A stretch of DNA of 64,000 nt from Nemertoderma westbladi. Taxonomy: Eukaryota > Animalia > Xenacoelomorpha. Under the pieces are notes generated by a model that searched no databases, was not told where the DNA came from, and was given only the letters and a program-made list of their open reading frames with translations. The position numbers and the translations under genes are program-made. Below, piece by piece: positions 1 through 64,000 of this stretch; positions within the stretch are counted from its first letter, which is position 1, and each line of letters opens with the position of its first letter. The stretch spans positions 1-64,000 of the forward strand of contig JAUCBJ010005958.1 of assembly GCA_032718475.1 (NCBI GenBank), in the 5' to 3' direction.

Positions 1-2098
1 TCTAGCGCGATACTTTGCTGCACTTCTTGCAACTCTGCTCTACTTTCCCTCACTGTTCCCTTAAGTTGGTGGACAGTCTCCTGCATCTGTCCTAGCAGGA
101 GATTCATCCCACGCCGTCCCTCTTCCACCCACTCAACCGCCGAAGCGGGAGTCGCCAACATAGTAGCGGGCTGACGCGGGACGACGGGAGACAAATTTTT
201 AATTTCTCTCTCTGCTATCTGGACAGGGATATTCTCTTGGACTGTTCCACCGGGTACAGGCAGTGTAGTACTATGTAAAGGGAATTTAGAGTTAAGCTCT
301 GGAAGTACAGGGGTCTCTAACACAGAAGTGACTTTGGGAACGACAGGCCTAATTATCTCAGGCTCATCAACTATTGTAGAGAGTCTTTGGACCTTAATAC
401 TTTGGGCCGTAGGTTCTATACTACTCAAGTCTGTGCTAGCTAGCTGTCTTCTAACAGCTGGGGGCAAATCAGGCAATTTGCGACGGTAAGATGTTTTTCT
501 ACGCCTACTTAGATGAGATCTATTTCCTCCGCCTTCAGGATCGGTAGTATCGCCTTCCTCCGAGGATGTGTATCCCTGGCGCTTGGGAGTAGATTTTCTC
601 ATCATCTGCATCTGATTAGCAGTATACTGTTTATTTATACTGTCTTGTGTCTCTTGCAGATTTTCCAACTCTAATTGGATAGTCTCCTCAGACGCTCTCC
701 GTTCTGCTTCCGCCACTGTTGCCTTTCTTTCGGCTCCGCCGCTTTTCTTTCTGCTTCTGCTTCTGCCGCTTTTGCCTTTCTTTCGGCTTCTGCTTCTGCC
801 GCTTTTGCCTTTCTTTCGGCTTCTGCTTCTTTTCTTTCTGCTTCTGCTTCCGCCGCTTTTGCCTTTCTTTCGGCTTCTGCTTCTTTTCTTTCTGCTTCTG
901 CTTCCGCCGCCGCTGCTGCTGCTACCTTTCTTCTCTCTATCAGTTCTTTCTTTACTTGCTCTTCTCGGACTCTAGTGAGGCGTAGTTTTTCATCACATTC
1001 AGCTTGGTTTGCAGCTAACATTTCGGCATCGATTGAGTCCAACACAAGCTTGGTTCCTTCACTATTAGGGGAAAGTCCAGACAGCCGTCTCCTCAACTCT
1101 TCGTCTCCTAGGAATCGCTGATAGTCGGACAAATAAATGTCGATAGCGTCTCTAGTTCGCGGTTTCTCGGCGGTCTCTTCGCTTTCCGCTTGAGAAAGGG
1201 TGACATCAGTTTGTTCTTCACAGGTTGATCTCTCAGCCAGCTGGGATTTCCACTGGGCCGTTTCCTGTACTTGGAGATCTACCCGATGTAACCAAGTTTT
1301 GACAGCAACCTGCAGCGACGTGTCCTGTCTTCTTTTGGAAGTTTCCTCAAAGGCTGAGAGGATTAGTCGTATGCGTAGGGTTCTTTCGCGTATTTGATAT
1401 AGCAGCTCTTCCTGCTCTTGAGGTCCTTGAGGTTGTCGAAACAGTTGTTCTTCCAATCGATCCAAGGAGCCGAAGAATCCCTGCACATATCCTGCTGCCG
1501 ACCTCTTCCAAACAGCTGGATCCATTGTATCTTTAGCCACTCCCATCCTGTGTATATCTTCCCAAGTAGCCTCAGACAGATCCAACGGGAGTCCGAGTCC
1601 GGGAAAGTTCCATTGTGATTCAACAATAGATATCAATTCTTCCCTGGCGTATCCCGCGTAATTGTCTTGGGTCGCTCGCTTATTCCTCGCCCAGTCGGCT
1701 TGATGTTCTTCAACCGCAATGAATATAGTAGTTAGCACTGCAGCAGGAAGGGTAAGAAGGGGGTCCGAGTAGACTGTAGCAGCCATCTGCACTCCGCGTT
1801 CGGGGGTCAGCTCTACAGTATCCGAACTGCTGGAGCTATCGGGTCGCTGGGAAGTAGGTTCTTGACCAAGATGTTGCTGCGATAGGACAGCTGCCTCTTG
1901 GTTCCGTTTGACCTGTGCCCGAGTGCCTATGATGGACCTATGGTGGACTAGCCTAGGGTCTGATACTACTGGAGGGATGACCTTTTTTGCAGTAGGAGGT
2001 GAGCTGAACTCCTTTCTTAATCGCTCCACACTCCTATCTGAGTCACAGATAGTTGTATCGATCAGACTGTCTGACAGGTTTTGCTGAGTGTCAGACAT
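1..2098 (-). pseudogene. gag N-terminal region of copy A with an apparent 1-bp frameshift near 735
   Basis: ORF 671-2098 matches the start of ORF 12481-16557 (VVSDPRLV, SSSSDT, RDAIDIYLSDYQRF, LSPNSEGTKLVLD). After about 735 the homologous peptide (AEAERRASEETIQLELENLQE...RAELQEVQQSIAL) continues open in another frame to the window edge. Confidence 0.85.
725..930 (-). repeat. coding tandem repeat (AEAEAERK[E/A]..) in gag of copy A
   Basis: Repeated GCAGAAGCAGAAAGAAA/GCAGAAGCCGAAAGAAAG units. Copy B has only about two such units. Confidence 0.85.
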
Positions 2099-3419
2099 GT
2101 TTAGCTATACAGTTGAATGCCTACTACTATAGTTTCAGTTAAAGCAAGTCTGGTAATTCAGTATGACCGCAAGCCTAGCGATTTATTACCGGTACCGTTA
2201 CTCAGTGTAACGTGATATATATACAATATATTAGAATACCGGTATGCTTATATATATATATAAGTATTATTACAGACTAGATTTGTCACAGAGTACCGGT
2301 ATATAATTTTAGCACAAATATATATAAATATATATAGTAGGCCTATCGTGAATACCGGTATACAGCTGACACTTATAGTATATATAAGTATAATTATGAA
2401 CTAGAATTAATTACAGAGTACCGGTATGATTTCAGCTCAAATTTATAGAAACAAATATAATAAGCCTATGGTAAGTACCGGTATGTCAATTATTTTTTAG
2501 AATAATTGAATTTCTGAATATTTTAGGGTTACTTGGTTACTTTAACTTACTTTATTACCGTTATTTAAGCAGTAGTCCAACTGATATTGAGACCTAGTTG
2601 TTGTATGTCAGGCCTACTATTTATAAATCGTTTGAGTTGATTTATAATATTTATATACCCGTTTAAAAATGGGTTTTGTCAATATTTGAAATAAATGTTA
2701 TTATTTCTGGGAAGTAATCACTACACAAAAGCTGTGCGCTCTCAGTGAAGTGCTACTTATTTGACACTAAAACTGATAATTCTAATTTACCTAAGTTACT
2801 TAATACTACAAATTACTTACTATACTGGTGAGATTAATTCTCTAATTAAACACAACAAAAATATTACGTACGAAATTTTTTAGGGTAATTTTACAGGAAG
2901 TCTACAAACCAGCCTAACAAAGGGTTAGAATTCTGATTATTACAACGGACAGGGTACTACGGTATTTGAAATAATAAGTAGTAGTAAATATACTGTACTG
3001 TCCAGATAGGAAAATACCACCGCCTGACGACCTATAACCGTATCGCTATAGGTACTACGTTATGTATCACGGATTGTTCCTACCCAGAAGCTAATAGAGC
3101 TAACGAATGTGCCTATCAACCACTTTACAACACAAATATACTGCCTACACTAATTACTTCGGAAAGCACTGTACACTAAACCCTAAATTAGGTACAAGTA
3201 CCGGTATAACAAATAATCAGTAGTTAAATATACTTGAACAGTTAAAAGAACCACGGCATCTGCTGGAGTGACCGAAGCACAAAGTCTCCAGTCTTGTACC
3301 TACGCCGAGCAGCCCTGATGTAGTACCGGGGTTAGTTTAACTATAACGGTATGTATAACAAGCACAATTACTGTAGGAATAAACTTGGGGACATGAATGT
3401 TGCGAATAATCGCATAAAC

Positions 3420-4000
3420 TCTGAATAATAAATATTACGCTACCCGTACAGAATACTCAAACAAAATACAAACCAAACGCTGGCAGACTACTATCAAGCC
3501 TAAACAAACTACAGTATGTGCAGATTCTGAAACTGTTAGTTAGTATGCGTTCTAACACGGTAGTACGACTTATTCTTTAAGAGGGGATTGACCTTACAGC
3601 ATATGGCTGCCCCAACTTACTAACGGCACTTTATCAGACCAACTCTACACACGCAGCAATCCCTTCAGGCCTAAGAATAGCTAGACAACAATCCAGCCTA
3701 CAAAATATCTGAGTAATAACTATTACGGTACCCGAACAGACTACACAAACAAACACAGGCTAAAACACTGGCAGACTACGATCAAGCCTAAATAAACTAC
3801 AGTATATGCAGATTCTGAAACAGTTAGTTAGTATGCGTTCTAACACGGTAGTACGACTTATTCTTTAAGAGGGGATTGACCTTACCGCATATGGCTGCCC
3901 CAACTTACTAACGGCACTTTATCAGACAAACTCTACACACGCCGTAATCTCTCCAAACCCAACAACAGTCAGACAGCAGTTCAGCCTACAATTATCTGAA
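3420..4000. repeat. ~290-bp tandem duplication in the 5' UTR of copy A
   Basis: TAGTATGCGTTCTAACACGGTAGTACGACTTATTCTTTAAGAGGGG occurs at about 3541 and about 3829. Confidence 0.85.
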
Positions 4001-4316
4001 CAATCTGAGCAGACTTACACGTCTTCAGCTCAATATTAACTTACTAGGAAATAAAACCGACAGAAATAAGTAAGCTCCAAAAGAAACAAGGGGTGTACAG
4101 TCCCTAATCTCTTAAACAGCCTACCGGTATACAATAATCAAAATCGAATAATACTAAATGTACTTATACAGCAGTACCGGTTAGGACAGTTGGGCCTACA
4201 GACCTACCGAAGTACCGGTTCTGGCAGTTGGACCTACTGACCTACAGAAGTACCGGTTCAGGTTTACCGGTCACTACGGTATTTTGCAACCTTATTGCCT
4301 ACTGCAATAAGATCGT

Positions 4317-4326
4317 TAACTGTTAC
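4317..4326 (-). promoter_or_regulatory. PBS-position 10-mer GTAACAGTTA, complementary to LTR site 5066-5075 (putative self-priming site)
   Basis: Directly abuts the LTR CA end, has no TGG tRNA-type start, and is the exact reverse complement of 5066-5075. Confidence 0.7.
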
Positions 4327-5522
4327 TGTTCGCGCTTTTGAAGACCTTTAGCAGTTTAACCTGCCAAAATTTATATGTCTTTTAGTTAATTAAAACACCT
4401 TTAGCATACGACAATATTTTATGCTAATACACAAAACATTACCCGAAGTCAGCCCATGCGCGATCATTCACCCGATGGATCTACACCCGGGAGGCTGAAT
4501 TCGGCTGCTTAAATTTTATTATTGCAGTGTAAGGTTGCAGTGTAAACTTACTGTATTATTCGATAGATCGTTAATAATTAATCTCTGACAGATATTATTG
4601 GCTTTCGGGAAATATTAACAGTTCCTTTAGGACGTGGCGCTCTATCTATTTAAACAGAACTAGGACTTATACTAAACGCAACGATACCGCTTATGATTAA
4701 AGTATAAGGCGTATTCTTTAGGAAATACTTTGTTACCAATCACAATCATGCACACTATTCTGCCGACCGTCAGTAAATTTGATCACACATAAAGAGAGCA
4801 GCAATTGACTCATGTAGGGTCTGCTAAATAACATTAGATTCAATACACACCACATTAATATAAATCGCAATTGTTATGTATAGCCTGTCTCTCTAACCTG
4901 TAGTGTATCAAGAAAATTGGGAAATTTGGGTGATTTATCCGTATTATCCAAAGAGCAATATTTCCATCAACAAATAGATACAATTAATAACTGACGGTAA
5001 ATAACAGTACAAACAATATGATTAATAGTGAGTTAAGTAAGTTAAGATTGATTAGTTAAGTTAAGGTAACAGTTATACTTTCGATAATTTAAGCAGTTTT
5101 ACTGGAGTTATTCCCAAAAGCCGGTGTTATGGCGAAAAATGGGAACATAACAACAGAATCATATGAAAATCATATGACTAGAATGACTATACGAGTATAC
5201 CAACTACCCTTATTCCCCGAAGCTCCCGTCCAACACAGAGGATGAGCAGTGAGATAGGAAATTCAGTTCAGTAGCTCTGGGATAGGTCGAAATCAACGCC
5301 CACTCAAATTCTATTGGCCGATACGGACAGCAAGGCTAAGGCAACCTCTCTAAGCTAGTTGGCCGATTAAACTGAGCCCAGATATCTCCGTACAGCACAT
5401 CAGCCAATAAGCTGGTAGCTTGCACTATTTTAGTTATAAATCCCTTTGAGAGTATTCTAGCGACTGGGGGGGAACTGGCCAGCAAAGGCAAACGTATCAG
5501 TTATCCCACAAAAGCTTTTACA
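4327..5522 (-). repeat. 5' LTR of copy A (~1.2 kb)
   Basis: TG...CA ends. 4327-~5125 is alignable with the LTRs at 8069 and 18734, and the terminal CAAAAGCTTTTACA is shared. Confidence 0.9.
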
Positions 5523-6943
5523 GGGGGGGGGGGGGGGGGGGAATCGGCCCATTCCTAGTTTTTAGTTGCTGTAACTATGCAAGCACATTACGTACACGCC
5601 CAATTTTTATTGAGAATTACCCAAATTTAATGCCGCATCTTTTGCAAAAAACCACGTTGCAATTGGATTTCGACTTTTCGATGTGGGTGCCACCTCAAAA
5701 TTTGGTCTCCAGCACCAAATTTTTTGAAATTTTCGAATTTTACAAAGTCATTCGTGATTTAGTAATTATTTATGTTTGGGCTATTTTTATTTATTTTTAT
5801 TGGTTTGGATCACTCTAATGCTCTATACAAGTATGTAAGTGTAGTGGTACGTCATTTTTGGAGCACCAAAATTAGGGCGTGGCACTTTAAAATTTCAAAA
5901 TTACTTTATTCGGAAAATTTACTAAAGTTTTGATTTCGAAGCATTTTTATTGGTTTTCTGGAGCGCTGAATCGATTGAAAGTAATATAGAAGCCTGAAGA
6001 CTTAGTGGTTCGCCATTTTTGGTGCACCAAAATTAGGGCGTGGCACTTCAAATTTTGAAAAATACGAGATTCGGAAAATACACTAAAGTTTTGATTTCAA
6101 AGCATTTTTATAGGTTTTCTGAAGCACTGAATCGATTGAAAGTAATATAGAAGCCTCAAATCCTTGGTGTACGTAATTTTCGGTGCACCAAAATTAGGGC
6201 GTGGCACTTCAAATTTTCAAAATTACTTTATTCGGAAAAAACACTAAAGTTTTGATTTCAAAAAATGGCTAACCTCTAAGTCTTCAGGCTTCTATATTAC
6301 TTTCAATCGATTCAGCGGTCTAGAAAACCTATATAAATGCGTTAAAATTTCAATTTTGGTTTATTTTCCGAATCTCGTATTTTTCAAAATTTGAAGTGCC
6401 ACGCCCTAATTTTGGTGCACCAAAAATGGCGAACCACTAAGTCTTCAGGCTTCTATATTACTTTCAATCGATTCAGCGGCCCAGAAAACCTATAAAGATG
6501 CGTTGAAATAAAAAATTAGGGGCATTTTCTGAATATCTAATTTTTCAAAATTTGAAGTGCCACGCCCACTTCTTAGGTGCACGAAAAATAGCATCCACTT
6601 CAATTTTTGGAAATGGAATATAATCACATTCGATTCAGCGTCTTGAAAAACCTACTAAATCTAGCCAACACTGCCACACTATTAGTTTTTAGAAAACGAA
6701 AAATTTTGTAATTTTGTCCTGGGACTACTTTTATTTTTCATCAAAATTATGATTCCCTGCTTATGAAATTTTAACTTTTTAAGGTTTGGTAGTGTTCATC
6801 TATAGTTGTTTCACCAACAGCCCAAATTTTGTAGGATTTCATTGGACGATTACAAAAATATAGTGGGTGGGCCGAATCGCCCCCCCCCCCCCCCCCCCCC
6901 CCCCAGTGGTGCTAATGGTCAAAACACCCCAGTGGTAATAGGG
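5523..6943. mobile_element. piggyBac-like non-autonomous element (right part; left end displaced by copy A)
   Basis: Ends TAATAGGG|TTAA. G-tract AATCGGCCC / GGGCCGAATCG C-tract subterminal inverted motifs. Internal AAATTAGGGCGTGGCACTT repeats in both orientations. Confidence 0.6.
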
Positions 6944-8068
6944 TTAAGGGCACGTGTTTGTCCATAAATTTGACTATTAAGGGGGAGGGGGGGGGGGGGG
7001 GGGGGGGGGTGGGGGTACACCATTTTGGTCCAAAATATGTCGAAATTTTTTTTATGGTCTATTATAATGCACCATTGAATGGTGTTTCCAAATCTGAAAA
7101 CCGCTATTTAATAGCTCTTTTAGTTTTCAAGTTATGTAAATTTCCATTTAGGGAATCCTATTGAAATTACTATTACTATGTATAATGAAAGGTCGATTAT
7201 CTCCAAATATTTTTTTCATGAAATTGTCAACTTCAAAACCCTACTACTTCTACAATTTTTGAGTAATTAGTCTGAAACTTCCTGTGGGTGTCTAGATAGC
7301 CACCCTGCATAAAAGTATCAGACAACTTTTCGAAATTTTTTGTTAATAAAATTTAATACTATTTATAAAAAACCTAAAAATTAGCATAAATTTGCAGCGC
7401 CACCTAGCGGTGCAGAATTATTTTAACAAAATTTCGCCTGATAGTTATGTTGCCCCATCTTTGATCTATCATATAAAAAAACTTTCATGTGATTCTAAAA
7501 TTTTCAATATGGGGGTTTTCTGGGGTGGTGATTGCATTTCCGATGTCAGTTTTGACGTTTGATGAATTCCAGTCTGTCAGTCTGTCTGTTTGTCGGACAA
7601 TCTGTCTGTCTGTCAGTCAAAAATTAAGGAAACACACTACCAAACTGAAATTTAGGTTATGGGGGTTTTCCTGGTCGGTGATTTCAACACCGAAGTTAGT
7701 TTTGACGTTTGAAGAATTCTAGACTGTCTAACTGTCAGTCTGTTTGTTTATCAGACAATATGTCCGTCTGTCAGTCGAAATTTAGGAAACGACTCGACAT
7801 CGCTAAAAATTGATTTAAAGGGGTTTTCCTGGTCGGTGATTCCATTTCTGATGTCAATATTTGAATATAATGGCTTTGTGTTGGGTCTGTATTCATGTCG
7901 GTCTGTCCGTCAAAATATAACAGACAGATAGACAGCATAATATACCATCTAGAATCCATTAACCGTTAAAATGGACATAAGAAATGGAATCATAGACCAG
8001 GAAAACCTCTACAACAATATTTTCAGTTGTGTATTTCGTTCATTACTTTTTGACTGACAGACAGGCCA

Positions 8069-9244
8069 TGTTTGCGCTTTTGAAGACCTTTGACAGTTTA
8101 ACCTGCCAAAATTAGAATGTCTTTTGGATGATAGATAGTCTTTAGCCTATGACGAGTATTTGATACACTACATTAGCCGAAGCCAGTCTATGCGCAATCA
8201 TTCACCCGTTGGATATACCCGGGAGACTGAGTTCGGAGCTTAATGATTGATGGTGTAAGCCTACCGTATTATTCGACTGATCGTAATATATAATCTCTGA
8301 CAAATATTATTCACTTTCGGGAAATATTAACAGTTCCTTTAGGACGTGGCGCTCTAAATATGTAAACAGAGTTATGGCTTAAACTAGACACAACGAAAAG
8401 GCTATAGATTCACGTATATGGCGCATTCTTTAGGAGATGCTTTGTTATCAGTTACACTCATACACAATGCTGCACAATACTGCACACTAATCTGCCGACC
8501 TTCACTAAATTTGGTCACGTATAAAGAGAGTAACAGACAATACATGTCGGGCCTATAAAATAGCATGAGATTCACTTCAAACCACTTAACATAGGTCGCA
8601 ATCGTTTATCTGTAACCGATCTCTCTAACCTTTAGTATATCAAGAAGATTGGGATGTCGGACTATTGATCAGTATTCCGATATAATATTTCATCAACAAA
8701 TATAACGAATAATCAACAGCAAAGCAGTAAAGTTAAGGTATAAATGATTATTAAGTGAGTATAATTGGTTTGATTTGTATGTAAGTAGCTCGATAACAGA
8801 TATACGTTCTATAATTAAGCCTACTAATGTAAAGCTAAAGACTGAAACACGGAGGTGCCAAAAGCCGATGTTCTCTGGCTCTGGGCAAATACAACACTGA
8901 ATTCCTGAGTTTCGTATCCACCTCCAACACAGAGGCAAAAAACGCTCTGATTGGTCAACTAAATCAACAAGAGAACAAAGAAACAAAGAAACGTCGACGT
9001 GGCAATATCAGCTGTTAGCCGTCGTCATGGTAGCGACACTGTTTTCAAGAGTATCTAGCTTATCGCGTCACGAGATTGCGGATTATGTCCTCTAAAGTAC
9101 GAATACAGTACAAATACAGAAGAAATGACTTTTATGTCCTCTAAAACACCAGTACAGCAAGGACACGGCCTTTTTATGCCTGGCAAACCAACTACAGAGT
9201 ACTTTAAGGGAAAATAACCGGTTAATGACGCAAAAGCTTTTACA
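8069..9244 (-). repeat. 3' LTR of copy B
   Basis: Near-identical to 18734-19910 (about four substitutions and one 1-bp indel seen by eye). TG...CA ends. Confidence 0.95.
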
Positions 9245-9252
9245 CCGCTCCC
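9245..9252 (-). promoter_or_regulatory. polypurine tract GGGAGCGG
   Basis: Purine-rich run immediately before the 3' LTR on the minus strand. Confidence 0.7.
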
Positions 9253-9270
9253 AGAAAATGGGATTTAAGT

Positions 9271-10850
9271 CTATAAAATATAACAAATCACAGTTTCTAA
9301 AATATAAGAATACTCTAAACAGTTAGTCTTTCTTACGCGGACGGCGTTTACGCAGCCTTTTGAGGCTAGCAAGAGTCCTTTTCTCTTTGGGGCGAGCCAC
9401 TTTACTAGGAGGGCTATAAATCCTGGGTGAAGGGTGCAATATGATTGCATCAGAAGGTGTAGGATTATGGTCGGGGTATCCGCCGTTTCGATATGCTTCT
9501 CCTCGAGCTGATTTTCCTCCGCTCGTAGCTGGATACGTTCATCCAAAAACTCTCGCAGAGAATGGGGTTGTCTAAGTTCGATATCTTCTTAGAGATTCTG
9601 GATTTCACAATCGAACTGAGATAAAGACAATTCGTTTATCGCTTGGACTTGCTGTTACAACTTACGTTTATCTGAACAAACGCAGGTTTCCTTTCTGATC
9701 TTTGTGGAATAGCGTTTAACTCGTTTGGTACAACGTTCTCCGCCACTTTGGTGACAGGTTATATCGTGTTAAGCCGGGATGATGGTAAGGGTTAAACGGC
9801 GATATTAAATGTCCGCGTCCCAATCCGGCTAGGGAGAATGGGCTAATATCTAGGAAGCCCACAACTGGGGTGCCACCGACTAATTGTTCAGGTAACACTA
9901 GATCTTTGAGCAGTGAGTACAGCTCGGGAGGATCCGTCATACTAATAGGATCAAGAGTCTGAAGTCTCACTAGGGAATGAGGAGTTCTGATCGAGTATTC
10001 CGAAACTCTGATCATTGGTTTATTTAAGGATCGTCTGAGTCGAACGATCGTAGGTGATACATCGAACAAGTTTCGCTCGAAACTCCCGTAAGTATAGCGA
10101 GTAAAACCGTGTTTAAAGCAACGTCTCCGCGGATGTTTATGTCTTTCCGTTTGTTGGTTGGGTCTTGGGCATTCATCGCAATAATACCAAAAACGCACGT
10201 CTTGTAGGGGAAACGCGAGTGATCTTTCTCCAGCTTACAATATTCCTCCATCCGTTCGAAGCTATCCGGTACAACAGGTAGCGATCGATCGGCGGTAAGA
10301 TACATCATAGTGGAATAGAGCCGTTTGAGTTCCACCATGCGGTCATGATGTATACCTTGAGGATATCGAGTTTCTAGATTCTGTTGACTGGTAATATCGA
10401 GATAGGTTTCTCTCAAGAATTCCAGGTATTTGGTGGAGTCGCTGCGTTTATCCGGCTCTTCGACATCTGCACTTTCGAGTCGGTTTCGAATAGAATTTTC
10501 GTGTTCGAGTCTCAGTTTATCGTTCCGCTTCCGCTGGGTATGATATTTAAATAAACCATTTCCCTTTGGTGTCTATATCGTTCGTATCGTGTAGGTCGAG
10601 AGGATGACCAGTAGTTAAGAAGTCCATATACGTACCATTACGATGCGTATAGCGAGCGATGAATTTTCTACAGTCTAACCCACGCGCAAGTTGCTCCCGG
10701 GACATTGGCGGTTAGATATAACGACCATCGTCCTCCGTAGTAGTTGGACCAGCGTCGCCGCGTATCAGGCTATCAACAAACGCTTGTAAAGGTAGAGTAT
10801 ATCGCTCCCTGATACCAAGATCATCTTCTATCAACTCAATCATATCTGCT
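9271..10850 (-). pseudogene. decayed accessory ORF of unknown function downstream of gag-pro
   Basis: Chain of same-strand open segments (MIELIEDD.., MSREQLARGLDCRKF.., 10024-10416, 9716-10198, 9271-9546) separated by single stops or frameshifts. More GC-rich than its flanks. Confidence 0.55.
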
Positions 10851-11669
10851 ATATAAGTTTATCCATATTATAATGAGTTTATATTTAGGCGAGCGGGCGT
10901 CGCTGCCTACCCCTCTCTGCCCCCGGACAGTGCGAGATCCTCAGCGCTGGTGTACTTTCGCCGATGTGCCTATCGCCAACGTCGTAGCTGCACAACGACT
11001 ACAACAACCAGCACGAGCCACTCCACCGTCCGTCCCAAAGGCTTAGATATACTTCAGGTTCTTACTGGAGAGTTAGGGTTACTTTCACAATTGCGACTCG
11101 CTACTGTAAACACACCTTAGTAGTAACATTCGCCTACAAACGCACAAATTCCACGTAACAGTCACAAATGGTACACATTCTATCACACATTCGGGTCATT
11201 TGTCCGTTAGTCAAGTGCCTTCCAGAATGTCACGTTGTTATTATGTATTCTTGGATACTAGCGGTGTGCTATTTATTCCGTATGCTATTCAATACGCAAG
11301 CCCTTTATTGTTCTTTTAACTCACTTCTAATTCTAGCGTGGTTGTTGCCATGGTGACATTATGGAAAGCTAGCGGTAGAATTAGGGTAATTCTCATGCAT
11401 ACAGATCTGGGATGCTATTTAATAGTAATTCTTTAATTGTCAATATCCTCTCTATATATGATTTTATGAATTTTATCGGCTATTGACTATACATTGGAGA
11501 TTCTCACACACAAATACACTTAATATAGTGAATCTCCGCTCCCATGATCTATTAATTAATGGAATTTTGGGAATGTTATAAATTGTATAAAAATGACAAT
11601 TTATCAAATTCATTAAAAGATGAATTTAAATTTATTCCCGTAAATTTTATTATTTAATATTAAATAGAC

Positions 11670-11935
11670 ACAATTTTATTCCAGAACATGTCTGGGGACT
11701 GGGATCCTTGATTCTAGGAAATTGGTCTTTTTAAGAGTAAGTGCTACGATATCTTAATAGACTAGAATTTTAAAGGATCTGATATTTGACAGATTTTTGT
11801 AAATATTAATAATTAATATTTAGGATGGGCACCAATTTATTCCAGAACTTGTCTGGGGACGTTAACCATTGATTCTAGAAATTTGTCTTTCAAGTATATC
11901 GGTGGGTGCCGCGATATCTTAATCGACTAGAATTA
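11670..11935. repeat. diverged tandem duplication (~160-bp period) in the 3' region of copy B
   Basis: TTTATTCCAGAAC.TGTCTGGGGAC...GATATCTTAAT.GACTAGAATT occurs twice. Confidence 0.7.
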
Positions 11936-12480
11936 CAGATGGTCAAAGGGTTTAACAGATTTATTTTGCGTTATACGCTACTGTTAAAGGGACATCACGC
12001 TACTATATGTATTATTTAATATACGGTATGAGAGCAATATCGCACGAAGCAATGTCAGTGTGAAGAGGCAAGTCGTTTCCAAGGTCTACCCAGAGCTTGG
12101 TTTAGCCGAGACACGAGGATCTGAACTTTGCATTCCTAATACTCTGCCTACCAATAATACTGAATATAGTAGTGGCTTTATTGTACTTTAGTAAGTACAA
12201 AGATTTCATCTTACTGTAGTCACGTATTGATAATGTAATACGGGCAGTAAGGAAAGAGAAAAAGAATTATTTCTCGCCGTCGCGCTAAATATATAATATA
12301 CGTAATTAAATAATAAACGCGAATATATATTGCACTAATCTACTAGATCGCTAAAATAACATTCTACTAAATAAAATTAAAGAAAACGATTATAATAAAA
12401 TGACATAATAATACATACATAATATAAAATAATAAAAATAAATATAAAATAATATAGTCACACACCCACTCCGTATGTTG

Positions 12481-15400
12481 TTACGTTATGGAGTCCCTAG
12501 ATATTTGTTGGATTAGGGAGGTGGTCGTGGGAAGATTATCTTGCCTTCCATAGTTTCCGGACAGTTTTCGGTCTCTTTCCGGTAAACATAAACGACCAGC
12601 TGGGCGATTGAGTGGTTGTGTTACTTTCTCCGCTCCCTTGGCCTGTCTAATCTTCACCGGGGTAAGATGAGGAGGCCATTCATCTTCTTTACTTAGGAAG
12701 TTGGGTCCACCTAACCGGTTTGGAGTATCTGTAAGTTCTTGAGGAGTTGCTCCTCTGGAAGCGATGTCGGCTAAATTGATCGTCTCGGGGCAATGTCTCC
12801 ATTGATCTTCATTGGAGTTGATGTCGTCATTATCTGAGGAGTGTGGTGTTCCCTCAGTTGGGTCGTCTCCCTCACTAGTATCATCTTCCCATTCACTTAC
12901 CTGGCAGACGCGATCTTGAGGTAGTCTTTCTCTGAGCGTTCTACGGGAAGGTCCAGTAAGGTACCAACCTACTCTAGTTCTTCCCGCATAAGCTTGTAGT
13001 GGTTGCGGTTGAGCAGGTCGTTTCTCCAATGTCTCCAGCGCCTCATGTGCGTTTTGACCGATTAATATTTGTACTCCAGGATAATCGGTGTCGAATCTAG
13101 GAATGTTAAGTTGTTGGGCATGATCATCTTCGTCCCAATTATAAGGTTCCACTTGGGTGGTAGCGAAGTTCTTTATTGCCACCATTTTGACTGACCTTAT
13201 ACTGTATTCTCCTAGTTTATCCTGTGGAGTGGACAACTCACCTATATAATAGTCGGCAGCCACAGCAGATTTCCAAACCTGCATGATCCCTGACATGTTT
13301 AGCTTGGTTCGGAACTTGGGTTGTCCAGCAAAGATGTCTTCGGCTAGTTCTTTATCGATGAATGTTCCTGTGCTGCCGGAGTCCAGGAGGGCGTTCACTA
13401 TATAGCTCTTCTGAGGTCCGTGGACCCGTAACTGGACTACAGGAAATTCTCGGATTCCTACATTTGAAGTTGGCGCTTTCCAAGATTGTTGTTGATCTGA
13501 AGTAGTTAGGGTGAGGTCGCTGTCTGTGTCTTTCTCATACATGAGTGCTCGATACACTGCGGTGGCGTTTATTAAGTAACAGGATTCGTTTTGGTCGGAG
13601 AATTCGTCCGTATAGAATCCTTCCATCTCAGATTGATCAGTGTCGTTCACATCACTGAATTGGACATGTAGTTCGGAATCACTCACCTGACTCGGACTAT
13701 TTCGCTCGAATTCAGTGTGCAACAAGATATGATGTTTCGCACCGCACTTTGCACACCTTGCATCGGAGTAACAGGTTCGCCGTTGGTGTCCTCGTCTGAG
13801 GCAATTATAACACAACCGCTTATCCCACATGACTTCCCGTCTCTCTTTTAATGATTTCTTTAAGAATTCATCGCACATATTCAAGCGGTGGGGCCCGTCG
13901 CACAGCACACATTTGGGTTTGATGTTACTTACTTTAACATGTGCTGTGTGGTGCACGTTCGTTCTTTCCTCGGGCTTTCTCACCTGAATTCTCTTGGGAG
14001 ACGTAGGAGGAGTTTTTCTTACCTGTTCTCTCCGGTCATTGGTTCGAGACTTGAATTTACTTACCTGGTCTTTAGGCATTTTATTTACGTAATAAGATCT
14101 TTCAGTGTCTTTCCCGCTATCCTCTCTTTGAGAAGTCTGGTTTTCGCCGTCGTCTGTATAACACACTGGTGTTACCCTTCTCCTAGAAACGGGTTTCTCA
14201 CTCACCTTGTTTTCCAGTGTCTTCTCTCTGGACTGCCTTAGGAGCTGTAATTTCACTTCTCCATCTAAGAATGACATGAGATCAGCCATGGTAGGGTCTC
14301 GTCGTTGTTGTTCCATCATATATAACACTTTCTTATCCCAGCGTGTACCTACTCCACCCTTCGGTAAAGCAGAAGCCACTGCTCTAATAACCATAGCACT
14401 CTGATACTCATGAGACTTACCTAGCCAATCTAATTGTCTGCAGATCTCCTGAATCTCATCGGAAAACTCTATAATTCCGCTGCTAATAAACTTTCGGGGC
14501 GCTACCAACTTTGCATACAAATACCCAGCTATGTTATTCCTATTACCATACCTGATGTTTAGTGTATCCCAAACTTGTCTTAATCCGTCTGGATGTCCAA
14601 TAAACTTTAACGCCATTAACTTGGGAGATCCTTCCAAGCACTCGATGAGGAATCTAAGTTTCTCTCCATTAGATAGTACAGAGTTCTGTATGTTATCTTT
14701 GTAATATTCATTAAAAGGTAACCATTTCATCTCATCTCCATTGAACTTGACGATCTCTCCCACCTTTACCGCTTGCCGGGCTTCGGTTCTAGCCATTTGA
14801 CGCGTAAAATTTTCTTGGGCCATCGTGTTATTTAATATCGAGTTATCGGTATATAAATTTCTTGGATTATGATCCGGTCTATAGGGAATATCATTATCAA
14901 CAGGTCTATAATTACCCTTAATAGGGTTCACTATAGGAGTTTCTACTTCACTAGCAGTATAGATGCGTGTAGGCTCCACACCTTGCGCATGAGATACTTC
15001 AGACCTAACAGGTTGACACATTGTTACAGGGGGTGGTGGTATACCCTTTTGTAAATTTACTAATTTATCGCGTTCTAGCGCGATACTTTGCTGCACTTCT
15101 TGCAACTCTAGCCTACTTTCCCTTACTGTGCCCTTTAACTGTTGAACAGTCCCTTCTAACTCTCGGACCTGTTGAGAGGAGCGTACTCGATTCTCCTCCA
15201 TCTTTGCGAGGAGAATGTCCATCCCCCGCCGTCTCTCGTCCACCCAATCAACCGCCGAAACGGTATCCGCCAACGCTGTAGCGGGCGGACGAGGGACAAC
15301 GGGCGACAAATCATGAATATTTCGCTCGGAGTCCAGGGCATGAACTGTCTCATGGGCTGTTCTGCTGGGCACAGGTAGCTTAGTGCTGTGCAAAGGGAAT

Positions 15401-16557
15401 TGAGAGGTAGGTTCAGGGAGTACAGGTGTCTCTATGACCGAAAGGGTGGCTTCGGGAACAGGCCTAACTATTTCAGGCTCATCTACTATAGTAGGGAGTC
15501 TCTCTATTGTAATTATTTGGTCTGTGGGTTCTGTACTACCTAAGTTGGTGTTATTTAGTTGTCTTCTAACAGCTGGAGGCAAATCAGACAATTTCTGACG
15601 GTGGAATGTTCTTTTACGTCTGCTTAGGTGAGATCTATTTCCTTTGCCTTCAGTGTCGGTGGTATCGCCTTCCTCAGATGATGTATAACCTTGTCTTTTG
15701 GGAGTAGATCGATTCATCATCTGCATATTACTAGCTGTTAACTGTTTATTAAAGTTGTCTTGTCTCTCTTGAAGATTTTCCAACTCTAGTTGGGTTGTCT
15801 CTTCAGATGCCCTCCGTTCTGCTTCTGCCACTGCTATTTTTCTTTCCGCTTCTGCTGCTGCCACTGCCGCTGCTGCTGTCTTTCTATCTTCTATACGTTT
15901 TTTCTTTACTTGTTCTTCTTGAACCTTAGCGATGCGGATACTTTCATCGAATTTAGCTTGGTTCGCAGCTAACATTTCCGCATCGATTGCGTCCAGCACA
16001 AGCTTGGTTCCTTCACTATTAGGGCTAAGCCCCTCCAGCCTTCTCCTCAACTCTTCATCTCCTACAAAGCGTTGATAGTCTGACAGATAGATGTCAATAG
16101 CATCCCTCTTATGCGGTTTCTCTGCTGTCACTTCGCTTTCTTCTTGAGAAGAAGTGGCGTCGGTTGATTCTTCATAGGTTGGCCGCTCATCATAAACCTT
16201 ATCCACCATCTTCGCTCCGCGTTCGGGCGTCCGCTCATCAGTATCCGAACTACTGGAGCTATCGGGCCGCTGAAAACTAGGTTCTTGGCTAGGATGTTGC
16301 TGCTGTTTGACAGCTGCTTCTTGATCCCGCTTGACTTGGGCCCGAGTGCCGATGATAGACCTACGATGTTGGACTAGCCTAGGATCTGACACTACTTCTG
16401 TAGGGATGGCCTTTCTCACAGCAGGAGGTGACTTAGACTTGGATCTAGGATGTTCTATACTTGGATCTGGGTCACTGATCTTTTTAAGACACTGTCTAAC
16501 AGTCATTCTAACACTATCTAGGAGACTATCCGACAGTGTTTGGGTCGTTTCAGACAT
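12481..16557 (-). CDS. BEL/Pao Gag-protease polyprotein with only remnants of RNase H and integrase C-termini (1358 aa)
   Basis: DUF1759-like gag core (KFNGDEMKW..LSNGEKLRFL..LEG..L.IRYGN), three BEL-type zinc knuckles (CVLCDGPHRLNMC, CYNCLRRGHQRRTC, CAKCGAKHHILLH), aspartic protease ALLDSGSTGTFI..ILIG..TRVGWYLTGP, then WRHCPETINLADIASRG..GPNFL..EDEWP and LNRPAGRLCL. No YxDD motif. Confidence 0.9.
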   Translation of the reverse strand: MSETTQTLSDSLLDSVRMTVRQCLKKISDPDPSIEHPRSKSKSPPAVRKAIPTEVVSDPRLVQHRRSIIGTRAQVKRDQEAAVKQQQHPSQEPSFQRPDSSSSSDTDERTPERGAKMVDKVYDERPTYEESTDATSSQEESEVTAEKPHKRDAIDIYLSDYQRFVGDEELRRRLEGLSPNSEGTKLVLDAIDAEMLAANQAKFDESIRIAKVQEEQVKKKRIEDRKTAAAAVAAAEAERKIAVAEAERRASEETTQLELENLQERQDNFNKQLTASNMQMMNRSTPKRQGYTSSEEGDTTDTEGKGNRSHLSRRKRTFHRQKLSDLPPAVRRQLNNTNLGSTEPTDQIITIERLPTIVDEPEIVRPVPEATLSVIETPVLPEPTSQFPLHSTKLPVPSRTAHETVHALDSERNIHDLSPVVPRPPATALADTVSAVDWVDERRRGMDILLAKMEENRVRSSQQVRELEGTVQQLKGTVRESRLELQEVQQSIALERDKLVNLQKGIPPPPVTMCQPVRSEVSHAQGVEPTRIYTASEVETPIVNPIKGNYRPVDNDIPYRPDHNPRNLYTDNSILNNTMAQENFTRQMARTEARQAVKVGEIVKFNGDEMKWLPFNEYYKDNIQNSVLSNGEKLRFLIECLEGSPKLMALKFIGHPDGLRQVWDTLNIRYGNRNNIAGYLYAKLVAPRKFISSGIIEFSDEIQEICRQLDWLGKSHEYQSAMVIRAVASALPKGGVGTRWDKKVLYMMEQQRRDPTMADLMSFLDGEVKLQLLRQSREKTLENKVSEKPVSRRRVTPVCYTDDGENQTSQREDSGKDTERSYYVNKMPKDQVSKFKSRTNDRREQVRKTPPTSPKRIQVRKPEERTNVHHTAHVKVSNIKPKCVLCDGPHRLNMCDEFLKKSLKERREVMWDKRLCYNCLRRGHQRRTCYSDARCAKCGAKHHILLHTEFERNSPSQVSDSELHVQFSDVNDTDQSEMEGFYTDEFSDQNESCYLINATAVYRALMYEKDTDSDLTLTTSDQQQSWKAPTSNVGIREFPVVQLRVHGPQKSYIVNALLDSGSTGTFIDKELAEDIFAGQPKFRTKLNMSGIMQVWKSAVAADYYIGELSTPQDKLGEYSIRSVKMVAIKNFATTQVEPYNWDEDDHAQQLNIPRFDTDYPGVQILIGQNAHEALETLEKRPAQPQPLQAYAGRTRVGWYLTGPSRRTLRERLPQDRVCQVSEWEDDTSEGDDPTEGTPHSSDNDDINSNEDQWRHCPETINLADIASRGATPQELTDTPNRLGGPNFLSKEDEWPPHLTPVKIRQAKGAEKVTQPLNRPAGRLCLPERDRKLSGNYGRQDNLPTTTSLIQQISRDSIT

Positions 16558-17869
16558 GTTTGTTTACACAGTTGAATGCCTACGGCTATAAATACAGTTA
16601 AAGCAAGTCTAGTAAGTCAGTATCACTGTTAGCCCAATAATTAATTACCGATACTGCTACTCAGTGGAGCGTGATATATATATAATATATTAGAATACCG
16701 GTATGCTTATAGTATATATAAGTATTATTACAAACTAGGTTTTCACAGAAACCGGTATATAATTTTAGCACAAATATATATAAATATATAATAGGCCTAT
16801 CGTGGATACCGGTATGCAGTTTACACTTATAGTATATATAAGTATAATTACAGACTAGAATTAATTACAGAATACCGGTATGATTTCAACCTAAAATTTA
16901 TAGAAATAAATATAATAAGCCTATTTTAAATACCGGTATGTCAATTATTTTAAATAATTGAATTTCTGAATTTTAAGGGTTACTTGGTTACTTTAACTTA
17001 CTTTATTACCGTTATTTAAGCAGTAGTCCAACTGATATTGAGACCTAATTGTTATATGGCAGGCCTACTATTTATAAATCGTTTGAGTTGATTTATAATA
17101 TATATATACCCGTTTTAATGGGTTTTGTCAATGTTTGAAATAAATGTTATTATTTCTGGGGAGTAATCACTACACAAAGCGGTGCGCTTTCAGTGAAGTG
17201 TTACTTATAGGACACTAAAACAAATAATTCTAATTTACCTAAGTTACTTAATACTACAAATTACGTACAATTCGGGTGAGATTACAATCTCTAAATAAAC
17301 ACAAAAATTTACAAAAAACACAAAATACGAATTTTCAGGGTAATTTTACAAGAAGTCTACAAACCAGCCTAACAAAGGGTTAGAAATCTGGTTATTACAA
17401 CGGACAGGTTACTACGGTTTTTGAAAATAATAAGTAGTAGTAAATATACTGCGCTGTCCAGATAGGAAAATACCACCGCCTGACGACCTATAGCCGTATC
17501 GCTATAGGTACTACGTTATGTATCACGGAGTGTTCCTACCTAGAAGTTAATAGAGCTAACGTACGTGCCTATCAACCACTTTACAACACAAATATAATGC
17601 CTACACAAATTACTCTCGGAAAGTACTGTACACTAAACCCTAAATTAGGTACAAGTACTTGTACAACAAATAATCAGTAGTTAAAAATACTTGAACAGCC
17701 AAAAGAACCACGGTATCTGCTGGAGTGACCGGTGCACAAAATCACCAGTCTTTACCTACGCCAAGCAGCCCGTATAGTACCGGGGTTAGTTTAACTATAA
17801 CGGTATGTATAACAAACACAATTACTGTAGGAATAAACTTGGGGATATGAATGTTGCGAATAATCGCAT

Positions 17870-18460
17870 AAACTCTGAATAATAAATATTACGCTACGCG
17901 TACAAACTACTCAAACAAAATGCAGACCAAATACTGACAGACTACTATCAAGCCTAAACAAACTACGGTATATGCAGACTCCGAAATGATTAAGTAGTAT
18001 GCGTTCTAACCCAGTAGTACGACTTATTCTTTAGATGGGGGTTTACCTTACAGCGATGGCTGCCCCTACTTCCTAACCGTTCTTTATCGGACAGATGCTT
18101 TGCACACACCGAAATTTCCTCAAACCCAACAACAGCCAGACAACTATCCAGCCTACAAATTATCTAAATAAAATTATACGCTACCCGTACAGACTACACA
18201 AACAAAGTACAGACCAAACGCTGGCGGACTCCTATCAGGCCTAAATAAACCACAGGACATGCAGACTCCAAAATGGTTAAGTAGTATGCGTTCTAACCCA
18301 GTAGTACGACTTATTCTTTAGATGGGGGTTTACCTTACAGCGATGGCTGCCCCTACTTCCTAACCGTTCTTTATCGGACATACACTCTACATGCACTGCA
18401 ATCCGTTCAGACTTAATCAACAGTTAGCCAACAGTCAAGCCTACAAATTATCTGTACAAT
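17870..18460. repeat. ~290-bp tandem duplication in the 5' UTR of copy B
   Basis: TAAGTAGTATGCGTTCTAACCCAGTAGTACGACTTATTCTTTAGATGGGGG occurs at about 17991 and about 18278. Confidence 0.85.
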
Positions 18461-18722
18461 CTGAGCAGGCTTACACGCCTTCTGCTCAATATTAACCTAC
18501 AAATAAATAAAACTTGACAGAAACAAGTAAAATCTCAATAAAAAACCAGGGCGGCCGTCCCTGATTAATTATTAAGGCCTACCGGTATATAATTATAAAA
18601 ATCGAATAATACTGCTGTACCTGTACTGTAAGTACCGGTTCGGATGATCAGGCAGTCAGGGCTACTGGTTACCGGTCGACCGGTACTTTCGACTAGATTG
18701 CTTACACCGCAATCCAGAAGCA

Positions 18723-18733
18723 ATATCTGTTAT
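18723..18733 (-). promoter_or_regulatory. PBS-position 11-mer ATAACAGATAT, complementary to LTR site 19458-19468 (putative self-priming site)
   Basis: Directly abuts the LTR CA end and is the exact reverse complement of 19458-19468 (also 8793-8803 in the 3' LTR). Confidence 0.72.
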
Positions 18734-19910
18734 TGTTTGCGCTTTTGAAGACCTTTGACAGTTTAACCTGCCAAAATTAGAATGTCTTTTGGATGATAGA
18801 TAGTCTTTAGCCTATGACGAGTATTTGATACACTACATTAGCCGAAGCCAGTCTATGCGCAATCATTCACCCGTTGGATATACCCGGGAGACTGAGTTCG
18901 GGGCTTAATGATTGATGGTGTAAGCCTACCGTATTATTCGACTGATCGTAATATATAATCTCTGACAAATATTATTAACTTTCGGGAAATATTAACAGTT
19001 CCTTTAGGACGTGGCGCTCTAAATATGTAAACAGAGTTATGGCTTAAACTAGTCACAACGAAAAGGCTATAGATTCACGTATATGGCGCATTCTTTAGGA
19101 GATGCTTTGTTATCAGTTACACTCATACACAATGCTGCACAATACTGCACACTAATCTGCCGACCTTCACTAAATTTGGTCACGTATAAAGAGAGTAACA
19201 GACAATACATGTCGGGCCTATAAAATAGCATGAGATTCACTTCAAACTACTTAACATAGGTCGCAATCGTTTATCTGTAACCGATCTCTCTAACCTTTAG
19301 TATATCAAGAAGATTGGGATGTCGGACTATTGATCAGTATTCCGATATAATATTTCATCAACAAATATAACGAATAATCAACAGCAAAGCAGTAAAGTTA
19401 AGGTATAAATGATTATTAAGTGAGTATAATTGGTTTGATTTGTATGTAAGTAGCTCGATAACAGATATACGTTCTATAATTAAGCCTACTAATGTAAAGC
19501 TAAAGACTGAAACACGGAGGTGCCAAAAGCCGATGTTCTCTGGCTCTGGGCAAATACAACACTGAATTCCTGAGTTTCTGTATCCACCTCCAACACAGAG
19601 GCAAAAAACGCTCTGATTGGTCAACTAAATCAACAAGAGAACAAAGAAACAAAGAAACGTCGACGTGGCAATATCAGCTGTTAGCCGTCGTCATGGTAGC
19701 GACACTGTTTTCAAGAGTATCTAGCTTATCGCGTCACGAGATTGCGGATTATGTCCTCTAAAGTACGAATACAGTACAAATACAGAAGAAATGACTTTTA
19801 TGTCCTCTAAAACACCAGTACAGCAAGGACACGGCCTTTTTATGCCTGGCAAACCAACTACAGAGTACTTTAAGGGAAAATAACCGGTTAATGACGCAAA
19901 AGCTTTTACA
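18734..19910 (-). repeat. 5' LTR of copy B
   Basis: Near-identical to 8069-9244 and followed by the TSD GGCCA. Confidence 0.95.
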
Positions 19911-21532
19911 GGCCAACAAATAGAAAGACAGACAGACAGACAGATAGACATGCAGGCAGGCAGGCGGAATGACAGACAATCTAGAATACATTAACGTTGA
20001 GACTGACATTATAAATGTGATCACTAAACAGGAAAATTCCTACAGTATGGCAAAATTGTACATTGCATGTGTTTCTTAATTTTGTCAGACTGACCGACTG
20101 ACAGACAAACAGACAGCTATAACTCGAGAACTAAAAGAGATCTCGCTATGTCGTTTTCAGTTTTGAAATTGCCATTAAATTTTGATACAGATTCCGTAAA
20201 AACAAGTTTTTGATTTTTTTAAATTTTGACCACAAACACGTGCCCTTAAATAATCTAAAACTGGTAATAAAATATACTTGCAAAAAAGTGACCAATATAA
20301 ATAGACCATAAGCGATCTTAAGGTAGACACCCAAAATATGAATAAGAAAATGAATCTTGGAAAAGGATGGCGCTATCGATTGAGATCGATCGATGAAAAT
20401 TATTGTTGTAATAAGTCCTTGAGTAAGTTAAAAATTAAATTAAGTAGTTAGTATTAGTATGTCTGTTTTTGCTGTCTGTTTTAGTCTGTTTTGGCATTCT
20501 TTTGATATTGCGACTACAGTAATGCGATTTCGCAAAAGGCAAACAAATCACTATAAGATTGAAGAATAACAGCAGTACGACTGGTGAAATATCGTCGGAG
20601 ATACTTTTTTTAAATGAATGGTCGAGTAGCTATAATATATATAACAAATAACCGAATGAGAGAAGGCTTTCACATTCAAACATTTAGCCCTCTAGCGGCA
20701 AACATTAGAAGTTTAGATTGAGTCCAGTCCCACGAAGAAGCAGCGAATTCATTCGAGTATATTGCAATATGAATATCAGTCAAAAATTATGCAATGGGGT
20801 TCACGACTCAATCGGACACTATCGATCACGAATCAATCGATCACGAACACTATCGGTTTTACTAGAATCTGGAACATTTGTGGGAGTGAGTTAAAGACTA
20901 ATTCCACAATTAGATCCGAACTAACTTGAGGTTACCTTTCTTGGTAACTGAAACATGGCGATTTTTATTCAATTCTCGTGGAGTAAATTTATACTGATAC
21001 ATCTCTATGCATCCCTTTATCTATCTGGAAGATTGTTTTCGCAATGAGGACTAGCTAGTGCTTTATCTCATTCTTTGCGGGCCTGATAGATAGTATAACC
21101 AAGGTGGCATTTTTGTATGTGTGGCATTCCTTGACTTTCATGAGACTCCGCTTAAGGTCTTGAAGATGCGGTGATCTCGTGAATGTTATGAGTGTTGTTA
21201 TGTTGTGCGAGATGTGGCGGCCCAATTGTTTTGATATGGTGTGGCATAGCATTATCAATGCTATGCCGTTTATAGATAGGAGGAATCTGGAAGATCTCAA
21301 GAGGAACTACATCAATACCTCATGTATACCTTATGCTGCTCCTGGTATTAAGGCCCCGGTAGCGCTACTTCAATCATTTTTTCAAAATTTTTTTTTAATT
21401 TCATCTAGAGCAGCATCTTTATCAAGATTCAAAATTTGAAAACCTTTTAGCAAGATCTGTCTTACTTCTCGAGATATTGCTGTCTGTTCGTTTTACTGTC
21501 GGTTTTTCCGTCAGTATGTCTGTCCGTCAATA

Positions 21533-24283
21533 CTACTAGTATCGGCATGGTGCATTATTCACTCCATGAGGCTGCCAAAGTACAAGATTATGCACTGGCT
21601 GGTCCTCACGGCGAAAGCAATGTCCTGCAAAGCGGAGGCGAGTTTGTTCTAGTGTCAAGCTTGGGGAACCAATGAGACACCTCCAATGTTATATAGTGTC
21701 TGGTTGGAGATGTTTGCATTGTACTTGACACAATGAACCCGGCGTAGCATTCTTGTGAATGTGCCATCCAGAGATTTGGTGTCCTCAGCAGTTAGAGCCC
21801 AGCATGGACTCCCATAGAGGAGTACTGGAACTACTGCTGCTCTAAATAATCGGACCTTAAGTTTCCGATTAATTCTCGGTGACTTCCAACTCCTGGAAAG
21901 CCTATTCAAGGCTGCCCATGCCTTTCCCTTACGTATTCGAAGGTCCTCACCTGACTTCCGGATCCATGATCCCAGGTAACAGAAGTCGTCCACATGCCCA
22001 AGCATACCATCCTGCAAGGTTGACACTGTCGATCACAAAAAACTAATATATATTATGGATAATTGTATTGGGGTTCGTGGGACGGCATTGGACTGGTTCA
22101 CATCTTATCTCCATGGACGAACACAAGGAGTCAGGATTGGGGAGTCTTATTCAAAGCACCAAGATATTAAGTTTGGATTACCCCAAGGATCAGTGCTTGG
22201 TCCACTACTTTTTTCGATATATACTCGTTCACTATCACAGGTAATCAGGAAATACGGTCTTTCTCTCCATTTGTATGCTGACGACACGCAGTTGTATATA
22301 TCATTCAAACCTATAAATTATGTGGATGCTGTAAGTATAACCGAAAATTGTCTCAGAGATGTAAGAATTTGGATGAAGGACCATTTTTTAAAAATGAATA
22401 CAGATAAAACCGAGGTACTATTACTGCAGTCACGATTTGGTGACCAAGTTGCCCCCATCAAAGTTAATATTGGAAATGATTTTATATCTAACAGCGATCA
22501 CGCACGAAATATAGGTTTCATCATGGACTCGCACCTTACCTTTAAAAAACAAATCTCCAATGTTGTACGAGACTCGTTCTACCATCTTCGGAACCTATCT
22601 AAAATCAAGCGATATCTCTGCAAACCCGACTTAGAAATCTTAATACATGCTTTCATTACAAGTAAATTGGATAATAATAATTCTCTTTATTATGGATTGC
22701 CTTCCAAATATATGAAAAAGCTGCAATATGTACAAAACTCTGCCGCGCGACTATTAGAAAGTGTCAAGAAGCGAGAACACATAACTCCCGTTCTAAAACG
22801 ACTTCATTGGCTCCCTATTATTAGACGGGTGGAATTCAAATTGGCAATGTTGTGCTATAAGTGTCTGAATGGCTTGGCACCGCACTATCTCAGCGACTTA
22901 TTGACGCCATACACACCCGGTAGAGAATTACGCTCGAGCGCGGGTAATCTTTTGGTAACCCCTCGGTACTCGCTAGAGAACTATGGCAGGCGCGCATTCT
23001 CCATTGCCGGGCCACGTGTTTGGAATTCACTACCTTATGGCGTGCGATCAGCCACCACATTGACAACTTTTAAATCGAAACTGAAAACTGTTTTATTTCA
23101 ACGCGAGTACCATGATGCGCCTTTTTAACTCATTTTAACTCATTGTATATATGTTTTTATGTCAACATGTTTTTACTGTTTTTTACCGTATTGTTAATTT
23201 TTATTCAAAAGCGCCTTGAAATATGCCTAGAAAGGCGCTATATAAATAAATATATATTATTATTATTATTAAGGATGAGCTTATGCTCATCCGACCAGAG
23301 ACTTGCTGAGACTTTCAAAGTTAACTGTCAAAATTTTGGTCTTTCTGGAGTTAATAAAAAGACCAACACTAGAAGCAGCATGTTCTAATGAGCTGAGGAG
23401 CCGTTGGGCTCCCTCTAGAGATTCTGAGAGTACTCCTAAGTCATCAGCAAACTCTAGATCAGTTAGGTACTTGGCAGGAATTCCTCGACTTCTGGAGCCA
23501 GTAGGTGGAGTTATCATCACCCCATCATCATTATGATGATCTAAGGACATGCGTAGAACATAGTCAACCACAATTATGAACAAGAATGGTGTAAGTGTGT
23601 CTCCCTGGAGGACGCCCCATAACACTTCAAATGGTCTGTGTCACCATCAACAGTAGACACAAATGTTGTCGAACCATCGTATACTGATCTGATTGCTGCA
23701 ATAATTTCATCAGGAATCCCATATAATGAAAGTATGCTGAACATACGTGAGCGGGAGACTGAATCAAAGGCCTTGAAGATGTCAACAAAGATAACTTCAA
23801 GTGTAGACAGGCAACTTCATGTCTTTCTTTTTTGATAACTATTCAATTATCCTTCTAAGTGCCAAAATGGGCTCCATGGTCCCACGACCTTTACGAAACC
23901 CATTCTGATTTCCACGGAGCAGTCTCTCAATGGGATCCCTGATGCGATTTAATCGAATTCTATTGTATAGCTTTGCAGCAATCGAGATCAATGAGATTCC
24001 CAGAAAAGAACAATAGAGTGTTAGGTTGCCCTTCTTGGGAACTGGCACCTTACTTATTTGTTTTCATTTCTTGTGGGACTCTTGTTGTTCGGTACATGTC
24101 TACTATGATGGGATAGATGAGCTCTAAACACTCAGGTATTTTAAAGACCTCAGGGGAACACTATCTACTCCACTGGCACGATTGGTCTTAATGCTCTTTG
24201 CAGCAGCCTTCACTTCTGCAAAGGAGATATCGCCAATGGGAATATCTGGGAGAACAGACTCAGACACTTTTACTTCTATAATA
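21533..24283 (-). mobile_element. RTE-clade LINE fragment (family 1), frameshifted
   Basis: PVPKKGNL, QNGFRKGR, GVLQGDTLTPFLFIIVVDY, DLEFADD, FCYLGS, LLYGSPCW motifs. 11-bp TSD GTCCGTCAATA (21522-21532, 24284-24294). Confidence 0.9.
22014..23271 (+). mobile_element. 5'-truncated L2-type LINE inserted in the RTE; RT C-terminal ORF 22055-23128 is open
   Basis: DTVDH, GLPQGSVLGPLLFSIY, LYADDTQLY, HITPVLKRLHWLP, AGPRVWNSLP motifs. 3' stem-loop AGCGCCTT..AAGGCGCT and (TAT)n tail. Confidence 0.92.
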
Positions 24284-26185
24284 GTCCGTCAATAAAAACA
24301 TACGATCTGTCTAAAAAATGTCCTGTATGGGTTTTCGTGGTCGGTGAATTCATTTCTGATGTCTTTAATCAAATTTGGCATCGTCGGTTCTGCGCCCATG
24401 TGAAGAATACCAGGATTTCACTTTTCGGTCGACTTTTTATTGGATTTTTATATATGAAGATTTTTAATTTTTTTTTAATTTATCTTTATTAAGTGTTTTA
24501 TAGCGCTTATTTCTGTCTTATAACCTGTACATATACTAAATCGTTTATTGTTTTGGTTAGAATCAGCCCTTGTGTAACCTGTGTTTTTGGTGAAAACCTG
24601 GTATTCTTCACATGGGGGCAACTGCAAAGGAAAATATAACGGCAGAAAGTCTGGTATTCTTCACATGGGCCTTTTGTCTGTATGCCTGTCAGTCTGTCTG
24701 TCAAAATATAACCGACAGTCTGACAGCCAAACAGACAATTTGGAAGTCATCAAATGTTAAAATTGACACTCGAAATTAATTCTGCGACCAGGAAAACCCC
24801 TATAGGTAAACTTTTAGCTCAATGCTGTGCCTTTTTCTAATATTTGTCAGACAGACAAGTCGGATGGTCCATGGTCAGAAAGACCGACAGACAGACATAC
24901 AGACAAACTAGATTTCATTAAAATTGAAAATTGACCTCAGAAATGAAATCAGCGACCAGGAAAACCGCCACAGCAAAATTCTTGACATGGTTTTATGCTT
25001 TCTTGTTGATAGATATATATTGATAGACTTTCTCACATATTAACAGACAATTTTTGCGCGGGAAGGTTCAAATTTTAAAGGCAATTATCTCGGAATGGTA
25101 TTTTTTGGCCTAAAAAAAGCTTCAGACAATTTAATTTTCAACAAATTTTCAAAAATTTTGCTCAGAGGGGTTCTCAGATGTGCTCTCTTCAGATATCTCG
25201 ATCTCGAATTCTCATTGTTTTTTCCAATAAGGAAATAAATGGCCAAAATTGAATCAAATATTGATAATTTTTAATTTGTCACATTTAAACAATAAACAAA
25301 ACAAAAAACAGCACCAAAGTGACAATTGTTAATTAATTTTAGAAATTTTGCTTCGAGATATCGAAAGAGCATAAATTTTTGATGCGATTTGAAAAATTAA
25401 AAAGAAAAATACTCAAGATTGAATCTGCGGAAGGTTTTTGGATTTTTGTCAAAAATTTGTCAATATTAATTTTTCCAAATTTTTGAAAAATTTGAATTTT
25501 TTATTTTTATTCATAATTACAAATCTTCCATTGACCTTCATACAAATATTATAGGAAGGGATATAGGGGTCTTTACCGCGAATGATAAGTTTATTTTACC
25601 GAAAATAACTTATCTTTTATTGGCGCAATTGTAGGACTAATACCTCTAAATACAGTTTGCCAACACATTGTTACTATCAATAACCTTCATACAAAGTTAT
25701 GGTCGTTTCTGACAATGAGAAGTTGCTCTAACAAGACAATATAATAATTATGTTCATGTAGCGCTACCGGGGCCTTAATGTTATTCTCAGTGGACGGACA
25801 CGGGTTAGCATTAATGTGCAATGATCTGACATAGTTTGTTGTACAGTTTGTGAAATTGTTGTATAAAGTCTAGTTTCTAGTATCAGTGGATGTTATGGTG
25901 TTTATTATAGGAAGGGATCTAGGGGTCTTTACCTCAAGTACGACAAATACAGCTTGCCAACACATTGTTACTATCGATGTTATGGTGGGTGGATCGGTAA
26001 GATATTATTTATATATATTTAATTTACTGCTAAAAACGAAGATGGTTATAAGATAAGTAGTTAAACATTTCTATAATTATCTTTAAAGCAGCACCGAAAT
26101 TAAATATTTAAAACATTAATCAAACAATTAAATTATTGATTATATTCCCTTATACTTGAGGAAATTACATTAGTACTCCAATAAG

Positions 26186-27064
26186 TTATTTTATCTTGCA
26201 AGAACTCTTTAGAGTTTCCTTATCACACTTTTTGTCATAGATACCATCATCGGGACATATGTTTCCATCGTCTTTATCGCTTCCAGGAACCTCACAGGCT
26301 GGCTGCAGTAAACCCAAACTATACTGACCATCTTTTGGAGTAGCTTCTGGAGCCTGGAAACAAAACGACGGTTTTCCGGTCTCTTCCAACACGTTAGTCG
26401 GGCCACGAACAGCGCAACTACGCAGATAATCACGAGCTAGCCCTGACTCGACCTTCCTCATCTCCAACCTACAACCCCACGTCACTATGACATAGGGTCG
26501 TTGCCGAGAAACCAATTTCGATGGCGTAATGATGTGTTTCCTAAGACAAGAACGAGCTACTGCCTTCAATTCATCAACCTGTTGTTTTGAAGCGCATGGA
26601 TGGTATAGAAACACAGCAGCCCCATGTTCCAATGAGTGGATCCATCTTTGTGGTGGGCAATATTCATATTCCCCATAGCGTGGCCACAATGGGCGATGGG
26701 GACCGCTCATCGGTAACCCATGGTAACAAATTTCCTCCGATAGACATTTGTGAAGAGGCTCTTTTGTTTCGTTTTCACAAATTATTTCCGAGATGATTTC
26801 CTCATCACTTGATTCCTCGGAACTTTCTTCACTCGAGTCGGAGGCTTCATCACAGCTGTAGGCCTCCTTATTGCAGTACCAGTCAACCTCGATCCCATGA
26901 TTAGCATCATCACAGTCGCTGTCTGAAATACCCATAGAGATACCACCATGCTCCGTGTCTGCAGGATTGATCGCACTACCTGAATTAGCATCAATGGCGA
27001 ACAATGCAGTGTTCATAGAGAGCGCGAATATAGCAGCCAAATAAAGTCTAAAGAGATAGCCCAT
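26186..27064 (-). CDS. intronless DUF3105 / TP53I13-like secreted protein (292 aa from first ATG)
   Basis: Hydrophobic N-terminal signal-like segment, acidic Ser/Glu tract, and PMSGPHRPLWPRYGEYEYCPPQRWIHSLEHGAAVFLYHPCA..CLRKHIITP..VTWGCRL motif. TATA-like GTATATAA about 90 nt upstream. Confidence 0.85.
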   Translation of the reverse strand: MGYLFRLYLAAIFALSMNTALFAIDANSGSAINPADTEHGGISMGISDSDCDDANHGIEVDWYCNKEAYSCDEASDSSEESSEESSDEEIISEIICENETKEPLHKCLSEEICYHGLPMSGPHRPLWPRYGEYEYCPPQRWIHSLEHGAAVFLYHPCASKQQVDELKAVARSCLRKHIITPSKLVSRQRPYVIVTWGCRLEMRKVESGLARDYLRSCAVRGPTNVLEETGKPSFCFQAPEATPKDGQYSLGLLQPACEVPGSDKDDGNICPDDGIYDKKCDKETLKSSCKIK

Positions 27065-27651
27065 TATCAAGTTTGACTATATCATATTATATTAATTCAC
27101 ACAACACAGCTCGTTGTGATTTAACAACTAAATTAAAGTATTAAATTACTGATTATATACCTCTTTGTTTTCAAAAGTACTTTATCATTTATTTATTTGT
27201 TATTATACCTTTTGCCACCCATAGCCAATTACTGGCGAACCCTTTCAGGTTGGCTGTAACTGTTGTAAAATACGGATTTGAAGTAAAATATAGCAATTTA
27301 TGCAAAATCTGGCATTTTTTTGGGACTTAGGGAACATTTATCCTTATCTTAATGTATCTTTAGATTTCATGTGACCCAAATATGTTTGAATGCCCCCAAT
27401 TTTCATGCAGTCCAAGACACAGGTACATAGGGATATTTCACGAAAAAGTTGTTGGGTTTGGGGGTAACAAGATGCCCTGAATCGAGCCGCGGGGTGTTTT
27501 TGTTGAAAATGTGGAAACGGTCGATGGAGGGATGAAGTTATCCAATATGAGCCTAATTTGAAAGCAGGAGCTATTGGCTATGGCAGAAGTGATGTCATAA
27601 AATATGGAAATCTGCCTGTAGGCTATGGAGAGTGATTCAAATACATATTAA

Positions 27652-29141
27652 CCCTATTAGTACCGGGCTATAAAATGTTGTACAAATACCGGGGGTGTGG
27701 TCATATTGACCCCTCACTCAAAAATCTACAAATTTTAACAAAACGTCCGATTTTTTGTTTGTCGTAGATCTCACTAGTACAAATCCGACCGAGAAAAAAA
27801 TGTCGAATAGAAGTACTGGGGTGGTAATATTGCAGCACCAAAATTACAAGTAGTGCACAATTTTCATAAAATTTGAAAGTTATAATTTTCGGCTAATTGT
27901 TTTTCAATACAGGTTTTTTGGGCGCAAAATCCATTGGAAACTGTTTAAAAATGATCTGATTACTATGAATGGCTGTTTTAGTCCTCTACTTATGCAAAAA
28001 ATGAAAAAAACAAGTAACCATCAGTTTTCAGTTTGAACACAACATTTTTAATTCACTTATACGATGCTATAAATTCACATTTTTTAGGTTATCTTGGGCG
28101 CTGATTCTAATGGAATACATTTCTAATTTGCTAGATCACTGCTAATTGTATTTTAAAAGTACAAGTTTGAGATGTCCAGTGCTGTTTTTATTGATTCCAT
28201 CGGATTCAGGACCCTCATAAACCCGTATAACGCAAGAAAGAAAAATGATACTATCCTTTGATCAAATTTGCTTATTTTCAAAAATTTGGTGCTGGCACAA
28301 CAATTTTCACCCACCGGCGAAAAATACAGGTTTGAAAACTCTTATGGAATTTGTACATATTCCATTGAATTCAGAACCTTAACAAACCCATATAACGCAA
28401 GAAACAAGGCGATACAATCAATTAATATATTTGGTGGTTTTCAAAATTTGGTGCTAGCACAAAATTTTCCACCCAGTTCCGAAAAATACAAGTTTGAGAT
28501 GTCTAGTTAGATAATTATTTATTTCATTGAATTCAGAATCGCCATAAACCTCTAAAACGCGAGAAATAAGTTGTCAAAATCAATTTAACTATTGAATGGA
28601 TTTTCAAAATTTTGTGCTGGCACCAAATTTTGCACACTTTTTTGCACACAATTTTGATACTCCTGGTGCAACTCGTATATATTCCATCGAAATCTGAGCC
28701 CCAAAAAACCCCTATTGCGCAAAAAAAGGTTCAAAAAATCAATTTACGAAATTGACATATTTCAAAATTTGGTACTAGCACCAAAATTGGCACCCGCCGA
28801 AAAAAACAAGTTTGAAATTTCTAAATTTATTTAGAAGAATTCCATATAATTGCAATCACCAAAAAAACCGGTGTAAATAAAAAATAGAGATGTTACAAAT
28901 AATATTTAATGAAATGTAATATTCAAAAAACGCCTCAAAAAAAGTGCCAAAAGAAGGGTTAAAAAATGGTGCTATAACTCGAAAACTTCCCAATATTTTT
29001 GAAAACCGTTTTCACTATTACGAAGACAATAGATTTTTAGGTAAAGTAACAAAATTTCAGATCCCCAACTGCGTTTGTTTCAGAGTTAATACAAAAAAAC
29101 CACGGGAGGGGTCATATTGACCCACCCCGGGTTTAATAGGG
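27652..29141. mobile_element. piggyBac-like non-autonomous element
   Basis: TTAA|CCCTATTA ... TAATAGGG|TTAA ends, subterminal GGTCATATTGACCC at both ends, internal TTTTCAAAATTTGGTGCT repeats. Confidence 0.8.
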
Positions 29142-30574
29142 TTAAATGTCAATCTTTCCACACCTGTTTTATAACAATATGAGAGATTCTTGTGCGTCTT
29201 TTGCTATTCATGAAGAGGAACGTTCACAAAATGAAAAGAAGTTTGATCTCACACTTTATTAAACTACAACATTTCCCACTTTATTAAACTACAACATTTC
29301 CAAATTTAATTAAACTACGTTTCAGCTAAATTTTCCGACCTTCAAAGACTAATAATCTGCTTGTTATAAAGTCATCCTTATAATATCAAATCTACCAGAA
29401 AAGGACAAATTTTGGTTTAACTTTCAAGAGTTTTAATTAAATTGTCGAGAATTTTATGTAAAATACAAAACGACATTTTATTAAAAGTTTGGCATTTGGC
29501 AGCATTTTGGTCAAATAAAATTTACGGTGTTCATGAAATAATAATAATAGGTCTATAATATCATAGATATCTTTATCACGAGCATATTGGAGTTTTGCTT
29601 TGATTATCAAAAAAATTCATCATAAATCTGTTCATATTCCCATGATTCACTGCCATTATTTATCATATAGATAAATGATAACAATTCTGAATAGGCCTAC
29701 ATATTTATATATCTGATAAACAATGACAACATCTCGAAGGATACAACCAAATTTGGTCAGTTCTCATGTTGGTTAAGGGCCCCCCTATTGTTGCATTATA
29801 GCCATATTACACGATTCCGCCCTCATCAATAACGTCATGGAGTCAACCATGACTTTATTTTATTTATTTACGTTAAACATTATGGCCATGTATGGCCATT
29901 TCCCATGACTCTAGAACTATCATTCAGACTCAGGAGTCCATAATAATGTGGGGCGAGTCAAAACTGCGAGCCATCAGCAAACTGTTTTAATTATACTTGG
30001 CCATTTTCTGAAAGTCTGTGTTGGGGTGTGTGTGTCAGTGTGTCGGAAGCCATAATATTGTCGGAAGCCAATATCAGAATAGGCCTATATAACTAGCCAT
30101 AGTATAATTATAACTGTTCTCTTAGATGTCTTGCAGCTTTTGCTGCACGAACGCCCCACACGTGTACCGTGTGTACTGCATTGTACTGCACAACATCAGC
30201 TTTTACATGCTTGACAACAACACACTGATCTGTTTCTGATTCTGATCTGATAACATTCTGATCTGTGTGAGGTTGGAAATATAAATCTCGTGCCAAATAG
30301 AAAGAGGAATCACCTTCTCCAATTTACTTTCAGTTAATTTGGCCACTTTTCTATAGAGCCTGGTCCACTGTGACACGGTGCGGCTGTTTTATCAAATGTT
30401 CTAAAACATTAACAACGGCAACCACATTGTTCAACAGTTCCTTCCTTGAACCTTTGCGCATAACCGCATCTTGATTACCATAAACACAACAAGCAAGGTG
30501 CAGTTCACCCAAATGCAAAGTAAAATTTGCGGGTAACCTGCGGTATACACTATACAGTTCTTCTCTCTATATAT

Positions 30575-31021
30575 TTAATCCAAAATTATTGGCCGTCGAT
30601 TCGATCTTAGAATTCAGACCAAAAGGCTTTTTATAGTCAGTAAATACACTTCCTTAAAATCATCACTCACTCGCAGCTACTTCCTTCTCTCATATGGACG
30701 ACTTACTTTTCACTTCCTTTACCGGTGTTATTTTATGATTATGATTACGGCCACAATGATTAATTATACACTTTAACTATAAATTTAGGCGGACAGCTAC
30801 TTCCTTCTCTCATATGGACGACTTATATTTCACTTCCTTTATGATGACCAGGAGTGATAGTGCAGGACCAAGAAAGAGGAAGTGAAATAAGTCATCCATG
30901 CGAGACAAGGAAATAGTGCTAGTAGGAGAGGGTTTTAGGAAGTTTTCTTTACTGACTATAACTATAAGCCTTTTGGGTTGAATTGTAAGAATTTTGAGAC
31001 TGCCAATTATTTTGGATTAAA
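30575..31021. mobile_element. MITE-like foldback element
   Basis: Imperfect long inverted arms (TTAATCCAAAATTATTGGC / GCCAATTATTTTGGATTAA; TATAGTCAGTAAA / TTTACTGACTATA) and an internal ~47-bp direct repeat. Confidence 0.6.
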
Positions 31022-31834
31022 TGTTTTGAATGCTATTTGAAGATAATAATTTATTACTCGGGAAAACGTATAATTTTTTCACTAATCTCGAGGTATTTCA
31101 ATTAGCGAATGCCAGCGAGTTTAATTAAGGGTCGAGATAAATCGAAAAAAATAATGTTCTACGTTTTTTCCCATGTAATACAGTACGTAATTTTATTTGT
31201 AATTTTAATACGTAATTTGTACGTGTTTTAAATACGTACTTTTGTTGCTTTTAAGTCTTTAATAAAAGATAGAACGAAATAGTGTTAGAAAATAAATTGA
31301 ATTGCAGTGTTTTACTAAATTTCTTCCTTAGATACTATAACAGCTTTTGAATGTGTGCATAAAATAATAAATATCGTACAACACAATTTAACAATTTAAA
31401 GTAAATCAAATATCTCGAATGTTCTACATTAATTAACTCAAATAAATAATTATTATTAATCTGCCTAGACTTTATTTTTGCGCACGTTTGTGGACAAAAT
31501 GGGGATATTTTAAAGATAACGTTTATTTATATAGCTATACAGTAACTTAAGGTTATTATTAGAATCACATAGTTTATTACTGTATTTAAATTTGAATGAA
31601 TGATATTATTTATGACTTTATTATGTAATATATAAGTGATAATGTACAGTTTGAGTACTGCAGTAGGCCTAGTGCTGTTTGGTTTTTGCTAATAAACACT
31701 TTAATCTACTCTAAAATTTAACGATATAATATTTTATATATTTGATATTTTGTTGATGAGTTCAGTTTCGTGACCGCGAGTCTCTCTCCTTGGATGGTTT
31801 GTCTGGATCGATCGGTTTGTCTATTCGGTCAGTT

Positions 31835-34800
31835 ATGTCTCAGGGCTCAGGGCAGTCGTCGTCCCAACGGTGCTGTCAGTGTGGGATCCGCGCTTGTACC
31901 ACTTCTAGTCGTTGTCGTTGTGTCCGTGCCGGGCAACCCTGCACCAGCTGCTCGCCTTTGTCTGTTGGCAATTGCCTGAACCCGCATCTCATATCGGGGG
32001 CCTCCATTAGTCCCATAGTGGATGACACTCTGCCGCATGAATCCACTGGCGACAACTCGGATGGGGATAGCTCGGATACTGATTCGTTTTCGAGTGCGAT
32101 AATGCAGATAACTCAGATTCCCCGAGTCGTCGACACCGTTTTTCCTCCGTTATCTTTGCCTGGGAGTGCGAGTTCTCCTCCTTTCCCTACCACTGTGGAG
32201 CTTTTGGAGTCGGCCTTCGGTGGCCAGTGGTTAAACTCTCCTGGCTCTTCCACCGATCCGTATTGGGAGGCCAATTATTCCCGCCTCACCTGCCTTACTT
32301 GTTGCCAGTATATTGTGCCGGGTGGCAATGTGGGACGCAAAATCGCCGACTTAGTCGCTCGCGAGCTGGTATTTCTGACGGACGGTATCCACCCCTCGGA
32401 ACGATCACTCTGTTGCGTGGCTACCATATTCCAGCGAGACCCAGACGTGACAAAAAGTGCGGATATTCGGCGTACTATGCTGCGCCGGATTGGCATGTGG
32501 GAGCGAGAGGAGTATAAGCAGCTGGTGGTGGAGGCGGAGCGCTGCAGCTCCAAGTTCGCTAAGTCCCGGGGATCGGCAAAAGTAAACCCGGGTCGGTTGT
32601 ATAATCGGAAAATACTGGTGGGACAGAATCGGGCGGCAGTTCGTCTCATTACCGAGAGGGACAGTGGTGGAATTTTAGACCCCAATTCCCAGGCAGAGGG
32701 GCGAGCACCTGGGATTACCGTACGTGAGGTTCTGGCGGAAAAACATCCCCCTCAGATGCAGGTTTCGCCGGACGCGTTTGAACCCTGTGACGACCTACCA
32801 GCCTTCGAGGATGTCGACATTACTGGTCAGCACGTCCTCAAGGTTACTCGAGTGCTACGTGGTGGAGCTGGTCCGATCGGCGGAGACGCCGAATTATGGA
32901 GTGCGTTGCTTACCCGCTACGAGGCGCACAGCTCCCGCCTCAGGGAGGCCGTCGCCGGGTTGGCTCGACGCCTCGCCAACTCGGTGGTACCTTGGGGCGA
33001 GATCCGCGCGCTGCGTGCCTGTCGCCTCGTCGCAATTGACAAGGAACCCGGTGTCCGCCCCATCGGCATTGGGGAGGTCCTGTACCGGCTGCTGACTAAC
33101 TGCCTCACAGCCGCCACCAAGATGGATTTCATCGTGGAATGCGGGGCGGATCAACTCTGTGCGGGTGTTAAGGCGGGTGTTGAGGGCGCCGTCCATGCGA
33201 TGGCTTCATTGTATGAGGACGACTCCACCGAGGGGATGCTCCTCGTAGACGCCTCTAATGCCTTTAACAGTTTGAGTCGCCCCGTGGCCCTGTGGAATGC
33301 GCGGGTCTACTGGCACCGGTGTTCCCGTTACCTCTTTAATGCATACAACGGCCACGCCGCTCTCTTCTTACAAGGGTCTGATGTACCGCTCTGGAGCAGG
33401 GAAGGGTACACCCAGGGCGACCCGGCCGCCATGCTTGGGTATGGCTGTGGGACCCTTCCCATGATACGGAGGCTACGGGACATCCGGAGACCTGAGTGTC
33501 CTGGCAACCCGCCGTCGTCCCTACCTGGCATCCCTTCGTCGACCCTGCCTGGTAACCTGCCGTCGACCCTGCACGGCGACTCGCCATCGACCGTACCCTG
33601 CAACTCGCTGTCGACACTATCCGGTAACTCGCCGTTGACCTTACCCGGCAACCCGCAGTCGACCCTACCCGGCAACCCGCCGTCGACGCTACCCGACAAC
33701 CCGCTGTCGACCCTACCCGGCAACCCGCCGTTGACCCTATCCGGCAACCCGCCGTCGACCCTATCTGGTAACCCACCGTTGATCCTACCTGGCAACCCGC
33801 CGTCGACCCTACCCGACATCCCGCCGTCGACCCTACCCGGCAACCCGCTGCTGACCCTACCCGGCAACCCGCCATCGTCCCTGCTTGGCGACCCGCCGTC
33901 TACCTTACCCGATAACCCGCCGTCGACCCTACCCGGCAACCCGCCGTCGACCCTACCCGGCAATCTGCCGTCGACCCTGCCTGGGGACCCACTGTCAACC
34001 CTACCCGGCAACCCACCGTCGTCCCTGCTTGGCGACCCGCCGTCTACCTTACCCGATAACCCGTCATTGACCCTACCTGGCAACCCGCCGTCGACCCTAC
34101 CTGGAAATCCGCCGTCGACCCTGCCTGGTGACCCGCCGTCAACCCTACCCGGCAACCCGCCATCGACCCCGCCTGGCGACCCAACACCGCACCACCAAAG
34201 ACAGTGCTGGTATGCCGATGATGCCTCATCTGCTGGTTCCCTCGCTGGTGTGCTCCGTTGGTGGGAGGAGTTGCTCCTCAGTGGACCCCGAATTGGGTAC
34301 AACCCGGAGCCCACCAAGTCCTACTTGGTGGTGAAACCGGCGTATGTTGAGCAGGCACACGAGATGTTTGGGAGGTCGGGCGTTCGGATCGTCTCCGGTC
34401 ACAGGTTTCTGGGCGGTTATGTTGGTGATTCCCAGGGGCTACGGGGTTTCATCGCGGAGAAAGTTGCGGGGTGGGTCTACAGTATCGGTAGATTGGCGGA
34501 GGTGGCCGAGGATTATCCCCAGACCGCTCATACGGGAATGTCCCGCTGCTTACAAGCGGAGTGGGACTTCCTGCTCCGGGTGGTTGAAATCGACGATGAG
34601 GATTTGGCTCCGATCCGGGAGGCGCTGCAGCACAGTTACATCCCGGCATTGTTCGGGATACCCCTTGGTGCTGTTGACGAAGACTTGGTTCTTTTGCCAG
34701 TCCGACACGGTGGGATCGGGATTCGGGACCCGTTAATGCGACGGTGCCACGCTAGAGAGGCGTCGCTGGCCGGCACAGCTGGGGTGGTTGATGCGCTGCT

Positions 34801-35737
34801 GTCGGACCGCCCCCTCCAGGTCGCAGACCACGCCACGTGTCTCGCGTCGGCCCTCGCTGAAAGCCGCATTACCCAAGAAGCGGCTTACAAGGCGAGACTG
34901 GAGTCCGCCCTCCTCGCTGTTCCTGCCGAACGGCGCCGCACGGTGGAGCGCACGGTCTCCCACAAGACGGGAGGGTGGCTGACCGCTCAGCCTTCGGCGG
35001 TGGACCACACCGACCTGGACCCCGAAGTGTTCCGGGACAACCTTGCCTTGCGGTATGGGTTGACGCCGCCCGGCCTCCCGGCTAAGTGCGAGGGGTGTGG
35101 GGAGTCTTTTTCGACGTCCCACGCCCTTAATTGCAAGTCGGGGGGCTTGATTATCAAGCGGCACAACGAGGTGCGGGAGGTCTTCGGGGACTTAATCGCG
35201 TCCGCGTTCGGGGGCTCGTGCGTCCAGCGTGAGGTTACGCTGGCGTCCGGCTACCTGGACAGACAGGGCCGCGAGGTGGGTGGAGTAAGGGCGGACCTTC
35301 TGGCGAGGGGAGTCTGGGCCGAACAGAGGGTGGCGTCATTTGACATTGCGGTTGTAAACGCTGACGCCCCCTCTTATGTTAACCGGTCCCTAGACTCCGT
35401 TCTCCAGCAGAGGGTCCGCGCCAAGAAGGTACACTATGCCGCAGTGTGCGAGGACCGTCGGATCTCCTTCACCCCCCTAGTCGGAACCACCGACGGGGTG
35501 TGGTGCAAGGAGGCCGATATCCTAATCCGCCACCTCGCGGAGACCCTGGTGGCCCGGCAGCGTGGGATGCGCGAGCGAGGCCTAGCCTGTGTGCTGGGCG
35601 GAGTGCGGAGGCGCCTATTGTTTGCGCTGCTGCGCTCAAACTCCCTGTGCCTGCGTGGCGGTAGGCGGCCATGGAGGGCGCTCGGGTTTGGGGACGGTGC
35701 CGGTCTGCGGGGGTTTGACCTCCAAGACCGGTACTGA
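31835..35737 (+). CDS. CRE-clade non-LTR retrotransposon ORF: Cys-rich N-terminus, RT, CCHC knuckle, restriction-like endonuclease
   Basis: LVAIDKEPGVRPIGIGEVLYRL, GVKAGVEGAVH, VDASNAFN, TQGDP, WYADD, RFLGG; CEGC..H...C then KRHNEVR; RADL..FDI..KK.HY..FTPLV. First ATG at 31835 (the track starts at a TTG at 31790). Confidence 0.92.
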   Translation: MSQGSGQSSSQRCCQCGIRACTTSSRCRCVRAGQPCTSCSPLSVGNCLNPHLISGASISPIVDDTLPHESTGDNSDGDSSDTDSFSSAIMQITQIPRVVDTVFPPLSLPGSASSPPFPTTVELLESAFGGQWLNSPGSSTDPYWEANYSRLTCLTCCQYIVPGGNVGRKIADLVARELVFLTDGIHPSERSLCCVATIFQRDPDVTKSADIRRTMLRRIGMWEREEYKQLVVEAERCSSKFAKSRGSAKVNPGRLYNRKILVGQNRAAVRLITERDSGGILDPNSQAEGRAPGITVREVLAEKHPPQMQVSPDAFEPCDDLPAFEDVDITGQHVLKVTRVLRGGAGPIGGDAELWSALLTRYEAHSSRLREAVAGLARRLANSVVPWGEIRALRACRLVAIDKEPGVRPIGIGEVLYRLLTNCLTAATKMDFIVECGADQLCAGVKAGVEGAVHAMASLYEDDSTEGMLLVDASNAFNSLSRPVALWNARVYWHRCSRYLFNAYNGHAALFLQGSDVPLWSREGYTQGDPAAMLGYGCGTLPMIRRLRDIRRPECPGNPPSSLPGIPSSTLPGNLPSTLHGDSPSTVPCNSLSTLSGNSPLTLPGNPQSTLPGNPPSTLPDNPLSTLPGNPPLTLSGNPPSTLSGNPPLILPGNPPSTLPDIPPSTLPGNPLLTLPGNPPSSLLGDPPSTLPDNPPSTLPGNPPSTLPGNLPSTLPGDPLSTLPGNPPSSLLGDPPSTLPDNPSLTLPGNPPSTLPGNPPSTLPGDPPSTLPGNPPSTPPGDPTPHHQRQCWYADDASSAGSLAGVLRWWEELLLSGPRIGYNPEPTKSYLVVKPAYVEQAHEMFGRSGVRIVSGHRFLGGYVGDSQGLRGFIAEKVAGWVYSIGRLAEVAEDYPQTAHTGMSRCLQAEWDFLLRVVEIDDEDLAPIREALQHSYIPALFGIPLGAVDEDLVLLPVRHGGIGIRDPLMRRCHAREASLAGTAGVVDALLSDRPLQVADHATCLASALAESRITQEAAYKARLESALLAVPAERRRTVERTVSHKTGGWLTAQPSAVDHTDLDPEVFRDNLALRYGLTPPGLPAKCEGCGESFSTSHALNCKSGGLIIKRHNEVREVFGDLIASAFGGSCVQREVTLASGYLDRQGREVGGVRADLLARGVWAEQRVASFDIAVVNADAPSYVNRSLDSVLQQRVRAKKVHYAAVCEDRRISFTPLVGTTDGVWCKEADILIRHLAETLVARQRGMRERGLACVLGGVRRRLLFALLRSNSLCLRGGRRPWRALGFGDGAGLRGFDLQDRY
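33500..34183 (+). repeat. in-frame 24-bp minisatellite, 28.5 units encoding (PGNPPSTL)n
   Basis: Consensus CCCGGCAACCCGCCGTCGACCCTA with no indels across the array. Lies between QGDP and YADD. Confidence 0.97.
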
Positions 35738-37030
35738 ATCCAAGTTTTAGACTTGTGTTTGGTGGAGGGATGTAAAAATTCTTACTAAATTTAATTTTGG
35801 TGGTGGTGGAAATTAAAATTAAAAATTGTATTTGTACAGGATAACTCCAAAATTTAAATTTGAATTACATAATTTGTACTTTTGGTAAATAATTAAATAA
35901 TATTTCGAGGCTTAGAAGCGAAACATTTTCATATATTATATCTTTATTGTGGTTGACTGTGGTTATTAATCTTATTCTGTCTTATGTAAGACAAAGTTAT
36001 TTTATTTCCTACTGTACATAAATAGCAAAATGAACATTGTTACAGTATTACCGTAGTACAGTGCAACACAATCTGAATTACCGGTAGTGCATTAGTAGGC
36101 CTATATTTTCTATCACGAATTATGAGAAACAAATAAATACTGTAGTAATAAATCACTTCCGAATGAGAAGAATTCATCCATTTCAAAGGCTTTTCAGACA
36201 GATGTATAGCTCGAGAAAGGATGCGATGTAGTGATAGCAATCATTAGTGAGTCAGCTTACGTCGACATAGCAACGAAATGCAGCGGATTAATGGAATAAA
36301 TTAAATATATACTGTACGCCTCTACACGATAATATGGACAGCTGTGACATATCTTAACATAGTGTAGCATTCAACAGTTAATCTATTCTAATTCATAGGG
36401 AAGTGAAACCAAGACTTAGGCTGTTTGGTGTGGAAAACATTTTAAACTATCGATTGTTTCATTTAATTGGGTGGTGACAATTCAAAAACATTTGAGGGGA
36501 TTATCGACGGAAATAATTCCACAGTTAATTACTCCCGAAATAAAACTGTTACCTTTCTATTGACTTTCGTTTATTGTTTGGGTTGGAACAACGTGGATTT
36601 GACTTCCTATGTTTTTTTCATTTATAAATAAAATTATGTTAAAAATACTCTTTGTTGAGGCGTGTCAAATCGATAAAAGTAATATTTTGCTATTAATAAC
36701 TTTATTACAGTACTTAATTACATATTACATTATGACCCAAACGAAAACAGTATGTGCCATGGCAAAACTCTGAGGTTACTTGTAAGAGAGAAGATCTTAA
36801 GATAACCTACAAACTTAAAACCGAACAACCAACAACCGAAAACATTAATCGTATTAAACCCCGGGGGGGGGGGGGGGGTAAATATGAACCCCCCCGTGGT
36901 TTATTTGTTATAATTCTAAAACAAACGCAGTTGGGAATCTGAAATTTTTTGACTTTTCCTAAAAATCTATTGTTTAATATGTTATAGTACATTATGATAA
37001 TGCTCTCCATGGCGAAAAATATAGGCTCGA

Positions 37031-37074
37031 ACCCGGTACCTAGGTTTCAAACTTCCGGTTATCATCAGCCGAGT
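37031..37074 (-). ncRNA. minimal type I hammerhead ribozyme motif
   Basis: ACTCGG-CTGATGA-tAACcggaaGTTt-GAAA-CCTAGG-TA-CCGGGT: 6-bp stem I, intact core, palindromic stem III, GUA site. Confidence 0.65.
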
Positions 37075-37248
37075 GTGTGTCCTCTAAGACCACTGAGCTA
37101 CCAGGGCGGTAGAAGATTTATTCGCTATGGAGTGGGCTACGTTGTACTTTCCTATGAGTGATTGAAAAAAGGCCTAAATATGATAGCCCACTCCATAGCG
37201 AATAAATCTTCTACCGCCCTGGTTGCTCAGTTGTCTTAGAGGACTCAC

Positions 37249-37292
37249 ACTCGACTGATGATAACCGGAAGTTTGAAACCTAGGTACCGGGT
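37249..37292 (+). ncRNA. minimal type I hammerhead ribozyme motif (one stem I mismatch)
   Basis: ACTCGA-CTGATGA-TAACCGGAAGTTT-GAAA-CCTAGG-TA-CCGGGT. Confidence 0.6.
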
Positions 37293-38278
37293 TCGAGCCC
37301 CAATAGGGGCGGTTGATATTTTTCGCTATGGAGGAGCATTATCATAATGTACTATAACATATTATATTTAATTCGCCGTCACCCACCCCACAACAATTCA
37401 TTTATAAAAATCTATTGTCTTCCTAGTAGTGAAAACCGTTTTCAAAAATATTGGGTAGATTTCGAATTATCGCACCATTTTTTAACCCTACTTTTGGCAC
37501 TTTTTTGAGGCGTGTTTTGAAAATTATATTTCATTAAATATGATTTGTAACATCTCTATTTTTGATTTACACCGGTTTTTTGGTGTTAGCTATTGTATGG
37601 AATTCATATAAATTAATTTAGAAGTTTAGTTGTTTATAAGAGATTTAGATTTTTGTTCTGAATTCAATGGAATATATAATTATCGAACTAGACATCTTAA
37701 ACTTGTATTTTTCGGAAGTGGGTGCAAAATGTGGTGCTAGCACCAAATTTTGAAAACCATCAAATATATCAATTGATTGTGTCACCTTGTTTTTTGCGTT
37801 ATACGGGTTTGTGAGTGTTCTGAATTGAATGGAATCAGTAAAAATTTCCTAAGAGTTTTCAAACTTGTATTTTTCGCCGGTGGGTGAAAATTGTTGTGCC
37901 AGCACCAAATTTGAATCTGAAAATATGAATTTATAGAATCTTATAAGTGAATTTAAAATTTTGTGTTCTAACTGAAAAGTGCTGGTTACTTGTTTTTTTC
38001 ATTTTTTTCCCACGCAGAGAGGACTAAACAGCTATTTATAGTAATCATATCCTTTTTAAATATTTTCCAATGAATTTTGCGCCCCAGAAAACCTGTATTG
38101 AAAAACAATTAGCCGAAAAATGTAACTTTCAAATTTTGTGAAAATTGTGCACTACTTGTAATTTTTGTGCTGCAATATAACCACCCCAGTACATTTTTTC
38201 GAAAATGTTTTTGGTCGGATCCAGACTAGTGATACCTACGTACAAACAAAAAATCAGACGTTTTTGTAAAAATTTGTT

Positions 38279-39892
38279 GAGAAGTGGAAAAATCACTTCA
38301 GCAACTTGCTTGGGCAGCCACCAAACATCGAGGTCAGCCCTACAAGGAAAATACATGACAAGACACTACACTATCTATAGAAACAGGGGACTTCACACTT
38401 GCCGAACTCCAAAGAAGCATTAAAAGCATGTCCAATAATAAATCGAGTGGATTAGATGAAATCCCAGCGGAGGTATGGAAAACCGGAAAACCGGAAAACA
38501 GACCATTATTGAATGTTTGCAACCGGATGTTAAAAGGGGAAAAGCCAACACCAATTTGGACTAAAGGTCAACTAAAGCCTCTTCCCAAGAAAGGAGACCT
38601 CGGCATACCAACAAACTATCGTGGGATCTGTCTGCTTGTGGTAGCTGCCAAAATATACAATAAAATGATTCTATATAAGATTAGGCCTCACATAGAGAAA
38701 CTACTGCGTAAGAGCCAAACGGATTTCGACCAAGTAGATCAACAATAGCTCAGATACTTGCACTACGGAGAATGATTGAAGGAATTAAGTCAAAGAATCT
38801 CCCCGCAGTCATGACTTTTGTGGATTTCAAGAAGGCATTCGACTCCATCCATAGAGTTAAAATGCTTGAAATCCTAAGAGCTTATGGAATACCAGAAGTA
38901 ATTGTTGCTGGCATTGGATTGTTATATTGTGACACAGAAGCGCAGGTACTCTCACCAGATGGTGAAACTGAGTTTTTCTCAATCCTGGCTGGCGGACTGC
39001 AAGGTGAGACATTAGCACCATTACTATTTGTAATTGTGCTGGATTATGCGATGAGGACGGCCACAAAGGGTGAAGATCTGGGATTCCACTTAAGAATGCA
39101 GAAGCAGTATAAATCCGGCAACTACAGTCACAGACACCGACTTTGCGGATGACATCGCCCTGCTCTCTAATACGCTAGCAGATGCACAGCTTCAACTAAA
39201 TAAAGTGGAGAGGGCTGCTAAGGAGGTTGGATTGCATATAAATGCTACCAATACCGAATTCATGACCTTTAATGTTGATGGAAACCTGACAACCATTGAT
39301 AATAATCAACTAAGGAAGGTCGACGACTTCCAGTACCTTGGATCATGGATAGAGAGTAGTAAAAAGGACATAGAAGTTAGGAAAGCAAAGGCTTGGGTAG
39401 CTCTATCAAAAATGGATACCATCTGGAAATCAGATCTCACCAGGCACCTGAAGACTAAGTTATTTCAAGCCACAGTGTAAAGTGTATATTTATACGGGGG
39501 TGAGACCCGGACACTGACTAAATCACTTGAACAACGAATTGATGGTTGCTACACACGACTACTAAGGGCAGCCCTAAACATCAGCTGGAGACAACACATG
39601 ACAAACGCCGAGCTTTATGGTACAATACCACCTGTATCAACCACCATCCGTGAACGCAGATTAAGATTCAGTGGGCACTGCTGGCGAAGTAAAGACGAGG
39701 TCATACCAGATCTACTTCTCTGGCAACCAACTCATGGAAAGCGTAGCCGTGGACGACCTGCCATAACATATGTAGATCAACTTGAAAGGGATACTGAACT
39801 TGGGAGAAACGAAATTGCGACAACTATGGAGAATCGGGAAGCCTAGAAGGATCTCATTTCCACTGTCCGAGTTCGCTCGACCTAGTAGTAGT
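38279..39892 (+). mobile_element. RTE-clade LINE (family 2), 5'-truncated, frameshifted
   Basis: PLPKKGDL..NYRGI, FVDFKKAFDSI, DFADDIAL, FQYLGS, RRLRFSGHCWR, RSRGRP motifs and a (TAG)n tail. Confidence 0.9.
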
Positions 39893-41412
39893 ACATTATG
39901 ATTTACCGAGAGAAAGCCGCCCCAATATTAGATTATTACAACAACATATCCATTGGGTAAGAAAGTGGAGGAGAGCCAGCCCGTCTCTTAATTTTTTACT
40001 TTATATTACGCGATCAATTTTCACTCATCTCGTCATGAACCCAACATGTATGTAACCTTTTGTTAAATTTGTTGGCTATGCGTTTGCGGTTGTTTGGGCG
40101 GAGTGTGGTAGGCCTACACTTTTCACACTTAAATATTTTGGTTGTGAAATGTTACAGGGCATAGCTATCTGAGATATTTCATTTATATTTTATTATGAGA
40201 GGAAGAAGAACATACAACGTTATTTACTATATATGTAACAAAATAATTGTTTTCGGGTTTAACTTGGAAGCCTCCCCAAATAGTTGATATACAATTATAT
40301 TTAAAATTATTTCCATGGTCATGGTCATTCACCCGTCTTTAGTTAGAAATTTGTTTGCATGAAAGACAGTTTAGTTTAGTTTTTACTGATTTATTATCTC
40401 TTATCTGACTGGGGTAATAATAAAGGATAGGATAAATGGAAGCAAAGTGTGACAGTAACAAATATTTCCCCGTCACCCTAGCATGTCTTAAGTATATGAT
40501 ATATCAAAGGGGGAAGTTTGGATTCACTGCATAAATGCAGTTCACCAAACTTCCCCCGAATGCACACTGTAACTTCCCCCTTCCCCCAAATACCCACTGT
40601 TGAATTAATTTGAAGCGATATAATAAGTACAAAATTGTGCGAGTTTTTAATTGTGTGGTCCATTTGTTATTTGATCTCTATTTATTATTTAAAGTGCATT
40701 TAATATCACACTGGTTTTTAGAATATTATACTATACAACCTTATGTTTTATTAATTTACCCAATCGAAGCCTCATAAGGGCCGGTTATTTGTACGCATAT
40801 CCCCTAATGCGCTCAGTAAGGTTCAAACAACATATTAATATGAAAATAAAGTATCTGCAAAGAAAATAACCCAATACTATATAATTTGACCTTATTAAAA
40901 AATTTGCACTTTTGCACACTTATTTGTACAAATGCACTTTAGCAGATCGTAATGGTGGCTCTTATTTAACAAACTTATGTTTATCCTCTACCGATCTACG
41001 ATGGTGTATGATCAAGTGTCAGTCGCTAAAAGTGTCAAAAATCCAATTTAATAAATCTCGATTTGCGATTTTGGACCATATTCATGGACATTTTAAGTCA
41101 CTTTATAGACATAAAAAGTTAAACAAATGTTACGATTATAGTTAGAAATCATTCCAAACTACATTTTAATCCAAAAAATAACATTCTACGATGAATAGAA
41201 CTGGAAATAATAGTGTTTGAAATATCGAAAAAATGTCCACTATTTAAGTGCATTTTGCACTAAGTGCTCATAAGTCTTTTCCCAAGTTTTATCCTATTTC
41301 ACACACTACAATCTATTCTCTGTCCAATGAAAAAAGTTTCAGATTAAACGGCCCTGTAGAACCGAAGTTATTTATGTTTAAAAATAGTCACTCGAAAATT
41401 TCAAATTCTCTT

Positions 41413-41485
41413 GGTCACATAGTCTAGTGGTTATCAATCACGTTAATGAAACCTAAGTTCGCGGGTTCGAAATCCAATATTGACC
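41413..41485 (+). pseudogene. degenerate tRNA-like sequence
   Basis: GGTCA..TGACC acceptor ends, A box TAGTCTAGTGG, B box GGTTCGAAATCC. Anticodon arm is unpaired. Confidence 0.45.
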
Positions 41486-43954
41486 TGACCATTCTTAATT
41501 TTTTTGCAAAAAAAATTATTTTTATTTTTTCACTAAAATCGCTCTAACTTCGGTTCTGGTGGTCCAAATTCAATAAAATTGGTATATTCTTTGCCGTAAT
41601 TTTTTTCTTAATCTTTTGAGAAGGGGTTATTTTTGGCCCCAAAAAAATTAAAAAAAAGGGTCAAAATAACGCGATATTTTTCGACCCTTAAAATTCGTAA
41701 TTTTAATTATATATGTTAAGATAAAAGATAGCGGAGTTAATTTGATACTTTTTACAGGTACTTTTGGCGCAATACGCTAAATTATAATGGAATAGCGATT
41801 TGTTAAAAAAAAAATTTTTTCGTCCCTTTTTATAAATATTATATTTCACACGATCGCCTGCCGCTCCAGTTTTATAATACCTCCGGCGCTGTGATTAACG
41901 CTGTTAGATAGATAATTTAACGCACTATAAGTCTGTGTAAACAAATCTCCCGTAAGTTAAGTAGTTTTCGAGCTAGACGATTTCCCGCGAAGCAAGTTTG
42001 AAGCGCGAAATTATAATTTTGGCCCTCATTTTTTTAATTTCATCCTTGGAGCAAAACCGATAGCATATTTGAATTCCCCGTATGGATATTGACTGTATAG
42101 AATGTACCTTAACCAACTAAAGTTAAAAATAAAAAATTATTCGATAAAAACTACGTTACAAATTCTGGCCCTTTTTGGCCCCTATTGCCGACATATTTTT
42201 TGTACCCCCATTCGATAGGAACGTAGCCCCAATGGTCTTCTACGAGTTTCATAAAAGAATTAGTGGATTCCTACCCGCGTTGTCGAATTAAACATTTCGG
42301 AAATACGTTTTCCAAAAAAGACGGACAAAAACGTACAAATTTACAGCCCCTTTTTCCACCCGAAATTTTAATAAATATCTTACCCCCATTCGATACGAAG
42401 GTAGTACCACTCTTCCCCTTTCCAACCGCGTTACTTTCGTCCCCGTACGATTAATATTAGCCGAGTTATAGCGGATCCCGCAAAGTCATTTTGTCCGTTT
42501 TTTCAACTTTGACGGACATTTTCGGAAAAAAGGCGTGGTAATATTTTTTGAAAAAAAAACGAATTCACTAATTAATCCCTTCTATCGTATCCCGACGTCG
42601 GCTAAGCAATAACCTAGGGTTTTTTCGAGCCACTGTAGAGCGCCTTTCAAAAAAATTTTAAAATTGTCGAAAAAATGACGGTTTTTTGTCCGCCGTGTCC
42701 GTCGAAGGGTTAGATTTAATAATGTTAGAGTTGCTAATATCTTAGAATTCCGAGCCGCTCCCCTGGCGAGAAAATAAAAAAATTTGGTCAGTTCCTTCAT
42801 CGAAAAGTCCCCCAGAATCCCAAGTTAACCTATATAGTTAGCGATGGCCTGCGGCTTTAGGAGCGGCCGCGGTATTCACCTCCCTCATAGCGGCCGCGGC
42901 GGTGTTGCGTCAAATGGAGAAATATTTATCCCACCAAGCGTTATGAAAACTTCATAATGATGCTGAGTACAGTGATTTATAAGATAAATATGCAAAGCAT
43001 ATAATGCATCTATTTAAATCTAATTAATGGATGACATTAATTAACATAGTAAAAGACATATTATGAGATTACATTTTCTAGCTGTCATGAGTATATTTAT
43101 TAATTACATATTGCATTATGAGTTATGAATACTCAATAGCGAGAGAGAATGTTGAAATAAATTATTATACTTTATTATAAGTCAATTTATCATATTATGT
43201 CATATTATTCAGAATGATTTTGGTAGTAAAAGTAAAGGCTTGCTAAACTATGGGTCGGATTTTTTTCAAATTGATGTTAATCTGCATTCGCTTATTTTAA
43301 GCAAAATACCATCACCCTCATATCTATCATAACATTCTAGTTTACGACGATTTATGGATGAAATTCTCGAACACCTACTTAAACGATTACAATTTCAATT
43401 TTAAGAAAAAAAATTTGTGGGTCAAATGAGTCTAGTGTGGGTTCAATTGGGTCTAATTCAGTATACTCAAATTTTTACCCGCCAATCAAGCGTATTCTGT
43501 TAGATCAAATGGGTGGAGGAGTACAGTCTGACCATATATGTCCATCTATATGTCATACGAAGGAAGTGCTTCCTAGGGGCTGGAGGGGGGTGGAAATGAG
43601 GTGAGGGCTGATTTAAAAAAAATGTTTTATATGTCCGGATGCGCATTTTGCCCATTGCGGGTGTCCTCAGCCGATGGTATTTATTAAAATAAACAAATTA
43701 AAATAAAATTAAAGTAATTTATAAATAAAACATCCAAGGGTGTTAGCGGAAAGTCAGGTGCAGGCGGTAGACTTCCACCTCCCTCCAGCCCCCGAAAATC
43801 AAATTCAGTAATATTCCAAATATATTTATAACCACAATTGTATAGATATTAATTTTATCTATATAACTATAACAGCACATTGAGATGCTATTAATTAAAA
43901 TATTTAGTCACCACCATGCAATCCACAATAGGCAAGCCCAATGCAGCATGCATT

Positions 43955-44530
43955 AAGAATGCTACGCCGGCTTATCAACAAAGTTGCACCGCCACAACAC
44001 CCAATCCACCATTGCTTTCGTGAGATTATCCGCATCTTCAACGCCAGTGTCCTTTAAGGTTCGTCTCAAGAAAGTCATGGGCTGTCCACTATGGTTACTT
44101 TCTCCATGGGGCTGCCAAAGCACTACATTGTGCACAGGCTGGTCCTCAGGGCGAAAACAATGCCCTGCAAAGAGGAGGCGAGGCGTCTTTGTTGAAATGT
44201 CAAGCTTGGGGGAAGCAATGAGACACCTCCAATGATATGATTGGAGATGTGTGCAATGTACTTGACACAAAGAACCCGATTGTGAATGTGCAAATCAAGA
44301 AATTTGTTCATGCTTTTCCCTTGTATATTTGGAGGTCCTCACCTGACTTCCGGATCCATGATCCCATGTAACAGAAGTCGTCCACATGCTCAAGCATACC
44401 ATCTTTTTAGCTCATGCGCATACGCTATGAGATTTCCTGAGGACTTTCAAAGTTAATTGTCAAAATTTTGGTTTTCTTGGTGTTAACAAAATTCAATCAC
44501 TAGAAGCAGCCTTTTCTAATGAGCTGTGAG
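43955..44530 (-). mobile_element. degenerate 3' fragment of RTE family 1
   Basis: FAGHCFRPEDQPVH peptide and nucleotide similarity to 53230-53955. Confidence 0.8.
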
Positions 44531-45192
44531 CTGAGCTGTTCTCATGCTCATATCTTTCAGTTCGGGAGTAAACTGCTTGTGGTCGCAACTCCTACAAGCT
44601 TCTTCACAGTAGGTCGAAGTTGGTTGATTATCTTCCGCTGATCTTGTCAGCATGTCTAGCCGTTGGTTGATTACCTTCCACCTATCCAATGCCTACAGCC
44701 CAGCTGCCGACTATAGACGTCCTTTTGTTACACCCTAAACCAAGCGTGCCTCCTGGGTTAGGTTACCTATCACTGGTAGATTAGCATCCAGTATTGTGTC
44801 GGGATCCCGGTTGGCCTGAGATCCCGACCGATTGACTTTATGATTGTTCCATACGCGCGCGCGCTAGCTATTGGCTGGGTGGATAGACTGACTAGGCTTG
44901 GCCGTAGGCCGGTAAAATAATAGAGTTTGTTTGCTAGACGTTTCTATTAATAGGCTGTAGTAGAGTGTAGCTGTAGTGATGATAGCACACCGTATGCGGT
45001 GGAAAACTATTTCACCTCTACTACAAGGCATAAAATGCCAGCTGATTGCACAATGCATGTGACCATTAATATAAAGGGGAAAATACATTGCCCATAAGCT
45101 AACACATTACATTGGCCTCTGGACGATACAACATTCTAAACCTCCAGGTGCAGCCATCCTATTGGCTACCTTATCGGTACGAACTAAAATAC

Positions 45193-45275
45193 TGAACCAG
45201 CTGAAACCAGCTGAAACCACCTGAAACCAGCAGTAAACCACCTGAAACCAGCAGTAAATCACCTGAAACCAACTG
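45193..45275. repeat. 10-11-bp tandem repeat (CTGAAACCAG)
   Basis: About eight adjacent units. Confidence 0.85.
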
Positions 45276-45290
45276 TGAAAAACAATAATA

Positions 45291-46060
45291 TTAGTTTCTA
45301 GGGGAACTCGGCTGGGAACCAGGGATGCTACCTTATATCCTAGACACGAACTTAGATCCTGGGCTCTATCTAGTTGACGGCCTTAGATCCTTGGTGTGAT
45401 ATTACTGATTCGACCAGCGACCTTAGATCCTAGATGCGAACTTAGATCCTTACGATTGTCTCAGAACCTTACTTAGATCCGAACTTAGATCCTACACACG
45501 AACTTAGACCCTGAGAAAATAGATACGAACTTATATCTTGAGACCTGAGATACTGCAATTCTTGGCAGTTCAGCAGTTTGGCTATATTACAACAATTACG
45601 GTAGGCCTAGTACAGCAGTACGCTACAGTTCAGCAGTAGTGACATTAACCAGTCTTAGCATCTGTACTGTCTAGCATCTCTGGAATACAGGAATAGCATA
45701 TGTCTTTACAGCTGTATGTTCTGTTCTGTTCATACCCTGCATTCGTAGGCATACTACATCAGTACATTACATACAGATCAGTCTGACAGCACTGCACACT
45801 GTCTGACTGCACATACTGTAGGCTTCATACTGTAAAAATATTTAGCCATATTACAGGGTAGGGTAGGCCTACAGTATTTAATTTTTATTTAATTTAAATT
45901 TATATTTTTAGTTTCTAAGTTCGAATGCAACAATCAAGGTCGCACCTGTAGATCGCACCCAGGATTTAAATTTGCATTTAGAATCTAAGATTGCCCCCAG
46001 TTAGTGTCTAGGATGTAAGGTAGCACCCCTGGTTCCCAGCTGAGTTCCCCTAGAAACTAA
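45291..46060. mobile_element. MITE with ~57-bp TIRs and internal GAACTTAGATCCT repeats
   Basis: TTAGTTTCTAGGGGAACTCGGCTGGGAACCAGGG..CCTAGACAC at the left and its reverse complement at 46004-46060. Confidence 0.75.
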
Positions 46061-46319
46061 CACTGCTCCAACACCCACTCTTGACCAACTAAAATGATGA
46101 ATAGGCTATTCCAACTTCTGCCCAAGACCATCAGTGGCCAGAGATGGTCATGTCAGGGATGTAGAAACATAGTAAATTATCTCACCACTTACGGCAGTCA
46201 GTCTCGACACTCTCTACACAGCACTGCATGTGCTGTAAGCACATCCTGACATCTAAACCCCGGATTGTTGTAACGGAAAACATCTGACTGCTGATTAACT
46301 GCCGGCACCGCATATTTTA

Positions 46320-46910
46320 TACTGTTATTCATTGTTGTTTGGTAACATATTTAATGGATGTTTATATTTGGAGAATACGTATGAATAAATCAATAATCCC
46401 CACTAACTTTCTTTATTATTGAGGTAAGCAAGGGAACATTAGTAACAATTGCTTGGCTCAAATTCTATATGAATTTTATACTATTTCATAACCCCAACGT
46501 AAGCGAGCTAAGTTTCTCCTTATATATGAGTAAAATTGGTAACAGTCGGCAAATTAACGTGTTTCAGTATTATTGTCAGTAAAGTGAGTGTGAGCGAATA
46601 ATTACACATTCCTAAAGAATGTAAAACTGTGATGTTCCATAACCCTCCGTTGTGATTAGTATAAGTCATAACTCTGTCTGATATTTAAAGCGCAGCATCT
46701 AAAGTACTCAAAACTGTTGATATTGCCCTGAAAATAAACATAGTTTTTGGAGATTATATAGTAGAGATCAATCGAATAATGCAAAGTAGCCTACCCACTG
46801 CCACTCTCGGCTATAGAATTTTACTGTGGTCATATTTTGTGCGGGCTGTCAGACAACATAAGACACATAAATTAGCAGGTTAAACTCTAGAAGGTCTAAA
46901 AGCGCGAACA
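46320..46910 (+). repeat. diverged solo/partial LTR related to BEL/Pao copies A and B
   Basis: Ends GCAGGTTAAACTCTAGAAGGTCTAAAAGCGCGAACA like LTR A/B. Internal matches TCCTAAAGAAT, CATAACTCTGT, AACTGTTGATATT. 5' boundary uncertain. Confidence 0.75.
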
Positions 46911-47644
46911 ACAATCGATACAAATAACATCGGATTAATCACAAAAATCAAACTGTAACCGTGTCATTGACTTTAATTGATTGTTTTGGTTAGAATAACT
47001 AGCCACTACTGTAACCCACTCCTCTCCCTCAATTGATAATTTAATCATGGATTGTAATCATGGATACCGGATATTAATATACCTACAGTAGATGCGAATA
47101 GCGTCCATTTACCCCACCTGTCTCTACAACGTAAGAAGTTGTGGCATTCGAAGAACAGGAATTAAATATTTGGTGTAGAAACAAAATCTATCTAAAAGTC
47201 TAAAAAAATCTAAAAACAGAAATTTGATTTTATCGGAAAATTTTAAGCGTTTATAAATTTATTTTATCATTTACATGGTTGGGATTTTTCAACACAATAT
47301 TTGAAAAAGAATTTGTTTTCAAACCCAGACCTTATTTATCAATAATGTTATCATCTTTCATGTGTAATCATCTTTTTTTCATTATATATTAGATTATCAA
47401 GATAAATTATAAGTGATTCATGAATGAGTATTAGTCATCAAATCATCAATAATGATAAATCCTTCAAAGCTTACAAATAATTAGCTATCAAGAAATTGTT
47501 CTCTAGAGATTCATAAATTTTAGGTAACGGTGGACACAAAATGCGATATGGACGGGCAGATTGTACTGTGTAGAATTGTGTACCCTGTAGGGGGTGGTTG
47601 GGGGGGGGGGGGGGGTGGATATTGGGAAGTAGATAAGGGTTTAA

Positions 47645-49252
47645 GGGGGGGGTACACCCCCCTATGGACCTTTTTTGCAAATGGCTATAATTTCTGCTTG
47701 TGTGTAATTTTGTATATTTTATACCTTTCGGGGGATTAACATATGGCCAAAGATTGGGTTCAAAAAAAAAATTTTCAAATTTGCGTCGCCCTCTAGCGGC
47801 CACCAGCGAAATTGTTAATTTCACTAAAAACACTACTAGTCTCACAATTTTGGGCGAAAATTTTCGAAACTTGGTTTTTCTGAATCAGCATCCTCGGCTC
47901 CACAAAACTTATCGGTTACATTTTTTATTTAGGTCTTAAATATTTTTTAAATATTATTAACTAATATTAATTATTACTTAATAGATATTAACTAATTTCA
48001 AGAAATTAATATGGCACAATTCAAAATTCTAACCGATAACTTTTGATCAAAACCCGAAAAGAAATCAAACAAAAAAAAAATTTCGAAAATTGGTTAAGAA
48101 ATGGCTGAGTAGTAGTATTTTGAATGTGAAAAATACAATTCCGAGATAAACGCATTTAAAGTTTAAGAACAATATATTTCAAATGTTCCCGCTATTTTCA
48201 GTACTGGTATCTCCTTTTCTTTTCCCATTGGTTATCCCCTATCCATATTTTGTGATTTCTCAATGGATTTCATGAAATTTGGTTCAAAAAAACCCCTACC
48301 CACTTTTAACAACCTGTTAAAATAATTTTAGAGTGCTTGCCAAAAAACACTTCGCGCAGCACGTGAACAAATTACATTTTGGCGTATTGATTTGATCGCA
48401 TACTATTTCGTCATTTAGTAATAAATAGTCATGGAATAATGAGATAACCTTAAGAAACATTCAAAATTATATAAAAATTTCCACATAATTTTATAATAAG
48501 CCTTTACACAGAACATTAAGCTTTGCGCAGCACGTGAAACCTTCGCGCAGCACGTGAGACATTTGCGCAGCAGGTGAAGGTTTCACGTAGCACTTAAATT
48601 CTTCATAAAGCACGTTAATTAATCGAGCACCTCGGAAAGCTTTTTGATCAGAATGAGAAGCCTTCACGCGGCACATGAAAAGTTCATGCTGCACATGAAG
48701 ACTTCGCGCAGCACGTGAATTATTCTCAGAGCCTGCGGAATTAAAAAAAAATAAGTTTATGGTTGTTTCCCAGAATAATTATTACTAGCTATTGTTATAT
48801 GATGGTTCACATTTGTTATTACTAGTAGACAACTAGTCCATTAGACAACTGTTCAATATGTAATACAAAACTCACAAATATCTATTAAATATATATTAAT
48901 TAAAATTTGACGGACATGTTGACAGACAGACAGACATACAAACAGACAGACAAACTGAGAGACAGACTGAGATACAGACATAGTGATTAGATAATTCCAA
49001 ATATTAAAACAGACATCGACATTAAGAAAAATCCTAACAGTAAACATTTCAGATTGCTTATTTTATGCCCTTTTTAATATTTCGATGGACAGACAGACAG
49101 ACATACAGACGGAAAACCAGCCATTACTCGAGAAGTAAAAGAGATCTCGCTAAGCCGTTTCCAGATTTGAAATCCGCATTAAATTCTACTCTAGATGAAA
49201 TAAAAAAACAAAAAATGAAAATTTTGACCTGAGGGGGGGTGTACCCCCCCCC
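47645..49252. mobile_element. Kolobok-like non-autonomous DNA transposon
   Basis: TIR GGGGGGGGTACACCCCCC with TTAA on both sides (47641-47644, 49253-49256) and internal CTTCGCGCAGCACGTGA repeats. Confidence 0.75.
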
Positions 49253-50199
49253 TTAAGTGGGGGGGGGGGGGGGGGGGGGGGGGGTGTGAGGGGGGTATAA
49301 TTATGTATATAACCAGACAAAAGTTGATTGACTGTATATAGAATGTTATCTGATGACAGGGATCCATAGCTATTCGCTTAGAATTTAAACATCATATTAT
49401 ATAGGATATATTTACAATCATCAACTATCCAGTACAGTACCATTATCTACTTACAGCAAATAATAAAAAAAAACAATTATCACATAAACCTCGGCTAATC
49501 ACTTTCAGACAGATTCTGTGAAGGTAATTTCCAGACTGAAATCTGACAGCAAAGATCAGGAAACATTAGTATTCTTCCTGCAGTTTGAAGTAGCGACCAT
49601 TTTATGGTTCCGTATTATTCCGTAATCCTTGTAAATCTTTGAGCTACAAACTGATGCGTTACACAGTTTGATGGGAATAAATTCAATCAGTAAAGCCTAA
49701 ACCACTTATATTATTATGTATATTAAAAATTCAGGTAGGGCATGGAATACTAAATATAGACGGAACCGCATTAGTGTTATTTTTTCGGCCCCGATATTTT
49801 TTTCAATAAAGTGGTAGTATATGCCATAGAAACCCCAGAAAAAAAATTTAAGCAAATTCGACCGGAGCGTTCTCGAGATATAATCCGTCAAAGTTTTCAA
49901 ATTTGCCAACAAGAAATGCAGTGTTGGGGGCGATTTAAGCTTATTTGCGATATATTTCTATGGCAACAAGTAGTACTGCCATTATTCTTGAACTGCGCTG
50001 TTGTAAAATTGATGCGTTGGTTTGTCAACAATATTATTATTACCACAACTAGCTACAGCTGCACTATTTTAAAACAATATTTTAACCGATAATTTTTCGA
50101 TTACAATTAACCAGTAGGCCTACATCGCGGTAACCTTTAGTCTCTACACAGTAGGGTCTTCATTACTTCACTGGCGACACATAGTGAACTATCTACATC

Positions 50200-50314
50200 A
50201 TGCCACGTACTTGTTTAGTTTGCAAGTCAAAAGACCATTTGCACCGGTTTCCTATTGATGTTGCTGTTTGCAATGAATGGAAACAAGCGCTTCGTCAGGG
50301 GCTGAATACGCCAG
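50200..50314 (+). pseudogene. THAP zinc-finger first exon of the P-like transposase
   Basis: MPRTCLVCKSKDHLHRFPIDVAVCNEWKQAL followed by splice donor CAG|GTAAGG. Confidence 0.75.
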
Positions 50315-50920
50315 GTAAGGAATGTTCTACGACATGTTATCTATTTGGTACTACTATAGTATGTGTGTAGCCATGGTACAGCAAATTTATAAAATTTGTA
50401 TGTCTTTTTATTTGGTTTTATTGCATTTTATTATGTTCTAGAACATTGGTGATTGTTCTAGAACCTTAGTAGACATTTTTTCTGACATCTAGTAGTATTT
50501 TTGAAAATAAAAAAAATAATATTTTATTTAGTGTTTTTTTAATATTGGAAAACATTCTAGAATCAATGTTTTCACATTTTTTTATAATTTCAAAAAATAC
50601 TAGCTAGTTAAAAAAAACGGTAAACAACAAGAACAAAGCGAGTCCAACATTACATAGACTACTAATAAACCAAATAGATACCACTGAAGTTGTCTGCTCT
50701 GAACACAGCGAGAAATTCAAACCAAAATTACTACAAAAACTGGTAAACGTTTTCCTTAAGGCTGAGGCTAGTCACATGAAAGAAATTATTGATGAACAGG
50801 AAATGTATAAAACGGGACTGAATGGATTTAAAGCGCCACAGTTATACAAGAAAAAACGGATTCTTTAGTCAGATATTAATCAAAATAACATCCATCCCTT
50901 TCAAAACTGCCTGGCACTGG

Positions 50921-51500
50921 CCTGTCGTCTCTACTACCACTGCCACCCTGGCTGTTGTTTCTACTATCACTCCCACCCTGGTAGTTGTTTCTACTACCAC
51001 TGCCACCATGGCTGTTGACTCTACATCCATTGCCACCCTGGCTGTTGTTTCCACTACCTACCACGTTGCCACCATGGCTGTTGTTTCTACTACCACTGCC
51101 ACGTTGCCACCCTGGATGTCATATCTACTACCACTGCCACCCTGGTAGTTGTTTCTACTACCACTGCCACCCTGGTAGTTGTTTCTACTACCACTGCCAC
51201 CCTGGTAGTTGTTTCTTCTACCACTGCCACCCTGGCTGTTGACTCTACATCCATTGCCACCCTGGCTGTTGTTTCCACTACCTACCACGTTGCCATCATG
51301 GCAGTTGTTTCTACTATCACTGCCACCCTGGTAGTTGTTTCTACTGCCACGTTGCCACCCTGGCTGTCGTTTCCACTACCTACCACGTTGCCACCCTGGC
51401 TAGTTGTTTCTACTACCACTGCCACGTTGCCACCCTGGCTGTCATCTCTACTACCACTGCCACCCTGGCTGATGATTCTACAACCACTGCCACCTGGAGA
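50921..51500. repeat. ~30-bp minisatellite (CTACTACCACTGCCACCCTGGCTGTTGTTT)
   Basis: Many adjacent units with recurrent CCACGTTG insertions. Confidence 0.9.
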
Positions 51501-51580
51501 CTCTGCCAGCAATCAGAATAATAGGAGAATCGCCACTCGTATCTTGACAATCACCACTACTAGTGACAGCTATACATCTT

Positions 51581-51650
51581 TGGAAATGGGGTGTCCAGTA
51601 CTTGGCAGTACTGCTGAAGAGGCCTAAAGCCGGCCGAAACGCCGTTTCTA
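51581..51650 (+). ncRNA. type III hammerhead ribozyme
   Basis: GGTGT-C | CAGTACT-tggc-AGTACTG | CTGAAGA | GGCC-taaagcc-GGCC | GAA-ACGCC: 7-bp stem I, 4-bp stem II, stem III extendable (TGGAAAT/GTTTCTA). GUC site at 51593-51595. Confidence 0.85.
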
Positions 51651-52789
51651 TTAATGGTTTATTATTATTATACTGCATAAAGAATCAATTACATAGCCTC
51701 CCTATACATACTGTATATATTACATTATATAAAGTAGGATAGAATAAATTACTGTTTTCGACACAATGTAGTGCCACAATCACTACACAATTATATTTAA
51801 TTATAAATTGAATTGATATTATATTGTATCAATAGGGTGGGGGGGGGGGGGGGGGGGGGGGAGGGTAATATATAAAACTAATAAAAGTGTCAAAATTAGC
51901 TTCCACAGCAGTGTTTATTTAAATATATTTAATATATATATTATTAATAGATTTTACCTCGTTGCTATAGTTACCTGTGCTAGAAATAAAAATAAATAGG
52001 ATAAAAATAAATAGGGTAGTAGATGCAAAAAATAATTAATTCATGGCAAAACCTAGAAATTTTATGTTTGCCCGGTTTCCATGGAAACGCTCCGGTCAAA
52101 TTTGCTTAAATTTTTTTTCTGAGGTTTCTATGGCATATACTACCATTTTATTGAAAAAAATTTCGGGGCCGAAAAAATAACACTAATGCGGTTCCGTGTA
52201 TATTTAGTATTCCATGGGTAGGGGGGTAACTGGACGCAATAAATTTCATCCCTCTCCAGGGGAAATTCGACGCAAATAACAGATGATTATTCTCAAAAAT
52301 AAACTCTAACCTGTTCTATTGTGTTTAGTTTATTGTTTTGGTTAAAATAACGTGCCACTGTAACCTGTTCCTTTCCCGAAATTGAAAATTTAACATTGAG
52401 GCGGGATATCAATTCGTCAAGATGGGATTTGCGTCCAGTTTCCTCCCTGTCTCTAAAAATTCTGTCACCACCCAAATCAATGGAGTGAAAAGCATTATAT
52501 TGCTCAGTAATGCATATTGACCATAAAGCAAGTTGACGGTTATGTCGTTCCAAAAGCACGTAAGATCCAACTACCCTCCAGACAAGTACTACAAAGATAT
52601 TGATATTACCATTTATAATACAGTCATCTCATCAGGAAATGTCTGATGTTATGAGCACTACTACTATTAATACTACTATAATCGGCCTGCTGCATTTTAG
52701 CGCACTTGATATGCTATGCTGACTTACAAACAACTGGTTTAAATAAAACAATGCAATCCACAAACGGTATGCTGATAATGCAGTATGCA

Positions 52790-53060
52790 TTAAGAATGCT
52801 GTCATCTTATCGACTAACTTGTACGCCATAACTATCTATCCCACATGATGTTCGCGAGATTCTCCCCCATTTTTAAGGCCAGTCACATTTAAGAGGCGTC
52901 TGAAGAATATCATGGGCTGTCCACTAGAGTCCAGTGTCCACCATGCTTATTCTCTCCATCAGGATGCCAAAGCACACGATGGTGGAGCACACACACAGTC
53001 TGGTAAATTTTCGAAAGCAATGTCGTGCCAATATGAGTCCCCTCCAATGATATATTAATT
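52790..53060 (-). mobile_element. old degenerate 3' end of an RTE family 1 relative
   Basis: Similar to 43955-44240 (GCATTAAGAATGCT, CATGGGCTGTCCACTA, CCTCCAATGATAT). Confidence 0.6.
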
Positions 53061-53064
53061 GTGC

Positions 53065-53960
53065 TGTTCTACGCATGTCCTTAGATCATCATAATGATGA
53101 TGGGGTGATGGTAACTCCACCTACTGGCTCCAGAAGTCGAGGAAATCCTGCCAAGTACCTAACTGATTTAGACTTTGCTGATGACTTAACGAGTACTCTC
53201 AGAATCACTAGAGGGAGCCCAACGGCTCCTCAGCTCATTAGAACATGCTGCTTCTAGTGTTGGTCTTTTTATTAACTCCAGAAAGACCAAAATTTTGACA
53301 GTTAACTTTGAAAGTCCTCAGCAAGTCTCTGATCGGATGAGCATAAGCTCAAAGGATGGTATGCTTGAGCATGTGGACGACTTCTGTTACCTGGGATCAT
53401 GGATCCGGAAGTCAGGTGAGGACCTTCGAATACGTAAGGGAAAGGCATGGGCAGCCTTGAATAGGCTTTCCAGGATTTGGAAGTCACCGAGAATTAATCG
53501 GAAACTTACGGTCCGATTATTTAGAGCAGCAGTAGTTCCAGTACTCCTCTATGGGAGTCCATGCTGGGCTCTAACTGCCGAGGACACCAAATCTTTGGAT
53601 GGCACATTCACAAGAATGCTACGCCGGGTTCATTGTGTCAAGTACAATGCACACATCTCCAACCAGACACTGTATAACATTGGAGGTGTCTCATTGCTTC
53701 TCCCAAGCTTGACACTAGAACCAAGTCGCCTCCGCTTTGCAGGACATTGCTTTCGCCGTGAGGACCAGCCAGTGCATAATCGTAGTGCTTCGGCAGCCTC
53801 ATGGAGTGAATAAGCATGGTGGACAGCCCATGACTTTCTTGAGACGCATCTTAAAGGACACTGGCTCTTGAAGATGCGGATGATCTAGCAAATGTCATGG
53901 GTGATAGGGAGTTGTGGCGCCGCAGTTTTGTCGACAAGCCGGCACAGCGTTCTTAAAAAT
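53065..53960 (+). mobile_element. RTE family 1, 5'-truncated copy
   Basis: Near-identical to the reverse complement of 21560-22013 plus 23276-23560. DLDFADD, FCYLGS, RLRFAGHC motifs. Confidence 0.9.
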
Positions 53961-54959
53961 GCAGCTAAGGCCTAACTAATATACGACACCCGATACTGCG
54001 ACACACACTAGTAACGTTAGTGATCAGTTATAATTAGTTTGTCAGCATGTCTCGGTATAGATGGGGTTCCTTAGGGAATCGAATTGTCTTTTTTACATTA
54101 CATTCAAACTCTTTTGATGTCCTATCATTGGGGAAGAAGAACAACAAATTACAGGTATTACTGTAGTGTATAAGAGATATAACCTTACAGTAGATAACAC
54201 GTACTATTCTAACATTTGAATGCTGTATTATGGTTAGCATTAAGTTGTATAGAGCCTGATTGGTGATGTGTTTGTGGGGCGAGCCACGAAAGCGAGCTTA
54301 GCGTGGGTACCACTAACTCAATCGGTGTGTCTGTTGTTCTGTCGTTCTGTTGTGTTCAATTTTAAAAGCACTTTCAAGCCTGTCGTTTAACGGAAATTAA
54401 TTAGCTTATAGTATAAGATTTCAATAATTATACTTAAAAATTATACAGCTGTATTCCCCATACCCCATCCCATTATAGTTTTTAATTATTTCAAGTGATT
54501 TGCTTTAAGAAATGTGTTTTTAATTAATCTAAACGTAATTAAGTTAACAAAATGGCACTTCCAGCTCCCTTATTCATTGTCATGCTTGATATTGCCTATA
54601 GCCTCTAGCTGCTGGCGCTGGGGGAACCAGTCCAACCACCTCACAACTACTTGGCCATGAGTAATTACATCAATAGGACATGGATTGCTTTATCTTGCAA
54701 ATTGATTGGCTGAGTATTTAATCGTGATTCTTTAGAATAATTAGCTAAATAATTTCGTTGAGGTGTTGACATGATAAATTAATATTTCATTATCAATTAT
54801 ATCGGCATAAGGTAAGTTTTAATAATTTTTACAAATTGGGTCGCCTCTATGCCTAAAATTTAAAACACAAATTTCCTGTTAATACCTCTGCCTTTCATTA
54901 ATCCTCTGTGCGCCTTTGGATTGGGGTGCGGTGGTGCAGTCCGGCAGTCGTGCAGATTA

Positions 54960-55200
54960 AGAGGGGGTTGAAGGGGGGAACTTTTCTCTCTTCTTTGATT
55001 TATTCTTATTATTGGTTGTTTGGTTAAATTTCTTAAATGACGATTTTGGGATAGAATTGCTCAATTTTAATCTGTATCTGATAACTGAGCCTCGTGTTGC
55101 GCAAAGGCCCCACGAACGTGTTGTACTCGACACAATGAACCTGGCGTAGCCGTGGCTAGGGTAGGGTTGCTTCCACTGTTTCATGTTTATGTGCACGTAT
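54960..55200 (-). mobile_element. probable Penelope-like element fragment
   Basis: Shares ATCAGATACAGATTAAAATTGAGCAATTCTATCCCAAAAT with 58750-58790, which adjoins a Penelope RT remnant. Confidence 0.5.
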
Positions 55201-56609
55201 CACTTTTCTTACTAAGTAGGCGCTCCATATTAATAAACACATTAAGCCCCGTAATGGGATCACTAGGGCATCCCTACTCACTGCGTCACTTTCAATCATT
55301 TTCTGTCTCATTGCATCTTCTCTTTTAAATGCGGCGAAGAGGTTGCAGAGGTGCCAGTCAATAATTATTCGTGCTCTTAGACTGTCTGCATCCCATTCAA
55401 GCGATTTCCAGTTTGTTAATTTTTCACGAAATTTTAGAAGGTTTAAAACCTCATTAAAAATAAAGCCAACCCAAGCCCGGATGGAAACGATTCAAAAATG
55501 AAAGTTTGAAGTGTCTAAAACAAGGGAATTTTTAAGATTTCAATGGAAATGAACTTGATTTTCACTTTTATATTTTATCACTTTTCTATCAGATGTATAA
55601 CTGTGACGTGATAATTTATCCTCAAAAAATTATAATTTGCTACATAGCTAATCACTGTTAATACTAACTGACTTACGTAATTTTGGAATTTTGGGATAGA
55701 AATTATGACTTCAGTATAGCTGGGATATTCTGTTTTCCGTGAGTCTGTATTTAATTACCACATATTCGAGACGCGACAACAATTTCCTCCCAGTTTCAGC
55801 GAGTTCGTGGGGAACACAGAAATCTGAAGTGCCGGACAATTAAATTAATAACTCTTTCGAGACAGTTTACATAGTGAGTAACGTAGCTAACTTTTTTCCA
55901 GTAACTAATCATGATCAACCATACAAAACACAAAGTTAGGGTGATTAAAGGAATTGCTATTTGTTTAATGCCCCGCTTATTCTTTACAAAACATGTTTTC
56001 CTGACATTTGCGAACAATGGGGTGGAATACAAGTAATTATGAAGATGTTATTGTGGAAATTTATTCACGAGGGATAAAGGAAGCAAACTAGTAAAACATA
56101 TGTTATTTTAGTCAAAAAAAAATATGAGTAGATTATGTTGAACATAATAATTGCAAACGAAACCACACCCTGCGATATATTGACCAATAGGAAGCTAACA
56201 CTGGTAAAAGAGAGAAACTATTTAAATGGAGGCTGGGGGATGGAACACACCCTTGCAAACACTTTTAGAATATCCGATGCATCTTTTATTTCTAATTAAA
56301 ATTTAAAAAATATATTATTTCTAAAATATTGTATATAATTAATTTTTATATATTTGCTTAGAATTAATTACTGATTATAATTAAAAAATCAGTAAAAATC
56401 ATTTGTACCCCAGCCTTTTATGGGTATGAGTGTCTCATGTGTGTATGATATGAGTTAAGTTAAGTTAAAGTATAATCAATTAAATTGATATAAAAAATGT
56501 AAAGTATTGAGGGTCTCTAGCTGGTTATATTATATTAATTAAAGTATTAATTAAAATATTAATTATAACTTATATATATAGACCCCCACCTTTTCCTGTT
56601 AGTTGCCAG

Positions 56610-56656
56610 TACATAGTCTGATGCAGACCGGTAGGTCGAAAACGTTTACTATTGTA
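56610..56656 (+). ncRNA. minimal Penelope-type hammerhead motif with a core insertion
   Basis: ATAGT-CTGATGcA-GACC-ggta-GGTC-GAA-AACGTT-T-ACTAT. Confidence 0.6.
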
Positions 56657-57784
56657 TCTTTATCTAATATAATATAACCAGCTAAAGACCCTCAATACTT
56701 TATTTTTTCTATCATCTTTACACTATGCTGCCGCTGGTGAATGCCTACCACTTCATCCGTTCGTTCAATTAATTTGACATCAATAAAATAAAATAAAATT
56801 GCACAGCATATATTGCATAAAATAAAATCTGATTATTCCTTCAAGTACATACAGTCAGTCGTACACACAATCGTAAATAATAATGATTTTCTGATACGTT
56901 AGGGAGTTGTAAAGTTAGTTTAACTATTATCAATATGTTAGTTATTAAGCTATAATTTTTGTTAGCTATAATTTTGTCGTGTTTTTGTTTTGAAGTTAAT
57001 TATATCCAGGTCATACTCCCTTATATTTCTCGCTTGCCTCTACCTTAGCCGAAAGTGATCCATTGCTAATATTTTCTAAGAGAGTTTTTTTACTGTATTC
57101 ATATTGTAACAGATGTTAGCGAAGGGCAGGGGAAATACTTCTTACACTTTGTGGAGGCGAGACCCTCGAATTGCAAATTAATTGCACCGTAGAACTGGTT
57201 GTATGCCTATTATAACTTTGGTATATATAGTTGTGCCTATCCCATATACCTGTATAATATTTGAATCCATAGGCCTACTATAACTGTTGGTATTATATAG
57301 TTATAACTATTACGTATTCCGGTATTCATACTGCTGTAGTATATATCTCCAAGAACAGTATTATAATAATTAATTTCTGGCTTCAAACAGATATATGAGT
57401 GTCTCATGTGTGATGAGTGACTTATGTGTAGGTGAATGCATTTGCGAACTCTATTGAATTACAGAGGGCACGTGTTGACTGTGGTCAACATTTTACATTA
57501 TCCGCTCACAGATAATTCATAGAAGAAAATATATTATATATAATACATAGAACTAAAATAAAAACGGAGGAGAAAAGTCCAAAATTGCAGTTTTGATAAA
57601 CTTAAACTACCTGATAGCTTGTATATCCGCAATTTACGTCCTTATGGCGTTTCAAAGACGGCCAAGTACAGTAGGTTTGAGAACAGTGGTCTCAGATGTG
57701 TGGTTTGAACGATGGGAGGCCATAGGACATAAATTGCGGACATACAAGGTATCAGGTAGTATTTCCAGGTCTACCTTTTGCATG

Positions 57785-58020
57785 TGCCGCTAGTGGAATG
57801 GTTAGAGCGTCAGACTTCCAACTCGGAGGTCGCCAGTTCGATCCCACCTTAGGGTCAATGACGAATTTGCTAATCTGTGCCCAACGAAATTAATAATAAA
57901 CAAAGAACACGCACAGTGCAGTTATCGGGAAAGACTAATGAGGCCTTCCAGCAAGGTGGAGCTAGCTAGGTTTTATAAAAATATGCTGCCGAGGTTGTAC
58001 AACAATGCCTCATTAGTTAA
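57785..58020 (+). mobile_element. tRNA-derived SINE-like sequence
   Basis: A box TAGTGGAATGG, GTTAGAGCG, B box AGTTCGATCCC. 3' boundary uncertain. Confidence 0.55.
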
Positions 58021-58714
58021 AAATAGGACACAGAATGTTAATTTTTTTGTCCATTTCTGATGCGTTAATGTAGTTAGTTAGAAAAAATAATACTTTTAAT
58101 TAATATAGTATAGTTGGTACCTTCAATCTCAATTCTGCGAAATAATTTGTTAACATCCCCCAACAGTAAAGTGCATGCCTCCCCTAAACACGCTCTAGAC
58201 GAAAATCAGAAGCTTTACAATTATAGTTCAATCTGAGTTCACAATCATAGGAAGTGTTACTAAAGCCAACCTTACGGCGTAATAATCCTCATTATTTCTC
58301 ACCAGACACCTACTCTAAACGATAAGGAAAACACATGCGTTCCCTTTCTATTGTTAGATTTTTTTCTCAAAGGGTAAGCTCTACCTTCATATCTATTATT
58401 TATGCTTTTATTGATTAGGTTTTACACTGACATATATTCATATTATATATACTGTATATACATATTGTTGGGGTGTAAACGTTACGACGACAGCCATGTA
58501 ATTAGCTTTAATAATGGTTGTCGGCGTATCGTTTACACCCGCTTGGTTATTTGCTCTTACATGTTATCCATCAAAATAATTATTGTTTTACAATATCTTA
58601 AATATTGCCAATTTAAACTAGTTCACTATACTTTTGGTTGATGAGAGTTATGCCTTTAATTAATATGATCTGTGTAATTAATTGCCAAATATGTTTTGAC
58701 GTTCAGTTACACAA

Positions 58715-59340
58715 AAACAACACGTTCGTTGGGCCTTCACGAGGCTCATTAATCAGATACAGATTAAAATTGAGCAATTCTATCCCAAAATTGGTATTTA
58801 AGGAATTTAAATAAATAAAAAAGAAATTTAACCAAACCGCCAATAAGAATAAATCAAAAAAGATTGCTATGGAGATGGTATCTAATGACCCTAATACACT
58901 GCATGTACTGGTATCAATGTGTGAGATTTTACTACAATTAGTATTAAACCAGAGAAAATTTATGGTTGAGGACAAATTTTTTGTGCAAATGCGAGGGTTG
59001 CTTATGGGAAATCCAATTCCACCTATTTTAAGCTGCCTTTTTATCTGTCGCGGATCGCTTAGAGGATAAAGCTTGTAAAGGGTTGGGCTTTCTTCCAAAT
59101 GTTTCAATGGTTCAGTTTGACGAGTTATCGGACCAGTTATAGATGATAACTGGACTCTGGTAAATAACGACAAGGTCGATATGTTGCATAATCTTAACAA
59201 ATTAAATAAATATATACAATTTACTGTAGAAAAACAGACTGAAAACGACGATCTACCATTTATTGATACGCTGAGACACTATAAATAGCTATGGGCTAAA
59301 ATACTACTGTATACTAGAAAGCCACGCATTCGATTATATT
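58715..59340 (+). mobile_element. Penelope-like RT remnant
   Basis: FFVQMRGLLMGNPIPPILSCLF and LNKLNKYIQFTVEKQTENDDLPFIDTL are Penelope RT motifs. Frameshifted. Confidence 0.8.
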
Positions 59341-59563
59341 GCGTTCAAATATATACGCATTCATTGGTTTATCTCAGAGAATCAATTACTGCCAATCCTT
59401 ACACATGGTAGGCTCTACAATGTTGAAGCGAAATCATTGTGTTCAATGTGTTTTAGGAAACTAAAAAGTTTATTGTGTCAATTGTGACAATTCCCTTACT
59501 GTATTCACTGCTCACTCCGTTCAAATGAAAATAATGAGATATAAATTAAATTAATTTGCTGAC

Positions 59564-59570
59564 AAAAAAA
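59564..59570 (-). terminator. Pol III terminator (T7) after 5S
   Basis: AAAAAAA on the plus strand directly adjacent to the 5S 3' end. Confidence 0.75.
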
Positions 59571-59689
59571 GCCTACAACACTTGGTGTTCCCTGGCGGTC
59601 TCCCATCCAAGTATTAACCAAGCTCGAAGGGCCTTAACTTTCGCTGATCGGACGAGAAGCGGTGCTTTCCCCTTGATATGGTCGTAGGC
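59571..59689 (-). rRNA. 5S rRNA gene (single dispersed copy)
   Basis: GCCTACGACCATATC..TTCTCGTCCGATC..AGTTAAG..TACTTGGATGGGAGACCGCC..GTTGTAGGC, 119 nt, followed by a T7 run. Confidence 0.9.
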
Positions 59690-62600
59690 GAAGTAATTTA
59701 CTCAAAAGTCAAACTCTGTAGAATCTTAAATCCGCTCGATGTACTCTAGAAAGTTTTAAAGGGAGACCTTATTTGTACCACATTGTATTGTAGATAATCT
59801 TTGGCAGATGATATTATCTTCCAGTCACATGAAGGAATTTGAATACAATAATGACTTCCTTCCTGTGTTCGATTATTTATAAACAATGGTGGCAGTAAAT
59901 CTGCAACACAGAACAATAAAAAATAAAATATCGAATGATGTGGCGCCGTTATGACTTGCAATTTGACCTGTAATCGTAGTCGAATTATCAGCATCCCGAA
60001 ATAACGAGTTCGAGTGAATGAAAATGAATAGAACTGCTACTGACCTGACCTGCAATACGCAGATAATGATAATATGCCCCCAGAACCTTCCTTGCCAATC
60101 GCTGTCCACAATCGATAATAATAATTATCGAAATATGAGATGCTAGCAGAGGCATGGTATTAGATTCTTTATTTGGGTGTATGTTTGTGACATGTGTGCT
60201 GGGATGTATCTTTGTGTATTAGAGAGTTTTAAATCATTCAATATATTTCGTGCTGCGCTCTTGAAGTTATTACCTATTGTATGTTACTGATTATATATTG
60301 TTGTTGCTGCTGATAATTTCTAGGTAGAAGCCACGCCCAGTATACAAGATGTCATGCTTTTGGGTCGCTAGTAGAGAATATAACAAAATTAAAAGACAGT
60401 CTTAAAAAGGATTTTACTATCAGTACTATATTATGCGCTTTTGTCTGGGGTTTTCATGTTATGATCGTTGACTACTCAGGTAAACATGACATAGACGCAA
60501 CCATCAAGGGAGCCTACCTTACATACACACCAGTACTTCCAATTTGGCATTCGTCATTAATTAGCTGACAATTGTGGGAATTAGCAATACCAAAGGGTCA
60601 TAAATATTGTGACAGTCTCGGTCAGTCCGATATTTATTTATAAGATACTGATATTCCGACTGGGAACTCCCAACAGACTGCGTCTGTTGGGCTACTGAAA
60701 GGTTGTCGAGTGGTTCTGAAAGGCCGAAGGCCGGTTAAATAACTAGGCCGGTTTATAGTTACAGTTGTTCGTAATGTCAGATTCAATAAAGCACAATCAG
60801 TCATATAATAATAGCAGTACAATGACGGTCGACGACGGTTAAAAACCGTCTGACTTCTACACTCAATATAGCCAACTGAAGCACAATTAACAGAGTAACG
60901 GTTATATATATTATATGGGATACAAATTCGTACCTATGTTTGACCTACCAATGAATGCGTGATAATTAATTGTAAACCACCCCATCATTGGTTGATCCAT
61001 TCCCGGGCCAAACCCATTTTCCCTGGCCCTATGATAGCTTCCTCCTGAGATGGGCTAATATGCATCTCTCTCTCTTTCTGGTAATGCATATTGCCCTGGT
61101 GTCTTCGGTATGCGATATTATATTGGTAATATCGCATATCCGATTAGGATTTGTAAATCATACCTTTCCCCATTTTCCACTGGGGGTGCAGCGAATTGGA
61201 TACGCTAACATTGGCTAGGGGCTTTTCTTGTTCAGTCAATTCATTTCTGATGTCAGTTTTAACGGTGTACGAAATCTTATCCCACTGTTTTATTTTATTG
61301 CGTACCATTGCTTATGGATCACCTGGGTGATCCATAGTAACTAAAGGGTTAATTATTCAATCATTATTATTAAAATCCGTCACTTTTTAGTATTTTTAAA
61401 TTCATTAATTAGCTATACCATCATAATTATCAGCAGTTGTTAATGAAAATCTCACTGACGATTAATTTACTGGTGTTAAAAAGCTTGTTTTATATATAAT
61501 ACTACATAATAGTAATTTTAAAACTTATAAAATGTTCAAATTTTGAGTATGGGATGAGGTTACTATGTGTGCTATTAACCTTTTTACAAAATTGAATTTT
61601 ACAAAATTCGCAAATGCAAATTGGATCATCACTGCGAATGAGTGTACTTGTATGTACGCGATTGGGTTACATTGTGTTTGTTTAACTTATAATATAACAA
61701 AGTATAGGAATGATGCAAAATTATACCCCTTAAGCCTTAAATTACCCAAACCTGTTTGTTGGTCATTCTTACACTATTATGGAATCGCATACCTTTTATC
61801 TCTAATTGATAGGAATAACAGCATATCAGCTCAGAGTGCCCAATCCCCCCAATAGTCAATTCCCCAATAACTGTGTAGGAGTGCATTAGATCTCGTTTCA
61901 AGTGATTGCACACATGGGAATAATTTTAATGGGAACCATTTATTTTATAGCAAATCAATTACGTATTGTATAAATAAAGTAAATGGGAATGAATTAAAGT
62001 AAAGTTCTACATTATATTATAGCTGAAATGAATTATTTTTTATTGATATTTATTATCATTTCATGAAAATAAGATGAAAGATCGTTTTATTGATAAAAGG
62101 TAACGTAATTTACAAAGGAAGCGTTTCCATTGTAATATTAATAATTAATAATAGCTGCGAGGAAATGACCAGATTTAGATGATGGAGCAGTTAAATTATA
62201 CAAGCGCCATGGATACTGTAGTGTAGTGTAGGTATTGTTGTTGGGATGCTATCATTTTATTTCCTAATTCACCAGCCCAGCGGGAAGAAGTGATAAACAG
62301 ACGATTTAGTTTCTTGCCCCTAAAAATACAAGGGGAGGGATGGGTTTCAAATATCCATCCAATTAACCAACATGTTTCTATTCAAATGAAACATCAAATA
62401 AAATAAATAATATATTTACCATCAACTGATATAAGCTATTTTGTATTAACTATTAAGTATAGGGTGTTAGTGAGAGATTATACAATTTACCAGATTAGGC
62501 CAGCCAAAGGGATATTACGCTTACGCACAAAGTCTGACGACTTATTTTCGGTCCCCCCCCCCCCCCCCCCCCCCATAGGAAATTCTTGTATTCGTTTAGA

Positions 62601-62816
62601 TACCATTAAGGATGCAAGACAGAGATGCGCCCTGACTAGAAAACAAAGAAACATAAAAGCAATAAAGGGAACAATATACCCGTTTCGTGACACTACAATT
62701 GTCAACCGGATAACTGCACCCCCCCCCCCCCCGGACAATTGCCCCCCGAGGACAAATGCCTCCAGACAATTGCCCCCCAATGGATTCAGCGCCCGAAAAC
62801 CTATATTGGAAAAAGA

Positions 62817-64000
62817 TTAGATAATTCTATATAGAATCATTTTGTTGTATATTTTGGCAGCTACCACATGCGGACAGATCCCACGATAGTTTGTTGGTAC
62901 ACCGAGGTCTCCTTTCTTGGGGAGAGGCTTTAGTTGACCTTTTGTCCAAGTTGGTGGTGGCTTTTCCCCTTTTAACATCCGGTTGCAAACATTCAATAAT
63001 GGTCTGTTTAGCACTTCTGTTTTCCATACCTCCGCTGGAATTTTATCTAATTCATCTAATCCACTCGCTTTAGTATTGGACACGCTTTTAATGCTTCTTT
63101 AGAGTTCGGCGGGTGTGAAAGTCCCCTGTCTCTATAGGTAGTGTCTTGTCATATATTTTATTCCTAAATTGTAACATTACTCAACGCCGTTAGTAAAAGC
63201 GAGTTGTTATTTAGCACTTTACAACTTTAGAGGACATTACAGCAGCAGTATTGGCCTGTACATTTAGTATTATATTTGGTGAACAATAGGTGGAAATTTG
63301 CCTGACAGCCAGATAGGCCTACTGCATCACCTACTGGTAGGCGGGGTATAGCTATTAATAACCAGTAGGGCCTAGCTATATTATTATAACATGGCTCCAA
63401 ACGCCACCATAAATATAAGTTAACTTATTTATAACATAATTTATGTCATTTTTACATTTATTTATACAGCAACTAATGTAATTTGTGCAGTTTCTATCAC
63501 TTATAATGTATTTGTACAATCATTTCGTAATGTTAAAATTTTGGAATAAAACTACAGATACTTGTTGCAAAGTACTTTACAGTGTTCTGTTCCTCGTGGC
63601 TTTATTTTCACTCACTCACTAACGTTCGTTCGTGTAACAAAGCCACTCGGATCATCACACTGTAAAGTGCTACTTTACACAGAAGTATGTAAATAGTTAT
63701 TCCTTGTTGTAGGGCTCACCTCGATGTTTGGTGGCTGCCCAAGCAAGTTGCTAAAGTGATGTTTCCCTCTCCCAACACATTCTTCAGGACTATCAGCTTT
63801 GAGGCGCCCCTTAGCACAACTTCTCCGACCTGCTACCTCATTTACAGTTTGGCAGGTAAGTCTTGATTGTTGCTGTATGTGAGCAGTTGTAATTTATTAA
63901 ATCTTGTCCTGTATGTACTTCTCCTGGCTGATGTTGTAGGCCAATTTAAGATCGTCCTTAGCTTTCTCAACCTTGTTAATGTTTTCGGTTGTTGGTTGTT
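62817..64000 (-). mobile_element. RTE family 2 fragment, interrupted at 63166-63696
   Basis: KASGLD..IPAEVWK..PLPKKGDL..NYRGI peptide. Matches 38280-38680 in reverse. Confidence 0.85.

Follow-up and report, generated by a model that had tools for sequence, protein, structure and literature searches.

Probable tRNA-independent self-priming in BEL/Pao retrotransposons of Nemertoderma westbladi

Results

Two BEL/Pao LTR retrotransposons of Nemertoderma westbladi, here called A and B, likely start minus-strand DNA synthesis from a piece of their own RNA, its first ~11 nucleotides, and not from a tRNA, judging from complementarity within each element. Both lie in a 64,000-nucleotide stretch of one contig (hereafter, the window). 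In each copy, the primer-binding site (PBS) adjoining the 5' LTR pairs with a site inside that LTR, its partner. The features discussed below are collected in Table 1.

Table 1. Positions in the window of elements A and B, their putative priming signals, predicted RNA pairings, and a related LTR
Feature	Position	Strand	Description
Element B 5' LTR, TG...CA	18734..19910	-	1177 nt; 5 differences from 3' LTR
Element B 3' LTR	8069..9244	-	1176 nt; 99.6% identity to 5' LTR
Element B target-site duplication TGGCC, left copy	19911..19915	-	5 bp
Element B target-site duplication TGGCC, right copy	8064..8068	-	5 bp
Element B polypurine-tract-like GGGAGCGG	9245..9252	-	Adjoins 3' LTR with zero spacer
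Element B single ORF	12481..16563	-	1360 codons, stop to stop
Element B 3' region	9253..12480	-	3.2 kb; short ORFs without Pfam match at cut-off
Element A 5' LTR	4327..5522	-	1196 nt; A extends past the left end of the window
Element A gag region	3..2104	-	Split over two reading frames; 60-78% identical to B in amino acids
B PBS ATAACAGATAT	18733-18723	-	11 nt; adjoins LTR CA; no TGG
B partner, predicted self-primer	19468-19458	-	Exact reverse complement of B PBS; predicted +1 = A19468
A PBS GTAACAGTTA	4326-4317	-	10 nt; adjoins LTR CA
A partner, predicted self-primer	5075-5066	-	Complement of A PBS; homologous +1 = A5076, unpaired
B G-free linker	19391..19453	-	63 nt; LTR has no longer G-free run; conservation in family contigs lowest of all LTR bins
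A G-free linker	5015..5069	-	55 nt; longest G-free run of LTR
B LTR arm	18931..18943	-	Predicted to form 13 bp with leader 18612-18600; A has the same 11-nt core
B LTR segment	18903..18925	-	Predicted pairing with PBS-adjacent leader 18721-18700; shuffles 2/3000
B inner LTR hexamer	18857..18862	-	Predicted pairing with 18742-18737, which lies three bases short of LTR end; A differs by one both-side change
B hairpin close to LTR end	18748..18788	-	A (4381-4341) predicted to fold alike
B leader hairpin	18694..18716	-	3/8 pairs differ on both sides versus A (4311-4291); alternative to LTR:leader duplex
A LTR arm within 4519..4564	4564-4553:4154-4143	-	12 bp with leader, predicted
A LTR arms within 4519..4564	4539-4530:4294-4285; 4528-4519:4310-4301	-	10 bp each, predicted
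Third, more distant LTR	46160..46910	+	~69% alike in 3' part; uncertain left end; lacks an internal region

The coding content identifies both elements as BEL/Pao. DUF1759 was matched in gag (E 1.2e-10), and PF05380, the Pao-specific family, was present in 29 of 32 homologues, with PF03564 in 31 of 32. These homologues are BEL-type, which places the elements outside the Ty3/gypsy chromoviruses (Tf1/sushi group). Element B also has the LTRs, polypurine tract, and target-site duplication of a BEL/Pao element. It totals 11.8 kb and is pol-deleted: its ORF runs from gag (DUF1759) through zinc knuckles and an aspartic protease motif to a short pol remnant, the protease and zinc-knuckle profile matches being weak. 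In tblastn with 32 homologues, the hits in B were confined to gag-protease and a pol remnant of ~50 aa, with no RT or integrase core. The RT-RNase H-integrase order of BEL/Pao elements is missing from B, while the pol region of A falls outside the window. By its sequence B is a non-autonomous derivative, which would need a helper element because it lacks RT and the integrase core. The initial annotation was silent on this.

Searches for close protein relatives or an autonomous partner found none (best whole-query identities were about 26-38%), nor did they find an RT-coding partner carrying the same PBS type. A 19-base LTR-end pattern hit one viral and two metagenome loci, none an LTR relative, and a BEL polyprotein alignment gave 39 pattern matches and 0 relatives among viral contigs.

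We then compared the leader of each copy with its LTR. The LTR ends in ...GCAAACA at 18734 in B and ...GCGAACA at 4327 in A (both minus strand). As the initial annotation had proposed, the 11 nt that follow in B and the 10 nt in A are exact complements of LTR sites, pairing halts at the LTR CA in both copies, the PBSs differ at two positions that are each compensated in the LTR, and a leader scan revealed no TGG-type tRNA site adjoining either LTR. The covariation draws on two related copies plus unphased contig variants. Eight pairs are identical between A and B, and both of the two differences are changed on both sides. The partners are homologous (position 443 of 1177 in B and 448 of 1196 in A) and lie 724 and 739 nt, respectively, from the LTR end, leaving a loop of ~730 nt. 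Pairing terminates at a pyrimidine-purine step common to A and B, and the B PBS begins ATAAC. The match is contiguous, so that no splicing would be required, and no GT lies directly 3' of the partner in either copy.

This arrangement is that of Tf1, a PBS of ~11 nt complementary to its own 5' LTR and adjoining it, rather than an 18-nt PBS matching the 3' end of tRNA-Arg or tRNA-Gly. A has no TGG in its first 60 leader bases. The sole leader TGG of B, at +18, does not qualify as a PBS, being 17 nt off the LTR and missing in A. The TGG after the B 3' LTR belongs to the target duplication.

Complementarity could also arise by chance in an AT-rich repeat, or by a one-off template-switch copy inherited by A and B. 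Dinucleotide-shuffled LTRs reproduced the match in 48 (A) and 18 (B) of 20,000 cases, rising to 243 and 68 of 20,000 with a 0-5 nt offset permitted. An empirical control across the window, which inverted repeats inflate, found at least 10 nt matched at 235 and 240 of 20,927 positions per strand. An inverted match of at least 10 nt within 1180 nt occurs at about 1.1% of window positions, and A and B, being of common ancestry, are not independent. However, the homologous position, exact abutment, and two compensated changes all speak against chance, as do the conservation edge and the additional both-side changes in neighbouring helices described below. Exchanging partners between copies (A PBS with B LTR, or B PBS with A LTR) gave matches of 7 nt at most, and simulated independent drift produced a perfect 10-mer with at least two paired changes in 418-634 of 2,000,000 trials. 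Chance or template switching was already unlikely, and we give it very little credence.

A host RNA (tRNA half, tRNA fragment, or other small RNA) might instead prime in trans, with the LTR:PBS helix masking the PBS in a regulatory or packaging role. The CTGTTA core common to A and B resembles a tRNA-Asn anticodon loop. Many alternative helices are predicted in the RNA. BEL/Pao replication is poorly understood and is tRNA-primed according to ICTV (PMC8742986), and half-tRNA primers are known in copia lineages (PMC6317226). Yet a fixed host primer would keep the PBS constant, and variation in the PBS thus counts against one: 2 of its 10 positions differ between the copies, one of them the base that would face the primer 3' end, and it follows the LTR. 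The lack of an adjoining TGG and the halt of pairing exactly at the primer-defined LTR boundary point the same way. ARAGORN predicted no tRNA in the window, where the sole Rfam hit was a 5S rRNA. Overall, we consider priming by a host RNA improbable.

We surveyed the partner region in public Logan contigs of the family (sets X1, X2, X3, and X5). Family conservation falls one base past the partner, with X1 depth dropping from 63,581 (19455-58) to 2,655 (19451-54). Loose contig ends at 19457 numbered 11 in X1, 7 in X2, 3 in X3, and 4 in X5. Among the variants listed, one at PBS position 8 (18726) made up 31-51% of depth in X1-X3. The matching partner variant (19465) had been predicted beforehand and turned up, unphased, in a single X2 contig and a single X3 contig; it is the same change already present in A. 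Set X4, guessed to be RNA and carrying a different species label, had a PBS variant at positions 8, 10, and 11 but was barely covered at the partner. The family occurs in abundance and has been mobile recently.

Self-priming need not use the first bases of the RNA. Transcription could start upstream (e.g., at an initiator-like site near 19508), in which case a longer 5' fragment, cleaved past the partner, would be the primer. Alternatively, the RNA 3' end could lie at the partner, with the 3' LTR copy priming. Upstream of the partner, family conservation does continue for about 55 nt (19457-19512), initiator-like hexamers occur (in B, TCAGTC about 40 nt from the partner), and no TATA box lies within 60 nt upstream. 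No conserved poly(A) hexamer was seen downstream of the partner, an observation we count with these two readings. Against an upstream start, pairing covers just 10-11 nt and ends at the shared pyrimidine-purine step, the hexamer-partner distance is unequal (26 nt in A versus 38 in B), and the helix is lost with upstream starts in nested folding. Against an RNA 3' end, a poly(A)-type hexamer precedes the partner in A only. We consider both readings unlikely.

We next turned to predicted RNA folds. Beginning the fold at the partner, PBS:partner pairing was predicted at 0.96-0.97 for 4/4 leader lengths in A and 2/4 in B. The remaining B values were 0.29 with an 80-nt leader and 0.0 with a 150-nt leader, the latter involving a crossing helix incompatible with the PBS helix under nested folding. 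Pairing dropped to 0 if the RNA started at least 20 nt (B) or at least 60 nt (A) upstream under nested folding. The duplex itself is weak, at -10.5 kcal/mol across the ~730-nt loop, and keeping the PBS open is predicted to cost 0.9-1.8 kcal/mol.

Helices predicted to flank the PBS on both sides would be preserved through both-side changes in the two sequences compared. The leader-side duplex is predicted in A and B, while that on the LTR-end side is predicted in B and sequence-possible in A (inner hexamer helix probability 0.94 in B and below 0.4 in A). Shuffles matched the A LTR:leader arm pairing in 0/3000 cases. Swapping leaders gave -23.4 for A LTR with B leader, versus -25.3 and -21.2 for the cognate pairs, and -8.6 for B LTR with A leader. 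On this control, the modelled specificity of LTR for leader is borne out by half.

The initial annotation placed the partner near the point where the LTRs switch from unalignable to conserved, which holds to within about 50 nt (14-21/50 identical upstream and 31/50 in the partner's bin). It also described CTGTTAT in the third LTR as roughly analogous to the partner. It is not: this CTGTTAT, at 46322, lies 582 nt from the LTR end, versus 739 and 724 nt for the A and B partners, and aligns with a second CTGTTAT of A (5007), not with the partner. The bases following the third LTR match its CTGTTAT site for 6 nt only. This LTR shows no such pairing, and we set it aside as uninformative on priming.

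Discussion

Self-priming, as the initial annotation suggested, stands as the best reading and is still a proposal, strengthened by partner-edge conservation, flanking duplexes, and the matching family variant. New here are the conservation edge at the partner 3' end, the variable G-free linker, and the predicted PBS-flanking helices with both-side changes. By analogy, the most likely mechanism is Tf1-like self-priming with enzymes provided in trans. Following Tf1, transcription would start at the A of GT|ATA (19468 in B, 5076 in A). The LTR end and PBS-adjacent leader would pair with LTR segments ~130-240 nt upstream, forming a multi-helix scaffold that, in fold predictions, leaves the PBS largely open. 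The RNA 5' end would then span ~730 nt to reach the PBS as a pseudoknot, helper RNase H would cut 3' of nucleotide 11, where the G-free linker begins, and RT would extend the 11-nt fragment. During plus-strand synthesis the primer would be copied into the new PBS together with any changes in the partner, which would explain the covariation. On the putative RNase H cleavage, the conservation edge at 19457 bears indirectly.

With somewhat better than even confidence, we propose that a BEL/Pao lineage independently evolved Tf1-style tRNA-free priming, with a ~730-nt pseudoknotted pretzel scaffold and the same ATAAC junction, and that helper RNase H cuts the self-primer of its high-copy non-autonomous members in trans. 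Proof of self-priming has so far come only from the gypsy elements of the Tf1 group, with a prediction for TAR copia; our literature searches found no report of it in BEL. If true, it would occur in all three LTR retrotransposon superfamilies as a recurring solution, and the BEL case would bear on whether self- or tRNA-priming arose first (discussed in PMC3601003). The element would be independent of tRNA supply, and probably also of silencing by tRNA 3' fragments. Annotation pipelines demanding a tRNA PBS would miss or mis-score such families. The prediction is sharp: a single-base RNA start and an 11-nt primer.

A and B resemble Belpaoviridae as described by ICTV in their LTRs (within 0.2-1.2 kb), a polypurine tract of ~10 nt, and a gag with DUF1759, zinc knuckles, and protease. 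They differ in having no tRNA-type PBS, given by ICTV as 18 nt complementary to the tRNA-Arg or tRNA-Gly 3' end (PMC8742986), and B differs in its length and pol deletion. As in Tf1, Tf2, and Tj1 (Tf1/sushi group, Ty3/gypsy chromoviruses), the PBS adjoins the LTR CA and complements ~11 nt of the element's own LTR. The Tf1 primer is 11 nt and RNase H-cut (PMC7175516). Its priming requires a three-duplex pretzel, in which additional duplexes join PBS-adjacent sequence to LTR downstream of the primer (PMC10085805); comparable duplexes are predicted in B and, on the leader side, in A. The Tf1 PBS begins ATAAC (PMC11042837), as does that of B. Unlike Tf1, whose priming is experimentally shown, A and B would self-prime by inference and have BEL/Pao rather than gypsy proteins; their LTRs measure about 1.2 kb and the loop ~730 nt. 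B also lacks RT and must rely on helper enzymes for priming and cutting. In TAR copia (Houba, Osr-1) and Tcn1 gypsy of plants, self-priming was predicted from an LTR complement of at least 10 nt starting 0-5 nt past the LTR (PMC6317226). A and B show this same arrangement in a different superfamily and a different host.

Two related BEL/Pao elements

Elements A and B are related LTR retrotransposons (see table). The paired LTRs of B differ at only 5 of 1177 positions, TGGCC lies at both flanks and GGGAGCGG adjoins the 3' LTR, which together indicate a complete, young insertion. Its ORF has weak matches to zinc-knuckle and aspartic-protease families, and homologues of its protein carry PF05380 (29 of 32) and PF03564 (31 of 32), both BEL/Pao markers. 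When the 32 homologues were compared to the window with tblastn, matches were limited to gag-protease and a pol remnant of ~50 residues (12673-12828). B has lost RT and the integrase core, so it is non-autonomous. The gag of A is 60-78% identical to that of B. In Logan contigs drawn from runs X1-X3, which belong to three studies, all 30 bins of the B LTR were covered and variants were numerous. This fits a large family, although depth in contigs is not equivalent to copy number.

The short ORFs preceding the B 3' LTR had no Pfam match at cut-off, and this region is possibly captured accessory sequence. The leaders, between the 5' LTR and gag, contain repeated units with ACCGGT. A run of ~20 C (minus strand) adjoins the start of the A 5' LTR. 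Elsewhere, BEL homologues had no tblastn match to the RVT_1 retroelement copies in the window, and the 1325-codon frame had no Pfam match.

Features of elements A and B and of the surrounding window
Feature	Position	Strand	Basis or content
Element B	19910-8069	minus	LTR pair, flanking duplication, PPT-like tract
B 5' LTR	19910-18734	minus	LTR comparison
B 3' LTR	9244-8069	minus	LTR comparison
B PBS; partner	18733-18723; 19468-19458	minus	11 nt
B leader	16564-18722	minus	~2.2 kb
B single long ORF	16563-12481	minus	Contains DUF1759
B, ORF to 3' LTR	9253-12480	minus	3.2 kb; ORFs of 182, 172, 105 and 71 codons, stop to stop
A 5' LTR	5522-4327	minus	Sister of B; A exits window at left
A PBS; partner	4326-4317; 5075-5066	minus	10 nt
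A leader	2105-4316	minus	~2.2 kb
Tandem duplication	3321-3888; 17775-18341		~290 nt, common to A and B leaders
161-nt units	5824-6599		Direct and inverted, directly outside A 5' LTR
Third LTR	46160-46910	plus	More distant LTR
MITE-like repeat	45291-46060		62-bp inverted repeats (94%), short tandem units inside; 100 nt upstream of third LTR
RVT_1 ORF	21980-23128	plus	Another retroelement
Related dispersed copy	53065-53956	minus	
Related dispersed copy	43953-44526		
1325-codon open frame	31760-35737	plus	24-nt tandem array (33404-34279)
DUF3105 ORF	26186-27076	minus	296 codons, intronless-looking; atlas neighbours are eukaryotic DUF3105 clusters
5S rRNA gene copy	59570-59689	minus	Rfam RF00001, 99 bits

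Complementarity between the PBS and the LTR

The initial annotation reported that the PBS, abutting the 5' LTR, has an exact complement (the partner) within the LTR of each copy, with pairing that stops at the LTR CA. Both complements are exact, lie at the coordinates first given, occupy homologous LTR positions (443 in B, 448 in A) and begin at the first base past the CA, with none inside the LTR. A PBS flush with the CA would be expected, since a primer must bind at the LTR end and there is no spacer on the PPT side. The reported covariation also held in the two phased copies: 8 of the 10 aligned pairs are unchanged and 2 are changed on both sides, and the PBS of one copy matches the LTR of the other over 7 nt at most.

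Shuffled LTRs reproduced the PBS match in 48 (A) and 18 (B) of 20,000 cases, and the flank past the B 3' LTR holds a complement of at most 4 nt. A harsher empirical control, inflated by inverted repeats, gave a match of at least 10 nt at ~1.1% of positions (235 and 240 of 20,927). Simulated drift of independent sites at 15-30% per site, which presupposes a complement already in the ancestor, ended in a fully paired helix carrying two or more paired changes in 418-634 of 2,000,000 trials. Chance complementarity is very improbable, and the feature is real.

Priming by the 3' end of a tRNA needs TGG at the LTR end. As first noted, TGG is absent there in both copies, which disfavours such priming. 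A primer supplied in trans, with the LTR:PBS helix being regulatory, is improbable, and a self-primer that is a longer fragment or a 3' fragment is unlikely. Self-priming of the type used by Tf1, a fission yeast Ty3/gypsy element, is the simplest account for A and B and a likely one. Transcription would start at the homologous A19468 (B) or A5076 (A), cleavage would follow the primer as in Tf1, and a helper would act in trans.

The third LTR had been credited with an analogous CTGTTAT, but this motif (46322) aligns with a different A site. The sequence after this LTR is part of another repeat, present also at 52267 and 36495. On both counts the third LTR is uninformative for priming. The last 3 LTR bases and the next 6 (46911-46916) complement a 9-nt site (46263-46271) near the possible partner position; since this complement includes the LTR end, it may have arisen by chance.

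Predicted RNA structure

With the RNA starting at the partner, folding predicted PBS pairing of 0.96-0.97 in A across four leader lengths, and of 0.97, 0.29, 0.96 and 0.0 in B at leaders of 45, 80, 110 and 150 nt. Predicted pairing fades as the start is shifted upstream.

A systematic LTR-versus-leader search yielded further helices. One LTR arm, with 11 nt that A and B have in common, is predicted to pair over 12-13 bp with the leader, and the adjoining LTR segment with PBS-adjacent leader, with letters differing between copies. In A the PBS-adjacent pairing comprises two helices of 10 bp, and in B it comprises 9+5+4 bp; shuffled sequences matched it in 0 (A) and 2 (B) of 3000 cases. Specificity is limited in that the A segment also pairs well with the B leader (-23.4 kcal/mol). 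Because the LTR:leader helices and the primer:PBS helix cross, a nested fold can hold only one of the two, which explains the value of 0.0 in B at 150 nt. With the LTR:leader helices formed, the PBS is predicted to be 65-69% unpaired, and full opening to cost 0.9-1.8 kcal/mol. Near the LTR end, at a distance of 3 bases, lies a hexamer predicted to pair with another hexamer further inside the LTR, with one both-side change between copies (0.94 in B, < 0.4 in A). A leader hairpin, with 3 of 8 pairs changed on both sides, is a predicted alternative to the LTR:leader duplex.

Family variants and a conservation edge

A PBS variant that is common at 18726, with 31-51% of the depth in X1-X3, has a matching partner variant at 19465, predicted beforehand, in one contig each of X2 and X3. 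Little new covariation is gained from it, since the contig variants are unphased and the same change at position 8 is already present in A. Two other predicted partner variants, based on run X4, were not seen among contigs of the other runs. X4 has a different species label. Compared with 18640-19940, its LTR pieces are 80-95% alike and its PBS variant has changes at positions 8, 10 and 11; hence, the family may reach a second species.

A more informative sign is that family conservation stops one base past the partner. There, depth in X1 is 63,581 in one bin and 2,655 in the next, and loose contig ends at 19457 number 11, 7, 3 and 4 in four runs. The lowest-depth bin of Logan contigs within the B LTR is 19388-19431. 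In A and B alike, the longest stretch of LTR free of G (55 nt in A, 63 nt in B) begins at the partner 3' end. A and B are alignable from shortly upstream of the partner, in agreement with the switch from unalignable to conserved sequence described initially. Judging from these coinciding sequence features, the partner 3' end behaves as a functional boundary.

Comparison with known systems

ICTV describes BEL/Pao elements as having an 18-nt PBS for tRNA-Arg/Gly (PMC8742986), from which the PBS of A and B departs. In PMC6317226, Tf1/sushi elements are listed as self-priming, and Tcn1 and TAR copia as predicted to be so. No BEL case is named in the accessible portions of PMC4600332, PMC6934838 and PMC3601003, and the main text available for the BEL surveys PMC3118150, PMC554778 and PMC6238403 mentions neither PBS, priming nor tRNA. 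No report of BEL self-priming was found in the literature covered, which excludes subscription journals, GyDB and Repbase Reports, the slash form 'BEL/Pao' being unsearchable.

In Tf1, the PBS pairs with bases 1-11 of the RNA, which RNase H cleaves between bases 11 and 12 (PMC7175516). On its two sides the PBS has another two duplexes (PMC10085805); it is copied into cDNA, and its sequence begins ATAAC (PMC11042837). The PBS of B also begins ATAAC, a five-letter coincidence of little weight. A and B are not members of Tf1/sushi, but on testable sequence criteria they appear to work like Tf1 self-priming.

Follow-up and report, generated by a model that had tools for sequence, protein, structure and literature searches.

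Families of long terminal repeat (LTR) retrotransposons that keep gag but are non-autonomous are already established, and they include a plant family with a Gag-protease design. (What we say of published systems rests on the parts of each source that were available.) RLG_Sabrina_SA of wheat and barley is a high-copy Gypsy family of 8.1-8.3 kb whose whole population lacks reverse transcriptase (RT) and integrase but has an intact GAG-protease ORF; it has been termed semi-autonomous, and its identified partner, Wilma, is alike in little beyond the LTR ends and the primer-binding site (PMC9744471). Other non-autonomous lineages that keep gag are RLG_Quinta (PMC11302176), TR-GAG (PMC4350172) and Athila (PMC2410132). 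These are also plant Gypsy or Copia elements, but the available parts of the papers mention Gag and no protease, and TR-GAG is under 4 kb. The ORFs of non-autonomous Athila elements are under purifying selection, and some of these elements have a further 3' ORF (PMC2410132). In mouse IAP 1-delta-1, an in-frame deletion produced a gag-pol fusion ORF that is kept for its action in cis; the element depends on other copies in trans, and it out-inserts them (PMC6466679).

BEL/Pao elements have LTRs of 0.2-1.2 kb, a usual length of 4.2-10 kb and a gypsy-like domain order (PMC3118150). The term "non-autonomous" does not occur in the available part of that survey, and we found no Gag-protease BEL/Pao family in the available parts of two other papers (PMC3286476, PMC3442997). 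More broadly, our literature search found no Gag-protease BEL/Pao lineage, although supplementary, Repbase or Dfam family tables may hold such elements. The one BEL/Pao case that we found is rooA, whose short copies are proposed to have spread with the aid of a helper (PMC3087523).

Here we describe an LTR element, copy B, in the first 64,000 nucleotides of contig JAUCBJ010005958.1 from Nemertoderma westbladi (hereafter the window). The window also contains copy A (1-5522, minus strand), which is about 80% identical to copy B and is cut by the window edge, leaving its 5' LTR (5522-4327), its leader and the N-terminus of its gag. We think it likely that copy B is a recent member of an abundant BEL/Pao-derived family that encodes Gag and protease, lacks RT and integrase, and relies on an autonomous BEL/Pao helper to mobilise it in trans. 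Like Sabrina_SA, this would be a high-copy LTR family in which the GAG-protease ORF is kept and RT and integrase are absent. Copy B differs from Sabrina_SA in its BEL/Pao source, in having pol remnants fused in frame, and in its length of 11.8 kb. The in-frame internal deletion that leaves a gag-pol fusion ORF recalls IAP 1-delta-1, but that element is derived from a retrovirus, has a single 1.9-kb deletion that removed part of gag as well as pol, and also receives Gag in trans.

Copy B lies on the minus strand and spans 11,842 bp from LTR to LTR (8069-19910). Its 5' LTR (18734-19910, 1177 nt) has TG...CA ends and no AATAAA in the sense orientation, and its 3' LTR (8069-9244, 1176 nt) is preceded by a short purine-rich tract. 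The initial annotation noted near-identical LTRs and an intact target-site duplication. Indeed, the two LTRs differ by four substitutions and one gap column (5 of 1177 columns), and TGGCC is present at both ends (19911-19915 upstream and 8064-8068 downstream). Copy B is a young LTR element that inserted recently, and its LTR identity and target-site duplication imply that retrotransposition took place after RT and integrase had been lost. BEL/Pao LTRs have TG...CA termini and a short target duplication, and copy B agrees with this group in its LTR size, its TG...CA ends and its 5-bp duplication. The element sits within an interspersed repeat (7500-8060 and 19911-20200), and contigs of other copies of this repeat connect 8043 to 20008 and 8050 to 20083.

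Between the 5' LTR and ORF1 is a leader of 2.2 kb (16558-18733), with a tandem duplication of about 288 nt that is also present in copy A. Directly 3' of the 5' LTR, neither copy has a TGG-type primer-binding site (18733-18700 in copy B and 4326-4290 in copy A, minus strand), and the sequence after the LTR that is common to both copies is just a short TAACAG. There are no tRNA genes in the 64-kb window and hence no local host tRNA for comparison with a primer site. The single match to Rfam (E 0.3) fell far short of its threshold.

ORF1 of copy B (12481-16557, minus strand, with its ATG at 16557) encodes 1358 amino acids in one frame: Gag, protease, a remnant of RNase H, and a remnant that resembles the tail of integrase. 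The Gag portion is of the BEL/Pao type, with a DUF1759 domain (PF03564; 14362-14745, E 1.2e-10, above the cut-off) and three Cys/His zinc-knuckle motifs (13717-13911) that are the same as in full-length BEL/Pao relatives. The aspartic protease (12940-13443; LLDSG at 13389-13375 and GWYLTGP at 12969-12949) is also of the BEL/Pao type and scored 59.7 bits against a profile of eight BEL/Pao relatives. GWYLTGP is followed by 49 residues, WRHCP...EWP, 20 residues, LNRPAGRLCL, and 33 more residues. This is the order that had been read from the sequence at first, in a single frame from the end of the protease through an acidic linker of about 50 residues to the RNase H motif and the tail; its coordinates are correct. 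As in Sabrina_SA, the Gag-protease ORF of copy B is intact while RT and integrase are absent.

A homologue search with residues 590-1354 of ORF1 gave 11 matches from 6588 candidates, and BEL/Pao domains were present in every match. We built domain profiles from the eight matches that extend to the end of integrase and used leave-one-out controls. The RNase H C-terminal motif (12673-12819; WRHCP at 12801-12787 and EWP at 12681-12673) is 33-46% identical to the corresponding region of all eight full-length BEL/Pao proteins. It scored 46.4 bits (43-49 in the leave-one-out profiles), much like the held-out full-length proteins (46-64 bits). The initial annotation was therefore right about RNase H. 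Its second assignment, LNRPAGRLCL (12583-12612) as an integrase tail, is plausible but weak: the motif scored -0.9 to 4.9 bits, versus 6.6-30.7 bits for genuine tails in the leave-one-out tests, and 15-18 of 2000 shuffles equalled its score.

The acidic linker 1 (12820-12948) stands where relatives have RT and the greater part of RNase H, a gap of about 480-530 amino acids that we call junction 1. Linker 2 (12613-12672) stands where they have integrase, a gap of about 490-510 amino acids, or junction 2. From the end of the protease to the N-x-A-D motif there are 64 amino acids in copy B and 547-591 in relatives (6 of 8, those with both landmarks matched); from the N-x-A-D motif to the tail there are 57, versus 548-566 (4 of 8 relatives). 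No profile for RT, N-terminal RNase H, the integrase core or DUF5641 matched in any of the six frames of copy B or of the 64-kb window. Copy B scored at most 1.7 bits, while held-out controls reached 157-300 bits with the RT profile, 260-462 with that of the integrase core and 25-88 with that of DUF5641. This bears out the claim that RT and integrase are missing from an ORF that stayed open, as about 500 amino acids of each are absent. Autonomous BEL/Pao elements (P0002-P0010) share with copy B the DUF1759 Gag, the three zinc knuckles, the protease, the RNase H C-terminal motif, the gypsy-like domain order and the size of the LTR. In contrast to them, copy B has lost RT, most of RNase H and integrase, is 21-28% identical over long stretches, and exceeds the usual 4.2-10 kb. 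Because copy B has neither RT with a whole RNase H nor a DDE integrase, we classify it as a non-autonomous BEL/Pao derivative that works like Sabrina_SA.

We also considered splicing as a possible origin of both gaps in pol; the donor at 12900 is still in place, and neither junction has a strong acceptor, which leaves this origin neither favoured nor disfavoured. A multiple alignment that set the C-terminal part against full-length relatives was discarded because it forced linker 1 onto RT columns. Among 1352 candidates, no shorter protein with the same junctions passed, and a relative was encoded at none of the 44 pattern matches in metagenome contigs and not at the one in viral contigs.

If the junctions were unique to this locus, there would be no lineage to speak of, and the initial annotation suggested looking for other copies that share them. 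Eight public sequencing runs were listed, seven with part of the window, from four studies. We aligned X1, X3, X4, X5 and X6, and this comparison reaches copies that are over 80% identical to copy B. Records on copy B numbered 104,175 of 8,938,268 in X1 (where the matches leave some differences uncounted), 26,597 of 1,581,921 in X3, 1,109 of 1,901,655 in X4, and 689 of 15,198,257 in X5. In X6, the protease alone was covered, at low depth and with low-complexity sequence. Single X3 contigs on copy B were 4600-5500 deep, compared with 6-37 for five of the six listed flank contigs. This contrast suggests hundreds of copies and, together with the 5 differing columns of 1177 in the LTRs, points to a family that is abundant and recently inserting.

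Junction 1 is present in other copies. Record 10 of X4 covers 12790-13022 unbroken; over these 233 nt, which lead from the end of the protease into the RNase H motif, it has 26 differences. Linker 1 is also tiled by records 11 and 12 of X4, 5 and 6 of X3, and 21 and 22 of X5, with 5-35 differences; these records show up to 33 differences in 195 nt, and their depths reach 4629. (The junction records are among the 32 listed of about 2200 pieces in the region 12300-13300.) Because diverged contigs of X3, X4 and X5 cross junction 1, it is common to diverged copies in three other studies. The copies that carry it diverge from copy B by up to about 17%, and the three runs bear two organism labels. 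For junction 1, then, the loss extends beyond one copy, among copies over 80% alike.

These data largely refute the reading that copy B alone suffered two deletions or was collapsed in assembly, and we regard it as very improbable. In its favour, LTR elements often undergo internal deletion, and X1, the best-matching run, may be the window's own source. Against it, the diverged contigs come from three other studies and two organism labels, and in X3 just 1% of the records in 12300-13300 continue into unlike sequence. (The corresponding shares of 17% in X4 and 15% in X5 are partly due to AT-rich matches behind the stop codon.)

For junction 2 the outcome was mixed, and we consider it less secure than junction 1 as a family-wide feature. 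Summed contig depth in X1, which is not the same as copy number, shows no drop at either junction (680k and 523k in the junction bins, versus 532k and 783k in the protease and gag bins). Other copies branch at 12623, though: four X3 contigs, four X4 contigs and two X5 contigs depart from the copy B sequence there (among the 24 listed of about 196 loose ends), and none of the listed records bridges 12623-12653 with 31 letters on each side. These observations could be read as a stepwise loss, in which the loss of RT is family-wide, the loss of integrase is confined to the subfamily of copy B, and the branch leads to relatives that still bear integrase. The loose ends occur in three runs and have a median length of 130 letters in X4. 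But the two in X5 have a median of 71 letters, in a run whose longest record is 3067, and one X5 contig reconnects 12623 to 12565. A short alternative linker fits these lengths better than an integrase of 1.5 kb would, and the depth is level across 12623, so we think stepwise loss quite unlikely. (A single X4 contig that departs at 12565 looks, by eye, like adjacent letters of the window.) Also, an X4 contig with a depth of 550 and 21 letters on its short side links 12311 to 18157, which skips all of ORF1 and hints at a family of non-coding derivatives.

The gag gene of copy B is under purifying selection relative to copy A. Between the two copies, dN is 0.187 and dS is 0.634, so the dN/dS that the initial annotation proposed to compute is 0.29 (448 codons in three open pieces; Fisher p 1.8e-20). 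Because the pol region of copy A lies outside the window, part of this selection may date from autonomous ancestors. The frame of copy A is broken within an expanded repeat near 700-870. In the N-terminus of gag (1782-1236, minus strand), copy A is about 177 codons longer than copy B, in frame, which reflects either a third in-frame gap in copy B or an insertion in copy A; the extra codons had no match in Pfam or PHROG.

Variation among copies in the sequencing runs also bears on selection. Of 305 variable places, 40 were listed, and with the one outside ORF1 dropped, 19 of 39 are at third codon positions (p 0.033): 14 of 24 in the protease, 3 of 4 in linker 1, 2 of 6 in the RNase H motif, and 0 of 5 in the tail. 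In the tail, the five listed places all fall on second codon positions, which suggests that it is not under constraint. None of the 12 listed common indels (of 416) falls in ORF1, which makes up 32% of the stretch (P 0.009). In the region 12300-13300, nine of the 12 listed indels are behind the stop, and seven of these are not multiples of three. ORF1 holds the other three: a three-base insertion and a pair that balance each other. This contrast between the ORF and the spacer is weakened by the greater tendency of AT-rich sequence to acquire indels. The dN/dS, the lean towards third positions and the frame-keeping indels all indicate that ORF1 has been kept under selection, whether before or after the deletions.

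Copy B could instead be a passive passenger, a deleted derivative that a helper spreads. Its Gag-protease would then contribute nothing, and the youth of its source copies would be the only reason for the open ORF. The possible contribution of autonomous ancestors to the dN/dS and the second-position variation in the tail (among the listed places) would both agree with this, and helper-driven spread of short broken BEL/Pao copies has been proposed for rooA (PMC3087523). On the other hand, copies with junction 1 are up to about 17% diverged and their common indels still keep the frame, variation in the protease leans to third positions among the listed places, and copy B itself has a broken coding-like region at its 3' side. 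We therefore consider a passive passenger unlikely.

Returning to the proposal that copy B belongs to a Gag-protease family mobilised in trans, it could work as follows. The LTR would drive a full-length RNA, and ORF1 would be translated into a Gag-protease that builds and matures particles and favours packaging of its own RNA in cis. Pol from the helper would join the particle during assembly and reverse-transcribe the RNA of copy B, and the helper's integrase would act on the conserved LTR ends to give the 5-bp duplication. Both gaps in pol would be old in-frame losses that were fixed in a founder lineage. The LTRs of copies A and B share their first 14 nt and have near-identical 3' ends, while their first 500 columns are about 50% alike; this conservation of the ends is as expected if one integrase serves both. 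Of the suggestion that this is a specialised non-autonomous lineage, a capsid and protease of its own are supported by the shared junction 1 and the dN/dS, while the borrowing of enzymes from a helper is inferred. There is no autonomous helper within the 64-kb window. By analogy with Wilma and Sabrina, which are alike in little beyond LTR ends and primer-binding site (PMC9744471, in the part available), the helper may be less than 80% alike.

Downstream of ORF1 is an AT-rich spacer (10900-12480, minus strand, GC 35%) and then a coding-like region (9271-10899, minus strand, GC 44%) that is broken by stops and frame changes. Some invertebrate LTR elements are known to carry additional 3' ORFs (PMC5408684). 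The region of copy B had no Pfam match above noise and no match in PHROG or PDB, none of 23 candidates from a protein collection matched (95-305 amino acids only), and a single-sequence structure model had a pLDDT of 43. The bins at 8963-9804 are about five times deeper in X4 than the bins of ORF1, and this 3' part may be common to a more abundant family, possibly the helper.

Might this region encode a substitute enzyme, such as a tyrosine recombinase, in place of integrase? The best leads from the atlas were DUF3504 and DUF3435 clusters at 0.75-0.76 (otherwise below 0.8 or none), and scores below 0.9 are leads only. We take these domains to be linked to Crypton-type recombinases. But there is no supporting match from Pfam, PHROG, PDB or the protein collection, the region is broken in the young copy B, and RT would remain missing. 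Furthermore, TG...CA ends and a 5-bp duplication are marks of a DDE integrase, and copy B has both. A substitute enzyme seems extremely improbable.

While inspecting ORF1 by eye, we saw a cluster of sites that resemble the 5' splice donors recognised by U1. With at least 8 of 9 bases of the U1 donor consensus required, copy B has 13 such sites, 10 of which are within gag-protease on the sense strand (12895-14423, minus strand of the window); none is antisense there, and seven of the ten lie between codons. Elsewhere in the window, 88 kb of both strands together hold 16 such sites. Synonymous shuffles gave a mean of 2.2 sites, and none of 500 reached 10. Among degenerate 7-mers, AGGTRAG shows the strongest enrichment in ORF1 (8 occurrences versus 1.2), and family-wise 1 of 300 shuffles was as extreme. 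The tripeptides that carry the sites occur 8 times in copy B, versus 0-3 times in 11 relatives. The spacer downstream of the cluster has eight sense AATAAA motifs (1.8 expected; 0 of 500 shuffles), but this excess is weak because the antisense strand has five there and ten in the leader.

As a hypothesis, the U1-type cluster in front of the AATAAA-rich spacer might control splicing or polyadenylation. In the plant copia element EVD, a U1 site near the Gag-protease border governs splicing and premature termination: the donor that binds U1 there allows Gag RNA to be spliced and also holds premature termination in check (PMC5580714). By analogy, the cluster in copy B would probably restrain premature polyadenylation in the AT-rich spacer, or else define spliced forms of Gag. 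The comparison has limits, as EVD is an autonomous copia with one conserved donor that was tested by mutation, whereas copy B is a BEL/Pao derivative without Pol and has ten predicted sites.

A bolder version is that this is an old BEL/Pao satellite that makes its own particles, with the RNase H motif selected as a docking or cis element for the helper's Pol, and with the U1-type array switching between a short Gag-protease mRNA that ends in the spacer and the full genomic RNA. We offer this tentatively and think it rather doubtful.

The window also contains several features outside the two copies. At 31760-35737 (plus strand), an open frame of 1325 residues resembles, by eye, the RT-endonuclease of a non-LTR retrotransposon, and a 24-nt repeat, in about 25 copies, interrupts it without breaking the frame. 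An intron-free frame of 296 residues at 26186-27076 (minus strand) has a DUF3105 domain (E 2.7e-31) and a hydrophobic N-terminus. About 270 nt at 46515-46780, oriented opposite to the LTR, match a portion of it at 69% and are likely an old LTR fragment. Two LINE-like RT pieces (21586-22013 and 53065-53781) are inverted and near-identical, and 5824-6599 is a palindromic array of 161-nt units.

The family of copy B would carry the semi-autonomous Gag-protease design over from plant Gypsy elements to BEL/Pao, with a copy number that is apparently high. Such families escape surveys that are based on RT and integrase; the tree-based classification of BEL/Pao, for instance, used families with all three domains (PMC3118150, in the part available). 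Our literature search found no paper on the balance of Gag and Pol in single-ORF BEL/Pao elements, and the near-intact RNase H motif and the U1-type cluster provide testable handles on that balance.

Follow-up and report, generated by a model that had tools for sequence, protein, structure and literature searches.

We found that a non-LTR retrotransposon of Nemertoderma westbladi carries, inside the palm of its reverse transcriptase (RT), a tandem array that encodes 228 amino acid residues. This array is probably a tolerated, disordered surface loop at a permissive site (insertion position 4a), and slippage would have produced it by lengthening a loop that the family had inherited. In non-LTR RTs, the catalytic palm is usually treated as unchangeable. 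The window that we studied is a stretch of 64,000 nucleotides (contig JAUCBJ010005958.1), and all coordinates refer to it.

The element is bounded by a 14-bp target-site duplication, the sequence of which occurs exactly twice in the window, and its GC content (54-64%) differs from that of the flanks (about 33%). Its parts, outside the array, are the following.

31584..31597 (+): target-site duplication, 5' copy, 14 bp; the only direct repeat of at least 10 bp between both ends
31598..35851 (+): full-length element that fits a CRE-type non-LTR retrotransposon, delimited by the duplications, GC content, and contig depth
31760..35737 (+): single ORF, 1325 aa from stop to stop and 1300 aa from the first Met at 31835
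31871..31975 (+): N-terminal Cys-rich motif with 9 Cys in aa 38-72, likely metal-binding and not a classical C2H2 finger
32567..33481 (+): N-terminal half of the RT, with fingers, motif A (DASNAFN, 33248), motif B' (QGDP, 33413), and the following helix, from pLDDT and profiles
34202..34759 (+): C-terminal half of the RT, with motif C (YADD, 34211-34222), motifs D and E, and thumb, from motifs and the model
35087..35134 (+): CCHC zinc knuckle motif, CX2CX7HX3C
35288..35437 (+): restriction-like endonuclease (RLE) core motif, RADL...FDIAV...KKVHY; the whole model matches R2 proteins
35738..35851 (+): 3' UTR ending in three A's only, common to many more contigs than the body
35852..35865 (+): target-site duplication, 3' copy, 14 bp, as a direct repeat

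The N-terminal half of the RT gave profile matches to the LINE-1 and R2 RTs, and Cys clusters like the N-terminal one were also present in the two best homologs, P0002 and P0003. The preliminary description regarded the RT, zinc-knuckle, and endonuclease motifs as intact, and indeed all of them are present, though the protein deviates at 8 of 131 strongly conserved columns (among 110 homologs, the median was 3, the upper quartile 6, and the maximum 16). Pfam found no domain in the ORF at an E value of 0.01 and no match to RVT_1. The motif D(V/I)ExNPGP marks the 2A ribosome-skipping peptide of non-LTR elements; the window protein has no match to it and no NPGP anywhere. In an Rfam scan of 30500-37500, there was no match at the insertion site and no ribozyme, and two weak matches elsewhere were below the gathering score.

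Contigs from two studies (runs X1 and X3) join 31578 to 35852 and represent the empty allele, which lacks five further letters beside the duplication. The filled 5' junction was also found in X1, without differences. Because of the empty allele and the 14-bp target duplication, the insertion is polymorphic and recent. Contig depth in X1 was 135-174 over most of the element body and 17-24 in the flanks, so that the body depth was 7-10 times that of a flank allele, a ratio that is indicative only. The first 145 bp or so had low contig depth and may belong to few copies, and no second copy of the element was found elsewhere in the 64-kb window. Between 35264 and 35850, the depth reached thousands at the 3' end in all four runs (X1-X4), which suggests a non-autonomous derivative, sister families, or a large number of truncated copies; depth so far above that of the body is as expected from 5'-truncated copies and sister families. 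Run X4 holds a 5' piece (31608-32034) without differences in another sequence context.

Other mobile or repetitive sequences were observed in the window. Two related ORFs with similar N-termini lie at 12481-16563 (-) and 671-2104 (-). The longer one has a DUF1759 domain and is presumably the gag of a BEL/Pao-type LTR retrotransposon; the shorter one overlaps tandem repeats of 21, 33, and 54 bp at 702-910. A fragment of another non-LTR RT (21980-23128 (+); RVT_1, E 2e-16) and a C-terminal RT-like piece of another non-LTR RT (53190-53813 (+)) were found, as were an intact-looking DUF3105 ORF nearest to arthropod clusters (26186-27076 (-)) and, in the flank downstream of the element, what looks by eye like an inverted repeat with arms at 37030-37130 and 37190-37300 (about 100 bp), perhaps a MITE. 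A GC-richer tandem array at 50917-51494 has 30-36-bp units with indels and a Thr/Val-rich frame of 202 aa and is unrelated to the array in the RT.

The RT motifs match those of Cre-1_HM by eye (ACRL..LDK.PG.RPIGIGE, DA.NAFN, TQGDP, and Q.W.ADD) in the alignment of PMC5678591, and they do not match the HERO, NeSL, Utopia, or Dong rows of that alignment. The second-best homolog, P0003, adjoins an Atlas cluster named 'SLACS protein' with a score of 0.96. By these comparisons, the element fits the CRE type, the name already given to it in the preliminary description. As far as the group is described in PMC12278014, CRE elements have a single ORF with an RT, a knuckle, and a C-terminal RLE, and they produce a target duplication; the element shares this ORF layout and the duplication with the group (Cre-1_HM type; also CRE1, CRE2, SLACS, CZAR, and Cre-1_BM). 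However, it differs in several details. The six CRE rows in the alignment of PMC5678591 have spacers of about 24-28 aa by eye between the motifs that flank the array, in contrast to 262 aa here. The knuckle spacing given in the same paper for the RLE is CX2-3CX7-8HX4C, whereas the window protein has CX2CX7HX3C, an X3 that its homologs share. Both the CCHC knuckle before the RLE and the zinc-finger-like N-terminal motif of CRE proteins are present, the latter in a Cys-rich form that is not C2H2. There is no poly-A tail beyond the three A's before the duplication; poly-A is general but not universal in the group. CRE1, CRE2, SLACS, and CZAR of trypanosomatids sit in spliced-leader RNA genes, whereas this element is not in a known RNA gene. 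As there was no Rfam match at the site, we did not file the element in those families. Some trypanosomatid CREs have internal repeats.

The array lies in the open frame of the RT, with TQGDP at 33410 upstream and QCWYADD at 34202 downstream, and the spacer from QGDP to YADD is the above 262 residues.

33500..34182 (+): 24-bp tandem array of 28.5 units found by TRF, between RT subdomains 4 and 5 (position 4a); pLDDT below 50 at model residues 313-532
33860..34075 (+): higher-order duplication of units 16-18 and 22-24 at an offset of 144 bp, with 5 differences in 72 bp

TRF reported 77% matches and 0% indels, and also a period of 144 bp. The majority unit translates as PGNPPSTL, and 30% of the 228 residues are Pro. 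The TRF result and the open frame confirm what had been described earlier, namely 28.5 in-frame units without indels or stops. The duplication noticed between units 16-18 and 22-24 was also borne out: an offset of six units gave 21 shared non-majority letters, whereas each of 13 other offsets gave between 0 and 12. In addition, the stretches at 33875 and 34019 are identical over 45 bp. No match of the unit was found in 80 loci or in viral contigs.

Many of the variants had been described as CpG-type transitions. These are present (31 of the 87 differences among units), but the bias is mild, as they are only about 1.5 times as frequent per possible change as other transitions (31/8 versus 40/16). 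The preliminary description also took the divergence among units inside a stop-free ORF as a sign of long persistence. In the coding frame, only one single-step change in the unit would create a stop, so that the stop-free frame is expected by chance with a probability of 0.72 and carries almost no weight. The synonymous rate among units is about 1.8-1.9 times the non-synonymous rate, for transversions, transitions, and CpG transitions alike, in counts that are not independent because the units share ancestry. There is no indel among the 87 differences, and the probability of finding no frameshift is from 0.34 to less than 0.001, depending on the assumed rates. The synonymous excess and the lack of indels are better signs of constraint than the missing stops or the CpG bias.

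An antisense frame over the array (33328-34320 (-)) is open for 330 codons because the unit has few routes to a stop; with only a sub-threshold, low-complexity Pfam match, it was rejected as a gene. Expansion driven by G-quadruplexes had weak support and was not adopted (mean G4Hunter score -0.81; 5% of windows past -1.2 and none past -1.5).

An AlphaFold model built with 120 aligned sequences had a pTM of 0.79, and 737 of its 1056 residues had a pLDDT of at least 90. Its only long stretch of low confidence is the array loop. Residues 11-305 (the N-terminal half of the RT) are mostly above 90, the helix that follows QGDP extends to residue 305, and the strand with YADD does not begin until 545. 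The RT is thus predicted to fold confidently on both sides of a disordered loop, the outcome of a check that had been proposed earlier; the prediction is no proof of activity, as the homologs have short loops. The best Foldseek matches of the model were R2 proteins (E 2e-14, Z 25.9), then LINE-1. The RT structures of R2 and LINE-1 (9NL3, 9DOU, 8GH6, and 8C8J) have the same overall fold (E 2e-14 for R2 and 3e-7 for 8C8J; Z 22-26), but their connections between motifs B' and C are short, unlike that of the window RT. From the order of the secondary structures, and not from coordinates, we infer that the loop leaves the palm sheet at the edge away from the catalytic aspartates; therefore, even a folded RNase H would fit there in another family (see below).

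As for the inter-motif loop, the preliminary description held that it is normally short. This is true in most homologs, but the loop has been lengthened many times in CRE-type RTs, which was missed. After false motif anchors were corrected or set aside, the spacer could be measured in 114 of 120 homologs and was 25-32 aa in 111 of them. It was 25-28 aa in 72 of the 74 shorter matches that were valid (of 120) and also in 56 of the 61 loci that were clean (of 80). Long spacers occur in both of the best homologs (P0002, 113 aa; P0003, 98 aa), in P0074 (59 aa), and in locus L001 (110 aa); spacers in a Vitrella family and L001 range from 59 to 115 aa. All the long spacers of P0002, P0003, the Vitrella family, and L001 end in RQCWYADD. 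In a tree made without the loop, the five long-spacer sequences, including the window protein, formed one branch with an SH-aLRT of 90, and a branch of seven rows had a support of 94 in a second tree; neither value is strong. The first was a quick tree in which 3 of 49 rows were left out, the second held 68 rows after 21 of 89 were left out for failing the motif patterns, and both hold unnamed homologs only. P0253, which also has a long spacer, grouped with short-spacer rows.

The long loops differ in sequence and length, and their flanks are 48-92% identical. They are 35-238 aa long, with a net charge of -1 to -22 and 3-30% Pro; 69-81% of their residues are S, T, P, G, A, E, or D, and little sequence is shared across families. 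The loop of L001 contains its own degenerate 21-bp repeat.

In a wider search, both anchors were found in 343 of 401 proteins. The spacer was within 3 aa of the mode in 300 of them and had at least 24 extra residues in 24, a number that includes near-duplicates and the window protein; the share of long loops is inflated because proteins with such loops were the source of the profile used for searching (A2). On the 68-row tree, spacers of at least 50 aa need six changes, five of which are forced by strongly supported branches. With P0007 as the reference for 289 proteins, inserts of at least 20 aa in the RT core occurred at two loops only, namely before motif A (20-84 aa in about 21 of the 289 proteins) and between QGDP and YADD (15 proteins, the longest insert being 363 aa). 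The same two peaks, together with scattered single cases, were obtained with two other references. The alignments thus place the QGDP-YADD loop as one of two putatively permissive RT loops, the one that takes the longest inserts. Because this loop has been lengthened many times in CRE-type RTs, the array would be an extreme case of a recurrent feature. Inserts in the loop before motif A were seen in P0270, P0294, P0093, P0371, P0114, P0097, and others, and a separate lineage (loci L008, L015, L018, and L030; proteins P0148 and P0153) has a fixed spacer of 43 aa at the array site.

In the list of RT insertions in PMC5678591, insertion 4a is given for group II intron RTs and Prp8, and LINEs are listed with 0, 2a, 3a, and 6a but not 4a. 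The array shares with the former its position between RT subdomains 4 and 5, and the likeness is positional. The long 4a inserts of CRE elements arose several times separately.

Other copies of the family were read only through short DNA contigs of the four runs; these contigs show presence and not absence, rare variants are dropped from them, and their depth cannot be read as a copy number; X1, moreover, may be the run from which the window itself was assembled. The passage from the RT into unit 7 of the array is present, with 4-5 differences from the window, in contigs of three runs from two studies; the depth of this 5' junction relative to the upstream sequence was 0.69 in X1, 0.47 in X2, and 0.46 in X3. 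An X1 contig that covers the last three units and YADD and differs from the window at one position had a depth of 173.8, compared with 173.5 for the RT upstream of the array. Because this depth equals that of the RT body, the array looks family-wide, at least in X1. For X2 and X3, where array-less copies may exist, no same-family contig was listed over the 3' junction or YADD (34115-34300), and X4 had no contig cover over most of the element; such holes prove nothing. Among the listed contigs, which cannot show absence, there was no same-family joint that skips the array. A joint of 33357 to 34195 in X2 and X3 was read not as an array-less copy but as a sister family, since the identity beside it is about 86%. 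The comparison of other copies suggested earlier therefore showed same-family contigs that run from the RT into the array (X1-X3) and from the array into YADD (X1). Two options had been left open, and this result supports the tolerated disordered loop carried by an active family. It does not support a local expansion in this copy, because same-family contigs enter the array in X1-X3 and leave it into YADD at body depth in X1.

Sister CRE families in the same runs have 80-87% nucleotide identity to the element and similar or higher depth. Their contigs leave the alignment just after the helix of motif B' and re-enter it immediately ahead of QCWY. Between these points, 97-296 letters are unaligned, and none of these contigs showed the two sides linked by a short spacer. 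In five contigs, the spacers have lower bounds of 44-113 aa, if each contig stays in one element. Sister families in the same host thus appear to have long spacers of their own.

If the array is a tolerated loop, the ancestor of the small subclade would already have carried a low-complexity loop of about 60-110 aa at this site. A 24-bp word inside the loop may then have been multiplied by slippage or unequal exchange, in single units first and as a six-unit block later. Selection would act on the reading frame and, to a slight degree, on the encoded residues. In the palm, the loop would lead into the YADD strand at the sheet edge that lies away from the catalytic aspartates, and the array itself probably has no specific job and is neutral. 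It is unlikely, in comparison, that the loop is a functional Pro/Ser/Thr-rich disordered module kept by selection for PxxP host binding, phosphorylation, or RNP condensation. The persistence of long loops across a subclade with a flank identity of 48-69%, and apparently in several host sister families, would agree with such a function, as would the synonymous excess among the units and the presence of a folded enzyme at the same site in another family. However, the long loops share no sequence, charge, or length, residue-changing C>T in the CCG and TCG codons of the array (11) is about as frequent as silent G>A (9), and five of the nine listed between-copy variants in and beside the array change a residue. 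A slightly smaller chance goes to an enzyme crippled by the array; the family would then be a passenger of the sister CRE families, with its frame open only through youth. A passenger family is possible because helpers are present: the sister families are abundant in the same runs and could act in trans. Three quarters of the homologs deviate at fewer conserved columns than the window protein does, and its end branch is longer than that of P0002 (0.54 versus 0.32). On the other hand, the 87 unit differences contain no indel and 1300 codons are open, and, among the 17 between-copy differences listed (in 40 of 286 rows), the RT and thumb have 5 silent and 3 changing ones, compared with 2 and 7 in the N-terminal part. 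Furthermore, non-LTR proteins prefer their own RNA.

We also considered whether the array lies in a spliceosomal intron (GT at 33496 and AG at 34200), the splicing of which would give an RT with a spacer of 27 aa.

33496..34200 (+): candidate GT...AG interval of 705 nt, the loss of which would leave the modal 27-aa spacer; probably due to chance

Removal of the interval would keep the frame and give the modal spacer length exactly, but, in 20000 shuffles, a pair that would leave 25-29 aa appeared in 40% and one that would leave precisely 27 aa in 11%. The donor and acceptor are weak by eye, L001 has no such pair, and the interval itself is stop-free and in frame. Moreover, spliced RNA should give array-less DNA copies, whereas the X1 contig at the acceptor is unbranched at body depth, so an intron seems very improbable. 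Hardly any credence is left for an array that is restricted to this copy or results from misassembly. None of the contigs listed covers the array from end to end, which would allow an artefact, but contigs of three runs cross from the RT into unit 7, both junctions in X1 are far above the flank depth, and the units are too diverged for collapse or stutter. We therefore return to the tolerated loop at position 4a.

At the same position, a family outside the window appears to hold a folded enzyme. P0324 has 259 extra residues in the QGDP-YADD loop, including a match to Pfam PF13456 above the cut-off. The insert is common to four clusters, that of P0324 and, at 59-67% identity, those of P0414, P0415, and P0416 (24 member sequences altogether). 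The insert-bearing proteins (P0324, P0391, and P0414-P0434) belong to CRE-like RLE elements, with the insert between QGDP and FADD, and the family is on a long branch. All four RNase H motif patterns (D-E-D-R-D) were found in 15 of the 21 proteins examined, the other six being fragments, and the spacers are 285-390 aa in the 14 proteins that reach motif C. The insert matches archaeal-type RNase HI in sequence (PDB sequence matches, E 1e-9 to 2e-7). In the model of P0418, which starts at motif A, an RNase H fold occupies residues 125-268 with a disordered linker on each side, and the RT strands resume after it; the TM score of this fold to the solved structures of Rv2228c and of the Halobacterium and Sulfolobus RNases H is 0.82-0.92. 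An archaeal-type RNase H is thus predicted to be nested inside the RT of this family, at the position of the window array.

In the passages of PMC4640811 on the subject, an RNase H upstream of the RT is called unique, and CRE is not among the carrier clades listed. According to the relevant text of PMC5348765, archaeal-type RNase H occurs in Repbase only in plant and oomycete elements, and a location downstream of the RT is also mentioned in PMC5678591. Like the P0324 family, several known non-LTR elements have an RNase H (Utopia of oomycetes, L1 of plants and oomycetes, the I group, Proto1, and Dualen); however, theirs is upstream or downstream of the RT, whereas that of the P0324 family is nested in it. 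Neither a nested RNase H nor long 4a inserts in CRE were found in the literature searched, the scope of which did not extend to Repbase, most subscription papers, and figures. The chances seem about even that position 4a of CRE-type RTs is a natural socket for whole domains, which acquired disordered arms (50-260 aa) on five or more occasions and, in one family, an archaeal-type RNase H nested in the palm.

A recently mobile family thus carries 235 extra residues between two catalytic motifs of the RT palm. Pfam-style detection of RTs fails on such enzymes, as the lack of an RVT_1 match for the window protein illustrates. The interest lies in the exposed site and the nested RNase H family rather than in the array. 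The relatives show that the site can be expanded repeatedly, up to a folded nuclease, and so provide a map of tolerated additions, and, for the open question of why certain non-LTR elements have an RNase H of their own, they offer a case that can be tested. If the socket is real and the enzymes stay active, the 4a loop would be a ready internal fusion site for R2-like gene-insertion proteins, and degradation of the template RNA by the nested RNase H would proceed from a location different from that of the RNase H in retroviral or LINE RTs.
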